From assembly GCA_963741205.1 (NCBI GenBank), contig CAVUHW010000026.1, forward strand, positions 1 through 64,000: a stretch of DNA of 64,000 nt, in the 5' to 3' direction. Below, in pieces: positions 1 to 64,000 of the stretch; position 1 is the stretch's first letter, and every line of letters starts with the position of its first letter. The position numbers and the translations under genes were made by a program. Under the pieces are notes generated by a model that was given only the letters and a program-made list of their open reading frames with translations, was not told the origin of the DNA and ran no database searches. The stretch comes from Nitrospirota bacterium. Its GTDB lineage: Bacteria > Nitrospirota > UBA9217.

Positions 1-398
1 CTGATTCCGCCTTCAATCACATTGAAATACCGATATTTTTCAAGAGTCATATCTTGTGGTCATCCTTCATGATTGTCCCCAATTAATACTTTAGATGTAA
101 AATATCACACTTATTCTTAAAATATTGCATTATGTTATAATCAGAGCTATAGCTTTTTCTGTTTTTTAATCGTAGTCAGATCATCTTTTCTCATCTTAGT
201 ATCAGCGGTAAAGCATTCCACGGAGAGAAAACCAGGATACACCTAAAGCTCGAAGCGAGCCAAAGCCCGTGGGAAGACGCTTCATCTTCAGGCGGAATTC
301 TGAAGTTTTTTGCAGCTAAAAAAATTTTAGAGCCGTTTCTTCAATAATCATTCATCCGACACGCGATAAGTTGATATGAAGTATACTGAGTTTCTTGT

Positions 399-3300
399 AT
401 GAGGAAAAAATCTCTCTCCATTGCCAAGATAACCCGGCCGACGCTTCCGAAGGTGTTTCTACGGGAGCGGCTGTTCAAGTTGCTCGACGAGGGCGGGGAA
501 CGTTGCGTCACCTGGATTTCCGGCCCGGCCGGTTCCGGCAAGACCACTCTCGTTGCCAGCTACCTTGACGCGAGAAATCTTCCCTGCATGTGGTACCAGG
601 TAGACGCCGGCGATACAGATCCCGCGACATTTTTCTACTATCTGGGCATTGGGGCAAGAAAGGCCGCGCCGCGGCTCAGGGGTCCCCTGCCTCTGCTCAC
701 TCCTGAATACGGCCCCGCAATCCAGACCTTCACGACACGATATTTCGAGGGCCTCTTTGATCGGCTGAAACAGCCCTCTGTCTTCGTGCTGGACAATTAT
801 CAGGAGGCGCCTGCCGGGTCGGCTCTAGACGGGATCATCGCAAACGGCCTCGCTGTCATCCCGCCGGGTCAGAAGGTCATTGTAATCAGCCGCAACGAAC
901 CTCCCTCATCTTTTGCACGGTCACAGGCCAACAGCTGTATGGCGATCATCGGATGGGATCAGTTGCGTCTTACACACGATGAGCTGACTGAAGTCATGAA
1001 CTTGCAGTGCGCCGGGCCGCTCCCGAAAGAAACGGTCCGTTCCGCATACGAGAAGACCCGCGGCTGGGCAGCGGGAGCGGTACTGCTCTGCCAGGCCGTC
1101 AGAATTGAGGCCGCGGATTCTGAAACGATAAAGAACCTTCGGCCGAAAAAGGTGTTCGATTATTTTTCGAACGAGCTGTTCGCGCGTACCGACGCATCGA
1201 TCCAGGAGTTCCTGCTCATGACCGCCTTTCTGCGCAACCTCACGCCGAAGATTGCCGGAGAGCTTTCCGGTCATGGAGACGCAGGAGAGATCCTGTCCGA
1301 GCTGGACCGAAGGAACTTTTTCATCGAGAAACGGAGCCAGCCGGAGCTCACATATCAATACCATCCCCTATTCCGCGAGTTCCTTCTGAGCAGGGCCGGG
1401 AAGACTTTTTCGCAGGAAGAGATCGCCTCCCTGCAGAAAAAGGCGGCACAGATGCTCGAGGCCTCGGGCCTGGTCGATGACGCGGCCGACCTGTATCGCG
1501 AGTGCCAGGACTGGCAGGGAATGACCCGGATGGTCCTTCAAAACGCTCAAGCTCTGATCGCACAAGGACGGAACGAGACGCTCGAACGATGGCTCCTGGC
1601 CTTACCCGCCGGGATGTGCAAGGCCTCTCCCTTGCTGTTGTACTGGCGAGGAATCTGCCGGCTCTCCCGCGACCCGGCAGAGGCGAGGCCGTATTTCTGT
1701 GAAGCCTATGCGCTGTTCAAGCGGCTGAGCGACCGCACGGGTCTCTTTCTGAGCTGGTCGGGCGTCGTTGAGACCTATTTGTATGAATGGGACACGATGG
1801 CGCCGCTCAGGGGATGGATCCGAGAGCTCAAAGGCCTGCTCAAGCACGAGAAAAAATTTCCCGCGCCGGACATCGAGATCGCCGTCACGATCCGCATGTT
1901 CACCGCACTGTTCTTCATCCAGCCCCAGGACCGTGATCTTCCCGCTTGGGAACAAAAGATGACGACGTACCTGGAGCAGGCAGAGGATCCGGACCAGCGC
2001 ATGATGCTCTCCGCCTATCTGCTTTTCTACTACTCCTGGACCGGAGAGCTGGGAAAAATGAACAAGCTCCTGAGAGACTTCGATACCGGGAGCCGGATGC
2101 AGAGCGCATCTCCCATAACGCGGATTTTGTGGCTGTCACAGGCGGCAGTATATTCCTGGATCCGGGCGAAGAGCGCGGAAAGCCTCAGGCTTGGTGGAGG
2201 AAGCATTGGAGCTGTCACGAAAGTTTGACACTCATGTGGCGGACACACGGGTCATGACGCAAGCCGTTTTTGCATTGCTGGGAGCCGGCGACGTCGAGTC
2301 CGCAGGGAACTATCTGGGTAAGATAAAGGCGGTATTAAACCCGAAGCAGCGCATGGATGTGTGGCAATATCATTATGTCAGCGCCTATTATTTTGCCGTG
2401 GCCGGCGATCTCGCCAGTGCTCATGAACATGCCACCAGGGCAACTTCTCTGTGGGATGAAACAGGCGTTCCATTCGTTGTGGCCCACGGCAACGCTTGTC
2501 TTGCTCAGATTCATATCCTGCGCAATGAGTTTCACGAGGCACGGGTTTGCATTGAAAGGGCGCGGGCAGCAGGCAGGCAGCTGCGCAGCAGAAATATAGA
2601 GATGCAGGTGCGTCTCCTGGAAGCGCAAATGGCCCACGCCCAGGGCGATGAACAACGAATGGTCCGGGCCTTGCGAAAAGGGCTCATCATAGGCCGGGAA
2701 ACAGGATTGTTGGGCGTCATCTGGTGGCCGCCCTGGGCGATGGCCACGCTCTGCGCGAAGGCCCTCGAGCTCGGCATCGAGACGGAGTACGTACAAGAGC
2801 TGATCAGGAAGCGCAGCTTTACGCCGGATACGCCGCCTTATCACCTGGAGAACTGGCCCTGGCCGGTGAAGATCTACACGCTCGGGAGGTTCAGTCTCCT
2901 CGAAAACGGAAAGCCTGTCCGCTCTCAAGGAAAGACACAGAAGAAGCCCCTGGAAATGCTGAAGGCAGTCATCGCGCTGGGTGGAAGGGAGGTCAATGAG
3001 GAGCGGATTATTGACGCCCTCTGGCCTGACGCAGAGGACGACGCAGCACGCATGCTGTTTAAGACCACGCTCTATCGACTGCGTCAATTGATGGGGAACA
3101 GCAATGCGATAGTTGTTCATGAAGGGCGCGTGACTCTGGACAATAGGCTCTGCTGGGTAGACGCCTGGGCTTTTGAACGGTTTCTCGGGGAGGCCGAAAA
3201 AGAGTGGGTGCGGAGCAGGGAACAGCAAAGCACGAGCCGGGGCGCGGACAAGGCTGCGGAAGCGGCGAGGCTGATGGAAAAGGCCCTTGCGCTGTACCAG

Positions 3301-3694
3301 TGCCCGTTTCTGGAGGCCGACTGCAACGAGCCCTGGACGGTCTCTCAGCGTGAGCACCTGAGGATGCGGTATATCCGCGCCGTCGGCAGACTGGGATGCC
3401 ACTGGGAGCATGACCGGGGATTTCGAAAAGGCCGCGGATTGCTATCAATCGGCGCTCCGGGTCGATGAGCTTACGGAGGAATTCTACCAGCGTCTCATGA
3501 ACTGCTACCATAAGTTGGGCCGCAAGGCCGAGGCGATCAAAACGTACCATCGGTGCTGCTCGGCACTCAAGGCGAACATGAGCGTCGAGCCCTCGCCTGA
3601 GACTACGGCTATTTACCACAACATAACGCATAGCGTCAAAGAAGATCCTGCCATCATTGCTCAATCTGAATTTTACCCGCAAGTTAGAATCTGA
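399..3694 (+). CDS. MalT-like STAND ATPase-TPR-BTAD (SARP-type) transcriptional regulator, ~1100 aa, split by two frameshifts (~2195, ~3415)
   Basis: Walker A GPAGSGKT, WYQVDAGDTDP, GWAAG and YQYHPLFREFL MalT-family motifs; C-terminal 'IYTLGRF...DALWPD...LYRLR...VDAWAFE...ALYQ' wHTH/BTAD; ORFs 399-2228, 2191-3468 and 3410-3694 overlap mid-domain. Confidence 0.85.
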
Positions 3695-3756
3695 AAAAAA
3701 GTAATCCTTTCTATCTTATCCGCAGGCACAGCACACCTTATTGCACAATTCCACAG

Positions 3757-3775
3757 TGTATCCTATCTGTATCCT
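3757..3775 (+). promoter_or_regulatory. Direct repeat TGTATCCT x2 at 11-bp period, candidate SARP/BTAD operator
   Basis: tgtatcct-atc-tgtatcct followed by cacctgtgatatgc (-10-like), ~100 bp upstream of the 3875 gene. Confidence 0.5.
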
Positions 3776-3874
3776 CACCTGTGATATGCATTCACTATCA
3801 AGGAAAGCTTAGAATCTGATTCAAACGCCACCGACATTGAAAGAGAAAACAACGGTTGGAAGAAGGAGCAAGCA

Positions 3875-4090
3875 GTGAACAGTTATGTTGTCCGTATTTA
3901 CCGGCAGGAAGAAGACAATCCCCGTAAGCTCGTGGGGGTTGTGGAGGAGGTCGGCGTTAAAGGCAAGAGGGCGTTCACCGATATCGACGATCTGTGGGAG
4001 ATATTGTGCGCGCCGAAAAAATACGCTAAAGAAAAGCGAGCATCAAGAGCAAAAGAAAACAAAGCGGCGAATTGCGCATCTGTCCATTAA
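3875..4090 (+). CDS. Small hypothetical protein (71 aa)
   Basis: GTG start with AAGGAG RBS; SYVVRIYR...LVGVVEEVG...AFTDIDDLWEIL beta-beta-beta-alpha pattern. Confidence 0.75.
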   Translation: MNSYVVRIYRQEEDNPRKLVGVVEEVGVKGKRAFTDIDDLWEILCAPKKYAKEKRASRAKENKAANCASVH

Positions 4091-4263
4091 GCCTCGGAGA
4101 GGAGGGAATACCAGAGCGGGTTCTTTGAGTTTTGCTTCTCATTTTTACCCACTCAACCTGAACTTAATTTTAAAAAACGTGACCTTTTCACGATCGCGTA
4201 CGTCTCTTCTTAATTATAACCAGGCTCTATATTGAGTCAACCATCAAGGAAAGAGAGGCGATT

Positions 4264-7200
4264 ATGCTTACGAACAGGGATAGGTCCGGTCTGTGGGTGT
4301 ACAGCATTATTGCTTTCGTATTCATGCTCGGTTTTTCGGGCACTGCCTTCGGCAAGCTCGAAGTCAGGATAAATGACTACGTAATCGATATGAAAGAGCA
4401 GGAGCCCATAGTTCCGCCGGAGCTCGAACCGAGCGACGTGCAGCAGCAGAAGAAAACGTTGAACGGCACGTTCATCCTGAAAGGGAAAGGTCAAAAAAAG
4501 AAGTCAGTTGAGCCCGACGACCAGCAGACCAGGGAAGAGCTCAAGTTCAAAAAGTGGATCGTCCAGTTCAACGGCCCGATCCATGAGGTGGACAAGCAGA
4601 GTCTCATAGACTTGGGTTGCCGGATCGGAGATTACCTGCCTGACTTTGCATACCTCGTGACCATGGACACCAAGACGAAGGAACTGGTGGAGAAACTCCC
4701 CTTCATCAACGGCGTGGTCCGCTACAAGCCTGCTTATAAGATCCACAAGAATCTGAAAGACGCGTCCGGCGCCGTGAAGGTCACGAAGGGGCAGAAGATG
4801 AAACTCAATATCCGTGTTGACGCGCAGAACCGGTCCCTGGTCCTGTCCGAGATTCACAAAAAGAAAGGAAAAGTTCTGGATGTGAGCGGCGACATGGTCC
4901 GGGTGGAAGTTGCTTCGGAACATATCGCCCAATTGTCCCAGATCGAGGAGTTGCTCTGGGTCGAAGAAGCGGTCCCGCTGAAACTGCTGAACGACACCAC
5001 CAAATGGACAATCCAGACATACATTCCGAACGACACGAAGATCTGGGACAAGGGGCTGCACGGCGAGGACCAGATCGTCGGCATCGGCGATACGGGCCTC
5101 GATTACGACATGTGCTTTTTCCGGGACCCCGCCGGCAATCCCATCGGACCTACGCACCGGAAAGTAGCGGGATACACGCCCTTTGCGGACGATTATGACG
5201 GGAACTTCGGCCACGGCTCCCACGTCGCGGGCATCGTTGCCGGAGACCGGACGCCCGTGGACGGCCTCTCGACCGCCAGCGGCATGGCGCCCAAGGCCAA
5301 GGTGTTCATGCAGGATATTACGCCCGGGGAGATCGAACGCTGTGTATCCTCCTTCGGACCTGGGTGATATGTTCATCATTGTCTATCAGGCAGGGGCTCG
5401 CCTCCATACCAACAGTTGGGGAGGGGGCGGAAACGCAATATGAGACCTTAGGCTGGAGCGCGGACCGATTCATGTGGGAGCATAAGGATTTTCTGGCCTT
5501 CTTTGCCAACGGCAATGCCGGACCCGGCGATGGATCGGTCGCTTTTCCGGCAACTGCGAAGAATGTCGTGAGCGTGGGCGCCACGGAGAACGGCACGAGC
5601 GCCGAGAACATGGCTGTGTTCAGCAGCCATGGCCCCACGGCTGACGGAAGGCTCAAACCTACGGTGACCGCGCCGGGCGTGAACATCTCTTCGGCGGACT
5701 CCGATGGCATCAAGGACAGCAACAACTGCGGTACCATCGCCTACAGCGGCACCTCCATGGCCACGCCTGCCGTTGCCGGCGCTGCGGCCCTCGTGAGGCA
5801 GTATTATGAGAACGGGTACTGGCCTTCGGGAACGGCGAACGCTGCGGATGGCTTCGCACCTTCTGCCGCCCTCGTCAAGGCGACGCTGATCAACAGCGCC
5901 CAGAATATGACTGGCGCATGGGCCGTCGCCCCCATCCCTTCCACAGGCCAGGGCTGGGGCAGGATCAACCTCTCAAACACACTTCGCTTCGTCGGGGACA
6001 CGAAGGCTCTCGACATTGCCGATGTCAGCACCGGCCTGGAAACCGGCGCGAGCTGGAGCCAGACCTATTTTTCTTCAGGCGACCAGGCGGTCAAGGTCAC
6101 CCTCGTTTGGACGGACTACCCCGGCAGCATGGGAGCGGATAAGGACCTGGTGAATGACCTTGACCTCGCCGTGACCAAGCCGGACGGCGTCACTACTTAT
6201 CTCGGCAACGTCTTCGCGAACGGGGCGTCGGTAACCGGTAGCAGCGCCGACCGTCTGAACGTTGAGGAGCAGGTCCTCATCCCCGCGGCCCAACAGGGCC
6301 TCTACACCGTGACGGTCACGGCATACAACGTCCCTTACGGTCCGCAGCCCTTTGCCGTGGTCATTTCAGGCGCAGGTGGCATCACCCCCAAGGGGTTCAT
6401 CAGCCTCGACCGGACCCGGTACAACGGTTCGAGCACGATCCAGATCAAGGTCGGGGACCTGAACCTGAACAAGAACAGCACAACGGTTGAGGAAGTGAGC
6501 GTAACCATCAGGAGCGCCACGGAACCCGGCGGCGAAATTGTGCGGCTCGTGGAGTCCGGACCGAACACTGCGGTCTTCGTCGGCTCCCTGGCCACCAGAC
6601 TCGGGCCGGCAACGCCGAACAACGGTTTTCTGGAGATCGCGGAAGGGGACACCATCACCGCAATATACCTGGACGCGAACGACGGCACCGGTGCGCCTGC
6701 GACCGTGACGGCGACGGCGCTTGCGGACCTCACGCCTCCGGCCATTTCGACGATTACAGCGGAGCCCATCGGACAGGACGGCGCCACGGTCTCGTGGACG
6801 ACGAACGAACCGGCTACAACCACCGTCAATTACGGCGAAACGACCGCCCTGGGCGCTTCGAAGTCCGTCCCTTGGTTCATGACCCGCCACACCGTCGACC
6901 TCGGACTTCTGAAGGAAGCCACGACATACTACTATGAGGTTACGTCAATTGACGAGGCGGGAAATATCGGCCGGAGCAATAACGGTGGAAGTCTGTTGAC
7001 TTTCACGACCCTCAGTTTGCCGCCGGACCTCTCGGTCTATTCATCAAACAATACGGAGACGTCCCAGCCCGAGACGGTGATCTACGGCAAGGCCAGCGAC
7101 CCGTCGGGGGTGGCCTCGGTCTTGGTCAACGGCCAGGCAGCCTCGTACAGGACGAGCGACGGGTATTATGAAATAACGGTCTCCCTCTCCCTAGGGGAGA

Positions 7201-10200
7201 ACCTTTTCACCGTCGTCGCGACGGACACCCTGGGCAATGCCCGGACGCTCAGCATCTCGATCACCCGCCTGGAGCCGCCAGATCTGGTGATCACCTCCGT
7301 GGCCAATCCAGCGCAGGGAGGAATCGCTGAACCGGTCCACGTCGATATCACCCTGTGCAACATCGGCGCCGGACCCGCCCCGTGGTCGGGATGGGTGGCG
7401 TTCTTCCTTTCCAACGATGCCGTCATTTCTCCAACGGACGATATGGATCTGTTATCCTATTTTGGCTACGGGGATACGATCGCACCCGGAGAATGCCTGC
7501 CCTACGGGCTCGAGATCCGGCTGCCGGGCTTCACGAACCTTATCGGCAATACCTACTACTTCGGAGCCTATGCGGACATTGGGGTGGAAATCGGGGAGTC
7601 CGATGAAACTAACAACAGCCGTGCAGGCAGCCAGATAACGCTGGGCGGGCCTGATCTGACCATGACCTCGGTATCGGCGCCGCAGAACGCGGGGACGGAC
7701 AACCGCGTTCACGGTCGCCAACACGGTCAAGAACATCGGCGTCGGAGCAAGCTGGGGTTTTGACGTGGGAATATACCTTTCCACGGACGCCATCATTACG
7801 CCGTCGGACTTCAGGATCAGCAGCAGACACGTTGGTTTCCTCTATTCGGGTGTATCGAGTTCCGACACCACGCTCGTAACCATCCCGAGCACCATTCCCG
7901 GCGGGACGTATTACATCGGTGTGATTGCCAACCCGAACAACGGTCTCCGGGAATCAAACAAGACGAACAACTCCCTGGTCGGCAACCAGGTGACGGTATC
8001 CATTCCGGACCTCGCCATGACCGCGGTGAGCGGGCCAGCGAGCGCTCCCAGCGGTACTGCCATCTCGGTTAACAACACAGTGACCGCGCAACCGGCAGTC
8101 GGGGGTGCGTCCGGGTTCTATGTGGGCATCTATCTCTCGCCTGACCCAGTTATAACGAAATCCGACATCCTGCTGACCGAGCGTTACGTGGACGTTCTTG
8201 CCTCCGGGGCATCCAAAGCCGCCAATACGACGGCGACCATTCCTGCCAGCGTTGCACCGGGTTCGTACTACATAGGCGCGATCGCGGACAGCCACGACAA
8301 CGTCCAGGAGTCGGACGAGACGAACAACGCTCTCACAGGCAATACGATCACAATCATTGGCCCGGACCTCGTCATGACCGCGGTGAGCGGGCCCGTGAGC
8401 GGGTTCACCGCGGGCGCGATCACGGTCAATAACACGGTCAGGGCGAGCGCCGCCGGCGCCCCGTCGCCGGACTTCTATGTGGGGATCTTCCTGTCCGCCG
8501 ATCCCGTCATTACCGAATCGGACACCCTCATCGGGTACCGCTACGTGCCCGGACTCGCGCCGGGGGCATCCAGCTCCGACGCTACGGCCGTAAAGCTTCC
8601 GGACAGCCTGCGGCCGGGCACTTATTACATCGGCGCGATCGCTGACAACTTCCATCTCTACCTCGATGATCCAGAATACGAATACAGCTGGGTCGTCTAT
8701 AATAACGCAAAGGAGTCCGATGAGACGAACAATGCCATGGCAGGGAACCAGATAATCCTCATCGGATCCGACCTCGTCATGTCCTCCGTGAGCGGACCCG
8801 CGAGCGGTTATGCGGGCAAACCCGTGGTGCTCAACAGCACCGTGACCTCCTCTGGCGGCGGGACTGGGCCGTTTGTTGTAGGGTTCTACCTGTCCAAGGA
8901 CAGCGTCATCACAACATCGGACACCTATCTCGGAAACCGCTTTATATCCGGCCTTGCGCCAGGGGCCTCCAGCGTAGCGAACACGACCTTCACGATTCCT
9001 GTGAGCCTTGCGCCTGGAACATATTACATCGGCGCGATTGCCGACACGTCAAACAATGTGTCTGAATCGAACGAGGCCAACAACGCTCTGGCCGGCAACC
9101 AGATCACCATTCTTGGTCCCGACCTCACGATGACCGCGGTGAGCGGGCCCGCGAGCGGCAGCACGGGAGGCAGCATCACCGTGAGCAACACGGTGAGCGC
9201 GAGTGCAAGCGGCGGCACACCGCCCGGTTTTTACGTCGGCATCTATCTCTCTGCGGATAGCGTGATCACCTCATCGGACATTTTCATCGGGTACCGGTAC
9301 GTCACCGGCCTGGCGACGGGCGCGTCCAGCACTGCTACTACGACGATCACGATCCCCGCGACGGTCCCGGGCGGGACCTACTATATCGGCGCGATTGCCG
9401 ATTACAACAATGCAGTCAAGGAATCGGACGAGACGAACAACGCTCTGGCCGGCAACCAGATCACCATTCTTGGTCCCGACCTCACGATGACAGCGGTGAG
9501 CGGTCCTGCGAGCGGCAGCACGGGAGGCAGCATCACCGTGAGCAATACGGTGAGCGCGAGCGGCGGCATCCCGGCCGGATTTTACGTCGGCATCTATCTC
9601 TCTGCGGATAGCGTAATCACCTCATCGGACATTTTCCTCGGGTACCGATACGTCACCGGCCTGACACCGGGTGCGCCCAGCACTGCTTCTATGACGATCA
9701 CGATCCCCGCGACGGTACCGGGCGGGACCTACTATATCGGCGCGATCGCCGATTATAACAATATGGTCAAGGAATCGGATGAGACGAACAACAGCCTTGC
9801 CGGCAACCAGATCACCATCCTTGGTCCCGACCTCAAGATGACTGCGGTGAACGGCCCGGCAAGCGCTGCACGAGGAGAGACCAAAACGGTCAGCGATACA
9901 GCAACCAATATCGGCGGGAGCGGTATATCCGCTTTCTATGTCGGAATCTATCTCTCCGCTGATTCCGTCATCACCGAGTCGGACATGCTCCTGGGATATC
10001 GCTACGTGCCCGGCCTCGCTCCCGGGGCTTCCAACACGGGAACCACCAGTGTTACCATTCCTTCTTCGATAGCGCCCGGTACGTACTATATCGGGGCGAT
10101 AGCGGACAATTTTACCGTCATGGAATGCGATGAGTGGGATTGTTGGGACACGGGAATGGGGAACAGAATCGTTGAATCGAATGAAGTGAACAACGCCCTG

Positions 10201-10615
10201 GCAGGCAACCAGATCGTCGTGGGCGGGCCCGACCTGGCAATGACCGCCGTATCAGGACCGGGAACGGGTATGAGGGGAGGGACGATCACGGTGAGCAACA
10301 CGGCGACAAATGCCGGTTCCGGCGCTTCTCCGAGCTTCTCGGTCGCATTGTACCTCTCCACGGACAGAGTGATCACCAGCTCTGATATCTTCTTGGGGAG
10401 CCGGTCCGTAGCGGGACTCGCGGCAGGGGCGTCCAATGCAGCGGCCACGACCGTTACGATCCCGCGCATCATCGGGCATGATGAAGATGGAAATTCGATC
10501 GAGTCTGCCGGCGGGAACCTATTATATCGGCGCAATAGCGGATTACTTAAACCGGGTGCAGGAGTTAAGCGAGGTAAACAACGCCCTGGCATCCAATCAG
10601 ATCGTGATAAACTAG
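4264..10615 (+). CDS. Secreted S8 subtilase (KP-43-like) with propeptide, C-terminal beta domains, FN3/Ig domains and 9 CARDB repeats; ~2100 aa, ~4 frameshifts
   Basis: Signal peptide; catalytic motifs IGDTG, GHGSHVAG, oxyanion ANGNAG, SGTSMATP; PSAALVKATLINSA, QGWGR, LVNDLDL, NVEEQV; repeated PDL.MT...YYIGAIAD...ESDETNN; last repeat continues in another frame to TAG at 10613-10615. Confidence 0.88.
9080..9835 (+). repeat. Near-identical tandem duplication (~355 bp unit) of a CARDB coding repeat
   Basis: aacaacgctctggccggcaaccagatcaccattcttggtcccgacctcacgatgac recurs at ~9081 and ~9436, with a similar copy at ~9787; differences are mostly synonymous. Confidence 0.9.
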
Positions 10616-10640
10616 TACTTTCGGCTTTTCTACATTTCAC

Positions 10641-10673
10641 GGCGGCGCTACGGCTGACGACTGTAGCGCCGTC
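10641..10673 (+). other. 13-bp stem-loop downstream of protease
   Basis: ggcggcgctacgg-ctgacga-ctgtagcgccgtc; no U-tract. Confidence 0.5.
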
Positions 10674-10760
10674 GATGGTTGCCTATCCCCGGTCGCCTGG
10701 CTCTCATGCCGACCATCCCGGCAGATATGCCGATATGCATAAGGGGGTGGAGGAAAGAAA

Positions 10761-11093
10761 ATGGGTTATCGTACCCTGTTGCTCGGACTGACGGTCCTTT
10801 GTTTGACTGTGGTACCTGCCGCCGCTTCCTACACCGGCGATGAGGAGAAACGAGGCCTCATAACCGTGACCGGCACCATCACCTATATCGATCTTGAAGG
10901 CGGATTTTATGGTTTCGTTGCCGACAACGGCGACCGGTATTTCCCCGTCAACCTGGACCAGCAGTTCAAGGTCAATAATAAGAAGGTCCGCATCGAGGGG
11001 AAGATCCGGAAAAGCGTCATGACTACAGTTATGTGGGGCACGCCCCTGGAAATACTCAAGATCCAAGGGTTGTCCCAAGGTGAATCACTATAG
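10761..11093 (+). CDS. Small secreted hypothetical protein (110 aa, all-beta)
   Basis: GGAGGA RBS, signal peptide ending PAAA-S, GTITYIDLEGGFYG...TTVMWGTPLEI. Confidence 0.8.
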   Translation: MGYRTLLLGLTVLCLTVVPAAASYTGDEEKRGLITVTGTITYIDLEGGFYGFVADNGDRYFPVNLDQQFKVNNKKVRIEGKIRKSVMTTVMWGTPLEILKIQGLSQGESL

Positions 11094-11932
11094 TTCCCGT
11101 CAAAGAAAACCGGCTTGTTGATGACGATTACCTGCTCTTTTTCGCGGCCAACTTATTTTAACCCCTTCCCTCTTTCAGGATCGATCGTATCAACCTCAAA
11201 TGGTCCTATGGGTTTGTGCTGGTGCGAAGAAACTCTCCCCGCACTCTCCCCAAAGCAGACAAAAAACGCGAAAAAACAATAGTGCGGATTATTTCGATTC
11301 TCATGCTCTCCCGCCAATTTGTACTTTAATATCAAAGAAGTAATCCAAAAAGGTTCGTACCGTGGTCATACCGTAAGAAGTTAAATAAGAAGGGTATGCG
11401 GATTATTGGGTTGATTCTGTAACATTATGAAACTGCCATAAAGCATTAAAAAAACCGGATATTGTGGTTTATTTACCTATATCTCGCCCTCCTCGATCAT
11501 TTTACCCAAGGTTGAGAACTCAACTCTGTATCTAATATATTCTATGGGCTCTGCGAAAGCCTCTATCCCTGCCGTCACGGGGAAATCTCGTTTTGGGTAT
11601 CTCATATCCTTTTTGTCTTTGCCGGCTATTATGCCAAGGAAAACCATTTTAGCTCTCAACACATCAAATGAGTAGCCACGGCCTTTCCTGTTTTTTAACC
11701 TTTCAGGTCGATTTTATAAATTGACCTTAATCAACCACAAATCCCGGATACGCGTTATAATTAAATGGCATTATCCATGGCCGAGAGGGCCTGAAAGGCT
11801 GCTTTGTCGTATTCATCGCGCAGAGTCACACAGAGCCTGCGGAAAAACCTCGCAAGCATGTTCAGGGACTATCAGAGCAGCGGTTTATCGTCGAAAAAGG
11901 AAGTTGGACGCCACTATATTTAGGAGGCCGCA

Positions 11933-12328
11933 ATGATGAACATAGAAATTTTAGAGGAGTCGAGGTTTCTTCATGTAGTTGGATCTGGGGAGTTTTCGTT
12001 AGCAGAGGCGAAAAGAACCTTTATAGAGATACTCAAAGCTCTTAACTGCAACCCGGCGAAAAAGGTACTTTTCGATTGCAGAAAAGTTAATGGAAACCCG
12101 GAGGTCATGGAACGATTCTATTACGGTGAATTTGCCGGTGCATCGTTAAGAAAATACGAAGGGTATTGTAATATAAATGCCCTTGATGCTACACAATTCG
12201 CTTATGTCCTTAATTACCCATTGCGTGACCCTAACAGGTTAGGTGAACTGGCAGCTTCAGGGCAAGGCATGTTTGTTAGAACATTTGATACCATCGAAGA
12301 TGCTATCTTGTGGTTGAATGTCAAATAG
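11933..12328 (+). CDS. Hypothetical protein, STAS/SpoIIAA-like fold
   Basis: AGGAGG RBS; KVLFDCR and C-terminal VRTFDTIEDAILWL pattern; low GC. Confidence 0.65.
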   Translation: MMNIEILEESRFLHVVGSGEFSLAEAKRTFIEILKALNCNPAKKVLFDCRKVNGNPEVMERFYYGEFAGASLRKYEGYCNINALDATQFAYVLNYPLRDPNRLGELAASGQGMFVRTFDTIEDAILWLNVK

Positions 12329-12798
12329 AAAGGAGAATTTTGACCGCCACAGTATTCTTAGCCGTTTCTTTCATTGTGCCATTATTCTAAGGCCCACGTC
12401 CCATGCCCTACGCTCACAAACAGAGGACTATTTGCAAGCGTCTGCTGACTTGATCATATTAGATATCGATTGTAAAGTTGCCGGGTTTTAGCCCGCTCCC
12501 GCCACTTCCCGCCCATGTTTTCAACTGCAACGACTTTTGTGCTATCCCGATAGGTTGCTTTTACAAGGCCAAAGAAAGAAGAAGACCCGCAAATATATTC
12601 CTAACCATAATGTCCTCCAGTCGTTTGTGATTATATGTTCAACCGCGGTGTTCATAGGAGCACAGTCCGTGATGCGATGTTTTCTCTCCCCGCAGCTCAA
12701 TTCCTTGATCATAACCGTGACGGCGAGATAGTCTGATTCGTCCCCAATAGAACATTCGCGCAGCCGATCGTCCGGAAGCGGATTCATAGTCTGCGTCA

Positions 12799-13923
12799 CT
12801 ATCGGTCAAGTATCGCGAGGGTCGAGACACTCGCACCGATAAGAAGCAATGCAACATAGGGTGGAGCAGCCAGTGTGACGAGGCTAACAAGCAGCAGCGC
12901 AACCCCGCCGATCACATGCAGCTGCGACCGAACCTTCGGCACTGCCCACAAATACCAGCCCTGTGCAGCCAGGAAGAGAATCGGCCCTCCGCCCAGCAGC
13001 AGGCTCAGCCCAAACGAAGTGTGTCCCTGCGGGTTCGCGATCACCTCTTTATTCGCGACCGCCACGGCGATGAGTCCCGCGACCATTACCGTCAGCGCGT
13101 TTACCGCGTGGCGACTGGCGCGAATGGGGTCACTCGTTTTCTCCAAATGTCGAATGATGAGCCGATGGGAACGCCCGAAGCTCAGCGCCCACAGTGCGAC
13201 TGTTCCTGTCAGTGCGAACGTGCCCGTTGCCAGGGTCATCACAGTCATGGAGGCATCGGCAATGGCCATGCCCGTGGTGAGCACCGTTTCCCCGAGCGCA
13301 ATGAGCAGGAACAGGCGGCAGCGTTCCAGCATATGATCTGCGTCGAACGCGATGTTCTCGGATCGCAGTCGCCGCCCGGGAACGGGATGCGCCAGCCACC
13401 TGCCGATCTGATCGATCCCGGCTGCCGACGCCCACCACAGCACGCGGGTTTCCGGGCTCATGGCCGCGCCCCCGATCCACAAGGGTGTCGTGGCGATCAC
13501 CCAAATAAGCGTACGCAAATAGTGCTCCCGGAGCACCGCATCAGTTGAATTTACGAGAGTCCAGACGGTGCGCCCCAGTTGGATCAGCAGAAGCGGAATG
13601 ACAAACGACCAGCCTGACGTTGTGAAGGCCCTCGTCACCGAAGCGTTCATGAACAGGCCCAGCAGCATCACCGCCAGGACCAACCAGCGGGTCCGGGATT
13701 GATCGACCCGGATCAGGGTGGCCGACCAGCTTGTAGTAAACCATACCGTGAAAATGGCCAGCAGCATCACCAGCGTCTCGGCCGCGCCTCGCCATGAAGG
13801 GTGAGTGAACAGATGTTGCGAGAGCTGCGACAGCGCGAACGCGAATACGAGGTCGAAGAAGAGCTCCAGCGGCGTGACCTCATGTTTTTGTTCAGGGTTG
13901 TCGTAAGTCGGTTGGTCTGTCAT
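12799..13923 (-). CDS. ltrA: Low temperature requirement protein A family membrane protein
   Basis: VTPLELFFDLVFAFA and ERCRLFLLIALGE motifs, multiple TM segments. Confidence 0.85.
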   Translation of the reverse strand: MTDQPTYDNPEQKHEVTPLELFFDLVFAFALSQLSQHLFTHPSWRGAAETLVMLLAIFTVWFTTSWSATLIRVDQSRTRWLVLAVMLLGLFMNASVTRAFTTSGWSFVIPLLLIQLGRTVWTLVNSTDAVLREHYLRTLIWVIATTPLWIGGAAMSPETRVLWWASAAGIDQIGRWLAHPVPGRRLRSENIAFDADHMLERCRLFLLIALGETVLTTGMAIADASMTVMTLATGTFALTGTVALWALSFGRSHRLIIRHLEKTSDPIRASRHAVNALTVMVAGLIAVAVANKEVIANPQGHTSFGLSLLLGGGPILFLAAQGWYLWAVPKVRSQLHVIGGVALLLVSLVTLAAPPYVALLLIGASVSTLAILDR

Positions 13924-14058
13924 ATATGCGCAACGAGGCTCTTGATGCCGTCTTCTGGGAGAACTAGGTGCCGGTGCATGAACTGGAAAATTGCTTCCAT
14001 CACATTGCATGTTTAACCGCGTGGTCCGGGTTTCAAGGTCATACAACCTCAGTGAGCC

Positions 14059-14787
14059 CTATTTCGCTCTGCTGCCTAAAACCTTACCTAATATTTCAAA
14101 GGCATTATTGGCTTCTTTCTCGCCGACTTTGGCCTTGAGTACTGATATCAGGCTCCGCATCTGAGCCTCATTCAGGCCGGTATTAAACCCGATGTTGAAA
14201 TGAGCCTGGAGTTGGGAGTTGACGCCTTCCATGCTGGCCAGCGCCGAAATTGTGGCAATTTCCCTGCTCTGGAAGTCCAGGTTGTCTCGCCCGAAGATGT
14301 CTCCGAACAGGTGGCCTTTTAAAAACTGATCGATAGCGGGAGCAAATGTATAAAGCGCCCCAGTGACCGGCTTTCCTGCCAGGCGCGTCTGTATTTCAGT
14401 TCCAAGCTCGATACTGCTTTTATTCGCGGGAAAGGGGCTTGCTTCCCTGCCAACTTCGTCCTTAATGCCTTTCTTCTGCCGCTCTTCCATAACGCCCATG
14501 AAGGCGCTGAGGCCGTTTAAACTGCGCGGGAATCCCGTATAAGCATACAGTTGAACCAAGATTTCCTTGATTTCATTCACGGCCAAGCCAGCATCCAGGC
14601 CTTCATTCAATGCAGTTTTCAGCTTTTCCATATTGCCGTTGGCGGTAAAGGCCGCGATGGGAATGATGCTTTTCTGTTTTGCGCTCAGAGCCTGATTCTT
14701 GTCCATGTTTTGTGCCTCCGAGATGGATGCAAAGCTAAACATGAAGGCAAATATAACAGCCAGAAATGCTGTGATTTGTCTATTCAT
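14059..14787 (-). CDS. Carboxymuconolactone decarboxylase (CMD) family protein, two-domain, with signal-like N-terminus
   Basis: EIKEILVQLYAYTGFPRSLN; HLFGDIFGRDNLDFQSREIATISALA. Confidence 0.85.
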   Translation of the reverse strand: MNRQITAFLAVIFAFMFSFASISEAQNMDKNQALSAKQKSIIPIAAFTANGNMEKLKTALNEGLDAGLAVNEIKEILVQLYAYTGFPRSLNGLSAFMGVMEERQKKGIKDEVGREASPFPANKSSIELGTEIQTRLAGKPVTGALYTFAPAIDQFLKGHLFGDIFGRDNLDFQSREIATISALASMEGVNSQLQAHFNIGFNTGLNEAQMRSLISVLKAKVGEKEANNAFEILGKVLGSRAK

Positions 14788-14797
14788 GATTACTTCC

Positions 14798-15196
14798 TTA
14801 TTGACCGTTGTATTGCTCGTCGGTGACCTTTTCCATCCATTCAACGTTTTTACCGTTGAGTGTGCCCGTGATGGCGATATGCGTCATTGCGGTTGTGGGT
14901 GCAGCTCCGTGCCAATGTTTTATTGTTGGCGAGCACCAGATCACGTCTCCCGCTTTGATTTCCTCCATCGATCCTCCCCATTCCTGTGTCCGGCCAACGC
15001 CGGCGGTAACGATCAGGTGCTGACCAGTCGGGTGAGTGTGCCAAGCGGATCTGGCCCCTGGCTCGAAGGTGACATAGGCACCGGAAAAGTGCGCAGTATC
15101 ATTTGCAGGAAACAGAGGGTCAATACGGACACTGCCGGTAAACCAATCGGCCGGTCCTTTGATTGAAGGCTGTGAGCCGCTTCTTTTTATGTCCAT
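14798..15196 (-). CDS. Cupin domain protein (hydroxynitrile-lyase-like cupin family)
   Basis: [40 protein letters not shown]. Confidence 0.88.
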
Positions 15197-15221
15197 GGTT
15201 TTCTCCTTTCTGTACCGGTAT

Positions 15222-16239
15222 CTACGGGCGCAGCAGCGTCTTGATCGCGCGGCGCTCGTCCATCGCGCGGTAGCCCTCGGCCACCTGGTCGAGGGGCAGA
15301 GTCAGGTCGAATACCTTTCCGGGGTTGATCTTCCCCTTCAACACAAGACCGATCAGATCGGGCAGGTAGCGGCGTACCGGAGCGGGGCCGCCGTGGAGAT
15401 GAACGTGAGCAAAGAACAGCTGCTGGCCGTTAAGCTCGACCCCGTGCGGGACGCCGACGTAGCCGATGTATCCGCCCGGGCGGGTGGAACGGATCGCCTG
15501 CATCATCGACTCCTGGGTCCCAACGCACTCCAACACCGAGTCCGCACCAATCCCCTTGGTCAGTTCCTTGATCCGGGTCACGCCCCCTTCACCGCGCTCG
15601 GTCACGATGTCGGTCGCGCCGAACTCGCGGGCGAGCTTCTGCCTCGACTCGTGACGGCTCATTGCGATGATCCGCCCCGCACCCATCTGCTTAGCGGAGA
15701 GTACACCGAGGAGCCCGACTGCGCCGTCACCGACGACCACGACCGTCTTGCCCGGCTGAACATGCGCCGCGTCTGCCGCGAACCAGCCGGTGCCCATGAC
15801 GTCTGAGAGCGTCAGGAGGCTCGGGATCAGGTCGTCCGGGGGAACATCCGGAGTCGCCACCAGGGTGCCATCTGCGAACGGGACGCGGAGCATGGGCGCC
15901 TGCGCACCGCCCATAAGCTCGCGATGCTGACAGGAAGACTGATAGCCGATCTGGCAGGTGGGGCAGGTGTTGTCGGAGGCGAAGAACGAACCGATGACGA
16001 ACTGGCCGCGCTTGATAGAGGTAACCGCGCTGCCGACCTCCTCGACGATGCCGCAGTACTCGTGTCCCATCGGTGTCGGCTGGGTGACCGGGTTGATGCC
16101 GCGGTAGGGCCACAGGTCGGACCCGCACACGCAGGTGGCCGAGATCCTGATGATGGCATCAGTCGGCTTGATGATTTTCGGGGCGTCGCGCTCTTCGAAA
16201 CGCACGTCGCGCGGCCCGTAGAGAACAGCTACCTCGCAT
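15222..16239 (-). CDS. Zinc-dependent alcohol dehydrogenase family (frameshift near N-terminus)
   Basis: CVCGSDL, GHE, structural Zn cysteines, GDGAVG Rossmann motif; upstream [12 protein letters not shown]. Confidence 0.88.
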
Positions 16240-16278
16240 TGGTGTATCTCCTTTCGATAGAAATATCCTTGTCCGCCT

Positions 16279-16314
16279 ACACCTCTCCCTCAGGGAGAGG
16301 CTGGGTCAGGGTGG
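16279..16314. repeat. REP-like palindrome, CCTCTCCC-n-GGGAGAGG family
   Basis: cctctccct-ca-gggagagg followed by G-rich tail. Confidence 0.7.
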
Positions 16315-16331
16315 ATCTCAGGGATTCACAA

Positions 16332-16865
16332 TCACCATATTTCCAGCTTATCGATCCAAGTCGAGACTGTTGAATCCGCGGAACTTGCGTTGGTTCCCCG
16401 GATTGCGATACCCTCCAGTAGGGCAGCTTTGGGACATGTTTTGACGATATCCTTTTCGCTATGGCCCATTCCGCTGCCCTCATGGGTACAGAACGGAACA
16501 ATTGTTTTTCCGGAGAAATCATAGCTTTCCAGGAAAGTGAACACCGGCATGGGCATCGTTCCCCACCAATTCGGATACCCGAGGAAAATAATATCGTATG
16601 CCTCCATGTTTTTAACTTGTCCCGTCAACTTCGGCCTGGCTTTGGCACGCAGTTCATCTTTGGCAACTTCCGTTGCTTCCGTATAATCTTTCGGATAGGC
16701 GGTGACAGATTCAATATGAAACATATCGCCTCCCGTTATTTTCTGAATCATGTTTGCGACGACTTCGGTATTGCCGACTTTTAAATCGACAATCCCGCCG
16801 CTGGCATAATTTTGTCCCTTGCGTGAAAAATAGGCTATCAGGCATTTTTTGCCGGTCATATTCAT
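16332..16865 (-). CDS. Flavodoxin
   Basis: LIAYFS...GNT, IFLGYPNWWG, PFCTHEGSG. Confidence 0.9.
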   Translation of the reverse strand: MNMTGKKCLIAYFSRKGQNYASGGIVDLKVGNTEVVANMIQKITGGDMFHIESVTAYPKDYTEATEVAKDELRAKARPKLTGQVKNMEAYDIIFLGYPNWWGTMPMPVFTFLESYDFSGKTIVPFCTHEGSGMGHSEKDIVKTCPKAALLEGIAIRGTNASSADSTVSTWIDKLEIW

Positions 16866-16901
16866 ATGAAATTCTCCTCTACTCACATTCTCTTTTTAAT
16901 G

Positions 16902-17941
16902 TCATTTTGCTCCCTTAGACAAATGCTTTTCCCAAAACCGAACAGCGTGGTCTAACCATCCTTCGGCATCGGTGCCTGTGCCAAGCCCGAAGCCGTGACC
17001 GGCAGTTCTGTATCTACGATATTCGACCTCTACTCCGGCGTTCCGCAGATTTTCGACGCGCTTGTCAACGACCGCAGCATTCGCAATACCATCATTTGCG
17101 CTTACCGTAATAAAAGTTGGGGGAAAATCTTCGGAAAAGCTTGACTGACCGGTATAAGCAATGACCGCTATAGATGGTTTCGGCAGATTACCGCCCCCAT
17201 AACTTGCAACTCCGCTTAAAGCAATATTGCCGACCATCCTGGCGCCGGCAGAACCTCCCCATAAAGAGTAATCTTCAGTGTTTACCCTGAGTACTTCCGC
17301 ATTCCTGAAAATATAGGCTATTGCAGCCGCCAGGTCTTCCGTTGCACTTTGCTCGCTGCCTATGCGATACCTTACGACAAAAACGTTATACTTCTTTTTG
17401 CTTATCTCAAAAGCGAGCGGAAAACCTTCATGCAGGGAGCCGACGTAGGAAAATCCTCCGCCAGGGCACACAATGGCAAACGGTGCTCCCGGTTCTCCCC
17501 GGAAGAAGAAGAGTCCCGTGTGCTTCTTTGGAGGGGTCCTCCCGCTTTTGCTGTTCGGTGTAGAAATCGTAGAATATGGTTTTGCCGTCTTTGACTTCGT
17601 CGATCATGTGGTTAAGCGCAGCCCACGACAATGTCAGGGTCCACATGGCTGTGGTAAGGCATGAGCGAACGAACATTATTCAGCGGCGTGTCATAGTAAT
17701 AGGTGTCATCATCCCCCGGGAGTATAAGCTGGCTAAAGCCTTTAAATGCCGGATGGTTCACGATGTCGCGCACGGTATCATTGGTCGTTATATGGTCATA
17801 GCTTCCATGCTCTTTCAATGCCATTGTCTTGCTGTAAGGTGTCATAGGGAGTTCCTTGGTCTCTTGAGCAGTGAAATCTCGACCAATGATAAATGAGATG
17901 GTAATCCCGACCCAGAGCAATGTTATTATTCGACTCGGCAA
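16902..17941 (-). CDS. Alpha/beta hydrolase (esterase-like), two frameshifts
   Basis: CPGGGF oxyanion motif, GGSAG nucleophile elbow, GHGFGLG; N-terminal part in ORFs 17612-18013 and 17428-17676. Confidence 0.78.
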
Positions 17942-18013
17942 GCTGACTCCATGCAGCTCTTTGTCCCTGATCTTAGTATATCGCGCATAGGTCCTGTCGA
18001 TCAGCGTTTTCAA

Positions 18014-18868
18014 TCACTCATGTATTGTGCGGCTTTTGAACCTCTTTACCGCTGCAGCGCTCGTGAAGGTGTCGCCATAAAGACTTTGGTTCGTGTCCAT
18101 GGCAGCAACCGCATTCATATCTTCTTCACTCAGTTTGAAGTCCCAGATGCTGTAATTTTCAACGATACGCTCCCTGTGTACAGATTTCGGAATCGCGACA
18201 ACTCCGCGTTGAACATGCCACCGCAATATCACCTGGGCGATCGTTTTCCCGTATTTGCGTCCGATCGAGGACAGGACTTCATTCTTGAATATATCTCTCT
18301 GGCCCTCTGCAAGCGGTCCCCAAGCCTCCATCTGAACCTTATATTCGTCCATGGTCTTTTTGAGCGTATTCTGCTGGCAGAACGGGTGAACTTCCACCTG
18401 GTTGATTGCCGGGACTACCTCGTTGAACTCGGCCAGATCGGCAAGCCGGACGTCTGAGAAGTTGCACACGCCTATGGCCCGGATACGCCCCTCTTTGTAG
18501 AGTTCTTCCATGGCGCGCCAGGATCCATACACATCACCGTAGGGCTGATGGATGAGGTACAGGTCCAGATAGTCCAGGCTAAGCAGCTTCATCTGCTGCT
18601 CAAAAGCGGCCTTGGTTTTCTCATATCCGGCGTCCTGTACCCACAACTTGGTCGTAATGAACAGTTCTTTCCTGGGCACGTCGCTGCGCCTGACAGCGCG
18701 GCCAACCGCCTCCTCGTTCATGTAGGACGCGGCTGTGTCAATCAGGCGATAGCCGACCGTAATCGCATCAAATACACTCTGCTCGCATTGGGCCGCGTCG
18801 GGAACCTGAAATACGCCGAATCCCAGCATCGGCATCTGCACTCCATTGTTCAGAATAGTCGTATCCAT
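18014..18868 (-). CDS. Aldo/keto reductase (2,5-diketo-D-gluconate reductase-like)
   Basis: [40 protein letters not shown]. Confidence 0.92.
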
Positions 18869-18886
18869 GAATCATTGCCTCCTTCA

Positions 18887-20028
<1,142 letters not shown>

Positions 20029-20195
20029 CTACCCCTGAAAGACCAAAGGCTGGTAGACCAATCCTGCTCATTTCTTGCCTAATCGTACGAAATCTTCGAT
20101 AATTGGGTTGTACAGTGCAGTGTGGTCTGGTAGTATATGATCAGGAGGCCATGAATGCGAAAGCAAGCTAAAAGGCGGTTATTGAGAATAATGAG

Positions 20196-21096
20196 ATGGA
20201 AGTCGCGCTCGAAGCATTGGGGAAGAGCATTGCCCGATGGACCGATAAAAGCGACCGGGTCGTGACTGCGATCCCGGGATTGATACTTGCTCGGCGGGAC
20301 GAACCGAGCCAGCCGGTGAGCATCATGTATCGAACCGCGCATCTGCGTGATCGCACAAGGCGCCAAACGCGTGCTGCTCGGAGACGAGACGTATGTGTAT
20401 GACCCGCAGCATTTCCTGATCACGTCCGTGGACCTTCCTACGATGGTGCAGGTCATCAAAGCGAGCCCGGAGAAGCCTTACCTGGGACTCGTATTGAATC
20501 TCGATCAGCGCGAGATGTCTCAGCTGATGGTGGACAGCAATCTTCCGCCGCCCCGTCCGCAGCAATCGAGCCGTGGCATGGCAACCGGCGAGGTCACGCT
20601 GCCGCTGCTTACCGCCTTTCAACGGTTGATCGACCTGCTTGATGATCCGAAGGATATCCCGATCCTTGCGCCGATCATCCAGCGGGAAATTTTTTACCGT
20701 TTGCTTGTGGGCGATCAGGGTGCGCGTCTGCGCCAGATAGCGTCAGCGGGAAGTCAGAGTCAGCAGATAGCGCGGGCAATCGATTGGTTGAAGAGTAACT
20801 TCACACAGCCGCTGCGGATCGATGATCTCGCAACGCAGGTCAATATGAGTACATCGACCTTCCACCATCATTTCCGGGCAGTGACGGCCATGAGCCCGCT
20901 GCAGTACCAGAAATGGCTGCGTTTGAACGAAGCGCGGCGGTTGCTGCTGAGCGAGAATCAGGATGCGACAACCGCGGCATTTCAGGTCGGCTATGAGAGC
21001 CCGTCCCAATTCAGCCGGGAGTACAGCCGCTTGTTCGGCGCCCCGCCGTTGCGTGACATCACTAATTTGCGACAGATGGCCACTGTAGAAACGTAA
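20196..21096 (+). CDS. AraC family regulator (AraC_N + HTH), frameshift at ~20335; divergent from the oxidoreductase cluster
   Basis: TAIPGL, AQGAKRV, SPLQYQKWLRL, VGYESPSQFSREY. Confidence 0.9.
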
Positions 21097-21258
21097 TGTT
21101 AAGCGGAACCTAGGAGCCCCGGAATTGTTCGCGGCTGCTCGACTTTTGTCAGTATTTCAGTGATCACCGGGATCTGCACTATATCAGAAAACATTGAACA
21201 CCTTTTCCGTAGGTGACGTTTTCGCACGACAGTGATGCCTTCGCATATTCCGCATTGC

Positions 21259-22410
21259 TTATATCCTCTCCACCAATTTTTTGAAGTGCCGGCAGTTTTC
21301 CACAAGGTCCGGGCCGTGTTTGAAAAGCCCGCCGCCGATTAAAAAGATCAGATCCTGGCCGTAGGTCTCTATCATCTCCGGAACGCGGGCAAGACTCATG
21401 CCCCCTCCCGGCGCAGGGAAGATAGACGTCAAATGCCCCATGGATTCCGCGGTCCCCTGCACGATCTCTTTGCACTCCTCCCTGCTGAATGAGAAACGGC
21501 CCCCAAAGTTGGGGAAGATGGTCGCATCCGCGCCTGCGAGGCGCGCGAGCTGGCCGAAGATGACCCCGTGGGACATACCTCCCGTGCCCGTGACGAAACT
21601 CCCCTGGAGAGCCGGGTGCGCGAGGACCGGGAGCGCGATCGTATCGTCGTCCGCCAGTTCCCTCATGAGATCATAACCGACAAGCCCCGGCGCGACCATA
21701 AGCCCGCCTGCGCCTGCGTCCTTCGCGATCCTGGCTCGTTTCATGACCTCTTTATGCGGCGCCGTGATGTTCGCGATATAGAGAGAAGGCAGTCCTGTTT
21801 CCCTGCTCGCCCGGTGAACTGCGTCTGCGCAGCGCTTGACCCGTTCCTCGAAAGGCGAGCAGCACTGGTCCGTGAGGCCGTGGTCGTCCTTGATCATGTC
21901 CATGCCGCCAAGGGCAAATTGATAAGCAAGGTCGGAAAGCTCCCGGCACGAAAGCCCCATGGGCTTCACCGCCGTGGACAGGAGCGGCCGCTTCGATATC
22001 CCGAGTAGCTGTCGAATCCCTTCCCTCCCGAACCGCGGGCCCTTGAAGTGACCGAGCAGGGACCCAGGAAGATCGAGATGCTCCACCCTGATGCCGGGCT
22101 TAATGCTGATGTTGCCGAATATGACGTTCAGGAGCTGGGTCAGCTCGCCGGCGGCTATCTCGACGGCAAAGCTGATTACAGCCTTGAAGCTCTCGGCATC
22201 CCATCGCTCGAACGCTTCGATCCTGCCGAACACCTGGTCCCTGATCACTCCTTCCGGCACTTCGTCGGCCGGGAACTCGATAGTCTGCTCGATGCAGATA
22301 TCCTCAGCCTTGGCGCGTGATTCCTTCTCGCTGCCGAGCAGACGATAGGTGACGGAAAAACGATCTCCGGAAAAGAGTGAGGTTGGTGTGCAGGTTTTAT
22401 GGATGATCAT
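21259..22410 (-). CDS. RuBisCO-like protein (form IV, R. rubrum RLP-type)
   Basis: TAVKPMG, MIKDDHGL (KDDH not KDDE), LAHPA, FPNFGGRF, PAPGGG, LIGGG. Confidence 0.9.
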   Translation of the reverse strand: MIIHKTCTPTSLFSGDRFSVTYRLLGSEKESRAKAEDICIEQTIEFPADEVPEGVIRDQVFGRIEAFERWDAESFKAVISFAVEIAAGELTQLLNVIFGNISIKPGIRVEHLDLPGSLLGHFKGPRFGREGIRQLLGISKRPLLSTAVKPMGLSCRELSDLAYQFALGGMDMIKDDHGLTDQCCSPFEERVKRCADAVHRASRETGLPSLYIANITAPHKEVMKRARIAKDAGAGGLMVAPGLVGYDLMRELADDDTIALPVLAHPALQGSFVTGTGGMSHGVIFGQLARLAGADATIFPNFGGRFSFSREECKEIVQGTAESMGHLTSIFPAPGGGMSLARVPEMIETYGQDLIFLIGGGLFKHGPDLVENCRHFKKLVERI

Positions 22411-22440
22411 TGAAGGGACCTTGCATGGGGTTCGCTATTC

Positions 22441-22917
22441 CTATTCTTCTTCCCCGCCGTCTTTTTTAACTTTCCCTTCCAGCTGCTTGTACTTGCGGAA
22501 AGCGACGGAGAGCGTCGACGATTCGGAGATCGCACCGGCTACGAGAAGCGTATCCATGATCTCTTCGAGCGACGCGCCCTCATTCATGGCCCGCCGCAGG
22601 TGGGCCTCGAGACAGTGGTCGCACCGAAGAGCCGCGGAAGCGCCGATGGCGACGAGTTCGGCTGTTTTCCTGTCCAGAGAGGACGGCTCTTTATATATGG
22701 CCATCCCTTTGAGGATAAAGGGATTGAAGTTCCGGGGGCGCTCTTTCAGCACTTTCAGGAGAAAACCGAGGTCTCCTTTCCGGTCCCTATGCAGGTCCGC
22801 AAGGGCTTCGGCCAGTTCTGTCTTTCCGAGCAAAGCCTTGGCTTCGCGAATGATCGCTGATATTGGTTTCTTTTTGCTTGTGGAGCCTTTGTTTTCTTGT
22901 TTTTTCTTATTCCGCAT
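22441..22917 (-). CDS. CMD/AhpD-like protein with CxxC
   Basis: LDRKTAELVAIG...ALRCDHCLEAH...GASLEEI. Confidence 0.85.
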   Translation of the reverse strand: MRNKKKQENKGSTSKKKPISAIIREAKALLGKTELAEALADLHRDRKGDLGFLLKVLKERPRNFNPFILKGMAIYKEPSSLDRKTAELVAIGASAALRCDHCLEAHLRRAMNEGASLEEIMDTLLVAGAISESSTLSVAFRKYKQLEGKVKKDGGEEE

Positions 22918-22922
22918 TGACT

Positions 22923-24909
22923 CTACAGCGCCTCCGCCTTCGCCGTGCTGTGCACGGCTGCTATGCGCGCCTCGGCAAGCTCGTCTTCTGATATCGAAAA
23001 TTGCGTCCCGACCATGGCCTCCACCGCTCTGATCAAGGCCATGGCGTCCATGCCGTACTTTTTAAGCAGATACTGCTTGCTCGCCCCGTGGGCATAGGTA
23101 TCGCGAAGGCCGATGCGGAAGAGCTTCTTCGCGATACCGGACTCCGCCATCTGTTCGGCGATGATGCTTCCCAGGCCGCCGACGATCGTATGGTTTTCCA
23201 TCGTAATTACGCCGTGTCGTGAGTGTGCAATGGCGTCCATCACGGATTTGTCGTCAAAGGGCTTCAGGGTCGAGATATGCATGTGCTGGATTGATACGCC
23301 GCGCTTCCGAAGCGCCTGCACCGCCCTCATCGCCTCCTCGGTCATGATGCCGCTGGTCAGGACCGTGATATCATTGCCTTCCGAGATCACCCGGGCCTTC
23401 CCTAACTCCATCGGGCCATCAAAAAGCCGCGGGATCTCGCCCCGCAGCATCCTGACATACACCGGCCCGTTGATCTTCTCCACAACATCGAGCACAGTCT
23501 CCACCTCGGTCGCATCCCCGCATTCGAGCACGGTCATATTCGGCAAGGCCCGCATGATAGCTACGTCCTCGATGGCCTGATGGGTCGCGCCTCCGGGAGT
23601 TGTGACGCCCGGAAGAAAGCCGATCATGCGGACGGGTAAATTCGGATAGGATACGGACATGGCAATCTGGTCATAGGCCCGCCGATAGATGAAGACCGCG
23701 AAGGTATGCACGAAGGGGATGAACCCCTCCCGTGCGAGTCCCGCGGCAAAGGAGAGCATGTTCTGCTCGGCAATGCCCATGGACAGGAACCTGTCGGGAT
23801 AGGCGTTGCGGAAGAGATCAATCTCGGTCGAGCTCGTAAGGTCCGCCGAAAGCACGAGCACCTTCGGCTTGTCCGCGGCCCATTTGACGAGGTTCTTCGC
23901 ATGCACGCGGGTCACGATCTCGATGCCGGTACTTGGCTTTGGCCTGGGCCTTGCCGGATTCCTGAACGGCCTGGACCGTTCCGCCCAGTTCCTCAAGGGC
24001 AGTCCGGTAGCGGTTTTTTTCCTCTTCCGAGGTAAACCGGACATAGTGCATCTTCGGCGCCCTCGCCTTCAGGACATCGATCCCGCGCGCGGCGTCGGTG
24101 TCGCACAAGACAACCACGGGCCGGCCGTCGGGAGTCGGTCCTCCGGCCTCTGCCAGCCGCTTGATGTCGTGTCCGTTTACCCGGAAGACGCGGCAACCAA
24201 AGGCCTCGAGCCTCTTGTCCAGCGGTTCGATATCCATGACCGTGCACATTTTCCCGTCGCACTGGAACCCGTTCACGTCAACGTAGATGATCACGTTGTC
24301 GAGCATGTGATGCGACATGGCCTGGAGCGCTTCCCACGTCTGGCCGATCTGAAACTCGCCGTCGGACATGAAGACGAATACCCTGCCCTTCTCTCCCTTT
24401 CTCTTTCTGGCCATGGCTACACCTGCCGCCTGGCTGATCCCCTGGCCCAGAGATCCGGTCATGGTCTCCATGCCCGGCGAATGCTCCGCGCCGATCATCT
24501 CGACCGAGCTTCCGTCTTTGTTGAACTGGAGAAGTCCTTCCTCCGCCATGCGACCCGTCTCGATCAGTGTCGCATAGAGAACCAGGGCATACTGAGCCGG
24601 AGAAAGAAAGAACCGATCATGGTCAGGCCCCGGTCCGTTGAAGGCTGCACCGGTGAAATAATCCGGGTTATGAGGTCCCGGTACGCCCGGGAAGGGTCTG
24701 GGAACGAGAGGCGCATCGATGCTGCCGAGGTCCATGACCTTGACATAGAGGGTCGCAAGGATTTCCGCAGACGAACAAGCCTGGGAGAGATACCCGCCGT
24801 TGTTCCTGATCGTATGCTCCAAAACTCGTTTCCGGATGCCGGCAGCGACGCGTTTCACGTCGTCCTGCCACAGAAGGGCGCCCTTTTTCGTTCCACTTGT
24901 CTTCATCAT
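22923..24909 (-). CDS. Transketolase-like ThDP enzyme, N and C halves probably fused (one extra base near 23931)
   Basis: TGSLGQG, SDGE...N ThDP motif, GIAEQNM, RAYDQI, GATHQ, ENH..GGLG; no stop or new start at the junction. Confidence 0.85.
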
Positions 24910-24938
24910 TCCTTAAGTTCTCCTTAAATATCGCGTCG

Positions 24939-24967
24939 ATTATCACGCAAGACCAGACGGGTGTCAA
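24939..24967 (-). promoter_or_regulatory. Sigma-70-type promoter for the TK-CMD-RLP operon
   Basis: TTGACA-N17-GATAAT on minus strand. Confidence 0.7.
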
Positions 24968-25100
24968 GGTGAAAATGCCGCGGGAAAAACGGTGGGTTCA
25001 ATGTTGTTTCTTTGCATTCTTAAAAAAAGGGAGGCCCTTTTTCTCAGGTATGCAAATTATTGTCATACTCGATTTTCCAAATAATCAGGCATTTAAGTTT

Positions 25101-25116
25101 TGGCATGACTGATGCA
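25101..25116 (+). promoter_or_regulatory. Sigma-54 (-24/-12) promoter
   Basis: TGGCATGACTGATGCA: GG-N10-GC, 40 bp upstream of the 25156 ATG. Confidence 0.7.
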
Positions 25117-25155
25117 ATTCATTGGGCAAGACTGAACGAAAGGGAGGACAAAAAA

Positions 25156-25479
25156 ATGAAGAACTCAATCTCAAGACAAACGGCATATATCGGCGCGGGA
25201 TCCGGCCTGGTTCTTTTCGCAATCTTCGGGCTGCTCCCCGGAAGCCTCCTCGGCGGGGCTGCGGGAATCAAATTCGCCGGCATGATCTTCGGGCTTCCGC
25301 TCGATCCGGGCATCGTCTCGAGGGCCATCGTGCTGGCGTCCATGCTTGCAGGCGTGCTGGTCGCAGGAATTGCAATAGTAACCGCAGCGTCAGCCGCGGG
25401 CTGGCTTCTCGGCCGGGTAATCGAGGTTACCGCCCACCACAAAGTTTCGGAGACAGTGGCTGCGGTGAACCATAAATAG
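25156..25479 (+). CDS. Small Gly-rich membrane protein (107 aa), paralogue 1
   Basis: GGAGG RBS; IGAGSGLVLFAIFGLLPGSLLGG; hydrophobic throughout. Confidence 0.8.
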   Translation: MKNSISRQTAYIGAGSGLVLFAIFGLLPGSLLGGAAGIKFAGMIFGLPLDPGIVSRAIVLASMLAGVLVAGIAIVTAASAAGWLLGRVIEVTAHHKVSETVAAVNHK

Positions 25480-25534
25480 GGACAGGATACGTTTATCCTG
25501 AAATTTTACAGCTTCGGCTGAAGGGAGATCAATC

Positions 25535-25849
25535 ATGAAGAATGAAACGGTGAAAACGGGAATGAAAATCGGTGCAACGGTCGGCGGTCTGGTATTCTTG
25601 GTATTCGGCATTATGCCGGGGTTCTACTTCGGGAGCTACGGGACGCTGATCCTGCTCCAGAAGCTGATGGGCGGGACGGTCGAACCGACCCTCGTGGTCC
25701 GCGCGGTTGTGGTTATGGGGATCGTCGTCGGCATCGCATGCGCGGCCGCGGTTAGCATCGTAGTCGGCGGCCTCCTCGGGACGCTTCTGGGATTTGTGGT
25801 GTCCGCTCCGTCGGCGCGGGAGAAGCAGGCGGCCGCAGAGAAAGCATAA
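25535..25849 (+). CDS. Small Gly-rich membrane protein (104 aa), paralogue 2
   Basis: GGGAG RBS; IGATVGGLVFLVFGIMPGFYFG aligns with paralogue 1. Confidence 0.8.
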   Translation: MKNETVKTGMKIGATVGGLVFLVFGIMPGFYFGSYGTLILLQKLMGGTVEPTLVVRAVVVMGIVVGIACAAAVSIVVGGLLGTLLGFVVSAPSAREKQAAAEKA

Positions 25850-25908
25850 TCCCATTGCGGATTGCGGAATAAAAAACGCAAGGGTAGCCTGCGCAAAAGG
25901 TGAGCAAT

Positions 25909-25947
25909 AAAAAAATGCGGTGAATGATCACCGCATTTTTTATTTTT
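25909..25947. terminator. Bidirectional intrinsic terminator
   Basis: aaaaaaatgcggtga-atga-tcaccgcatttttt between convergent genes. Confidence 0.85.
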
Positions 25948-25957
25948 GAAGCACTCT

Positions 25958-27307
25958 TTATCTGCCGGTACTGTGGGGCCGATGCGGTTTGAACGTTCTC
26001 GTGCCTGCGGGGCGGGCCGCGCCGGCAGGATGCGGAGCAGCCGTCCGGGTTGTCGAGGTTGCGTGAGAAGCATGTTGAGGAGCTGTATGAGCGCGGCTCC
26101 CCGCGGACTTCGTCCCAACCTGCACCCTGCGCCGCTGCGGTTCCCGCGGCGGACGGGCGAATTCAGTGTCCCGTGCCGGCGCCGCCTTATGGTAATCGAA
26201 GCCCTTCAGCGTTCGGCGCTCGATCTTTTCCCCGAGAACACGCTCGATGCCGCGAACCAGCGGCTCGTCCTCGCGGGTGATGAAGGTGAACGCGTCCCCT
26301 GTTTTGGCCGCGCGACCGGTGCGGCCGATGCGGTGCGTGTAGGCATCCGTCGTGTCCGGCATATCGTAGTTGATGACGTGGGAAATGCTCGAGACATCGA
26401 TGCCGCGGGCGGCGATATCGGTCGCAACGAGGATTTGATAGGAGCCGTCGCGGAACCCGTCGAGCGCCGCCTGGCGCTTGTTCTGCGACAGGTTGCCCTG
26501 GAGCGAGGCGGCCTTGTAGCCCGCCTTTTCGAGCTGCTGCCCGATGCGCTTGGCCCGGTGTTTCGTGCGCGTAAATATCAGGATGGATTCAGTGTCCGTA
26601 TGTTTCAAGAGCTCCAGAAGGAGCGCCGTCTTCAGGTGCTGCTCGACCGGATAGAGGGCGTGCGACACGGTATTCGCCGGTGCGGTATGGCCGACCTGCA
26701 CCGTGACCGGGTTATGCTGCACCTCGTGCACCAGCTTCCGGATATCGTCGGGCATAGTGGCCGAGAACAGCAGCGTCTGGCGCTTGGCCGGCACGTGCTT
26801 GATGATCCTCCGGATATCGGGAAGAAATCCCATATCGAACATCCGGTCCGCCTCATCCAGGACAAGGACTTCCAGATGGGACAGGTCGATCGTCTTCTGG
26901 TTGATGTGATCGAGCAGGCGTCCGGGGCAGGCCACGACGATCTCGACCCCGCCGCGGAGTTTCTGAATCTGGGGGTTCACGCCGACGCCGCCGTAGACGG
27001 TAACGCTGTGCAGTTTCGTGTCGCGCCCGAGCGCGACGATTGCCACGTGGATCTGTTCGGCCAGTTCGCGCGTGGGGGCGATGATCAGCGCGCGGACCCG
27101 CCCGCGCGGTCCCGAAAGCAGGCGCTCCAGGATCGGCAGCACGAAGGCCGCCGTTTTACCGGTCCCGGTCTGCGCCAGACCCATGACATCCCTCCCCTCC
27201 AGGACCGGCGGGATGGCCTGGAGTTGGATAGGGGTCGGCGTGAGATAGCCGAGCGCCTTGATGCCGGCTGCAATACTGTGGTGGAACTTGAATGATTCGA
27301 ATTTCAC
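25958..27307 (-). CDS. rhlE: DEAD-box RNA helicase (RhlE-like)
   Basis: AQTGTGKT, PTRELA, DEAD, SAT, ARGID, HRIGRTGRA; basic C-terminal tail. Confidence 0.9.
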   Translation of the reverse strand: MKFESFKFHHSIAAGIKALGYLTPTPIQLQAIPPVLEGRDVMGLAQTGTGKTAAFVLPILERLLSGPRGRVRALIIAPTRELAEQIHVAIVALGRDTKLHSVTVYGGVGVNPQIQKLRGGVEIVVACPGRLLDHINQKTIDLSHLEVLVLDEADRMFDMGFLPDIRRIIKHVPAKRQTLLFSATMPDDIRKLVHEVQHNPVTVQVGHTAPANTVSHALYPVEQHLKTALLLELLKHTDTESILIFTRTKHRAKRIGQQLEKAGYKAASLQGNLSQNKRQAALDGFRDGSYQILVATDIAARGIDVSSISHVINYDMPDTTDAYTHRIGRTGRAAKTGDAFTFITREDEPLVRGIERVLGEKIERRTLKGFDYHKAAPARDTEFARPPREPQRRRVQVGTKSAGSRAHTAPQHASHATSTTRTAAPHPAGAARPAGTRTFKPHRPHSTGR

Positions 27308-27422
27308 TGGTACTCCTTATTTGTTTAATACGTTATCGTAACCCCGTTGGACCTTTTCAACAACAAAAATCCCGCATGAGCCTTCCTTATTGTTCCTTCA
27401 TTTCCCTCCGGAAAAGGGACAT

Positions 27423-27452
27423 AAAAAAAGCCCCGGATCGCTCCGGGGCTTT
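27423..27452 (-). terminator. Intrinsic terminator after csp
   Basis: aaaagccccgga-gcga-tccggggcttttttt on minus strand. Confidence 0.85.
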
Positions 27453-27492
27453 TGGAGTTTTTTAGATTAAAGTATTTTTCTCCGAAAAATGG

Positions 27493-27693
27493 CTAGACTT
27501 TGCTGACGTTCGCTGCCTGAAGGCCCTTGGGGCCCTTTACAACTTCGAAGGTCACCTTGTCGCCTTCGTTCAGGGACTTGAAACCGTCACCCGTGATCGC
27601 CGAAAAATGCACGAACACATCCTCGCCGTTCTCCTGCGTGATGAAGCCAAACCCCTTGCTGTTGTTGAACCACTTCACTACACCGTTTGCCAT
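27493..27693 (-). CDS. csp: Cold-shock protein
   Basis: [32 protein letters not shown]. Confidence 0.97.
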
Positions 27694-27754
27694 TTCTGAT
27701 TCTCCTCTGCTTCCTTTTTAAATTTTATCCGGGAATGAATCCACGGACGAGTAA

Positions 27755-27783
27755 AGCATACATGAGTATTTCCGGCATGTCAA
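27755..27783 (-). promoter_or_regulatory. Sigma-70-type promoter for csp
   Basis: TTGACA-N17-TATGCT. Confidence 0.75.
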
Positions 27784-27830
27784 GCTGATTATTTGAAAAA
27801 ACTTTCATAATACACAATAAAAAAAGAGGG

Positions 27831-30800
27831 TTACGATTGTTTCGTCGACTTATAAGCCTTTGCCTGGTGCATGAACGCCTCGAGCCTCGTTATGGTCTGG
27901 GTGTCGCCCTGGCCTTCATAGGCGATGTTCAGGAGGGGGATATTGTTGTAGTCTTCCCGCACGCGTTTGAGGACGGCCGTCGCGATCGTGCCGGGCATGC
28001 AGGTGAAGGGCATCACGTTCACGATGCCGGAAACGCCCCGGTTGATGTAATCGATGGCCTTGCCCACGGACAGCACGGCCTCTCCTTCGAAGGAATGGTG
28101 TATATAGGGCCGGGCCGCGCGGAGGGTCTTTTCGATGCTCGGTTCGCGGAGGCTCCGAAGCCTCCCATTGAAGCTGGCGAGAAATCTCTGCTCGTCTTTG
28201 TGCTGCACGCGGCCGGTCAGGTATGCCTTGAGCAGGTCCTTGAAGGAACGGTTCATCACGGCTGACGCCTTGGCCGTGGCATTTACGTACAGGAGCCATT
28301 CCGATATGGGGGCAACCCAGGCCTCGCCCCCGAGTTGCTCGATCCGGCGCACGACGTCCTCGTTGCTGAACCGGTTCGAGCGGATATAGATCTCTCCCAC
28401 GATGCCGATCACGGGCCGGGAGCGCTCGTTTATGCCGACGGCCATGAAATCATCATATGCATTGCGCAGCACCGGCGCGAGGTCCTGCCGCTTCTCGATG
28501 GTGGCGATCACGGCGTCGAGCGATTTCTGGTATACGCGGTCAGTCTGGCCTTTCTGCTTTCTCGTAGGGCCGCGTCTCCCACAGCGCCTTCTGGAGCATG
28601 TCCACGGCGAACACGCCCCGCCAGCTCATGAGCACGAAATTCCTGTCCAGGGCGCGCACGTCGTCATGGAGCGATTCGTCCTGCATCGGCGACATGATCT
28701 CGACCCGCTCGAGCCCGAGTTTGTCGAGCACCTGGCGGTGGTAACGGTGGTACTGGCCGAACCTGCACGGCCCCCTGCCCGTGGGCATGAAAAAAGCGCT
28801 CTTGTCCGGATCGAACCCGGGGCGGCGCGTCGCCTTGATCATGTCGCCGGTAGTAAGCGCCAGGGGATAACACTCTCGTCCCGAGCTGTGCTCCCTGCCG
28901 ATCCGCACGGTCTCGTCGTCCGATTCCGGCAGCACCTCGGCCTCCACGCCGCAGGCCCGAAACGCGGCAGCGAGGGCGTGGGCGTGGTCGGTCATGGGCG
29001 GCAGGTAGACCTTCTTCGCATGGAGCGAGCCATTGCCATTGCCGCGAGCTCTGCTTTTGACGGCAAGGACGTGCCTTCGGCCTGTCGCCGTTCACGTTCT
29101 GCAGGCTGTCCAGGAACGCCTCGATCCTCGTGATCGCACCTGCATCGGCGCTGTGCTCATCGATCTCGAGCTGGAGAAAGGGCTTGCTCAGCCATTTCCT
29201 TGCGGAAGAAATGGGTGATGAACGAATCAGGGCCGCATCCGAAGTTGGTAATGTAGAGCGGGGACAGTCCGGGATGATCTTTCACGAGGACGTGCCGCGG
29301 CCATGATCTTCTGCCCCGACCTCCAGTACATGTCCTCCTGCCCCGAAAGATCGACATCATGGACCGGAAGAAAATCCATGGGGATCGCCTGGACGCCGAG
29401 GTCGCGGATCTTGGATGGCAGGTTCATGTTCAAGCCCGTGTCGCAGGTATTGTAGTTCCTGCCGATGAGGACCAGCGCTTTTTCTCCGGGCTTGATCGCT
29501 GACAGCACCTCCTGCCCGCGCTTTTCAACGGCACGAGTGAAATTGTTCCTGCGCCTTCCACGCGATCCGCTGCGCCCGCGCCACTTCCGCCCGGCCTTTT
29601 CCGAGGGCCTTGCCGATTGCTTGCATGCTCTTATTGAACTGGCGTTGATCGTGCAGAAAGAGAACGGGCTCGATTGTCTTCGTATCGCCGAAACGGATCG
29701 CAGCCTTCGCGATATAGGGAAAGGCCTGGGCATAGGGACAGGCCTGGGCATTCTTCGCCTGGTCGTGCACAACGGGGAAGCGGATAAAGCTCGGCAGGAA
29801 GAGAACGTCAACTTTTTTATCCAGAAGGTCCAGGAGATGCCCCAGGCCGACTTTGGCGGGGAAGCACGTCTCGGCAACCGTGGCCTCCAGAGACCGGTTG
29901 ATCAGCGGCCGGTTCGTTCTTTCCGACAAGACAACGCGGTACCCAAGCTCGCTGAAAAAGTTCTGCCAAAAGGGGAGGAAGTCGTTGACATACAACATTC
30001 GCGGAATGCCGATCGTGGGGGCCTTGTCGTCGACCGGTCGCACGATGACCGCCTTCTCAAGCAACTGCTCCCGCTCGGCAAAGAGGTCGGGAAGGGCCCC
30101 TGCCAGCGTGTTCTTTTTCTTGACGTCGTACTTCTCGCACCGGCTGCCGTAGAAGAGCGGCTTCTCGCCGTCGAAACTCACCCTCTTGATATCGCAGCGG
30201 TTCGCGCATTCGGCGCACTCGAAGGTCGTTACGGAGTAGGCCCGCTTGGAAAGGTCGAAGCCCTTGAAGGTGCTTTTGCCGCTTCCCGCCCGCATGGCGA
30301 GGATGGCCGCGCCTATCGCGCCGGTTACCTCATGGTGCGGCGGAACGGTGATGGGCTTGCCCGTAATGGTCTCGAAGGCGGACACTACCGCTCTGTTCGC
30401 GGCGACGCCGCCCTGAAAAAAGATGCGGTCGCCGACGCGCTTCCCCGCCACGACCTTGTTCAGGTAATTATAGGCAATGGAGTACGCGAGGCCGGCAGTC
30501 AGCTCCTCCACCCCCGACCCGGTGTTCATGGAATGGACGAGGTCCGACTCCATGAATACGGTGCAGCGCTCTCCGAACCTGCAGGGCGATTCGGAGCAAA
30601 AGGCCCGGCTCTCGAACTCCTGCTTGATACGGATGCCGAGCCGCTCGGCCTGCTCTTCGAGGAACGATCCGGTCCCGGCTGCGCAGGCCTTGTTCATCTC
30701 GAAGTCCACCACCGCACCGCCGGAAAGGCTGATAAACTTCGAGTCCTGCCCGCCGATCTCGAAGATGGTGTCCACCAGGGGGTCGATCACGGCCGCCGCC

Positions 30801-32027
30801 GTGGCCTGCGCCGTGATCTCGTTCCTGACCACGTCGGCGCCGATCATGTCCCCGGTCAGATACCGGCCCGAGCCCGTGGTCCCGGCGCCGATGATTGTCA
30901 CGCGCGATCCGATCTCATCGCCGACCTCGGCAAGACCTTGTTTCACCGCCTCGATGGGCCTCCCTGCCGTGGGAAGGTAGCGCTTGGAAAGCACACGCAT
31001 TTTTTTGTCGATGACGACCACGTTCGTAGACACCGAGCCGACGTCCACGCCGAGGTAGGCTTCGATGAGCCCACCCTTGCCGGTGGCTCCGTCCTGATCC
31101 GGATTCGACATGATGCCCCGCGGCTGGGTGAGCTGGCTCATGCCGCTGGGGACCCTCTCTTCAGTCGCCGCCAGCACGGCGGCAAGCGCCGCGGCGCCGA
31201 GATAGACGCCGGCCTGTCCGCGCTGCTCGTGGACCATGAGCGCGGCGCCGATGGCGCCGGAGGTGTTGAAGTGCTCCGGAACCGTGATACCCCTCGTCAG
31301 GCAGTTTCAGCACATCGCGGAAGGCCCTGCGCATGCCGATGTTTGCCGCCACGCCGCCTAGAAAAAGGAGCGGTGTGGGAAACTTCTTGCCTTTGCCCAC
31401 GGTTGCCTTGAAATTCCTCGCCATGGCGTAGCAGAGTCCCGCGACAATGTCGTGGACGGGGGTCGCGATCTGCTGGAGGTGGATCATGTCGCTCTTCGCG
31501 AATACGCTGCACCGGCCGGCGACGCGCGGCGGCGTCTTGGACTTCAGGGCGATGGCGCTGAACTCCTCGATCGTGAGATGAAGGCGGTTCGCCTGCTGGT
31601 CCAGGAACGACCCCGTGCCCGCGGCACAGGCCGTGTTCATGGAAAAATCTTCGATCTTGACGCCGCCGGACGCTTTGTCCCGGGCAAGAGTAATGAGCTT
31701 CGCATCCTCGCCGCCCATCTCGATAATGGTCCTGGCATCGGGATGAAAAACGCGCGCAAAGGCCGACTGGGCGAGGATCTCGTTGATGAAAAGCGCGCCG
31801 ATGGTCGCGGATACCTGTTTGCCTCCGCTGCCCGTAATGCCTGCAGCCTTGACATTGCTTTCCGGAAATCGAGAGGACAACGCCTTAAGTTGGGTGAGGA
31901 GGGTATTGAGCGGATCGCCCATGATCCGCGTGCATTTTTCCAAGAGCAACCGCCGCTCCCCGTCGAGGACCGCGGTCTTGATTGTCACCGAGCCGACATC
32001 GATACCGAGAAAGAGTTCTGTGTGCAT
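27831..32027 (-). CDS. ~1400-aa acyl-CoA dehydratase-activase/DUF2229 protein (PlsA/Ger-like), ~5 frameshifts
   Basis: Two ASKHA activase domains (GIDVGS, GGEDAK/GGQDSK, CAAGTGSFL, RCSVF/RCTVF), C..C.N.C linker, CFPAK, CPY, NFGCGPD, ECYP, GPCRFGQY, VGEIYIR, PFTCMPG. Confidence 0.82.
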
Positions 32028-32110
32028 GATCCTAACCTTGCATGTGGATTTTTGTCCTCTGATGAATAGTACGAGGATCAAGGGACTCAAAAAGGTGCAT
32101 ATGGGTTAGC

Positions 32111-32139
32111 ATTATAGTCAGAACATGCCTGATAGTCAA
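32111..32139 (-). promoter_or_regulatory. Sigma-70-type promoter
   Basis: TTGACT-N17-TATAAT. Confidence 0.7.
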
Positions 32140-32353
32140 TACTCATCGCGTCTGTGTGCGTCTGTGGCCTATTGAACAAGGGAAAACGCAGCGGAAAAAA
32201 ATATGCGGTTCTTGTAAAAGGTGCTATAATGCAATCTAAAAAATCTGCCCCCCTTCGGGAAAAACTAAGAAGGCCATAGAAAGCGAGACGGGCAGACCGG
32301 CGATCGATCGCCCGGGGGAACAGATTCATCAGGGAACGGGGAGGCATGACATC

Positions 32354-33052
32354 ATGCAGAATAAGAGATTGCATAAAAGATTCGATCTCATCGAAATTCA
32401 GGGCAAGATGACCATGGCAAATAAAGTGGAAATCATGGACATCGGCCTCGGCGGAATTGCCGTCAAAGCGGATCGAAAGCTTGATGTCGGAAGGGAATTT
32501 ACGATCAGACTCGGCGACAGGGGAAATGCGATCGATGTCAGGTGCATGGTAGTTCGTTCCACCCTGTCCGGGATGGAAAAAGGAGTCGACGGAGAAAACG
32601 TCTTGATCTACGCGGCAGGCATGAAATTCATGCAAGGATCGGAAGATAAGATCAAGGCGTTTTTGGAATCGGTTGAGCCTCGCGCGAAGGCGGACGTATC
32701 GCCGACGGCGGAGCGGAGGCGCACGGTCAGGTTCCAAATAACCGCTCCCCAGGAAAAATTGTTGCTCTATCCCGAGAATTTCAAGGTGCAAGACATCGAC
32801 CTCGGCGGCATGCTCATCCTCGCGGATCAGTTCCTGGAAAAAGACAGCATGGTCCCTATGGCATTGCAACTCGATGATGAAAATAATCTCGATTTCATCG
32901 GCCGGATTTTCTCATGCAGGAAAGCGGAAGAGAAAGGGCAGGCATTCTATGCGATACAGGTGACGTTCTCAGGCCTGATGGATAAGGACAGGGACATGCT
33001 AAAAACCTTCATAAGCTACCTGGTTACCAATCACAAAGAGGAAATATCGTAG
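32354..33052 (+). CDS. Tandem PilZ-domain protein
   Basis: RxxxR (KRLHKRF, ERRRTVRF) and DIxLGG motifs twice. Confidence 0.8.
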   Translation: MQNKRLHKRFDLIEIQGKMTMANKVEIMDIGLGGIAVKADRKLDVGREFTIRLGDRGNAIDVRCMVVRSTLSGMEKGVDGENVLIYAAGMKFMQGSEDKIKAFLESVEPRAKADVSPTAERRRTVRFQITAPQEKLLLYPENFKVQDIDLGGMLILADQFLEKDSMVPMALQLDDENNLDFIGRIFSCRKAEEKGQAFYAIQVTFSGLMDKDRDMLKTFISYLVTNHKEEIS

Positions 33053-33121
33053 TTTGTCATGTTCCGAGTTGGACGAGGCACCAGAGAGGACCGGTCCTGA
33101 CTCCGCCACCTGAATCGTTTT

Positions 33122-34183
33122 TTACCGCGGCACTACCGGATATTGGAATGCAGCATCCTCGACGCCCGAGAGCGCCTCGACAAGAAAGGTCCTGAGAAGC
33201 CTCTTTTCCTGACCGGTGAGTCCGAGAGGACTGACGACCGTGTTGCCCTTTCCCCCGCCCCCGTCGAAAAAATCGATTACCTCATCAAGCGTCTGGAAAA
33301 TGCCATTATGCATGTACGGCCCTGTCTTCGCTATTTCCCGCAGCGTCGGCGTCCTGAATGCCTTCCAATCTTTCCTGTCTTTCGTTATGAGGAACCTTCC
33401 AGGGTCCTCGGTCAAGTCCCGGTAGTCCTCGTAGCGATAGACCTTGGCCACGAATCGGCGCGTTGCTGCGATTCTCGGGTCGGACCGGTGCTCGGGGTTC
33501 TCGGGAACGTTCAAGGCATGGAACTTATCATCCGACAGGTTTACGCCGTAGTGGCATTCCCCACACCGCCCCTTTCCCGTGAATATCGCGAGCCCGGCCC
33601 TGGCGTCATCGGAGAGGGCCGCTCTTTCGCCTTTCAGGAAGCGGTCCAGCGGCGCGTCCACGGACAGGATCGTCCTCTCAAAGGCAGCGATGGCCATGGC
33701 GATCCTTTGGCGCGTGGGTTCGTCTCCGAACACCTTCCGGAAGGCGCCGACATACTCCGGTACGGACCGGATCACTTCCTCGAGAAAATCGAGGTTCCGG
33801 TTCATCTCGAAGGCCGACATCATGGGGAAGAGCGCCTGGTCCTCCAGGGTCAGGGCGCGTCCGTCATGAAAAAGATATTTCTGGAAGGCCACATTGACGA
33901 GCGTCGGCGCGTTTCGCCAGTTTCTCGTCGTAGGATAGCTGAGCGACAGTTCAAGGCCGTCGGTATAGGCCTTCTCCGGGTCGTGACAGGTGGCGCAGCT
34001 CATCGTGCCGTCGCCCGAAAGCCTCCGGTCGAAAAAAAGCTTCTTGCCCAACTCGATCTTTTCCGGCGTCTGAGGGTTCTGCGCGGGAATCGTAACAGAG
34101 CGGAGCGGTTCAAGGTCTCCAGCGAGCGTTGTACCCGCCAGAAGAGTCATAATTCCAAGCATTGCAATCACGCGCAACAGCAT
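33122..34183 (-). CDS. Diheme cytochrome c peroxidase/MauG family protein
   Basis: Signal peptide, LGKKLFFDRRLS, CATCH, RNAPT, CGECH, FRTPTLR, PYMHNG. Confidence 0.9.
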   Translation of the reverse strand: MLLRVIAMLGIMTLLAGTTLAGDLEPLRSVTIPAQNPQTPEKIELGKKLFFDRRLSGDGTMSCATCHDPEKAYTDGLELSLSYPTTRNWRNAPTLVNVAFQKYLFHDGRALTLEDQALFPMMSAFEMNRNLDFLEEVIRSVPEYVGAFRKVFGDEPTRQRIAMAIAAFERTILSVDAPLDRFLKGERAALSDDARAGLAIFTGKGRCGECHYGVNLSDDKFHALNVPENPEHRSDPRIAATRRFVAKVYRYEDYRDLTEDPGRFLITKDRKDWKAFRTPTLREIAKTGPYMHNGIFQTLDEVIDFFDGGGGKGNTVVSPLGLTGQEKRLLRTFLVEALSGVEDAAFQYPVVPR

Positions 34184-34237
34184 GTTCCCGCCCTCCCTGC
34201 CCTTGCGGATTGACGCCCCCCATTCCGCAATTGGATA

Positions 34238-34825
34238 TCAGCGCTTCGCCGCCAGTTCCTCGTCGATGATTTTTTTGAAATATTCAAAGGGCAGTGCGCC
34301 GATGACTTTCCGCCCGTTTATGAAGAACGTGGGGGTGCTGTAAAGGTTCATGTCGACCGCAAGTTTTTCGTCCTGATCAATTTCCTTCGCATGCTTTTGG
34401 GTGTCCAGCGATTCGGTAAACTTTTTTACATTAAGCCCGAGCTTCCGCGCATAGGCGATGAGGTTCTTCCGGTCGAGCTTCGGAGACTGCTTAAGCATAA
34501 GATCGTGCATCTCCCAGTACTTGTCCTGGTCCCTCGCGGCGAGAGAGGCTTCAGCAGCCAGATGAGAGTAGTCGCGGTAAATGTAGGGATAGTTCTTGAT
34601 TACGAGCCGCACCTTGCCTTTATAGACCTCGGTGATCTTTTTGACGGTCGGACCGGCCGCCGCACAGTGCGGTCATTGGAAATCAAGAAATTCGATGATC
34701 GTCACAGGGGCATCGGCGGGTCCCATTGCCGGAGAGTCCCCAATAGGGACGGAATAGCGCTTCTCGTCCGCATGGGAATAACCGGCAAGGCACAAAAGCA
34801 GGATCACGAACGCTAGTCTTTTCAT
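34238..34825 (-). CDS. Exported DsbA/thioredoxin-fold protein with in-frame UGA (selenocysteine, UPHC)
   Basis: GPADAPVTIIEFLDFQ-TGA(34673-34675)-PHC continues in the same frame to STPTFFING; SECIS-like hairpin follows. Confidence 0.85.
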
Positions 34826-34847
34826 GAAGGGACTCCTTTGATTGAAA

Positions 34848-34892
34848 GAAAAAAAGCCCATTTGCAGTATTTTGAACCACAAATGGGCTTTC
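34848..34892 (-). terminator. Intrinsic terminator downstream of acs
   Basis: aaagcccatttg-N15-caaatgggcttt followed by T-tract. Confidence 0.75.
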
Positions 34893-34896
34893 TCAA

Positions 34897-34925
34897 AGTA
34901 TAAACAGCACGTCGTAGTATGTCAA
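34897..34925 (-). promoter_or_regulatory. Sigma-70-type promoter upstream of the selenoprotein gene
   Basis: TTGACA-N17-TATACT. Confidence 0.65.
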
Positions 34926-34934
34926 GGAACCCTG

Positions 34935-36914
34935 TTACGCCATGCGCCCCTTCACGAGGCTTTCCACAACAGACGGATCGGCGAGCGTCGACGTATCGCC
35001 CAGTTCCTCAACCTGGTTGTGGGCGATCTTGCGGAGGATGCGGCGCATGATCTTGCCGCTCCGCGTCTTCGGGAGTCCGGGCGCGAACTGGATCTTGTCC
35101 GGCGTGGCGATCGGGCCGATGACGGATCGCACATGGCCTGCAAGGATTTTCTTGAGCTCGTCCGAGGGCTTATGACCGTCCTTCAGGGTCACGTAAACGT
35201 AGATGCCTTCGCCCTTGATGTCGTGCGGGTAGCCGACCACGGCCGCCTCGGCGACCGCCTCGTGGCTGACCAGCGCGGACTCCACCTCGGCCGTGCCGAG
35301 CCGGTGGCCCGAGACGTTGATGACGTCGTCGACGCGTCCCATGAGCCAGTAGTCGCCGTCCTCATCAAAGCGCGCTCCGTCTCCGGTAAAGTACTTGCCG
35401 GGGAACCGGCTGAAATAGACCTCTTTGATGCGCTTGTTCTCCGGATCGCCGTAAGTACCCCGCAGCATGCCGGGCCAGGGTTTATTGATGCAGAGGTAGC
35501 CGCCTTCGTTCGCGCCTGGCCGGCGAACCATCCTCTTTTACCACCTGCGGCACGACCCCCGGGAACGGTTGCGTTGCCGAACCGGGCTTGGCGGTAATAG
35601 CGCCGGGAAGCCCCGTGATCAGGATCCCGCCGGTCTCGGTCTGCCACCAGGTATCCACGATCGGGATTTTTTCCTTGCCGATATTTTTGTGATACCACAT
35701 CCAGGCCTCGGGGTTGATCGGCTCTCCCACGGTCCCCAGGACCTTGATGGAGGACAGGTCGTGTTTCTCCACCCATTTCTCGCCTTCCTTCATGAGCGCG
35801 CGGATGGCCGTAGGCGCGGTGTAGAAGATGTTGACCCGGTGCTTGTCCACGATGTCCCAGAACCTTCCGGCATTCGGGTATGTGGGGATGCCCTCGAACA
35901 TGAGCGAAGTGGCGCCTGCGGAAAGCGGCCCGTACACGATATAACTGTGTCCGGTCACCCACCCGATGTCGGCGGTGCAGAAATGGATGTCTTCTTCATG
36001 GTAGTCGAAGATCCACTTGAAGGTGAGGTTCGTATAGAGCAAGTAGCCTGCCGTCGTGTGGAGCACGCCTTTGGGCTTGCCCGTGGAGCCCGACGTATAG
36101 AGGATAAAGAGCGGGTCTTCCGCATCCATCTTCTCGGGCTCGCAGTAGAGGGCGATGTCGGGGGCGTTCATTTCCTCGTGCCACCAGGAGTCCCTGCCCG
36201 GCTCCAGGCTGACCTTGCCCGTGCACGCGTGCTGCACCACGATGACGTTCTTGACCGTGGGGCATTCGTTGAGGGCCTCGTCCGCGTTGGTCTTCAAGGG
36301 CACGAAGCGGCCGCCGCGCACGCCTTCATCCGCGGTAATGAGCAGCTGGACTGGCAGTCCTGGATGCGGTCCATGAGCGACTTGGAGGAGAACCCGCCGA
36401 ACACGATCGAGTGGATCGCGCCGATCCGGGCGCAGGCGAGCATGGCGATCGGAAGCTCGGGTATCATCGGAAGGTAGATCGTGACCCGGTCGCCCTTCTT
36501 GATGCCTTTTTTCTTCAGAACGTTCGCAAACTTATTGACCTCGTAGTACATCTGCTGGTACGTGTAGGTCCGGTACTCCCCGCCGTCGGCTTCCCAGATG
36601 ATGGCCGCCTTGTTGCGCGTGGGCGTATTGATGTAGCGGTCCAGGCAGTTCACCGAGACGTTGAGTTTGCCGCCGGCGAACCACTTGATGTAAGGCTTCT
36701 GGAAGTCATAGTCCAGGACTTTGTCCCATTTCTTGTACCACGTCAGGTTCTTCTCCGCCATTTCCCCCCAGAATTTGTCCGGGTCGTCGACGGACTGCTT
36801 GTAGATCTTTTCATATTCCTTCATGCTCTTGATGTGGGCCTTTTCACTGAACGCCTTTGACGGGGGGAAGGTTCTCTTCTCCGTCGAAAGTACCTGGATG
36901 TTGTCACTAGCCAT
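34935..36914 (-). CDS. acs: Acetyl-CoA synthetase (two frameshifts)
   Basis: [46 protein letters not shown]. Confidence 0.95.
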
Positions 36915-36959
36915 TCTTGTTATTCCTCCTTATGTAAGATGACGACAGAGCCCGGATCA

Positions 36960-36988
36960 AGCTTACACAAAAAACGCCTGCCTGTCAA
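36960..36988 (-). promoter_or_regulatory. Sigma-70-type promoter for acs
   Basis: TTGACA-N17-TAAGCT ~45 bp before the AGGAGG RBS/ATG. Confidence 0.7.
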
Positions 36989-37246
36989 AGGCGTAAGTCC
37001 GCTCCGGTGTCCGTTTTGCTCTCTGCTTCCCAGCGGACGATCCCGAACCCGTAACGTTTCAACCGCGAAGGCGAAGGGTTCCCCGGCGCAAGTCCCGGTC
37101 TCAGCGGGATGTAAATCAACGCGACGCGGCTGCCCGGTTCAAACCACATAAAAGAAGCGAACCGACGAACGGCGCCGGGGATCCTCTCCCCGTCCGCCGC
37201 TCACCGGTTCACTGAGATTCACTGCCTGCTGCATGAGGTTCGACGG

Positions 37247-39037
37247 CTATTCCGCTCCGATACCCACGTACTCCCTGACCTTCTCGGCGTCAAACTTCTC
37301 CTGCGCCTCTTTGTCCGGCGCCAAAAGCGAAATGAGAATACCCATCAGGAACGCGGCGGCCATGGAATAGATACCGGGGTTCTTCAACGGGAAGATGGCC
37401 TTCGGCATGGCCGCGGCTGCGTCCTTCTTCTTCGCCGCAAGCTGCTCCTTCTCCGCTGTCTTTGCGGCGATGGATGCCTGCAGGTCCGCGTTCTTCTTCT
37501 CGGCGGCGGGTTTTTCTTTCTTCTTAAGCTTTGCGATCGCATCGGCGCTGATGATCTGCTTCTGCAGCTCGGCGATCTGCGGGTCGATGGCGGCCGCGGC
37601 TGTATCGATCTCCTTGATCTGGGCCTGGACCTTCGCCACATCGTCCTTGTGCACGATATCGAGCCACACGGTGGGGCTCAGGATGAGGAGCACGACCGCG
37701 ACAATGAGGCCGGTATAGATGCTCATCACCGCCCCATAGGTCGTGAACTTCTTCCACATGATCGACATGAGGAGCGCAGGGAAGTTCGCGCTGGCGGCGA
37801 TCGCGAAGGTGAGGCCGACCAGGAAGGCGACGTTCTGTCCCTTGAACAGGATGCCCAGAAGGATCGCGGTCGCGCCGAGAGCGACGGTTGCGATCTTCGC
37901 CACCTTCACCTCTTCCTTCTCATTGGCGACCCCGCGCCGGATCACGCCCACGTAAAGGTCATGGGAAAGGGCCGACGCGCCGGCCAGGGTGAGACCGGAG
38001 ACCACGGCGAGGATCGTGGCAAAGGCCACCGCGGACAGGAAGCCGAGGAAGACGTTCCCGCCGAGCGCCTCGGCCAGAAGCGGGCCGGCCATGTTGCCGC
38101 CCTTGTCGATGCCCATGATGACCTTCTGGCCCACGAGCACTGCGGCGCCGAAGCCGATCGTCACGGTAAGGATGTAGAAGTAGCCGATGAACCCGGTTGC
38201 GTAGAACACGGACTTGCGGGCCGCTTTCGCGTCAGGCACGGTGTAGAACCGCATCAGGATGTGCGGCAGGCCGGCGGTTCCGAACATGAGGGCAAGCCCC
38301 AGCGAGAATGCGTCAATGGGGCTGGTAACCAGACCGCCCGGTTCGAGGAATTTCTGGCCCAAGGGCGTGGCGACAGCCGCCTGTTTGAAGAGCTCGCCGT
38401 AGCTGAATCCGAACTTGTTCAGGGTCAGGATGACGAGGAGCGTTGCGCCGCCCAAAAGCAGCCCGGCCTTGATGATCTGGACCCACGTCGTGGCGATCAT
38501 GCCGCCGAAGATCACGTAGGAGATCATGAGAGCGCCGGTGATCACGATGGCCAGTTCGAAAGGCAGGCCGAACATGAGCTTGATCAGCGTGCCGGCGCCC
38601 ACCATCTGTGCGATGAGGTAGGTGAGCACGACGACCAGCGACCCGGCGGCCGCGGCCGCGCGAATGGGCCTCTGCTGCAGCCGGAAGGCGACGACATCGG
38701 CAAAGGTGTACTTGCCGAGGTTCCGGAGGGGCTCCGAGATCAGGAACATGATGATCGGCCATCCCACGAGCCAGCCCACGGAGTAGATGAGGCCGTCATA
38801 CCCCTTGGTGGACACGAGGCCCGCGATGCCCAAAAACGATGCCGCGCTCATGTAGTCGCCCGCGAGGGCGAGTCCGTTCTGGAAGCCGGTGATGCTTCTG
38901 CCGGCGGCGTAGAAATCTTTTGTGGTCCTTGTCCTTTTGGCCGCCCACCAGGTGATGAGCAGGGTGGAAATAACGAAGGCGACAAAGAACCCGATTGCAA
39001 CGGGATTGGCCTGTCCAATGATTGTTGTCTGCGGCAT
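37247..39037 (-). CDS. actP: Cation/acetate symporter ActP (SSF family)
   Basis: [41 protein letters not shown]. Confidence 0.92.
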
Positions 39038-39038
39038 G

Positions 39039-39350
39039 TTATCCTCCTACCTTTGCTATGACTTTTTTGACGAGCTCGTCATACTTCACATTGGCCCACC
39101 AGATGTAAATGCCCGTAAATACCCACGATCCCAGGATGGTCCCGACGGCAATGGGGATCCCGATCGTGGCCGCCCCGTCCGCGCTCATTTTCTGCGCGAG
39201 AAACGGCTTGTTGTACGCGATCAGGGCAATGAACCCGAAATACAGCACCAGTTCCAGTATCGTCAAGATGATCGAAATGGTGTTCTTCTGGCTGGATAAC
39301 TGCAGGAAATCCGGGTCGCTTAAGATGTCTTCCTTTTTTAATTTTGCCAT
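39039..39350 (-). CDS. DUF485 (YjcH-like) membrane protein
   Basis: Two TM helices, [19 protein letters not shown]; directly upstream of actP. Confidence 0.88.
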
Positions 39351-39385
39351 GCTTCATCCTCCTTGTGGTTATTTAGTGACGTGCG

Positions 39386-40099
39386 CTAAAAGTTGCTGAA
39401 TACGCTGGTCAGTTTGAAATTATCACCCCCTTTAAATGGAATTCCTATGCGTAAAAGGTTCCCAAGGTCATGAACACCCGCCTCGGCGAGGAGCGGAATT
39501 AACCGCTGAAACAACTGCGCCGTGGTGAACGCATCCATGACCGCATTGTGCGCCCCGTTTACCGCGATATCAAAGCACTTGACGATTTCGTGCAGCCGGA
39601 ATCCGGGGTGCGACGTGGCGGCGTAATCGGGGCACTTGTCCCGTTTCCTCAGCCATTCGTAGATGCTGAAGGTGTCCAGTGCCGGGTTCGGGATTTCAGT
39701 CCCCCGGATCCGCATCATGTCCCGATTGAGGAAACTGAGGTCAATCGAGATGAAGTGGCCCACGAGCACGGCTTCGCCGCAGAACTCCAGAAATTCTCCG
39801 AGCACGGCGTCGATGACCGGTTTCGACTCCACCTCCGACGGCGTGATTTCGTGGATCACCACGCTGGCCGCCGATAATTCGGTGCGCGGGCTGACGACCC
39901 GGTAAAACGTGTCCCCGAGGCCAATGCTCCCGCCGATCATGCGGACCGCGCCGATGGAGACGATGGAGTCCCTCTTCTCGTCAAGACCGGTCAGTTCCGT
40001 ATCCACGACCACGTATCGCGCGTCCGAGATCGGCGTCTTCTCGTCGATCGCCGCTGTTTTCTTTCTTTTTCTCTTGAACAGTCCCAACATAGATTCCAT
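39386..40099 (-). CDS. DEDDh 3'-5' exonuclease (DnaQ-like)
   Basis: VVDTELTG, LVGHFISID, HNAVMDA. Confidence 0.88.
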   Translation of the reverse strand: MESMLGLFKRKRKKTAAIDEKTPISDARYVVVDTELTGLDEKRDSIVSIGAVRMIGGSIGLGDTFYRVVSPRTELSAASVVIHEITPSEVESKPVIDAVLGEFLEFCGEAVLVGHFISIDLSFLNRDMMRIRGTEIPNPALDTFSIYEWLRKRDKCPDYAATSHPGFRLHEIVKCFDIAVNGAHNAVMDAFTTAQLFQRLIPLLAEAGVHDLGNLLRIGIPFKGGDNFKLTSVFSNF

Positions 40100-40176
40100 C
40101 GTCAGTCGTAGTCATCAGTCGTCGGTCGAATGATTCACTTGAATAGAGACTATTGACCGACTGACTATCGACTTTC

Positions 40177-42126
40177 CTACCAGATAAGCGATTTGTACCG
40201 TTCGATGATCATGTCCTGTATCTTCGTGATGAGATGGAACGCATCTTTGATCGATCGTTTCTCCAGATTGCTCAGCCGTTTCGGATTGATGAAATTATCG
40301 GGAGCCTCTCCCGCGCTGAGCTGCCTGAACTGGTGGTGGATCCTGAGGAGCATGATGAACTCGAAGGCTTGCTCGAGGTCGTCGGCGTACTCCTCGACGA
40401 TCGTGTGGAGCGGCCTTAGCGTCTCGATCCGCTCGAGCGTCGATGTCTCGTGGATCCCTTTCTCGAGCGCAAAGAGCCGGACGATGTCCACCAGCGGCGC
40501 CAGCCCCTTGACCTTGAGGTTGAGCAAGTCCTTGTGCTCCCCGCCCTTTTCCACCACAAAGGACTTGAAGAACCCGATGGGCGGCCTGTTCTTGATCGCC
40601 ATGTTGGCGAGATAGCCCAGAAACACCCTCTTGTCCCGGAGAAGGGCGTTCAGATCGTCCCGGAGCGTCTCGGCAAGAGTAATGTCGCCGAACATGGGTC
40701 GAAAGTCAAAAAAAGTCACCGAGTGCAGCACCGCGTCCGGCGTGGGCGTATCGATCCACGATGAAAAATATTTTCTCCACACCTTGAGCGGCTGGCGCCA
40801 GAGGGGATTGGCCGCCATGTAATTCGCAGGACAAAGCGGGACGCAGCAGTGGAGGAGCCCGTCCCTAACATCCTCGGCAAACGACGCGAAATAGCTGTCA
40901 GCCGCCTCCGCTTCCTCATTTGACGCCGGGTCCGCATAGATGATGGCGTTGTCCTGGTCGGTCTTGAAGGTCTGTTCCTTGCGGCCCTCGCTTCCAAAAA
41001 CGATCCAGCAATAGGGAACGGGCGGTTTGCCGTGTTTTCGTTCTGTGATTTCGAGGACTTTCCGCACGAGCCGATCGTTGACTTCGGTTATGATCTTTGT
41101 GATATTGCTCGCCTTTGCCCCTTCCTTGAGCAGAAGGCCCACGATGCCGTTGATCTTTTTCGAGACCGGGACGAGCCCTTCGACGGTCTGCTGGCTCTCT
41201 ATGTCCTTCGTAAGGGACAGAGGCGACGTCCCTTGCAGCATCATGAGGTCGTGGTTCGTGATCACGCCGGTGAGCTTGCCGTCCTTGATCACGAGGATGT
41301 GGTGGATATTGTACTTGATCATCCGGAGCACGGCTTCGAAGCAATAATCCTGCGCATCCACCCTGATCAGAGACGTGCTCATGATGTTCTTGACCGGTTC
41401 GTCCACGTTTCGTCCGCGAGACACGACCTTCTCGCGGAGGTCCCGGTCGGTCACCACGCCGACGGGAATATTGTTCCCGCTCATGATGACAACGGAACTT
41501 ATCCTTTTCTCGGTCATGATGGCAGCCGCCTCACGGATCGTCGCGTCCTCCTGCGTGGAGATGATGTCCTTGACGCCCATGTCCCCTACCCTCGTCGTAA
41601 ACAGGAGGCGGTCGCTCCCGCCGTAGAACATGCTCTTGTCCTGCATTTCGCGACTGGTCCGGTCGATGTACATCGAGACGTGCGATTTCAGGAAATACTC
41701 GGTGAAGGAAAGCTGGGCGTCCATGAGTTTTATGAGCATCTCCTTCCTGAGGAGGTAGCAGATCGTGTCGTCCACAGCCGAAACATTCGCCCGCACGCGG
41801 TGCTTGCCGATCATCGAGAGGAAGCCGAAGGTGTCGCCCTCGCCGCGGTAGTCAATCACCAATTCGCCGCCCTCGTCCGAGACCATAGAGAGCTTGACCC
41901 CGCCCTTCTTAATGATGCGGATTGATTCGCTCGGCGGGTCGTCCTGTTTCATGATCAACATGCCCTTGGGATAGAACTCCATGGACACGTTGCCGGCAAC
42001 TGCCTGAAGGTTCTCGTCGTCGAGGAACTGGAAGGGCGGCACTTTCTTGAGGAAAGCTACAACCTCGTCGATAATTATGTCATGACCGGCTTGATTTGAA
42101 CCAGGTAGGGACCTCATGCCTAACAA
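40177..42126 (-). CDS. cNMP-binding + CBS pair + DUF294 nucleotidyltransferase protein
   Basis: PPFQFL cNMP domain, GVVTDRDLR CBS, FGSEGRKEQ...DQDNA, FFDFR, LKVKGLAPLVD. Confidence 0.9.
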   Translation of the reverse strand: MLGMRSLPGSNQAGHDIIIDEVVAFLKKVPPFQFLDDENLQAVAGNVSMEFYPKGMLIMKQDDPPSESIRIIKKGGVKLSMVSDEGGELVIDYRGEGDTFGFLSMIGKHRVRANVSAVDDTICYLLRKEMLIKLMDAQLSFTEYFLKSHVSMYIDRTSREMQDKSMFYGGSDRLLFTTRVGDMGVKDIISTQEDATIREAAAIMTEKRISSVVIMSGNNIPVGVVTDRDLREKVVSRGRNVDEPVKNIMSTSLIRVDAQDYCFEAVLRMIKYNIHHILVIKDGKLTGVITNHDLMMLQGTSPLSLTKDIESQQTVEGLVPVSKKINGIVGLLLKEGAKASNITKIITEVNDRLVRKVLEITERKHGKPPVPYCWIVFGSEGRKEQTFKTDQDNAIIYADPASNEEAEAADSYFASFAEDVRDGLLHCCVPLCPANYMAANPLWRQPLKVWRKYFSSWIDTPTPDAVLHSVTFFDFRPMFGDITLAETLRDDLNALLRDKRVFLGYLANMAIKNRPPIGFFKSFVVEKGGEHKDLLNLKVKGLAPLVDIVRLFALEKGIHETSTLERIETLRPLHTIVEEYADDLEQAFEFIMLLRIHHQFRQLSAGEAPDNFINPKRLSNLEKRSIKDAFHLITKIQDMIIERYKSLIW

Positions 42127-42637
42127 AGTAGCAAATTAGATACCAGTTTTCGGACAAAAGAGCCGGCTGTCCACTTTGAAGGTGATAGAGTAGGGCACAT
42201 CGCGGGAGAGGGACAATGAGAAAAAACTAAAGAAGATCGTCGCAATGGCGCCATAACGCGTTAGTGGATTTAAAAAACCATTGATTCAACAGGTTCTCGG
42301 CGCCATGACAGTTTCAACAAACAGCAACAAGGACCGCATATAAGGCTCGAATAAAATTTAGATTAATAATAGATTACACATTATAACTGCACTCTTCACG
42401 ATATTTTTTTTTAGCCATGCTTTGGGTCAACTGAGGGCGGTCCATTTTCCTTCTGCTTCGTAACAAAAAGTAATGGTGAAGAAGAAAAAAAAGATACGAA
42501 AAGTAACCAGACAAAAGGGCCGTGCCGACCTTCGAAACCTTATGAAAGCAAAACAATAGCACTCTCAATAAGTCGCCGGCCACGAACCGATGTGAATTGT
42601 TACTGGTCTTAAAAAATGTAGCGCTTAGCAAAAAGGA

Positions 42638-42730
42638 TGTCATTCCCGATCTCAATCATCTCATCTGAGCGGGAATCCATTTTTAAATAATGGAACAATG
42701 GATCCCCGATAGAGATATTCGGGGATGACA
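42638..42730. repeat. GTCATTCCC...GGGAATGAC palindromic element, copy 1
   Basis: tgtcattcccg...cgggaatcca...tggatccccg...cggggatgaca. Confidence 0.75.
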
Positions 42731-42892
42731 TACCAGTTGATATGTGATTAAAGATATACAATAACGCGACAGACAATTAAACTGCTAACCGGTACAACCT
42801 CCTGATTATTCTGCTATAATCTGTCTATCTTTTCAAGACAACGCGTGTCCATTCAAACTTCAATCTTTCATCTCGGATATCCGGGAGTATCC

Positions 42893-45800
42893 ATGATAAA
42901 TTACAGGTTCGACGTCGTCATCATCGGCGCAGGTCCTGCCGGTGTGACCGCAGCAGGCGCCCTCGCGGGCAGCGGAATATCCGTTGCCTTGCTCGAGGCC
43001 GGGGTGTATGCAGGCGCGGAAAACTGGTCAGGCTGCGTTTACTTCACGGAGAGCCTCGCGGATCCGGACTGCTTCGGGTCTGCCGCGGTCGAGGCAGCTC
43101 CCTTTGAGCGTCGTGTGACGAGACGTGGCACGCTCCTCCATAACGGCCTGGACGTGGTTGGCGTCGAACTCACTGAGCCTTCGGCCTTCAAGAACTGCTA
43201 CACCGTGCTCCGGCCGGTCTATGATCCCTACTTTGCGCACCTGGCCTCCGCAAAAGGCGCCGTTCACATCACGGAAACGACCGTCACCTCGCTCATCCGA
43301 AAGGACGGCAGGGTCATCGGCGTCCAGACGAACCGCGGACCTCTCTACGCCGCTATCGTCTTCATCGCCGAGGGCGACGCGTCCCATCTCGTTCGGTCGG
43401 AACAGCTCGAACGCGTTCCGGAGCCTCACTACCTCCAGGGCGTCAAGGCGGTGCTCTCGCTCGCTCCGGAGGAGATCGAAAAGCGGTTCGACCTCAAGCT
43501 CGGGCGAAGGCTGCGCGTACGAGATTCTCATCAGGAACGCGCAGATCGCGGGAAGGACCGCGAGACTGAACGTCGGGCGGCTTCCTGTACACGAACAAGG
43601 ACAGCCTGTCTCTGGGTTATGTCCTCCCCCTGGACAATCTGAAAAACCATTACCAGGGCGACCACGACCGGCTCTTCGAATGGATGAGGGGCCTCCCTTT
43701 CATCAAGGAACTCACCGGTGACGCGAAGCTCTCGGCATACGGCACCAAAATCGTCAGGAGCGGCGGATGGAGCGAACGGCCGGTCCTCGTCGAGGACGGA
43801 CTCGCTGTGGGAGGCGCGTCTGCGGGGCTCGGTATTGACATTCCCTTTCCGAATTTCACCGGCCCGGCCTCGGCCACGGGACTCCTGTTCGCCCGCGCAG
43901 CGAAGGTTATTCTGGGCAAAGGCCGCACTCCCGATATAAAAAACCTTACGAAGGAATATCTCGTGCCGCTCCAGCGAGAGCGTATACGGAAAGAACGCGC
44001 GGTATCTTTCCCAATGGCCCCGCTATTTCGGAAAGTCGTCCGTGCTCTTCGGAAGGACCGTGGACATGGCCTGCGGCAGCGCGCATTTCCTTTCGACCGG
44101 GAGTTATGTGGAGACGGGGAGGTTCCTCAGAAAGCACATCCTCTCCTTCCGCGGGCTCAGGGAATCGACAGGCGACACCCTGCGCGCGATTGGCAGCCTC
44201 CGGCTCTGGAAGCCGATCGTCAAGACGATCGTGAACCCCGTCACGTGGGGCACATGGATTTCAAACATCCTTTCGCAAAAAGCCTGCCGACAAGCGCCTA
44301 GAAATCATCATGAGCATCGGAGGCAGACGGGTAGAGGCATCTTCCCTTCCCTGGCCCGCGGGCCCGCTCCTCAAGCGCCTTTCCCCGGCTCTCTCCCGCG
44401 CCATCAGGGCGGTCTATGCCAATGACGATGTCCCGGCTGAGAAGAAGTTTCCCGAGGCCATCGAGATCATGATCCAGTCTCTGAGCCTTTCGGACTTTAT
44501 CGTACTTCCTCTCTTCGGCCTTACCCTCTTCTGCCTATCTGTCCTCACCGCGTCGTGGGACGCCTTCCGGTTTTACGTGCTCAAGACGCCGGTCGCAAAG
44601 CTCCTCGCGGAGCCGGTGATGGCATACAACGAGGAGCAGAGAAAGGCGCGGGACCTCGACGCGATAAAACCCGCGATCGGATTCGAGGCCAAGCTCGCGA
44701 CAAACACTTACCGCGTGGGGAGCGAGTCGCATATCAGGACGCTCTGGCCCGCGTCGCTCGTATCACAGCCCGAGATGTCGCGGGCCTCGCTGTGGTGGGT
44801 CTGTCCTGCCCGGGTATACGGCTACGATGCGCCGCTTTCCGGCCGCGGTAAAGTAACGGTGAATTTCGAGAACTGCATCAAGTGCGAATCCTGCTGGAGG
44901 GCCGAGCCGCGTGCCGCCCTCTGGGGCAGGCATACGGACCACAAACTCATCTACCGCCCCGAGAGCGGCGCGATCCCGGCGCTCCTGGATTCCTCTGAAG
45001 CGATGGACCATCCCGCCTCCACCCCCCCCGTCAAGGGAGGGGGAACTCAACCCCTTGTTCCCTGGTGGGAGAGTGCAGGGGAGAGGGAGAGTTGAGCTTC
45101 CGTCGATGAAAGCTCTGGAACCTGAACGAGGATATTCTTCTCGCTTCCCGTGAAGCGAAAAGCGCATCGGCCGCTTTCGTCGATGCTGTCTCGAAGCTGC
45201 CCGCGTCAGCGGATGAGGGCAGAAAGGCCTGGCCCCTTGCTCTCGGAAAACGGCTCGGCGCGAAGCTCCAGAGGCTCGAATCAGCCCTCTTGAACGACGG
45301 CAGGCACGAGCCCGCACAGGTCATTCAGTCCGATCGAAAAGACATAGAGCAGCGCCTTGCTGATGACAGGCTCTTCCATGCGCTCTACTGCTGTCACCGG
45401 CTTGAACAACGGCTCGATGCATGGTTGTCAAATACCCCCTTCGCGAAAAGGGGGATCGAGTTACGTCCCCCGACGCCGGCCCTGAGCGTAGCCGAAGGGC
45501 AAGGGGCGGACAATGGAGGACTCGCGGTTTCCTATGAAGAAGTTTTAGCGATCTTCCCGGACCGGATCGTGAAAGAGTGGGAAGAGGCGCCCATGCCCGA
45601 AACGTGGGTTGGAACGCTTCGAAAATTCATCGCCGAACATCGCGAGGCCCCTCTCGAAACGATACGCGCCCTCTCCTCGGTCAGCCCGGCACTGGGCCTC
45701 ATTGCAGCGCATCAGTTCTCGGCGCTGACCATTTTAAAAGAAGGCGGCATCAGACTCGACCCTGGCATCTGCGCGGTGCGCGCCGACCATCTTGACATCC

Positions 45801-48800
45801 GGGAGAGCATCGACACGCGTCCATCTCACGGGAACGCTCAAGCTCATCCCCCTTGCCGCATGCAGCGCCATCCTCATCATCGCGCGGGAGAGAGGGCACC
45901 TCGTCCCGCTCTCCTCCGCGGGCATCACGGTCACCCCCACTCCCGCGATCGGATTCCGGGCCGCGGGACTTGCCGATGTTGCGCTCAACTGCACCGTAAA
46001 GAAATACGCTATCATCGTTCCGGAAAAATCAGCGGATCCCGACGCAGCATCATACCTCGCCATCGCCCTGGGGGCAGGCGATTATCTTTGCAAGAGGATC
46101 AAGGAGCATGCACTGGGCCGGGTCCAGTTCCCGGGTCAGATGCTCGACACGGAAGGACGTGACGGCATCGCGAAGCTCGGCGCGGTCAAGGCCATGATCG
46201 CCAGGACCGAGGCCTGGCGCCTCCTCCTGGAAACGCTGTACGACACTATCATCATATCCTCTCCCCTCGGGGGAGAGGACAGAGGTGAGGGGGGTTCGCC
46301 GCATTCCGCACTCCGAAAGGAGCCCGCCCTCGAAGGCTTTTATCGGGGGCAATCCGAAATCCACCTTGATCTTCTCTGCTCCACCCTCGCCGCCCTTGCT
46401 TACAGCCCCGAGCCCGGCAGCATGGGTTACGACGCGGGACAGGTCTTCGGAGGTTTTGCCTATTCCGAGGATGACCTCTTGTCTCGTTTCTACCGCGACA
46501 GCGCGCTCTTTCGGTTTCTCGCCCCCGGATACGGGGCCGCTGAAAAACTGAACGCCTCGCTCGTTACCGGCATTCCGCAATCCGCATTTCGAGACGAGCC
46601 CCTGAATAAACTTGCCCGAAAGCTTGCGGAACTCGACAAAAAAAACGCCTCCCTGCCGGAGAATGCGGACCCCGGGCTTGCCGGACAGGCGAAGGCTCTG
46701 GTCGTCGGCATACAGCTCGTGCTTGCGAAGACGGAGGACGGGCTCGCTTCCGGTGAAAGCATGGAGGCCGAGGCAGCGGCTGCGGAAGTGCTGATCGGGC
46801 TTGCAACGGATGCATTAAACAAAGCGGCGTTGTCCTCCGGATGGGGGATGGTGCAGCCGGCCGCATTCCTTCCCGTGGAACCGGTTGGCAAGGCGGTCGC
46901 GCTTGACCCGGATTACGAGTCCTTCTGTACGGCAGCCGGGACACCGCACAAATCGGGCGGTTTTTTCTTCACGACCTTCGACCGCTCACCCCGCTTCGTT
47001 CCCGAGATACAATTGCACGATCCGCGCCTGCGCGCCCGCTGGACGGAACTCGCCGGCTGGTTCAAGAAGAACTGCCGGGACCGGAAATACGACGGGCTCT
47101 TCATCGAACGGTATATCGAAAAAATCCACGGACTTCCCCCGGAGGTAATCGAAGCAATCAAAGAGCGCGGCTGGCTCGCCACCTATATCCCGAAATCGGA
47201 GGACGGCCTCGGCTGGCGCAAGGCCGAGTACTACATCCTGAATGCCGTGGCCGGGAGCTTCGGCGACGCGGGCATCAACCTGCTCATCATGGCGAACACG
47301 AGCATCGGCACCACTCCCATCCTCCTCGGGCTCGAGGAAGAACTTCCGCGCGTACGCGAGGAGCTCGCTCCCCTGGCGCAGGACTCGAACAAGCTTGGAG
47401 AGATAGGCGCAAGGCTGACGAAGCTCATCGCGTCCTTTCAAAACCCCAACCCCTCGTGGATCAAGAAAGAGTACGAGGCGGTGATGAAGCTCGTTGACGA
47501 GCGCATCCGCCATACACGCGTGGTCAAGTACCTTGCCGCCAATTTCCTGCGCGCTTTCTACGGCGCAGGCATTGCCGGACGTCGCGGGGACTTCGGCGGA
47601 TTCATGACGAACCTCAGGCGGGCCGCGGAATTGTTCGGACACGTCATGCCCGATGTGCGCGCAGCGCTTGAGGAACTCCCCCGGCGGGAGCGCTGCCACC
47701 GCCTTTTCCTCCGGTACCTCGGTCACGGCGCGGTGAGCGCCTTCGCCCTGACCGAACCGACGGCAGGCTCTGATTCCGGAGGCGTCAAGACCACGGCCAA
47801 ACTCAGGATCGTCAAGCTTACCCCCCTCGAGGACGGCAGATACGCCTTCCGGCTCGATGAAAGGGACGAAACAAGCGTCCGCTACCTGATCGACGCGGAC
47901 AGGATCATGTTCCTCGAACACGGCATCGCGTATCGGACTCCGGATGGCGAGTCTGCCCCGATCCGGTATGACCGCTATGACTACGCCACGGACCTGGGCA
48001 TCCGCGCTTACCGCTATCAAGACAAGGACTGCGAGTTCCACGACATCGGCCAGGTGCGTTCGTCCGACGCTGGTCCGGTGTATGAATTCTTCAGCCTCAC
48101 GGGCGCAAAGATGTGGATCACGAACGGCAGCATCTCGACCCAGCTCTGCCTCTACGCGCAGACGACGGAGGGGGTCACGGGCTTTATGGTGGACCGGCAT
48201 GCGGAAGGCCTCAAGGTCGGCGCGGACGAGAAGAAGATGGGGCAGCGGGGTTCGCCCACGAACGAGATATCCATCGACAGCGTGCGAGTGCCGCGCGAGG
48301 CCGTGATCGGGTACGAAGGTCATGGCCAGGTGAACGCACTCGAGACGCTGAACGTGGGACGCTGCGGCCTTGCGGTCGTTTCAACCTCGCTCATGCACAA
48401 GCTTCTGGAAGAGGCGACGCTCCTGGCGCCCCCGTCTCGCGAGCGGGACCGCCTCCTTGGCGAAGCCGCAGCGGTGCTCTTCGGGAGCGAGTCCCTCGCC
48501 TTCTACCTGATCGGCCTGTTCGACCGGCCCCATGAGTCGGTCCGCATGGAATCGGCCGTCGCGAAGTACGCCTGCTCCGAGGACATCCACGAACTGATCT
48601 CGCTCGTGGAGCGCGCCTTCGGCCCTGCCGGACAGACCGAAAAATTCCTCCTTGAGAAGGCGCGGCGCGACGCACGCATCCTCACGATCTACGAAGGCAC
48701 GAATGAAGTACAGCGATTTTTGATCCTGAAGGACCTTATCGCCCAGGCAGCGGTCTGGCCCGAGCTTGCGGCAAACCCGGATGACGCGAGGGCCGCAACG

Positions 48801-50962
48801 CTTGCTTCATGGAAGAACCGCCTGAGAACGTTTGTCAGGAATGCGGCGGACCTGCTCGGCGACACAGCCTGGTCCGATGCCATGCTCCAGCCGGCGTTCT
48901 TTCCGCTCGCGGAGATGGCCGCGGAGACGCTGCGGCTCGAGTGCATTTACTATCGAATTGAATGGCTCGATGCGCGAAAGGAGCTTCTGGCGCAGTCCGG
49001 ATTGGAATATGAGCCCCTTATCAAGGACGCCGGCAAAAGGGCCGCGGAGAGGACCGTGTCGCGCCTCGAAGGGCTCCTCGCAAAATATGAGCCTCTGTGG
49101 GAAGAAGTGCGCATAAACCATGATCCGGCAGAGGTGCGCGCAGCCGATGCGGCGCTCGACCGGGCTGCTGTACCGGCGAGCGCGCTTCCCGGGCGGATGA
49201 CGCCGCTTCTGGCCCCGTTCCGGGTGCTCGCCATCCTCCGTCCCGTTGCCGATCTTGCGCCCTCTCCCCGACCTGACCGACGGTTCGATTGCCGAGCTCG
49301 TGTGGACCGGCGATCCCCTCGATTGCTCCGGCCTTTTCCAAGCCCTGACGCTCAAGGAGCAAAGCCTTGCGAAGGTCGACGTAGACGTGCTTTTTGTCGG
49401 CGGACCCGAGCACGAAAGTGTCCTTCGCTCGTCCGCCGCCGGGGCGGACAGATTCATGCGATTGGACCACGGCCACGGCTCACCCGCGGCGCTTGCAGAC
49501 GCAGTGCGAACGCTGGAGTTTTCTGGCGCCTATGACCTCATTACGATCGGGTCCCTGTGCCGCGACGGAGAACAGGGCATCGGCGCATACCTTGCCGGCG
49601 CTCTCGGAAGGACGCACTTTCGGAAGGCCCGGCTCCTGATTCGGCAGGACGGACTGGGGCTGGAGCATATAACGCCGCCGGCTGTCGTCGAAACTACGGG
49701 AGCGACTTCTGCCCGCGAGGCGCATATCGCGAAGATCGTTGAAGCGGCGTCAGCCCGCGTCACAACGCTCCATTCCTCCGACCATGCGGCCGCTACCCTG
49801 CTGCCGAGGTTCGAACGTCCTGCCGGAGCCGCGACCTCGACAAAGACGATGACAACGGTGTCCGACATTGCGGATTATCTCAAGACTTATGCCGCCAGGG
49901 CCCGTTCAGCCCAGGCGGAGGAATACCGGGGAAGCGTCATCCCGGCAGGTCCAGCCCATGGGAATGCAGTCTGGGCGGCCCTCGACCCGCGGGAAATGAA
50001 AGCAAACGCCGCGATCCTTTCCGCAGGCAGACAGCTTGCAGACCTGTTCGAAATGCCCGTAAACGCGGTCATACCCGCGCCGCGTGCCCTTTGGCCGCAG
50101 CTGGCGGGCCTGGCGCGATCGAACGGCGCGAACTGCGCCTACTGTCTCGACACCGGCGCCGGGATGCTCTCCATCGAAGGGAAGCGGGAACTTTTGCGCA
50201 TTCTCTCGAAAACTGCGGAACGGCCCCTGGTCCTCGGCGGCTCATACTGGATTGATGCCTTCGGGCTTGTTGCCGGCGAACTTGCTGCCCGCCGGAGAAA
50301 CGCGCGCGTAATCGGAAATGTCGGAGCGATTTCGTCACAAGACCGCGGGGCTGCGCTGCTTTCGATTCCCGCCTACGACGGCAGGCTCATTCGGAAGGAA
50401 CGACTGGAGCAGGGCGCGGCGTTCCTGACAATCTCGCAGGACGCAGGAGTCAGGGCGGAGAAAATCCAAAGCGACTTTTCCGCTTTCGCACTCGAGTATT
50501 CGCTCAGCGAGACGTGGCTCATGCCCCTTCCGGCCGAAGCCGGACCGACCCTCACCCAGGCCGACGTGATCATCACCCTGGGCTACGGGATCAGGGACCG
50601 CGCTGGTCTGGAACTGGCGCAGGAACTCAAGAAGAAGCTGGAGGCCCTGGGACTCACCCCCCTGTTCGGCGCCACGCGCAAGGTGACTCAGGATTTAAAA
50701 CTCCTGCCGCTCGAGGCGCAGATAGGCCAGACCGGCGTCCGCGTAAACCCCGGTCTCATCATCGCCCTCGGCATCTCCGGCGCACCGCAGCACATAGACT
50801 ATGTTGGCACACGGGCCGAGATCCTCTGCTTCAACAAGGACCCCGACGCGCCCTTGATGAAGCTGAACCAGACTCGTCCCTCGCCGCGGGTCCATCCCAT
50901 CTCCGGGGACCTCTTCGTTACGGTGAGGAGAATTGATCGATAAACTAGGGCAACCACGTTAG
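42893..50962 (+). CDS. Putative single ~2700-aa fusion: FixC/ETF-QO flavoprotein + 4Fe-4S + degenerate ACAD + ACAD + EtfB + EtfA (about 8-10 frameshifts)
   Basis: IIGAGPAG; CPARVY...NCIKCESC; RVQFPG and QVFGGFAY; FALTEPTAGSD, GAKMWITNG, KKMGQRGS, IYEGTNEVQR; RVLAILRPVAD...DPLD; GATRKV, QIGQTG, GISGAPQH; fragments overlap in shifted frames without internal RBS/ATG. Confidence 0.7.
45011..45090. repeat. REP-like palindrome pair inside coding linker
   Basis: cccccccg-tcaa-gggaggggg and ttccc-tggt-gggagag..ggggagaggg, same family as 19918-20001. Confidence 0.6.
45435..45520. repeat. Nested palindromes inside coding sequence
   Basis: ccccctt-cgcga-aaggggg and gccct-gagcgtagccga-agggc within cccc...gggg. 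Confidence 0.6.
46257..46361. repeat. Compound repeat insertion, in frame within ACAD-like domain
   Basis: tcctctcccc-tcg-ggggagagga + ccgcattccgcactccg + ccctcga..tcggggg + caatccgaaatc. Confidence 0.75.
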
Positions 50963-51004
50963 ACAAGACAACTCATCTTGCGCAATAAGAATTGGAGACG
51001 GGAC

Positions 51005-51688
51005 ATGATCCGTGCTAAAGTTATTTCCTTCATCGCCTGGGCCATGATTTCTCTTTGGGGCAGGACGGCGCGCATCCTTTTCGAGAATCGGGAAATAGCG
51101 GGCCGGCTGAAGGCGGAGGGGAAAAGCTTTATCTTTGCCTTCTGGCACGGCGACCTGTTCCTGCTCACGTACTCCCACCGGGGGTCAGACGTCGTCATTC
51201 CGGCAAGCGAAAGCAGAGACGGCGAGATCATGGCAAGGCTCTTGAAACGCTTCGGCTACCATGTGGTGCGCGGATCGAGCAAGCGCAAAGGGGCCAGGGC
51301 CGCTATCGGCCTTATCGAAGGACTGCGCAGCGGGAGACATCCCGCCATAGCCGTAGACGGTCCGCGAGGTCCCCGGCATGAAGTGAAGGAGGGTGTCGTA
51401 TATCTTGCCGGCAAGCTGAAGGCGCCTATCATTCCCGTTGCAGCGAGGGCAAAACGTTATTGGGTTTTGGAAAAAACCTGGGATAAACTCATGATCCCCG
51501 CCCCTATGACGGACGCCCTGATATTATACGGCGAGCCGGTTATCGTCAACGGCACTTCCGAAGAGGAGATCGAGTCAAAGCGCAAGGAGTTGGAAAGGGT
51601 CATGCTCGGGCTCACGCAAGAAGCGCAAACGCGTGCAGAGGCAAAGGCCTCGCCTTCATGGTGGTCTCGCTGGAGCAGAGTGGGTTGA
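51005..51688 (+). CDS. Lysophospholipid acyltransferase family protein (DUF374)
   Basis: FAFWHG, SESRDGE, VRGSS, VDGPRGP, WDKLMIPAP. Confidence 0.88.
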   Translation: MIRAKVISFIAWAMISLWGRTARILFENREIAGRLKAEGKSFIFAFWHGDLFLLTYSHRGSDVVIPASESRDGEIMARLLKRFGYHVVRGSSKRKGARAAIGLIEGLRSGRHPAIAVDGPRGPRHEVKEGVVYLAGKLKAPIIPVAARAKRYWVLEKTWDKLMIPAPMTDALILYGEPVIVNGTSEEEIESKRKELERVMLGLTQEAQTRAEAKASPSWWSRWSRVG

Positions 51689-51732
51689 TTAAAAGGAAAC
51701 CGATAGCACGGGACTTTTTGCTTTGTGCGACA

Positions 51733-52761
51733 TTATTTTTTCGTCAGGAGAAATTCGAATACGTAGAGGATCAGGAGCACGAACCATCCGCCGAGGATGA
51801 TGAATTCGAGCGTCGCGCGGTAGGAAACGCTGAAGTTTTCCGTCGCCATGGTGTAGATGTCTTCAAGTGTGTCGAGTTTTTCCTTGATTTCGGCCTTCCA
51901 GTTGTCCAGGTGAAATTTCTTCGAAATGAGGGAGTAGAGCTTTGCGGAATACCAGTCGCCTATCAGCTTGATGTTCCGCTCCACAGCCTCCGACTCCAGG
52001 ATCGACAGCGTCCGGATCTCGATGATTTCCTTCACGACCTTCCTGACTTCTCCGGAGCTGATGATGGGAAGCCGTTTCGAAACGCCCATGAGACGCAGGG
52101 TCTTTTCGAGCCGTTCGTCGAGATCGTAGTCGAGTATGCGGGATTTCAGAAGCTGGAGGTTGGCGATCTCGAAAAGCTCGATATTGCTCTCGAAGTCTCC
52201 CGAGGAATCGAAAATGAACGCGCCGTCCCAGTCCACGATCGTGATGTCGTCCTTGCCGTATTTCAGATAGGTGGAAAGCGTGGCCTGCACCTCTTCCTCG
52301 TCGAGAGCGATTTTTTCGTTCTTGAGAAACGCGGCAATCTTGTCCCCGTGCAGGGTAAGGTAGACTTCCGGGTCTCCGCTGTAGCCCGATATGCAATAGA
52401 CGCTGTACTCCTCGTCGAACTGAGGGTCGCAGCCGAACTCACCCAGGATTTTCCTGCATTCCCCGATAAGCGAGCGTTTGAACTCCAGCGTGGTGTCCGC
52501 CAGGATGTCGTCCATGTCGAGCGAGGCCTCGACGACCACCACGTCCGGTAAATACGCCTTGACCACGAAACCTACCTCGACGTCCTCGACCTCGTGATTT
52601 TCGACCTTGATGATTTTCTGTTTGGGGATGACGTCCGGGTAACTCGGGGCGCTTTTGACGGCCTTGAACTCCACGACATTGGAGGTCTCGAGGTTCATTC
52701 CGGTCTCACCGAAGAGAAACACGACGAGTCTGCCGGGCATCGGTTTTATTTCCGGGTCCAA
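51733..52761 (-). CDS. Conserved hypothetical protein with C-terminal TM helix (RMD1/DUF155- or CorA-like architecture)
   Basis: Acidic soluble domain, ITIVDWDGAFI, EIANLQLL, IGDWYSAKLY, LEFIIL TM tail; start may be 52740. Confidence 0.7.
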   Translation of the reverse strand: MDPEIKPMPGRLVVFLFGETGMNLETSNVVEFKAVKSAPSYPDVIPKQKIIKVENHEVEDVEVGFVVKAYLPDVVVVEASLDMDDILADTTLEFKRSLIGECRKILGEFGCDPQFDEEYSVYCISGYSGDPEVYLTLHGDKIAAFLKNEKIALDEEEVQATLSTYLKYGKDDITIVDWDGAFIFDSSGDFESNIELFEIANLQLLKSRILDYDLDERLEKTLRLMGVSKRLPIISSGEVRKVVKEIIEIRTLSILESEAVERNIKLIGDWYSAKLYSLISKKFHLDNWKAEIKEKLDTLEDIYTMATENFSVSYRATLEFIILGGWFVLLILYVFEFLLTKK

Positions 52762-52807
52762 ATCAGTTCACCTTCCAGAGACTTTGATACATTGGTAAAC
52801 GAGATAT

Positions 52808-53320
52808 TCATTCTTCCGGCACTTCCGGCTCATAGGGAAACTCATCGGCGGTCAGGGCCTGAAATCCGAAAACGGCCAGGGAGACAAGCCCCCATGCCAG
52901 ACCCACGACCACCCCGCCGTCGATGATACCGCGCCAGGGTTGCGCAAGGAGCCGCACCAGGATGACCAGCACGATGATTCCCGCGGTCACGGAAAGGGAC
53001 GTGATCTGCCGACGCCGCGGCGCATGAAAATATGCCATGCAGAACAAGGGGGCAAGAAGCATGTGGAGCATATTGCGATGAGTCAGGAGGTACCGCGCCC
53101 GGGCGGCAACGCGCGGAGAAAACGCCTTCTGAAACGCCCGGTATCCTTCTGCATAGGCCATGAAAAAGACCACAACAACGAAGCCAGTCCAGTGGAGCCA
53201 GTGCCATTGATAGGAAAAGGCATCGAGCGCCAGCGGCGTCAGCCGGAAAACAGCGCTGCCCAGCAGGAGGATGACCCCTGCCAGTCCCCAGTATGCCCCG
53301 CATTTTCCTGTCACCTGCAT
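52808..53320 (-). CDS. Hypothetical membrane protein (~4 TM)
   Basis: GGAGGA RBS; FMAYAEGYRAFQKAFSPRV, PWRGIIDGGVV. Confidence 0.75.
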   Translation of the reverse strand: MQVTGKCGAYWGLAGVILLLGSAVFRLTPLALDAFSYQWHWLHWTGFVVVVFFMAYAEGYRAFQKAFSPRVAARARYLLTHRNMLHMLLAPLFCMAYFHAPRRRQITSLSVTAGIIVLVILVRLLAQPWRGIIDGGVVVGLAWGLVSLAVFGFQALTADEFPYEPEVPEE

Positions 53321-53470
53321 TTCCTCCGTGGAGTGGAATCGCGATGGGAAAATCATATGGTGGTCAGCGTGGGAGAGACAGTAACCGGGTTTGCTGTCGA
53401 TGTGGTGCGCTCCGGACAGCGGTCTGAGAGGCCTTACGATATCTATCGATGAGCCAGCATCATGGCCTTG

Positions 53471-53788
53471 CTATTTATGACATTTGGCGCAGTTCGCTTT
53501 TTCCTTAACGTCAAAAGACTTCCCACCGTTGTGGCATTTCCCGCAGAAAGCGCCTTTCGTAATCTGACTCATGTCCATGGCGTAAGATCCTTTGCTCATC
53601 TGGAACACATGGTAGTGGCACCCCGAACACTTGATGCCTTTGGAGCTCACGTGCTTTTGATGGCTGAAGACCACCGGCGCGGCGTCTTTGGACGAAAAGG
53701 TCAGATCGCCGCCTCCCACTTGATCCGCCCCTGCGCTGAAGGGGATCATAAGACAGAATAAGAACCAGACTACCGCAGCCTTTTCCAT
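53471..53788 (-). CDS. Periplasmic triheme cytochrome c (c7-type)
   Basis: Signal peptide, VVFSHQKH, CSGCH, CGKCH, CAKCH. Confidence 0.92.
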   Translation of the reverse strand: MEKAAVVWFLFCLMIPFSAGADQVGGGDLTFSSKDAAPVVFSHQKHVSSKGIKCSGCHYHVFQMSKGSYAMDMSQITKGAFCGKCHNGGKSFDVKEKANCAKCHK

Positions 53789-53932
53789 GTTCCCTCCCCC
53801 TTTAATCGTCGGTCGACACTAACGTAGTATAGCAGAAATTAACGGGAAACCGTGACACGTCCCTGCGTCCATGATATATTCTTAGCAAATTTCTAGCCCT
53901 GATGGTGTGATCACGATCACAAATACGGGAAG

Positions 53933-54443
53933 CTACCTGCCGATAGCTTTCAGGATTCCCTGAAGCAGGGCCGTGGGTGTCGGGGGGCAACCCGGTATTC
54001 GGGCATCAACGGGGATGACCTTGTCAATGCCCCCGAGCGAGGCATAAGCTTTCGCCGAATATGCCGCCCGTACATCCGCAGTCTCCGACGGCAACCACGA
54101 GTTTCGGCGTCGGAGTGGCGTCGTAGGTCCTCCTGAGCGCGATCTCCATATTATGGGACACCGGCCCGGTGACCAGCAGCATGTCGGCGAACCTCGGTGA
54201 TGCGGTAAAATGGATGCCGAAGCGCTCGCAGTTGTAAATGGGGTTGTTGATGGCGTGGATCTCGAGCTCGCAGGCGTTGCACGAGCCGGCGTCTACCTGG
54301 CGGATCGTGAGGCTTCTCCGGAAGCGGCGCCTGATGACCTCCTCCAGATGCACGCCGATCTTTTCGAGCTCCGGATCGGTGATCGGCGGAAGCGGCTCGG
54401 TGACGATGCCGGTGTGGAAGATCTGTTTAAGGATTCGGATCAT
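53933..54443 (-). CDS. HyfI/NuoB-like Fe-S small subunit (Ehr), copy 2; frameshift ~54045
   Basis: DAGSCNACELE, SPRFAD, VGDCG, IPGCPP in shifted frame. Confidence 0.88.
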
Positions 54444-54481
54444 AAAGCTCCGTGAGAAAAAATAAATTCCAACACCGAACC

Positions 54482-54585
54482 GTCATTCCCGAATGATCTA
54501 TCCACGATTGATTCATTCGAGGACGAATCCATTTTGAATTTAGCATTGGAAAAGGCCAATGGATTCCCGCTTTCGCGGGAATGAC
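54482..54585. repeat. GTCATTCCC...GGGAATGAC palindromic element, copy 2
   Basis: gtcattcccg...tggattcccgctttcgcgggaatgac. Confidence 0.8.
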
Positions 54586-54610
54586 AACCTGAGTCAGATA
54601 CCTTCCTTAT

Positions 54611-56181
54611 TTATAAATCATTCCCCGAATACGACTGATTAAAGCTCTTATTGCATACCGGGAAATCGGGGACGATGTTCCCGTGGATGCACTGCTCCAG
54701 CCCGAGCCAGTTCACGCTCGAGGGGTCCCTCACCATGCAGCGGTTGATCTCCCCGGCGGCCCCGACTGGACCCAGTAGAGGATCTCACCGCGCCAGCCCT
54801 CGACAGCCGCAAATCCGCACCTGTCAGGCAGCGGCGGGCTGACCGGGGCGGTAATTGCTCCGTCCGGCAGGGTTTTCAGGATCTCCCGGATGATCCGTAT
54901 GGAGTCCCTGATCTCTTCCACCCTGACCCATGCCCTGGCATGGACGTCACCGGAGACGAGCACCGGTATGGTCACGCCGATGTGGTCATAGGGAGGGAAT
55001 GGATCGTGGATGCGGCAGTCGAGGTTCAGGCCGCTTGCGCGGGCCACGAAGCCCACCACGCACAGGTCCCTCGCCTTCTCGGAGGTGAGGATGCCGGTGT
55101 CCCTCACCCGGTCCTCGACGGAGGCGTTTTCGTCATAGATGACGACGAGCCTCTCGAATTCCTTCGCCAGCCAGTCCATTTCCGAAAGGATCGCCTGAAC
55201 GCCGCCTGCGTCGATATCAACGGCCGTACCGCCCGGAACGACCTTGTCCATCATGAACCGGTGACCGAAGAGCCTGAGGTTCGTGCGCAGAAGTGCTTCC
55301 TTCAGCCTACTGAACTGATACAGCAGGATGGCGAAGGCCACGTCATTACAGATGGCGCCGAGGTCGCCCAGGTGGTTCGCGATGCGCTCCCGCTCGAGAA
55401 ATAATGCGCGAAGCCACAGGGCGCGGTCGGGCGGCGCGCACCCGGTCATGGCCTCGACTGCGCGCGAATAGGCCAGGCTATGCGCGACCGTCGTGTCGCC
55501 GGACACGCGGCCTGCCAGTCTCGATGCCTCGTCCCAGGAAAAGGACTCGAACCGTTTTTCGATCCCCTTGTGCACGTAGCCCAGTTTTTCTTCCAGATTG
55601 ATGACGTCCTCTCCCACGGCCTGGAAGCGGAAATGTCCGGGCTCGATGATGCCCGCGTGCACGGGGCCGACGGGGATCTCATAGACCCCCTCGCCCTCGG
55701 CCCGGATCCAGCGATATTCGCCGTAGACCCTCGGCATGCGGCTTGAGGCGTCAAAGGACTTTCTCAGCGGCCAGGCATTCTCCGGCCAGTCTTCATGCTT
55801 TATCCAGGGACGCGCGTCGGGATGGCCGGTGGCGGTAACGCCCATGAGACTTTTCATCTGGCGCTCGAACCGGAAGGCAGGAACAAATTTTTTCGTGAGG
55901 CTGGGAAACGTCGGATCGTCAGCGGGAGCGAGTGTCTTTACGATCAGGTATTCCGTCTCCCTCCGGTAACAGGCATAGATCCCGAATCCCCGTTCGAAGG
56001 CGGTCTCATCCGCCGCCCATTCGGCGGCAAGCAGGGCATATTCCTTCTTGAGTGCTTTTGCCGCTTCGGCAAAACGCTCCCGCGGCACGAGAAACATGGC
56101 AACGGAAGAAGGATACTGGCCTTCCACTGCTTTCGCGTCCGGGCCGAATTTTGATAATATGAGCTCTTTTAACTTGGCCAT
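54611..56181 (-). CDS. HyfG/NuoCD-like large subunit lacking NiFe cysteines (Ehr), copy 2; frameshift ~54760
   Basis: VGPVHAGIIEPGHFRF, YVHKGIEK, RVSGDT, VEGWRGE, DFPVCNKSFNQSYSGNDL. Confidence 0.88.
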
Positions 56182-56295
56182 GTCAAACACCCGAGGGACG
56201 ATGGACGAGGGTCGAGAGACGAATAGTCTTTGCGTCCATCGTCCCAGTGAGCGAAACAAGCGGTCGTCCGTCACTCATCAGAAGTAACCTTCCGT

Positions 56296-57752
56296 TCATT
56301 TCAACAGCTCCACCGCCGTCTGGAACCACCCGGCGAGGAACTTCGGCATATAGAGGCCGAGAACGAGTACCACCGACATGTGCAGTATCACCGGGACATG
56401 TGCGACTTTAAGCGGTGCTGGTAGGGAGGCCGTTCTCCCGAGACCATGGGCTGCACCCTTCTGAAGAGCGCCGCAAAGGACACGCCGAGCCCCAGGAGGA
56501 GAAACGGCGCCAGGAGCGGCGCGTCCTTGATCGTGGCCGTCAGGATCAGGAACTCGCTGGTGAACACGCCGAAGGGCGGCATCCCGACGATCGCCATGAC
56601 CCCGAGCGCCAGCCCCCACCCGACGAGAGGATTGCCGCGGATCAGCCCTTTGATCCTTTCCATCTCCTGGGTCCTGTGCATCTGCGAGGCGTGGCCCACG
56701 GTGAAGAAGATGGAAGACTTGGTCAGGCTGTGGACCAGCATGTGGAGAAGCGCCCCGAAGGTCGCCACCGGGCCGCCGAGGCCGAAGGCGAAGGTGGCGA
56801 TACCCATGTGTTCGATGGAGGAATAGGCAAAAAGCCGCTTGATGTCCTTCTGCCGCAGAAGGGAGAAGGAGGCGACGATGATCGAGAGGATGCCGAAGCC
56901 CATCATGATATCGCCCGAATGGTGCGTCCCGGTGGAGCCGTCCACGAGCACTTTGCACCGCACCAGCGCGTAGAGCGCGATGTTGAGCAGAAGCCCCGAG
57001 AGCACAGCGGAGATGGGCGTGGGGCCTTCACTGTGCGCGTCGGGCAGCCAGTTGTGGATGGGCACGAGCCCCACCTTGGTGCCGTATCCCACCATGAGAA
57101 ACACAAAGGCCAGAGACAGGATCGTCGGTTCGAGCTGGTTGCTTACCTGGTATAGATTCGTCCAATGGAGAGCCGCGCCGCCTTCGCCGAGCACCTTTTC
57201 CGCCGCAAAGTACAGGAGCACGGTGCCGAAGAGCGCGAGGGCGATGCCCACGCCGCAGAGGATGAAATATTTCCACGCGGCCTCGATCGCGGCCGGCGTG
57301 CGGTACAGGGACACCAGAAGGACCGTGGACAGCGTGGCCAGCTCCATGGCGATCCAGAGAATGCCCACGTTGTTCGTCAGGAGGCAGAGCAGCATGGCGA
57401 AGATGAAGAGCTGGAACATGGCGTGGTAGAAACGAAGCCGTCGGTGGCCGATGGTGCCGTGCTCGCGCTCACGCCGCATATAGCGCCTGCTGAAGATGGC
57501 TGTGGTCATGGAGACAAAGGCGGTGAGAACCGTCAGGTAGACACTGAAGGCGTCGACGAAGAAAAAATTATTCCCCGCCAGGATCGAGCCGTGCTCATAG
57601 ACCTGGAGCGCAAGCTGGATGCTCGCGACAAAGGTCGCGGCGGAGCCGAGGATGTTCACCTCGGGCGCAAGCTTCCGGTCGCCGACGAATGCCAGCGCCA
57701 GGGCCGACGACGAAATAGAGCGGAACGCCTAAGAAGATATGAGAAGCTCCAT
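56296..57752 (-). CDS. hyfF: HyfF-like antiporter-type membrane subunit (frameshifts near both ends)
   Basis: EAAWKYFILC, GTKVGLVPIHNWLPDAHSE, AYSSIEHMG. Confidence 0.85.
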
Positions 57753-57760
57753 CGAGAACC

Positions 57761-58426
57761 TCAGTCTTCTTCCTTCAGCCTCGCCATCTGGTCCACATCG
57801 AGGCTGTCGAAGGTGGTGCTGATGTGGAAGAAAAACATCCCGAATATGAACGCCGCGATCAACAGGTCCAGGGCCACGCCCAGCTCGACCACCAGGGGCA
57901 TGCCGTAGGTGGCGCTCGTGGCTGCGAAGAGGAGCCCGTTTTCCATGGCGAGGAACCCGATGATCTGGGTGACCGCGTGCTTTCTGGTGATCATCATCAG
58001 GAAGCCGAGCATGACCGTGGCGAGGGCGACCGCCAGGGTGGACCGGGTCACGAGTGTGGAGAGCTCCCTGATGGGAGCGGTAAGATGATAGGAGAATATC
58101 ACCAGAACGATCCCCATCAGCATGGTGGTGGGGATGTTCACCACCGTCTCCACTTCCTTGTGGATCTTCAGCTTAACGATCAGCTTATGCAATATGTACG
58201 GCAGGAGGACGACCTTCATCGATAGCGTCAGGATGGAAGAGATGTACAGATCGTGTTTGCCCCCGACATACCCGACGATAGCGGTGCTGACGGCGAGCAG
58301 GAACCCCTGCCACGCGAACAGGTGCAGAAGGGCGTTCATCCTCCGCTGCACCACCAGGGCAAAGGCGGTAAGGAGGATCATGGCCGCGAGCAAGCTGTTG
58401 ATCTGCGCTGCAAGGTGCATGTTCAT
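57761..58426 (-). CDS. hyfE: HyfE-like membrane subunit
   Basis: QIIGFLAMENG, MPLVVELG..LD. Confidence 0.85.
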   Translation of the reverse strand: MNMHLAAQINSLLAAMILLTAFALVVQRRMNALLHLFAWQGFLLAVSTAIVGYVGGKHDLYISSILTLSMKVVLLPYILHKLIVKLKIHKEVETVVNIPTTMLMGIVLVIFSYHLTAPIRELSTLVTRSTLAVALATVMLGFLMMITRKHAVTQIIGFLAMENGLLFAATSATYGMPLVVELGVALDLLIAAFIFGMFFFHISTTFDSLDVDQMARLKEED

Positions 58427-58449
58427 GTCATTCCTCTGATCATTCAATT

Positions 58450-58533
58450 TGTCATACCTGCGGAAGCAGGTATCCATTGGCTTGTAAGATTTACGTCAAA
58501 ATGGATTCCCGATAGAAGCATTCGGGAATGACA
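58450..58533. repeat. GTCATTCCC...GGGAATGAC palindromic element, copy 3
   Basis: tgtcatacctgcggaagcaggtatcca...tggattcccgatagaagcattcgggaatgaca. Confidence 0.8.
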
Positions 58534-58571
58534 CGAAAGTTTCGCTGTAGTACTATTCGGCGCTTGCATGA

Positions 58572-59517
58572 CTACTCCAGCATGAAATACGAAAGCATCC
58601 CGAGGGTCGCGAAGAGAAAGGCGCTCCCCAGGAACTCGGTTATGCGGAAAATCCGCATTTTTGCAAGTCCCGTCTCTATCATCACCAGTCCCACGCCGAC
58701 AATTGCAAGCTTGATCAGAAGGACCGGAAAGGCGACGATGACGGACAGCAGGTCGTTGTCAAGCGCGATCCCCCCGGGGAAGAAGGAAGCGATCCCGAGG
58801 GCCGTAAAGAGAAACAGCTTCATCATCCCCGCCCATTCGATGAGAGCGAGATGTCTGCCGGAGTATTCGAGGATCATGGCCTCGTGGATCATGGTGAGCT
58901 CCAGATGGGTGGCCGGGTTGTCCACGGGCACCCTCCCCGTCTCGGCAAGGGCGATGAGGACGAACGCCAGAAGCGCGAAGACCAGGGAAGGCCGGAGCAT
59001 GGAATGCCCCTGGGAGATGACATGGGCCATTTGCGACAGGGACGTTGAATGGCTCACCAGGGAAACGGCGAACACCGCCATCAGCATGGCCGGTTCTGCG
59101 AGGGAGGCGATGGTCATTTCACGGCTCGAACCCATGCCGCCGAAGGCCGTGCCGATGTCCATACCCGCCAGGGCCGTAAAAAATCGCGCGATGGCAAAAA
59201 GTGCCACCAGGGCGATGACGTCGGCCGTTGCCGACAGCGGCAGATCGATGGACAGGGTGGGGATGATCCCGCCGGCCATGACCGAGACGCCGAAGACGAG
59301 GTAGGGCGTAAACCGGAATATCCAGGAGGCGTTCTCCGCCAGCGTCACGTCCTTGCTCAGAAGTTTCCTGATGTCGCGGGAGGGCTGGAGCAGGCTCGGA
59401 GAGGTGCGGCCCTGGAACCAGCACTTCACCATCTTCACCCACCCCACGAACAGGGGGGCGACAAAGAGGAGGACGGCGACTTGAAGAACTTCTATGATGA
59501 GAGGATGGATATGTCAT
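58572..59517 (-). CDS. hyfC: HyfC/NuoH-like membrane subunit (frameshift near start)
   Basis: FGGMGSSRE, AETGRVPVDNPATHLELTMIHEAMILEYSG. Confidence 0.88.
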
Positions 59518-59542
59518 TAGTTCATTCCTCGGTTTAATATTC

Positions 59543-59632
59543 GTCATTCCCGCGAAAGCGGGAATCCAGGTTGACTTTTACTATACAAATAAAAACTCTC
59601 TGCGATTCCCGATAGAAGCATTCGGGAATGAC
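59543..59632. repeat. GTCATTCCC...GGGAATGAC palindromic element, copy 4
   Basis: gtcattcccgcgaaagcgggaatcca...gattcccgatagaagcattcgggaatgac. Confidence 0.85.
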
Positions 59633-59657
59633 AATATAAGTTGCTCTGCGATGTTAC

Positions 59658-61703
59658 TCATCTCGAAAATATCAGCAGCACCAGGATAGTCACAAACGAA
59701 TAGATAAGGTATATCTGAATCCGTCCCTGCTGCATCCTTCCGATCCGGCGCGACAGCCAGAAGCTTGCGTCGACCACGGGCTGGTAGATCCAGAGCCAGA
59801 AGCGGTCCCTCACCCGCAGATGGTACTGCAGGCGCTGCGGGAATGCAGGGTGTGCGACAGGGGGAACCTGCCGGACATGCTCTTTGATGCTGAAGAGATA
59901 ACCGAAAATCCTGCGCAGGGGCATGGAAAAGGACGTAGCCGTATACTGCATCCGGCTGGTGACCTTTTCGAACCCGCAGTCCCAGAGAGGTACGCGGCGG
60001 ATGGCGCCGGGACGGGTATGAAGCAGAAGATAGGTCACGATCACGACGGACAGGATGCCCATGAAGGCGATGGGCGCCGAATAGGAGGCCCGTTCGGCCG
60101 CGATGGGGGTGAGCCACATCCAGCCGATGCCCGACGCGGAAGCGGCTATCGTGCCGCCGACCAGCTCCTCCGCAAGCGGGTCCATCCAGCGGATCATGAC
60201 CGTCGGCAGAACGCCGAGAGCCAGACAGGTGAGCGCAGCGAGCAGCATGCCGATGCGCATGAACCAATCCGCCTCATGGACGCGGCCGGGATGATGTCCG
60301 CGCTGGTGCCCCAGAAAGGTCACTCCGAAGGCCTTCACGAAACAGGCGGCGGCGAGCGCGCTCGTCAGCGCCAGAAGAGCGGCCCCCAGCGGAATGAGCA
60401 GGTTCAGGAGCGGACTGGGGAGCGCGGGCGAAAGCAGGAAGGCCTGATAGGTAAGCCATTCCGACACAAACCCGTTAAACGGCGGCAACGCCGAGATCGA
60501 GATGCAGCCGATAAGGAAGAGCACGGCGGTCCAGGGCATGAAACGGATGAGCCCGCCCATCTCTTCCATGTTCCGTTCATGGGTCGCGTGAAGCACGGCG
60601 CCGGCGCCCATGAAGAGCAGTCCCTTGAACATCGCGTGGTTCAGGGTGTGATAGAGCCCGGCGATCAAGGCCAGGGCGGCCAGAAGCGACATGTCGAACG
60701 AAGTGAAGATCATGGCCAGGCCGATGCCGATCAGGATGATGCCGATGTTCTCCACGGAATGATAGGCAAGGAGCCGCTTCAGGTCGTGCTGCATGAGAGC
60801 GTAGAGCACGCCCATGACCGCGGAGACCAGTCCGAAGACCAATACGAGCGCGCCCCACCACCAGGGGAAATCTCCGATGAGGTCGAAGACAACCCGGACG
60901 ATCCCGTAGATGGCAGTCTTGAGCATCACGCCGCTCATGAGGGCGGACACGTTCGACGGTGCGACGGGGTGCGCCTCGGGAAGCCAGATGTGGAGCGGAA
61001 TCACGCCGGCCTTTGCGGAGAACCCGAAGAAGGCGAGGAGAAAAGCCAGTGTCGCCAAGCCTGCCGGAAGCTCCGTTTCGCGCATGGCGTCGAAGGTATA
61101 CGCCTGGAACCCCGAGAATCCGGTCGCGAGACCCGCCATGACCCCGAAGGACAGGAGGATTGCGATGGCGCCTACATGGGCGACAACCAGATACAGAAAC
61201 GCGGCCCTCCTGTTCTCGACACGCTCGTCTTCAAAGAGGACGAGGAAGTAGGACGACGCCGCCATCATCTCCCAGGAGATGAGGAAAAACAAAGCATCGT
61301 CCGCAAGGACCACCAGAAACATCCCGGCAAGGAAGAAGGCGTAAAAAACCACGAGGCTCGTCACCGGTCGTTGGCCGAGAAACCCCTTGACGTACCCGAT
61401 GGAGTAGATGGACACAAAGAAAGCGAGCAGGCCGACGACGACAAGAAAAAATCCCGACAGGAGGTCGAGCCGGAGATGAAAGGGCAGATCGGGAAGGCCG
61501 GCCGGCAGAATGACCTGCTGGGTGATGCCGCTCGCCACAGCCCATATTCCGGAGGAGGCGGCGAGAAAAGAGGCGATAGCGGTAAGAGTAAAACCGGTGT
61601 AGATAAGAAGGCGCTGATTCGAACGCAGAAGCGGAGCGAGCGCCAGCAGAAGAACCAGCGCAGCGAAAGACAAGGCTATGAGACTGAAAGGTGAAAAAAG
61701 CAC
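59658..61703 (-). CDS. hyfB: HyfB-like antiporter-type membrane subunit
   Basis: PLHIWLPEAHPVAPS, LLAYHSVENIG, PPFNGFVSEW, WDCG...MQYT. Confidence 0.9.
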   Translation of the reverse strand: MLFSPFSLIALSFAALVLLLALAPLLRSNQRLLIYTGFTLTAIASFLAASSGIWAVASGITQQVILPAGLPDLPFHLRLDLLSGFFLVVVGLLAFFVSIYSIGYVKGFLGQRPVTSLVVFYAFFLAGMFLVVLADDALFFLISWEMMAASSYFLVLFEDERVENRRAAFLYLVVAHVGAIAILLSFGVMAGLATGFSGFQAYTFDAMRETELPAGLATLAFLLAFFGFSAKAGVIPLHIWLPEAHPVAPSNVSALMSGVMLKTAIYGIVRVVFDLIGDFPWWWGALVLVFGLVSAVMGVLYALMQHDLKRLLAYHSVENIGIILIGIGLAMIFTSFDMSLLAALALIAGLYHTLNHAMFKGLLFMGAGAVLHATHERNMEEMGGLIRFMPWTAVLFLIGCISISALPPFNGFVSEWLTYQAFLLSPALPSPLLNLLIPLGAALLALTSALAAACFVKAFGVTFLGHQRGHHPGRVHEADWFMRIGMLLAALTCLALGVLPTVMIRWMDPLAEELVGGTIAASASGIGWMWLTPIAAERASYSAPIAFMGILSVVIVTYLLLHTRPGAIRRVPLWDCGFEKVTSRMQYTATSFSMPLRRIFGYLFSIKEHVRQVPPVAHPAFPQRLQYHLRVRDRFWLWIYQPVVDASFWLSRRIGRMQQGRIQIYLIYSFVTILVLLIFSR

Positions 61704-61844
61704 GTTCCTACCTCCGGAAAATCAGAGCCTTCAATCGATCATGAAACCGGTCAGTGCACGTGTTATTTCACAACAAGTTCATTGTGGTTCAGCTGTTATC
61801 AAAAATTTCCTTCCCCTCAAAGGGAGAACCAAGAAATGAAAGCC

Positions 61845-62384
61845 CTAACCCGATTGTACGGACTTTGTCCGCGAATCGATAAGTTGAGAAATCCCTATCA
61901 ATATCGCCACGGGCGTCGGAGGACAACCGGGTATGTAGCCGTCAACGGGGATGACGTTCGCGGCGCCGTCCGTGACCGCGTAGCTTCCTTTATAGATGCC
62001 GCCGTCCAAGGCGCAGTCGCCGCAGGCCAGAACCAGGCGGGGCTCCGGCATTGCGAGCCAGGTCCTTTTGAGGGCAAGCTCCATCTGGCGGGACACGGGA
62101 CCGGTTACGAGCAAGACGTCGGCGTGGCGCGGCGAAGCGACGAAATCGATGCCGAAGCGCTGGATATCGTAGATAGGATTCGTCAGCGCCGTGCATTCCC
62201 ATTCGCAAGCGTTGCATGATCCTGCATCAACCTGACGGATCCGGAGCGACCTACCGAAGATTGTATCAATCTTTCGCTGAAAGTCAACAATCTTCGCTGC
62301 CTGCTCCGCGGTGACGTTGAAGCCCTCGGGGAACGGGATAACCTGTTTTTTGCCGATAAGGTTTTTGAGAATCTCTTTTATCAT
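61845..62384 (-). CDS. HyfI/NuoB-like Fe-S small subunit (Ehr), copy 1
   Basis: DAGSCNACEWE, SPRHAD, CGDCA, IPGCPP. Confidence 0.9.
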   Translation of the reverse strand: MIKEILKNLIGKKQVIPFPEGFNVTAEQAAKIVDFQRKIDTIFGRSLRIRQVDAGSCNACEWECTALTNPIYDIQRFGIDFVASPRHADVLLVTGPVSRQMELALKRTWLAMPEPRLVLACGDCALDGGIYKGSYAVTDGAANVIPVDGYIPGCPPTPVAILIGISQLIDSRTKSVQSG

Positions 62385-62409
62385 ATCTGCTTCCTGAAAT
62401 ATCCTGCTG

Positions 62410-62441
62410 CTTCTCACTTCTTACTTCTACTTCTTACTTCC
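62410..62441. repeat. Short degenerate 6-7-bp tandem repeat (CTTCTTA-like)
   Basis: cttctcacttcttacttctacttcttacttcc. Confidence 0.7.
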
Positions 62442-64000
62442 TCACATATCCGTACCCGAATACGACAGATTAAAGCTCTTGTTGCACAGCGGGAAATCGG
62501 GCACGATGTTCCCGTGGACCGCGAAGGGCACCGCGGGCCAGTTGCAGTAGGACGGCGACCGGAGTTTCACCCTGAGCGGCTTGCCTTCACGATCCGCCAT
62601 GACCCAGTAGAACAGGGAGCCGCGCGGCGATTCCGCATATCCCAGCGCGGAGGACCAAGCCGGGGCCGGCTTGACCGGGACGGACAGATCTCCCTCGTAA
62701 GCGCTTTCGAAAAGCGCCTGGATCATGGAGATTGAGCATTCTATTTCCTCCGCCCTGATCATCATGCGGGCCATCACGTCCCCTTTTTCCAGGGTATGGG
62801 CCTCGAAAATCAGGCGGTCGTAGAGCAGATGGGGATGGGACTTTCTCATGTCGTCGAAAAGGCCAGAGGCCCGGGCGGCCACGCCGGTCACCCCGAGTTT
62901 CCGGGCAATATCTTTGGAGAGCCTGCCGGTATTTTCGAGCCGCTCGATATGCGAGACCGAACCGAGCAGGAGTTCCATGAGCCCTTTGTATTCCCCGGTA
63001 GCCTCATCCATGGTCTTCAAAATATCGTCGGCCCGGTCAAACACGTCTTTCGTAACGCCGCCCACGACGTTGACGCCCCGCAGATATCTGCTGCCGGTCA
63101 GCCGCTCGTTGAGCTGCATGAGCCGCTCCTTGATGATCGCGCCTTTCATATAGCCAAGCGCAAACGCCGTTCCCGCGCACATGTTCCCGATGTCGCCGAT
63201 GTGATTGTAGAGCCTTTCGAGCTCGAGGACAAGGGTCCTGACGGCGGCCGCCTTCTCGGTGATCTCGGTGCCCGTCATCCGTTCCACGGCCATGCAATAG
63301 GCCGCGCCGTGCGAAAAGGACGAGGTACCGGAAACGCGCTCGGCAAGCTTTACGCCCCCGGTGAAGTCAAGGCTCTCAAACTGCTTTTCCGTGCCCTTGT
63401 GCGTATAGAAGAGCCTCGGCTCCAGGAAGAAGATCGTCTCGCCGATCGCGCTGAACCGGAAATGACCGGGTTCGATGATGCCGGCGTGCACAGGCCCGAC
63501 GGGGATCTCGACTATCCCCTCGCCCGCTACTTCCATGAAGGGATGGGGTACATGAACCGCAACCCCCTCTCCCCACTCCTTGAGCTCCGCGCCGCTGATT
63601 TTCCAGTCTTTACGGAGCGGATGAGAGTCCTTCGGAAAGGCCTCGTGAAAAACGAGTCTGCGTTTGTCGGGATGGCCCTCCGGAGTAAGGCCGAACAGGT
63701 CGCTGATTTCGCGCTCGTACCAGTGTGCGGCGGGGATGCGGGGAGTTATTGACGGAAACCGCGGATCGGACGGCAATACCGGCAGGACGATGAGGATGAA
63801 CCGGTCAGCGCCGGGGATCGTGAATACCGTATAGATCCTGAAGACGCCGTCTTTCCCGCGTTCATCGGTCGCAAACATCACGACGCAGCATGGCGTGGAG
63901 GTCTTCGGAAAGGCGCCCGCAGATGTCCTTATAGTCCTCGGCCTTAACCTCGATGGTGGACTCGTTCAGCCGGTCCGTGATTTTTACCGCTTTATTGAGG
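62442..64000 (-). CDS. HyfG/NuoCD-like large subunit lacking NiFe cysteines (Ehr), copy 1; 5' end outside the window
   Basis: VGPVHAGIIEPGHFRF, YTHKGTEK, RVSGTS, ESPRG, DFPLCNKSFNLSYSGTDM. Confidence 0.88.

Follow-up and report, generated by a model that had tools for sequence, protein, structure and literature searches.

What does an operon do that joins a divergent transketolase (TK)-like gene to a gene for a form IV RuBisCO-like protein (RLP) in a Nitrospirota bacterium? Every cell needs to dispose of methylthioadenosine (MTA) and 5'-deoxyadenosine, and to our knowledge only a handful of disposal routes have been described. A sequence-only reading of the window (the whole stretch of 64,000 nucleotides analysed here) had proposed an undescribed salvage route for such S-adenosylmethionine (SAM) by-products. 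Comparative genomics now supports this proposal in part, through the replacement of a cupin gene, the presence of MtnK-like and MtnA neighbours, an MtnA-TK fusion, and MtnP and MtnA genes in the genome itself. With moderate confidence, we suggest from sequence comparison that the operon supplies the second half of a salvage pathway for 5'-MTA, and probably also for 5'-deoxyadenosine, that needs no oxygen. The pairing of the RLP with a divergent TK, to the exclusion of the cupin, points to one more salvage route, and the TK-like protein points to a thiamine diphosphate (ThDP) enzyme with chemistry not yet described. With such a role, a large set of RLPs that are still unassigned would gain a function.

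Organization of the operon

All three genes, encoding the TK-like enzyme, an AhpD/CMD-family protein with a CxxC motif and the form IV RLP, lie on the minus strand. The features of the region are listed below.

24967..24939, minus strand: promoter-like match TTGACA-17 nt-GATAAT, sigma-70-like, 11/12 consensus matches
24920..24925, minus strand: AAGGAG ribosome-binding site, 10 nt before the ATG at 24909 (direct reading)
23932..24909, minus strand: TK-like enzyme, N-terminal (diphosphate-binding) part; Transketolase_N, 70 bits
23931..23931, minus strand: extra base, a probable assembly indel, splitting the TK gene into two frames
22923..23930, minus strand: TK-like enzyme, pyrimidine-binding and C-terminal domains; Transket_pyr 112 bits, Transketolase_C 77 bits
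22441..22917, minus strand: AhpD/CMD-family protein, 158 aa; Pfam CMD (PF02627), 64 bits against a cut-off of 23
21259..22410, minus strand: form IV RLP of the DeepYkr-like kind, 383 aa; RuBisCO_large (PF00016), 104 bits against a cut-off of 30.1

The three genes named in the sequence-only reading are real, and the coordinates confirm its intergenic spacing, 5 nt between TK and CMD and 30 nt between CMD and RLP. The promoter that it had noted is likewise present, with the end of the -10 hexamer 29 nt from the TK-like ATG; the assignment is a pattern match only, because the count of promoter-type sites in the region (2) was close to the expected 1.4. Among 13 relatives, 4 had a match of at least 10/12 no more than 160 nt ahead of the TK gene. 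A family search of the neighbouring genes agreed with the earlier statement that no cupin, kinase or transporter belongs to the operon, and found none adjoining it. Adjoining genes encode an AraC regulator, aldo-keto reductases, a family-less 139-aa protein and a DEAD helicase; the regulator and the reductases were considered as members of the system and rejected because they were never conserved beside the pair (0/16 relatives' loci). No riboswitch was recognised, since Rfam gave no match across the whole 64-kb window. The sequencing runs listed included no RNA data, and the share of every run was at most 0.15.

As assembled, the TK gene (22923-24909) is spread over two frames and is not one ORF: ORF 23818-24909 holds the N part and ORF 22923-24044 the C part. 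Same-genus relatives carry the TK-like gene as a single ORF of 662-689 aa, and by frame arithmetic the deletion of one base at 23931 unites both parts in one frame. If the frameshift were real, the operon would be decaying and the TK gene would be a pseudogene. This explanation is favoured by the extra base at 23931, a letter missing from contigs of two public runs, and by several in-frame stops in the TK-like and RLP genes of one relative genome (G019). However, those contigs are 92-95% alike to the window and come from relatives, and both TK halves are still 79-90% identical to intact relatives. The frameshift is probably an assembly error because the essential dxs gene on the same contig and an aldo-keto reductase gene in the window are likewise split into two frames, which points to assembly indels. 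We therefore regard decay as very improbable, and the broken state of the gene as assembled was counted against the salvage reading.

The RLP resembles its cupin-linked relatives

The KDDH motif, which the sequence-only reading had likened to that of the R. rubrum-type RLP, occupies RLP residues 174-177 (window 21880-21891) and places His where RuBisCO has Glu after the carbamylated Lys. This likeness held up and extended to the whole motif set: the same motif blocks were found in 11/11 cupin-linked RLPs aligned, whereas three outgroup sequences have Glu. The best solved relative, 3qfw (E 6e-74), which we take to be the DeepYkr RLP of R. palustris, has KDDH and the motif blocks as well. Among 20 longer relatives (43-50% identity), 17 were cupin-RLP fusions. 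From these motifs and this gene context we infer that the RLP would act as a 5-methylthioribulose-1-P 1,3-isomerase like its cupin-linked sisters. In a quick-method tree with an unresolved backbone and without named reference sequences, the cupin-linked alphaproteobacterial RLPs formed one clade (support 100), with the window RLP outside it.

The RLP reached no NCBIfam cut-off. Assignment as MtnW (2,3-diketo-5-methylthiopentyl-1-P enolase) was rejected because the scores fell below the cut-offs (NF007095, 224 against 409; TIGR03332, 175 against 514), the protein has the KDDH motif and no MtnB-type gene was found. An apiose-type RLP was rejected as well (OiaX model, 81 bits, well below the cut-off of 700).

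The TK-like gene accompanies the RLP gene where the cupin is absent

Orthologues of the RLP were identified in 21/41 relatives, and the TK-like gene in 20/21 of these compared with 0/20 of the RLP-less ones. Of the 22 Nitrospirota loci with 3.8 kb or more of sequence ahead of the RLP gene, 18 had the TK-like gene no further than 12 kb upstream; the remaining four had it elsewhere in the genome. The arrangement was tighter in distant loci (RLP identity 41-60%), where the TK-like gene was directly upstream (within 53 nt) in 11/12, the hosts being Myxococcota, Alphaproteobacteria including Devosia submarina, Acidimicrobiaceae and unclassified MAGs; one gammaproteobacterial MAG with an RLP lacked the TK-like gene. 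The pairing thus spans at least four named phyla. Among 401 genomes, there were 18 alphaproteobacterial RLP matches, two of them with the TK-like gene; all 16 others had a cupin gene no more than 164 nt away and no TK. These gene contents support the view that the TK-like enzyme takes the place of the cupin and excludes it. The earlier expectation of a conserved trio was thus borne out for the TK-RLP pair, which is adjacent across phyla and co-occurs, but not for the CxxC gene, which was present in only 9/20 genomes with the pair.

The CxxC protein has a CDHC sequence at residues 99-102 (window 22612-22623) within a CxxC...H redox motif, and C99, C102, E104 and H106 were invariant in 20/20 homologues. 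It scored 40.9 bits against TIGR00778 (cut-off 27.8) and shares the CMD fold and the CxxC...H motif with the AhpD/CMD family. It differs from that family in forming a close-knit subfamily, with Nitrospirota as the source of every named member, in its Lys-rich N-terminus, and in occurring only with the TK-RLP pair and without an adjoining peroxiredoxin. The gene was absent from all 21 genomes without the pair and stood directly after the TK gene in 8/9 carriers; it was missing from more than half of the pair-bearing genomes, including one that is 100% complete, and it was found in none of the 12 distant loci. On these counts the protein is an optional, lineage-specific accessory of Nitrospirota. 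Its proposed role as a thiol/redox partner is consistent with its restriction to pair-bearing genomes and is weakened by this patchy distribution.

The TK-like enzyme is a divergent ThDP enzyme

The TK-like enzyme has the same fold, cofactor, metal ligands and activating Glu as canonical transketolase, DXP synthase and phosphoketolase, and also their phosphate-binding Arg/Ser and two catalytic His. RLP-linked TKs keep Asp155, Asn185, His261, Ser385, Glu411, His473 and Arg520, with Arg or Lys at position 358, and the ThDP/metal ligands and activating Glu (equivalents of Asp155, Asn185 and Glu411) were conserved in all RLP-linked sequences aligned. The differences from the canonical enzymes fall on His26, His66, His461 and Asp469 (E. 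coli numbering), presumably the transketolase substrate-binding residues. His26 was changed to Tyr, His461 to Leu and Asp469 to Gly, the last with a one-residue deletion, in all aligned RLP-linked TKs, and His66 was changed to Gln in those of Nitrospirota; in the window the four positions read Tyr, Gln, Leu and Gly. Unlike the canonical enzymes, the TK-like enzyme has a Cys beside the metal site (SDGE), which is invariant and lies in QCDG in all aligned RLP-linked TKs. The N part, which holds this Cys, also has an insertion of 28 aa and GGY instead of the canonical GH, and the C part ends in a conserved tail closing with AKAEAL.

Family scores agreed with this divergence, with the C and N parts reaching 229 and 167 bits against the cut-off of 488 for the transketolase equivalog NF004559, and the enzyme fell below every NCBIfam cut-off. 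Besides this gene, the genome has dxs and two further TKs, one ordinary (438 bits) and one split. The label "atypical transketolase" in the sequence-only reading was therefore apt, given the changed substrate residues in the alignment with canonical TKs. A complex prediction for the TK N part, the TK C part and the CxxC protein, made from our own alignments, scored 0.00 and was counted neither way.

Links to the salvage of SAM by-products

The genome has both mtnP (TIGR01694, 321 bits) and mtnA (TIGR00512, 443 bits) over their cut-offs. Their co-occurrence with the pair, put forward earlier as a check, does not discriminate: mtnA was found in 17/21 RLP-bearing genomes and 19/20 without an RLP, and mtnP in 19/21 and 19/20, each gene thus occurring in almost every genome sampled. 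No mtnA match was obtained in four genomes that carry both the RLP and TK-like genes, including ones that are 97% and 100% complete. By Pfam, the genes around mtnP and mtnA are housekeeping genes.

One distant locus (L059) reads MtnA-like, aldolase-SDR, APH (MtnK-like) kinase, MtnA-like, TK-N, TK-C and RLP; a second (L058) carries an MtnA + TK-N fusion ORF of 648 aa; and for the isomerase adjoining the Devosia pair the MtnA equivalog model gave 449 bits, above its cut-off of 279. Genes for a kinase, an isomerase or a transporter are lacking from the Nitrospirota operon itself, which was counted against the salvage reading. In some relatives, a CUT1-type sugar ABC importer and GAPDH-like and methylglyoxal-synthase-like genes, recognised by sequence reading without a family search, lie by the pair, and these neighbours are also compatible with ordinary sugar catabolism.

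In the genome, no MtnK was found, and the class II aldolase family (including the MtnB type) was found neither there nor in 12/14 congeners. One alphaproteobacterial cupin query gave no match in this genome, a weak empty result at 84% completeness. For methanethiol recapture by O-acetylhomoserine sulfhydrylase, the best stretches scored 174 and 119 bits, below the cut-off of 495.

Two known systems offer a comparison. The MTA-isoprenoid shunt of Rhodospirillum rubrum and Rhodopseudomonas palustris consists of MtnP, MtnA, the DeepYkr RLP and a cupin methylsulfurylase (PMC5893883). The operon shares with it MtnP and MtnA encoded in the genome, an RLP with the same KDDH-containing motif set, a route that is likewise oxygen-independent in design, and a plausible thiol-dependent step. 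It differs in that no cupin stands beside the RLP, where the sister loci have one in 16/16 cases and the operon has a TK-like ThDP enzyme; in that the window RLP falls outside the cupin-linked clade; and in the expected product, a triose phosphate plus a C2 unit instead of DXP. The DHAP shunt uses MtnK or MtnP, MtnA and the class II aldolase Ald2/DrdA (PMC6079011, PMC5893883). The entry steps and the logic, in which a 5-substituted ketopentose phosphate yields a triose phosphate and a C2 aldehyde, would be the same, and distant clusters have an aldolase-SDR fusion beside the TK-RLP pair. In contrast to the DHAP shunt, cleavage here would fall to the RLP and the ThDP enzyme and would give glyceraldehyde-3-P instead of DHAP, in a genome where that aldolase class was not found. 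We found no description of a TK-RLP route in print, in a search whose scope lay outside the original RLP/cupin papers and the RLP reviews of 2007 and 2008.

Proposed route and alternative functions

In the route that we propose, MtnP and MtnA, whose genes lie away from the operon, would make 5-(methylthio)ribulose-1-P or 5-deoxyribulose-1-P; the genes are present, and flux through them is assumed. The RLP would convert these, as in its cupin-linked sisters and judging by motifs and context, to 1-(methylthio)xylulose-5-P or 1-deoxyxylulose-5-P. The TK-like ThDP enzyme, in place of the cupin methylsulfurylase, would then attack C2 and cut C2-C3, freeing glyceraldehyde-3-P. More speculatively, the cofactor-bound C2 fragment would carry a good leaving group and would most likely lose methanethiol to give an acetyl unit, comparable to phosphoketolase chemistry, or might instead leave as (methylthio)acetaldehyde or acetaldehyde. 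The CxxC protein could be an optional, Nitrospirota-only helper; its probable task as a thiol-disulfide partner would be to deal with a methyl-disulfide or to maintain the conserved active-site Cys of the TK-like enzyme in the reduced state.

We hold only tentatively, and with more doubt than confidence, that the TK-like protein is a new ThDP lyase that cleaves 1-(methylthio)xylulose-5-P to glyceraldehyde-3-P and a C2 unit, with methanethiol expelled and the acetyl unit leaving, which would complete a full oxygen-free salvage. Were this true, all ribose carbons would return to central metabolism by a route widespread in several phyla, the enzyme would expel methanethiol where phosphoketolase expels water, and the Nitrospirota CxxC protein would play the part of glutathione in the cupin route.

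The importers beside many clusters could also mean that the pair has a different phosphosugar as substrate, for instance an imported pentose with another 5-substituent or with a branch, and that it resembles MTA salvage at the level of enzyme families only. Other RLPs serve acid-sugar and apiose breakdown (PMC6302742), and the window RLP lies under all NCBIfam cut-offs. We consider this explanation unlikely: the match to the apiose enzyme OiaX is very weak, the RLP motif set is that of cupin-linked RLPs, and MtnK-like genes, MtnA genes and the MtnA-TK fusion accompany the pair.

Slightly less likely still is ordinary breakdown of pentose or nucleoside ribose, in which a ribose-1-P type sugar would be isomerised to ribulose-1-P and passed by the RLP as xylulose-5-P to a normal TK and the pentose phosphate pathway. 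Ribose-type ABC importers and RbsD/FucU mutarotases in distant clusters would suit such a pathway, as would the sugar importer and GAPDH-like gene close to the pair in some Nitrospirota and the retention by the TK of its cofactor and phosphate ligands, His261 and His473. Against it, the genome already has an ordinary and a split TK, the RLP-linked enzyme lacks His26, His461 and Asp469, which canonical TKs keep, and both its parts score far under the transketolase equivalog cut-off; moreover, the sister RLPs are tied to a methylsulfurylase-type cupin by adjacency and fusion, and the isomerase adjoining the pair passes the MtnA cut-off. Salvage of MTA is thus the reading that we prefer, and a direct test of it is feasible because a cultured carrier of the pair exists, Devosia submarina JCM 18935.

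Gene layout and integrity of the locus

The sequence-only reading had described a three-gene operon with a promoter, intergenic spacings of 5 and 30 nt, and a form IV RuBisCO-like protein (RLP) carrying KDDH. All of these elements were located on the minus strand, the promoter as a pattern match only.

Features of the operon
21259-22410, minus: RLP gene, 383 aa; Pfam RuBisCO_large, 104 bits
22441-22917, minus: AhpD/CMD-family gene (CxxC protein), 158 aa; CMD, 64 bits; CxxC = CDHC, residues 99-102
22923-24909, minus: transketolase-like gene, in two frames as assembled
24967..24939, minus: promoter-like TTGACA-17-GATAAT, 11 of 12 positions agreeing
10 nt upstream of the ATG of the transketolase-like gene, minus: AAGGAG, read in the sequence

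The spacings follow from the gene coordinates, and KDDH occupies RLP residues 174-177. Because two promoter-like sites of this kind were found in the region against 1.4 expected by chance, TTGACA-17-GATAAT was counted as a pattern rather than proof; matches at 10 or more of 12 positions within 160 nt upstream of the transketolase-like gene occurred in 4 of 13 relatives. The genes on either side encode an AraC regulator, a DEAD helicase, aldo-keto reductases, and a 139-aa product that belongs to no family; none of them was found beside the transketolase-like and RLP genes (the pair) in the loci of 16 relatives. An Rfam search of the whole window gave no match. The 139-aa ORF (25060-25479, plus), which has no Pfam family and diverges from the operon, may encode a membrane protein, judging by eye from its sequence.

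Absent from the earlier description was a frame split in the transketolase-like gene, whose N part lies in ORF 23818-24909 and C part in ORF 22923-24044. The break may be real, which would make the gene a pseudogene, but several observations indicate that it is probably an assembly indel at 23931. Removing one base there joins both parts in one frame, and one letter at this position is missing from contigs of two public runs from different studies (92-95% like the window). The gene is a single ORF of 662-689 aa in same-genus relatives, albeit two separate genes (300 + 351 aa) in one relative of another family. On the same contig, outside the window, dxs (G000:C26:172269-174111, minus) is likewise broken, with model positions 3-201 in one open frame and 192-612 in another; as dxs is essential, its break argues for assembly errors. 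An aldo-keto reductase gene (18906-20025, minus) is also split, its two overlapping ORFs (19516-20025 and 18906-19649) covering consecutive stretches of the Pfam model and likely reflecting a further assembly indel. In a 100% complete relative (G019:C15:1033231-1035521), in-frame stops in the transketolase-like gene (four TGA) and the RLP gene (one TGA, one TAG) may represent decay or sequencing error.

Linkage of the pair and the CxxC protein

All named relatives were uncultured Nitrospirota. Across 41 related genomes, RLP orthologues (at least 57% identity) occurred in 21 and transketolase-like orthologues (at least 59%) in 20, all within those 21; the sole genome with RLP alone was 74% complete, and none of the 20 RLP-less genomes carried the transketolase-like gene. 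Among 64 non-duplicate loci (eight duplicates dropped), the transketolase-like gene lay within 12 kb upstream of RLP in 18 of the 22 Nitrospirota loci for which 3.8 kb or more was available on that side, 10 more being too short to score; in the other four it was present elsewhere in the genome. Genes intervening in several relatives were mobile or unrelated (DNA methylase, VapBC, hybrid-cluster protein).

The CxxC protein had about 420 close homologues, every named one from Nitrospirota, with Cys99, Cys102, Glu104, and His106 invariant in 20 of 20. Nine of the 41 relatives, each with the pair, had it, and in eight it directly followed the transketolase gene. It was not found in one 100% complete pair-bearing genome or in any of 12 distant loci; although tied to the pair, it can therefore be dispensed with. 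Where the transketolase gene lay elsewhere, an Orn/Lys/Arg decarboxylase gene adjoined the CxxC gene (L053:1303-2787, L040:6-893), a possible link to polyamine synthesis, a source of methylthioadenosine.

Those distant loci, with RLPs 41-60% identical, came from Myxococcota, Alphaproteobacteria including Devosia submarina, Acidimicrobiaceae, and unclassified MAGs. In 11 of 12, a transketolase from this subfamily, divided into two pieces, ended at most 53 nt before RLP; the exception, a gammaproteobacterial MAG, had RLP and no such transketolase anywhere. One cluster (L059) comprised, in order, genes for an MtnA-like isomerase, a class II aldolase-short-chain dehydrogenase fusion, a small MIase-family protein, an APH-family (MtnK-like) kinase, an MtnA-like isomerase, two transketolase pieces, and RLP, with a SorC regulator and RbsD/FucU nearby. 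The isomerase adjoining the Devosia pair passed the MtnA equivalog cut-off (449 versus 279 bits). At L058:314-2260 (plus), a 648-aa ORF carried an MtnA (IF-2B) domain fused with an RLP-linked transketolase N part, followed downstream by the transketolase C part and RLP.

Alternation of transketolase and cupin

RLP matches at E <=1e-30 occurred in 18 of 401 alphaproteobacterial genomes. Two had the transketolase beside RLP (48% and 41% identity); in each of the remaining 16 (36-41%, tblastn), a cupin gene lay no farther than 164 nt away, and no transketolase was seen out to ~7 kb. Cupin-linked RLPs formed one clade with support 100 in a quick tree that covered 61 RLPs after removal of three fragments and had an unresolved backbone; the window's RLP fell outside this clade. 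Cupin-RLP fusions made up 17 of 20 longer relatives (43-50% identity), none of the 20 being a transketolase-RLP fusion. The fusions P0243-P0260 (696-780 aa) exceed both domains combined by ~200 residues and are common in metagenomes. All motif blocks compared were common to transketolase-linked and cupin-linked RLPs, and outgroup sequences had Glu where KDDH has His. The best related solved structure was 3qfw (E 6e-74), an RLP per its entry and presumably the R. palustris RLP of DeepYkr type.

Active site of the transketolase-like enzyme

RLP-linked transketolases were aligned with our genome's ordinary transketolases and human transketolase, with residue numbering and roles following the transketolase literature. 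Cofactor and metal ligands, the activating Glu, Ser385, Arg520, His261, and His473 were kept in all RLP-linked sequences, with Arg358 as Arg or Lys. The claim of an atypical enzyme held, as His26, His461, and Asp469 were replaced throughout by Tyr, Leu, and Gly, the last with a one-residue deletion; His66 was Gln in Nitrospirota. Beside the metal site, each of these enzymes has an invariant Cys; a ~28-residue insertion and a conserved C-terminal tail are further common features. Ending AKAEAL (22926-22955, minus), the tail was conserved in all those aligned, from Nitrospirota to Alphaproteobacteria and Actinomycetota, and may be a docking element or active-site lid. The genome also encodes three other transketolases, one of them ordinary (438 bits) and one split, as well as dxs, so that the RLP-linked transketolase is an extra enzyme.

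A possible salvage route

Both mtnP and mtnA were present above cut-offs, amid housekeeping genes; MtnK was not found in the genome. Co-occurrence of these genes with the pair, proposed as a check in the sequence-only reading, did not discriminate: both were near-universal in the sample irrespective of RLP status, and mtnA gave no match in four pair-bearing genomes. These two observations count against a salvage role. No class II aldolase-family gene was found in our genome, which is 84% complete, and 12 of its 14 congeners likewise gave none; within the family it occurred in 4 of 6 RLP-less versus 6 of 19 RLP-bearing genomes, a contrast that is no more than suggestive, since related genomes are not independent samples. 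The PfkB-family kinase gene beside mtnP (L106:3797-4739) comprised two overlapping ORFs, of which the scan covered the second.

The proposed salvage of methylthioadenosine or 5'-deoxyadenosine sugars is partly supported: the genes are present and conserved, transketolase and cupin occur with RLP as mutually exclusive alternatives, MtnA is fused to the transketolase in one locus, and the active site is altered. We infer that RLP would form 1-(methylthio)- or 1-deoxy-xylulose-5-P, which the transketolase-like enzyme would cut to glyceraldehyde-3-P and a C2 unit. More speculatively, loss of methanethiol might turn the C2 unit into an acetyl group, and the CxxC protein might act as thiol partner. 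Our literature search found no paper pairing RLP with a transketolase in salvage, although the original 2012 papers and RLP reviews may mention one; passages from PMC6079011, PMC6302742, PMC10663253, PMC13474568, PMC7895386, and PMC5893883 contain no such pairing.

In some Nitrospirota relatives (loci L016, L017, L022, L023, and L037), the pair was adjoined by putative GAPDH-like and methylglyoxal-synthase-like genes and a putative CUT1-type sugar ABC importer, as judged from the sequences alone.

Follow-up and report, generated by a model that had tools for sequence, protein, structure and literature searches.

Acyl-CoA dehydrogenases (ACADs), ETF and ETF:quinone oxidoreductase (ETF-QO) are, by textbook account, separate proteins that dock with one another transiently; the movement of the ETF head domain between its partners is still under study. 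In ACAD dimers the partner subunits complete each other's site; in the actinobacterial heteromeric alpha2beta2 ACADs, one subunit is catalytic and the degenerate other completes the FAD site. FixABCX, or EtfABCX of Thermotoga maritima (7koe), is a four-subunit complex without an ACAD that bifurcates from NADH. In Bcd-EtfAB and CarCDE (5ol2, 6fah) the ACAD binds an ETF of its own, but these are bifurcating reductases of separate subunits and lack a quinone-reductase module. In the SaETF of Sulfolobus acidocaldarius, EtfB and then EtfA lie in one chain; this is an ETF alone, of ~600 aa, whose partners come from neighbouring genes (PMC12042025). The butyryl-CoA reductase (BCR) of Fusobacterium nucleatum is described as a Bcd domain with an EtfA C-terminus and a rubredoxin, without EtfB, EtfA domain I or a FixC/FeS module, and with electrons passing to a flavodiiron protein and O2 (PMC12288474).

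The locus described here lies in a 64,000-nucleotide stretch (the window) of contig CAVUHW010000026.1, from a Nitrospirota bacterium (assembly GCA_963741205.1); all features named below are on the + strand. Positions 42893-50962 hold the same four kinds of module as the canonical chain from ACAD to ETF (EtfAB) to ETF-QO (2a1t, 1efv, 2gmh) and, as we read them, would follow the same electron path, but here all modules belong to one polypeptide of about 2,690 aa (~2,690 codons after frame correction). Profile and fold comparisons match it to entries of that chain. With EtfABCX the protein shares a FixC module, EtfB and EtfA, here fused, together with a single-cluster FixX-like motif, to ACAD modules. 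It shares with BCR the joining of an ACAD to the FAD-binding part of EtfA (PMC12288474) and with SaETF the EtfB-EtfA order (PMC12042025). In contrast to the alpha2beta2 ACADs, a catalytic and a degenerate module are fused in one chain, inside a larger protein. A literature search turned up no description of the whole fusion. We put the probability at roughly three in four that 42893-50962 is a single flavoprotein gene (~2,690 residues, roughly 290 kDa) for an acyl-CoA-to-quinone chain, and that the breaks in its reading frame are assembly indel errors.

The fusion, which the initial annotation had proposed from the sequence of this one copy, is borne out by relatives. In all 13 of the relatives fetched, unbroken ORFs of 2622-2676 aa are collinear with 42893-50962 from end to end and have no internal stop; they begin with ATG in 12 and TTG in one (a mechanical call). 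Close homologues broken at the junctions by real stop codons, with a start for each part, had been named beforehand as the finding that would speak against one chain; none of these 13 orthologous loci is of that kind. Searching by tblastn with intact orthologues of 2636 and 2642 aa also gave a collinear match to 42893-50962. The start codon is the ATG at 42893, common to the orthologues, and the stop, with the last frame break corrected, is 50960-50962. Each chain runs from a FixC-like FAD domain through a hydrophobic helix, a four-Cys 4Fe-4S motif, a helical linker, a degenerate ACAD-like module and an active-looking ACAD to EtfB and EtfA. The domains, their order, their fusion and the conserved cofactor-binding residues are established. 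Conservation is strongest on the cofactor domains: invariant columns make up 50% of the ACAD C-domain, 40% of the FeS motif, 34% of EtfA domain II and 31% of FixC, and the least conserved parts are EtfA domain I (7%) and EtfB (5%). In a phylum sample of 401 genomes, the family-specific middle part was matched in 49, and in 29 of these an open frame reaches 2600 aa or more. The fused architecture is present in three families of Nitrospirota and, judged by source names, also in Acidobacteriota. Database proteins with E<=1e-10 number 432; the best 120 of them all carry Pfam families of FixC-type FAD-oxidoreductases and/or ACAD and ETF_alpha, and are mostly 2600-2920 aa long, the shorter ones being partial.

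The N-terminal FAD domain (42893-44215), with a GAGPAG Rossmann motif and matches to Pfam DAO, FAD_oxidored and others, is closest to EtfABCX in both sequence and fold: its best profile match is FixC over its full length (7koe_C, E 6.2e-44 over 3-435), and Foldseek ranks 7koe_C (TM 0.76 by target length) before the ETF-QO 2gmh. It resembles ETF-QO in that the quinone-reductase part has one 4Fe-4S cluster and one FAD, but is nearer FixC and carries a 190-residue helical insert (44216-44783; AF2 helices, pLDDT 82-93). Within this insert lies a conserved hydrophobic helix (44487-44573), a putative membrane anchor; the corresponding Kyte-Doolittle peak, at residues ~530-560, is present in 13/13 orthologues and is the top peak in 12. 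The four-Cys 4Fe-4S motif of ETF-QO/FixX type (44784-44963) follows, containing the CPARVY...CIKCESC already pointed out downstream of the FAD-oxidoreductase N-terminus. Its cysteines (C637, C661, C664 and C667; codons at 44802, 44874, 44883 and 44892) are invariant in the 13 orthologues and all four are kept in the window copy, this being the only conserved four-Cys cluster in the family. The Fer4_ETF_QO family scores below its cut-off of 24 (19.4 bits in the window, 16.9 and 15.4 bits in orthologues), and the AF2 model has pLDDT <40 in the FeS region.

A variable linker (44964-45115) and a four-helix linker (45116-45529; AF2 helices at 15-114 of slice A5, pLDDT 74-93) lead to the ACAD part. 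Two ACAD modules had been proposed here; the second is a full ACAD, and the first has the fold but is degenerate. Module 1 (45530-46940), modelled by AF2 as an alpha-beta-alpha arrangement with extra helices (pLDDT 80-92), matched no Pfam family in the window or the orthologues. Its best PDB profile match is weak (the ACAD 4m9a, E 0.0012), Foldseek returns ACADs at 11-17% identity, and hhalign relates it to module 2 with E 0.25. Aligned to module 2, it lacks a Glu at the YEGT-equivalent column; on these models and alignments, module 1 is best described as ACAD-like in fold and not as a second working ACAD. Module 2 (46941-48740), an ACAD with large insertions, exceeds the Pfam cut-offs for Acyl-CoA_dh_N, _M and _1 (25.4, 60.4 and 63.6 bits vs 22.9, 33.3 and 22.4) and matches VLCAD, CarC and ACAD9 in the PDB near E 1e-40. 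TEPTAGSD is encoded at 47751-47774 and the YEGT glutamate by the codon at 48693; we take them to be the ACAD FAD motif (TEPxAGSD) and the catalytic residue. Both stretches, T1571...D1578 and Y1884-E-G-T1887, are invariant in orthologues, and the window keeps the Glu and the Ser. A degenerate and an active-looking ACAD module paired within one polypeptide are a departure from the canonical chain. Co-prediction of module 1, module 2 and FAD gave a median ipSAE of 0.84 over three runs, the best of three controls reaching 0.00, with partner pLDDT of at least 87 and no less than 97% of contacts shared between runs. Of 80 solved complexes, 58 pass the threshold for pairing, as do 2 of 110 mismatched pairs, but the pass may just reflect resemblance to solved ACAD dimers. 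Module 2 contributes its TAGSD and YEGT stretches to the predicted interface, and module 1 its QVFGGFAY...RDS stretch; in the single-chain fold, module 2 is poorly modelled.

A C-terminal tail of the ACAD (48741-49220; 19/160 columns invariant in alignment A1) leads to EtfB. As claimed at the outset, the ACAD ORF 45738-49535 has RVLAILRPVAD in frame, and ORF 49246-50943 comprises EtfB and EtfA, which share one ORF in the window and in 13/13 orthologues and are not two separate subunits. The EtfB module (49221-49851) is weakly conserved (11/210 columns invariant). Positions 18-216 of profile A4 match EtfB proteins (4kpu_B 1.6e-11, 5ol2_B 1.4e-10, human 6e-10, ranging to 4.3e-6); Pfam ETF (PF01012; cut-off 26.7) has no hit in the window, and one orthologue scores 24.9 bits. 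EtfA domain I (49852-50451) is covered by a profile match to residues 62-391 of CarE (6fah_A), and domain II (50452-50950), the FAD-binding head, scores 67.9 bits for ETF_alpha against a cut-off of 27 and has 57/166 invariant columns. The best matches of the fused protein include CarC, CarE and CarD, and EtfA and EtfB of 7koe also match it. Pfam scans of the window and orthologues found no rubredoxin family.

From these parts we infer the substrate, the direction of flow, the acceptor and the attachment to the membrane. The FAD of module 2, in a site completed by module 1, would oxidise acyl-CoA; electrons would go singly to the FAD on the mobile domain II of EtfA, which would then swing to the FeS/FAD quinone-reductase module, and this module, kept at the membrane through the hydrophobic helix, would reduce (mena)quinone. 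We give slightly better than even odds to this complete respiratory input chain on a single ~290 kDa polypeptide, in which an intrachain ACAD pseudo-dimer, a tethered ETF with a shuttling FAD head and a membrane-anchored FeS/FAD quinone reductase, with three FAD and one 4Fe-4S, would carry electrons from acyl-CoA to menaquinone without a diffusible partner. A natural chain of this kind, its partners all tethered and in fixed stoichiometry, would offer a ready object for cryo-EM and for the kinetics of head movement, and the fusion would mark a dedicated route of acyl-CoA oxidation among uncultured Nitrospirota and Acidobacteriota of soils and sediments.

A real fused protein could also run otherwise, as a reverse enoyl-CoA reductase fed from quinol or as a bifurcating enzyme (FixABCX-like plus Bcd-like) with NADH and ferredoxin. 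The kinship of the N-terminal module with the FixC of bifurcating EtfABCX points this way. So does caffeyl-CoA reductase, another bifurcating enzyme, whose CarC ranks among the best matches of the ACAD and whose CarE ranks among those of EtfA. The host organisms seem anaerobic, with hydrogenase-like membrane complexes nearby, and the fused Sulfolobus EtfB-EtfA reportedly bifurcates (PMC12042025). Bifurcating and canonical ETFs overlap in their PDB profile scores. However, a bifurcating FAD would sit in EtfB and EtfA domain I, and these are the least conserved parts of the protein, far below the 34% of domain II. Whereas FixX carries two clusters, one four-Cys cluster is conserved here. Moreover, a separate and better conserved EtfA (129 vs 71 bits) lies beside an ordinary ACAD in the same genomes and could fill such roles. 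The conservation pattern appears to give bifurcation no support, and we regard these other modes of operation as fairly unlikely.

The window copy itself is not one ORF. Read with intact orthologues, tblastn passes through frames 2>3>1>2>3>2>3>1, and a nucleotide alignment with 10 orthologues places breaks near 43500, 43575, 43973, 44284, 45005-45110, 45816, 49272 and 50929. There are at least eight, mostly single extra bases, so that about 8-10 indel corrections are needed and not the one added base of the near-single ORF first envisaged. One extra base lies in a GGG run at each of 43498-43502 (tblastn and alignment) and 43573-43578 (short-read contig of run X2 one base shorter at 43573), and a third at 43971-43975 (tblastn and alignment). 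A +1 shift follows at 44270-44288 (X2 contig one base shorter at 44286). Further single extra bases lie at 45814-45818 (X2 and X4 contigs one base shorter at 45818), at 49266-49273 (X1, X4 and X6 contigs one base shorter at 49266 or 49272) and at 50926-50930 (X6 contig one base shorter at 50926), the last of which puts the apparent stop at 50941-43 instead of 50960-62. The variable linker, with C8 and G5 runs, has alignment events at 45004-45108; reading its three frames against 13 orthologues shows a TGA at 45093-45095 in one frame and another at 45107-45109 in a second. The frame is indeed open from 45110 (KLWNLNEDILL), and the A suggested as a repair, placed at 45109-45111, gives VDE-KLW as in the orthologues, but the in-frame TGA at 45093-45095 persists, so at least one further indel must lie upstream in the C8/G5-rich linker.

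These breaks could be present in cells, the window copy being a real, recently inactivated pseudogene. At least eight breaks within 8 kb is a density far above that of the neighbourhood, where ORFs of 596-1008 aa are whole and the other 56 kb hold ~6 candidate breaks, and it calls for either a local cause or a young pseudogene. The family is also patchy within the genus, so loss does happen: the middle-part query found no match in the same-genus genomes G001, G008 and G010 (96-99% complete) or in G005 (74% complete), where another search detected a piece of the ACAD part. Against decay, the corrected frame has no stop in 2660 codons and keeps the invariant residues as intact orthologues do: 564 of 572 are retained, the eight changes being seven conservative ones and one D to T, and in a leave-one-out comparison the window copy departs at 1.4%, vs 0.5-1.7% in seven intact same-genus orthologues. 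Nearly all events are one-base insertions, contrary to the deletion bias usual in bacterial gene decay, and the same signature marks the essential rpoC of this assembly, which is split by two +1 shifts into open frames of 159, 1106 and 340 aa, whereas in G002 and G009 rpoC forms a single frame of 1391 aa. A crude genome-wide scan of overlapping coding-like ORF pairs counted 349 shifts of +1 vs 194 of -1. The extra base is absent, as an unpaired one-base gap, from short-read contigs of other metagenomes (four runs) at the five break sites covered (43573, 44286, 45818, 49266/49272 and 50926; 43500, 43973 and the linker fall outside), though these contigs are only 95-97% identical and hence come from relatives, not from the window strain. 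A pseudogene is decidedly unlikely in our judgement, and the breaks look like assembly errors. That the breaks are read through by programmed frameshifting, or that the pieces are made as separate polypeptides, is hardly credible: nothing but the breaks themselves speaks for it, no slippery motif is common to the break sites, most pieces are stop-to-stop frames without starts, and the orthologues are unbroken at these places.

With the frame breaks read as assembly errors, the many one-base insertions in this assembly mean that its gene calls need frameshift-aware handling. The gene downstream (50978-51688; Pfam DUF374, E 4.7e-23), which we presume to be acyltransferase-like, had been taken as a hint of lipid acyl-chain chemistry, but a homologue stands beside the fusion gene at none of 15 related loci; it is not a conserved partner, and the hint is left without support. 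Broken copies of the fusion gene also occur in G231 and G243, other few-contig, low-completeness genomes, and in public records these proteins go under no more specific names than 'acyl-CoA dehydrogenase family protein', 'FAD-binding protein' or 'ETF-QO'.

The gene at window 42893-50962 (+) belongs to a widespread, hitherto undescribed family in which acyl-CoA dehydrogenase (ACAD), ETF and quinone reductase are fused in a single chain; this copy is, in all likelihood, badly assembled. The central inference of the initial annotation, one mega-protein, is correct. Each of 13 fetched orthologous loci holds the gene as a single ORF of 2622-2676 aa, which establishes the long chain as real; 12 of these ORFs start with ATG, and for the other (L021) the call begins at a TTG that precedes the common MKQYRFDV start by 20 codons. 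Searching with the ACAD part against 41 related genomes gives 13 places with stop-free open frames of 2639-2690 aa. Uninterrupted long homologues, which the annotation had proposed to look for, also occur more broadly: in a sample of 401 genomes from the window's own phylum, queried with the middle part that is specific to the family (alignment A2), 49 genomes contain matches, and in 29 of these the open frame reaches 2600 aa or more. These matches fall in the window's family (40 of 63 genomes), a second family (7/7) and a third (1), and none was found in the other Nitrospirota families of the sample. A collection of 5.8 billion proteins contains 432 relatives of 1449-4613 aa at E<=1e-10. The best 120 of them carry FixC-type, ACAD and/or ETF_alpha families and are mostly 2600-2920 aa long, the shorter ones being partial, and such names as the relatives bear are automatic only. 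The named source organisms are Nitrospirota, Nitrospiria, Leptospirillia and Acidobacteriota; a single 'Betaproteobacteria' label belongs to a genome placed in the window's genus.

Among the matches listed by a pattern scan of genome contigs, 80 loci were retained, two of them with fused forms: L024 (Nitrospirota) and L025 (uncultured bacterium; 2716-aa ORF, best-segment identity 34%). The scan is no measure of distribution, as G[AS]KMWITN, one of the two patterns it used, occurs in all ACADs. Two Balneolaceae candidates (L052, L057) have ordinary separate genes instead. In the related genome G019, the middle-part query did not find the giant gene; an ETF_alpha match at G019:C2:134053-134298 scores a low 70 bits, as the giant protein typically does, and its open frame spans just 219 aa. 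Full-text literature searches turned up no description of the complete fusion; such proteins could be among those in the sequence-similarity networks of PMC12042025 (Figs S10-S11). Partial precedents are the fused EtfB-EtfA of Sulfolobus (PMC12042025) and a fusion of Bcd, the EtfA C-terminus and rubredoxin in Fusobacterium nucleatum (PMC12288474).

The window copy contains no single long ORF between 42806 and 50962 (+). Instead, overlapping open frames form a chain (42845-43642, 43684-44301, 44310-45095, 45290-46162, 45792-49535 and 49246-50943, all +), and two intact orthologues align collinearly through frames 2, 3, 1, 2, 3, 2, 3, 1 (tblastn). Several features read earlier from the sequence hold up: the CPARVY...CIKCESC motif is present, RVLAILRPVAD shares a frame with the ACAD ORF, EtfB and EtfA lie together in 49246-50943, and the frame is open from 45110. 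In a nucleotide alignment with 10 orthologous genes, the window copy has one surplus base near each of 43500 and 43575 (GGG runs in both cases), 43973, 45816, 49272 and 50929; its frame shifts by +1 near 44284, and a stretch at 45004-45108 is disordered. The best reading of this stretch has at least three indels, within or adjoining C8, G5 and A3 runs; the closest full-length protein shows just 73% identity, so there is no near-identical intact copy by which to place them. The single added A proposed as a repair at this linker does restore VDE-KLW as in the orthologues, but the TGA at 45093-45095 persists in that frame. The last break conceals the true C-terminus, the true stop being 50960-50962.

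We put the probability that these breaks are assembly errors at roughly 85%. The frame-corrected gene has no stop in 2660 codons and keeps 564 of the 572 columns invariant among 13 orthologues (of the eight departures, seven are conservative substitutions and the last replaces D by T); its leave-one-out departure rate is 1.4%, versus 0.5-1.7% for seven intact same-genus orthologues. Contigs of four public sequencing runs, which share 95-97% identity at the breaks they span and come from relatives rather than the window's strain, have exactly one base fewer at 43573, 44286 and 50926, at 45818 in two runs, and at 49266/49272 in three. They give no cover at 43896-44169 or across 45005-45110, and unclear cover at 43500. 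The only other indels listed in them are a compensating pair in a conserved stretch of high depth, where a minority carries it. A depth spike at 48666-48700 arises because many contigs of unrelated organisms match only these 35 bases around the YEGT codons, diverging on both sides.

In the window's genome, two +1 shifts split rpoC (G000:C13:85702-89702) into three open frames (159, 1106 and 340 aa); two relatives (G002, G009) have the gene as one frame of 1391 aa, and rpoB is unbroken. Indel errors of this assembly thus affect an essential gene. Genome-wide, overlapping coding-like ORF pairs number 349 for +1 versus 194 for -1 in a crude GC3-based scan, which flagged one of at least eight breaks in the giant gene, certainly includes false pairs and is used for the +1/-1 asymmetry only. 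Broken copies also occur in G231 and G243, related genomes with few contigs but low completeness. That the breaks are instead real in the organism, the gene being a young pseudogene, appears quite improbable, although their density is far higher here than elsewhere (about six candidates in the remaining 56 kb), several ORFs of 596-1008 aa are whole elsewhere in the window, and the contigs without the extra bases are those of relatives. Within the window, overlapping coding-like frames on one strand, in pairs or triplets, are seen at 390-3465, 22926-24912, 27834-29091, 29528-32105 and 34938-36929, and are likely further frameshifts of the kind we ascribe to assembly.

In the window, Pfam finds FAD-oxidoreductase families at the start of the gene, three ACAD domains in a 1265-aa frame and ETF_alpha in the last frame; Fer4_ETF_QO stays below threshold (19.4 bits, cut-off 24). 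Numbered on the intact 2636-aa orthologue P0001, the protein opens with a FixC-like FAD domain (1-440; 7koe_C, E 6.2e-44) modelled mostly at pLDDT >80 and matched by Foldseek to 7koe_C and then 2gmh. There follow a helical insert (441-630), whose hydrophobic helix at ~530-560 is found in 13/13 orthologues and is the top peak in 12, a region with four invariant Cys (631-690), a variable linker (691-725) and four confident helices (726-850). Module 1 (851-1300) is predicted as an alpha-beta-alpha fold with extra helices (pLDDT 80-92); it has no Pfam match, matches an ACAD profile weakly (E 0.0012) and ACAD structures in Foldseek at 11-17% identity, and lacks a Glu at the YEGT-equivalent position. 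Module 2 (1301-1900) holds the three Pfam ACAD domains, with insertions of ~130 and ~75 residues and invariant TEPTAGSD and YEGT. A tail (1901-2060) leads to EtfB (2061-2270; profile matches at E 1.6e-11 to 4.3e-6) and EtfA (2271-2636), in which FAD domain II is strongly conserved.

Aligned by hhalign, modules 1 and 2 give E 0.25 and a probability of 0.2, so that sequence alone does not show their kinship. Structure prediction pairs them around the FAD: the median score of three runs is 0.84, against 0.00 for the best of three controls, with partner pLDDT of at least 87 and at least 97% of contacts agreeing between runs; 58 of 80 solved complexes attain the pairing mark, as do 2 of 110 mismatched pairs. 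The predicted interface is the usual ACAD dimer face, so resemblance to dimers of known structure may account for this result.

Between 31 and 50% of columns are invariant in the domains that hold the FeS cluster and the FADs of FixC, of the ACAD and of ETF electron transfer, and 5-7% in EtfB and EtfA domain I, a conservation pattern that speaks for a linear chain. We infer the following path, its substrate, direction, acceptor and membrane attachment included: acyl-CoA would be oxidised in module 2, with module 1 completing its FAD site; EtfA domain II would carry single electrons to the FeS/FAD module; and this module, at the membrane via the hydrophobic helix, would reduce quinone. Operation in a reverse or bifurcating mode seems unlikely. 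PDB match scores overlap between bifurcating and canonical ETFs. At G000:C31:59110-61932 the window's genome has an EtfA of conventional type (129 bits) beside an ordinary ACAD, a second, separate ETF system. In genomes with the fusion, such a separate EtfA beside an ordinary ACAD outscores that of the giant protein, which is thus an extra, dedicated system.

A DUF374 gene follows, starting 15-42 bases past the true stop. The lipid acyl-chain chemistry that it was taken to hint at finds no support, as neither it nor the other window neighbours (DUF294, exonuclease, SSF, two unknowns) appear at any of 15 related loci in flanks of 1-6 kb; nor do the orthologues' own neighbours match in the window. 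The giant gene is preceded by an AT-rich gap of 765 bp (42127-42892; GC 0.43-0.45 versus ~0.60 around), where no promoter-like site was found on the + strand; Rfam has no match in the window, this gap included. Upstream and divergent, an SSF symporter, a DEDD exonuclease and a cNMP/CBS/DUF294 nucleotidyltransferase lie in a row at 37247-42126 (-). Two coding-like ORFs of 342 and 182 aa at 51733-53356 (-) are without a Pfam match. The cluster at 54730-63965 (-) resembles a membrane-bound hydrogenase or Mrp-type complex, comprising a 514-aa Complex1_30kDa+49kDa fusion, a pair of Proton_antipo_M proteins and one Oxidored_q2 protein.
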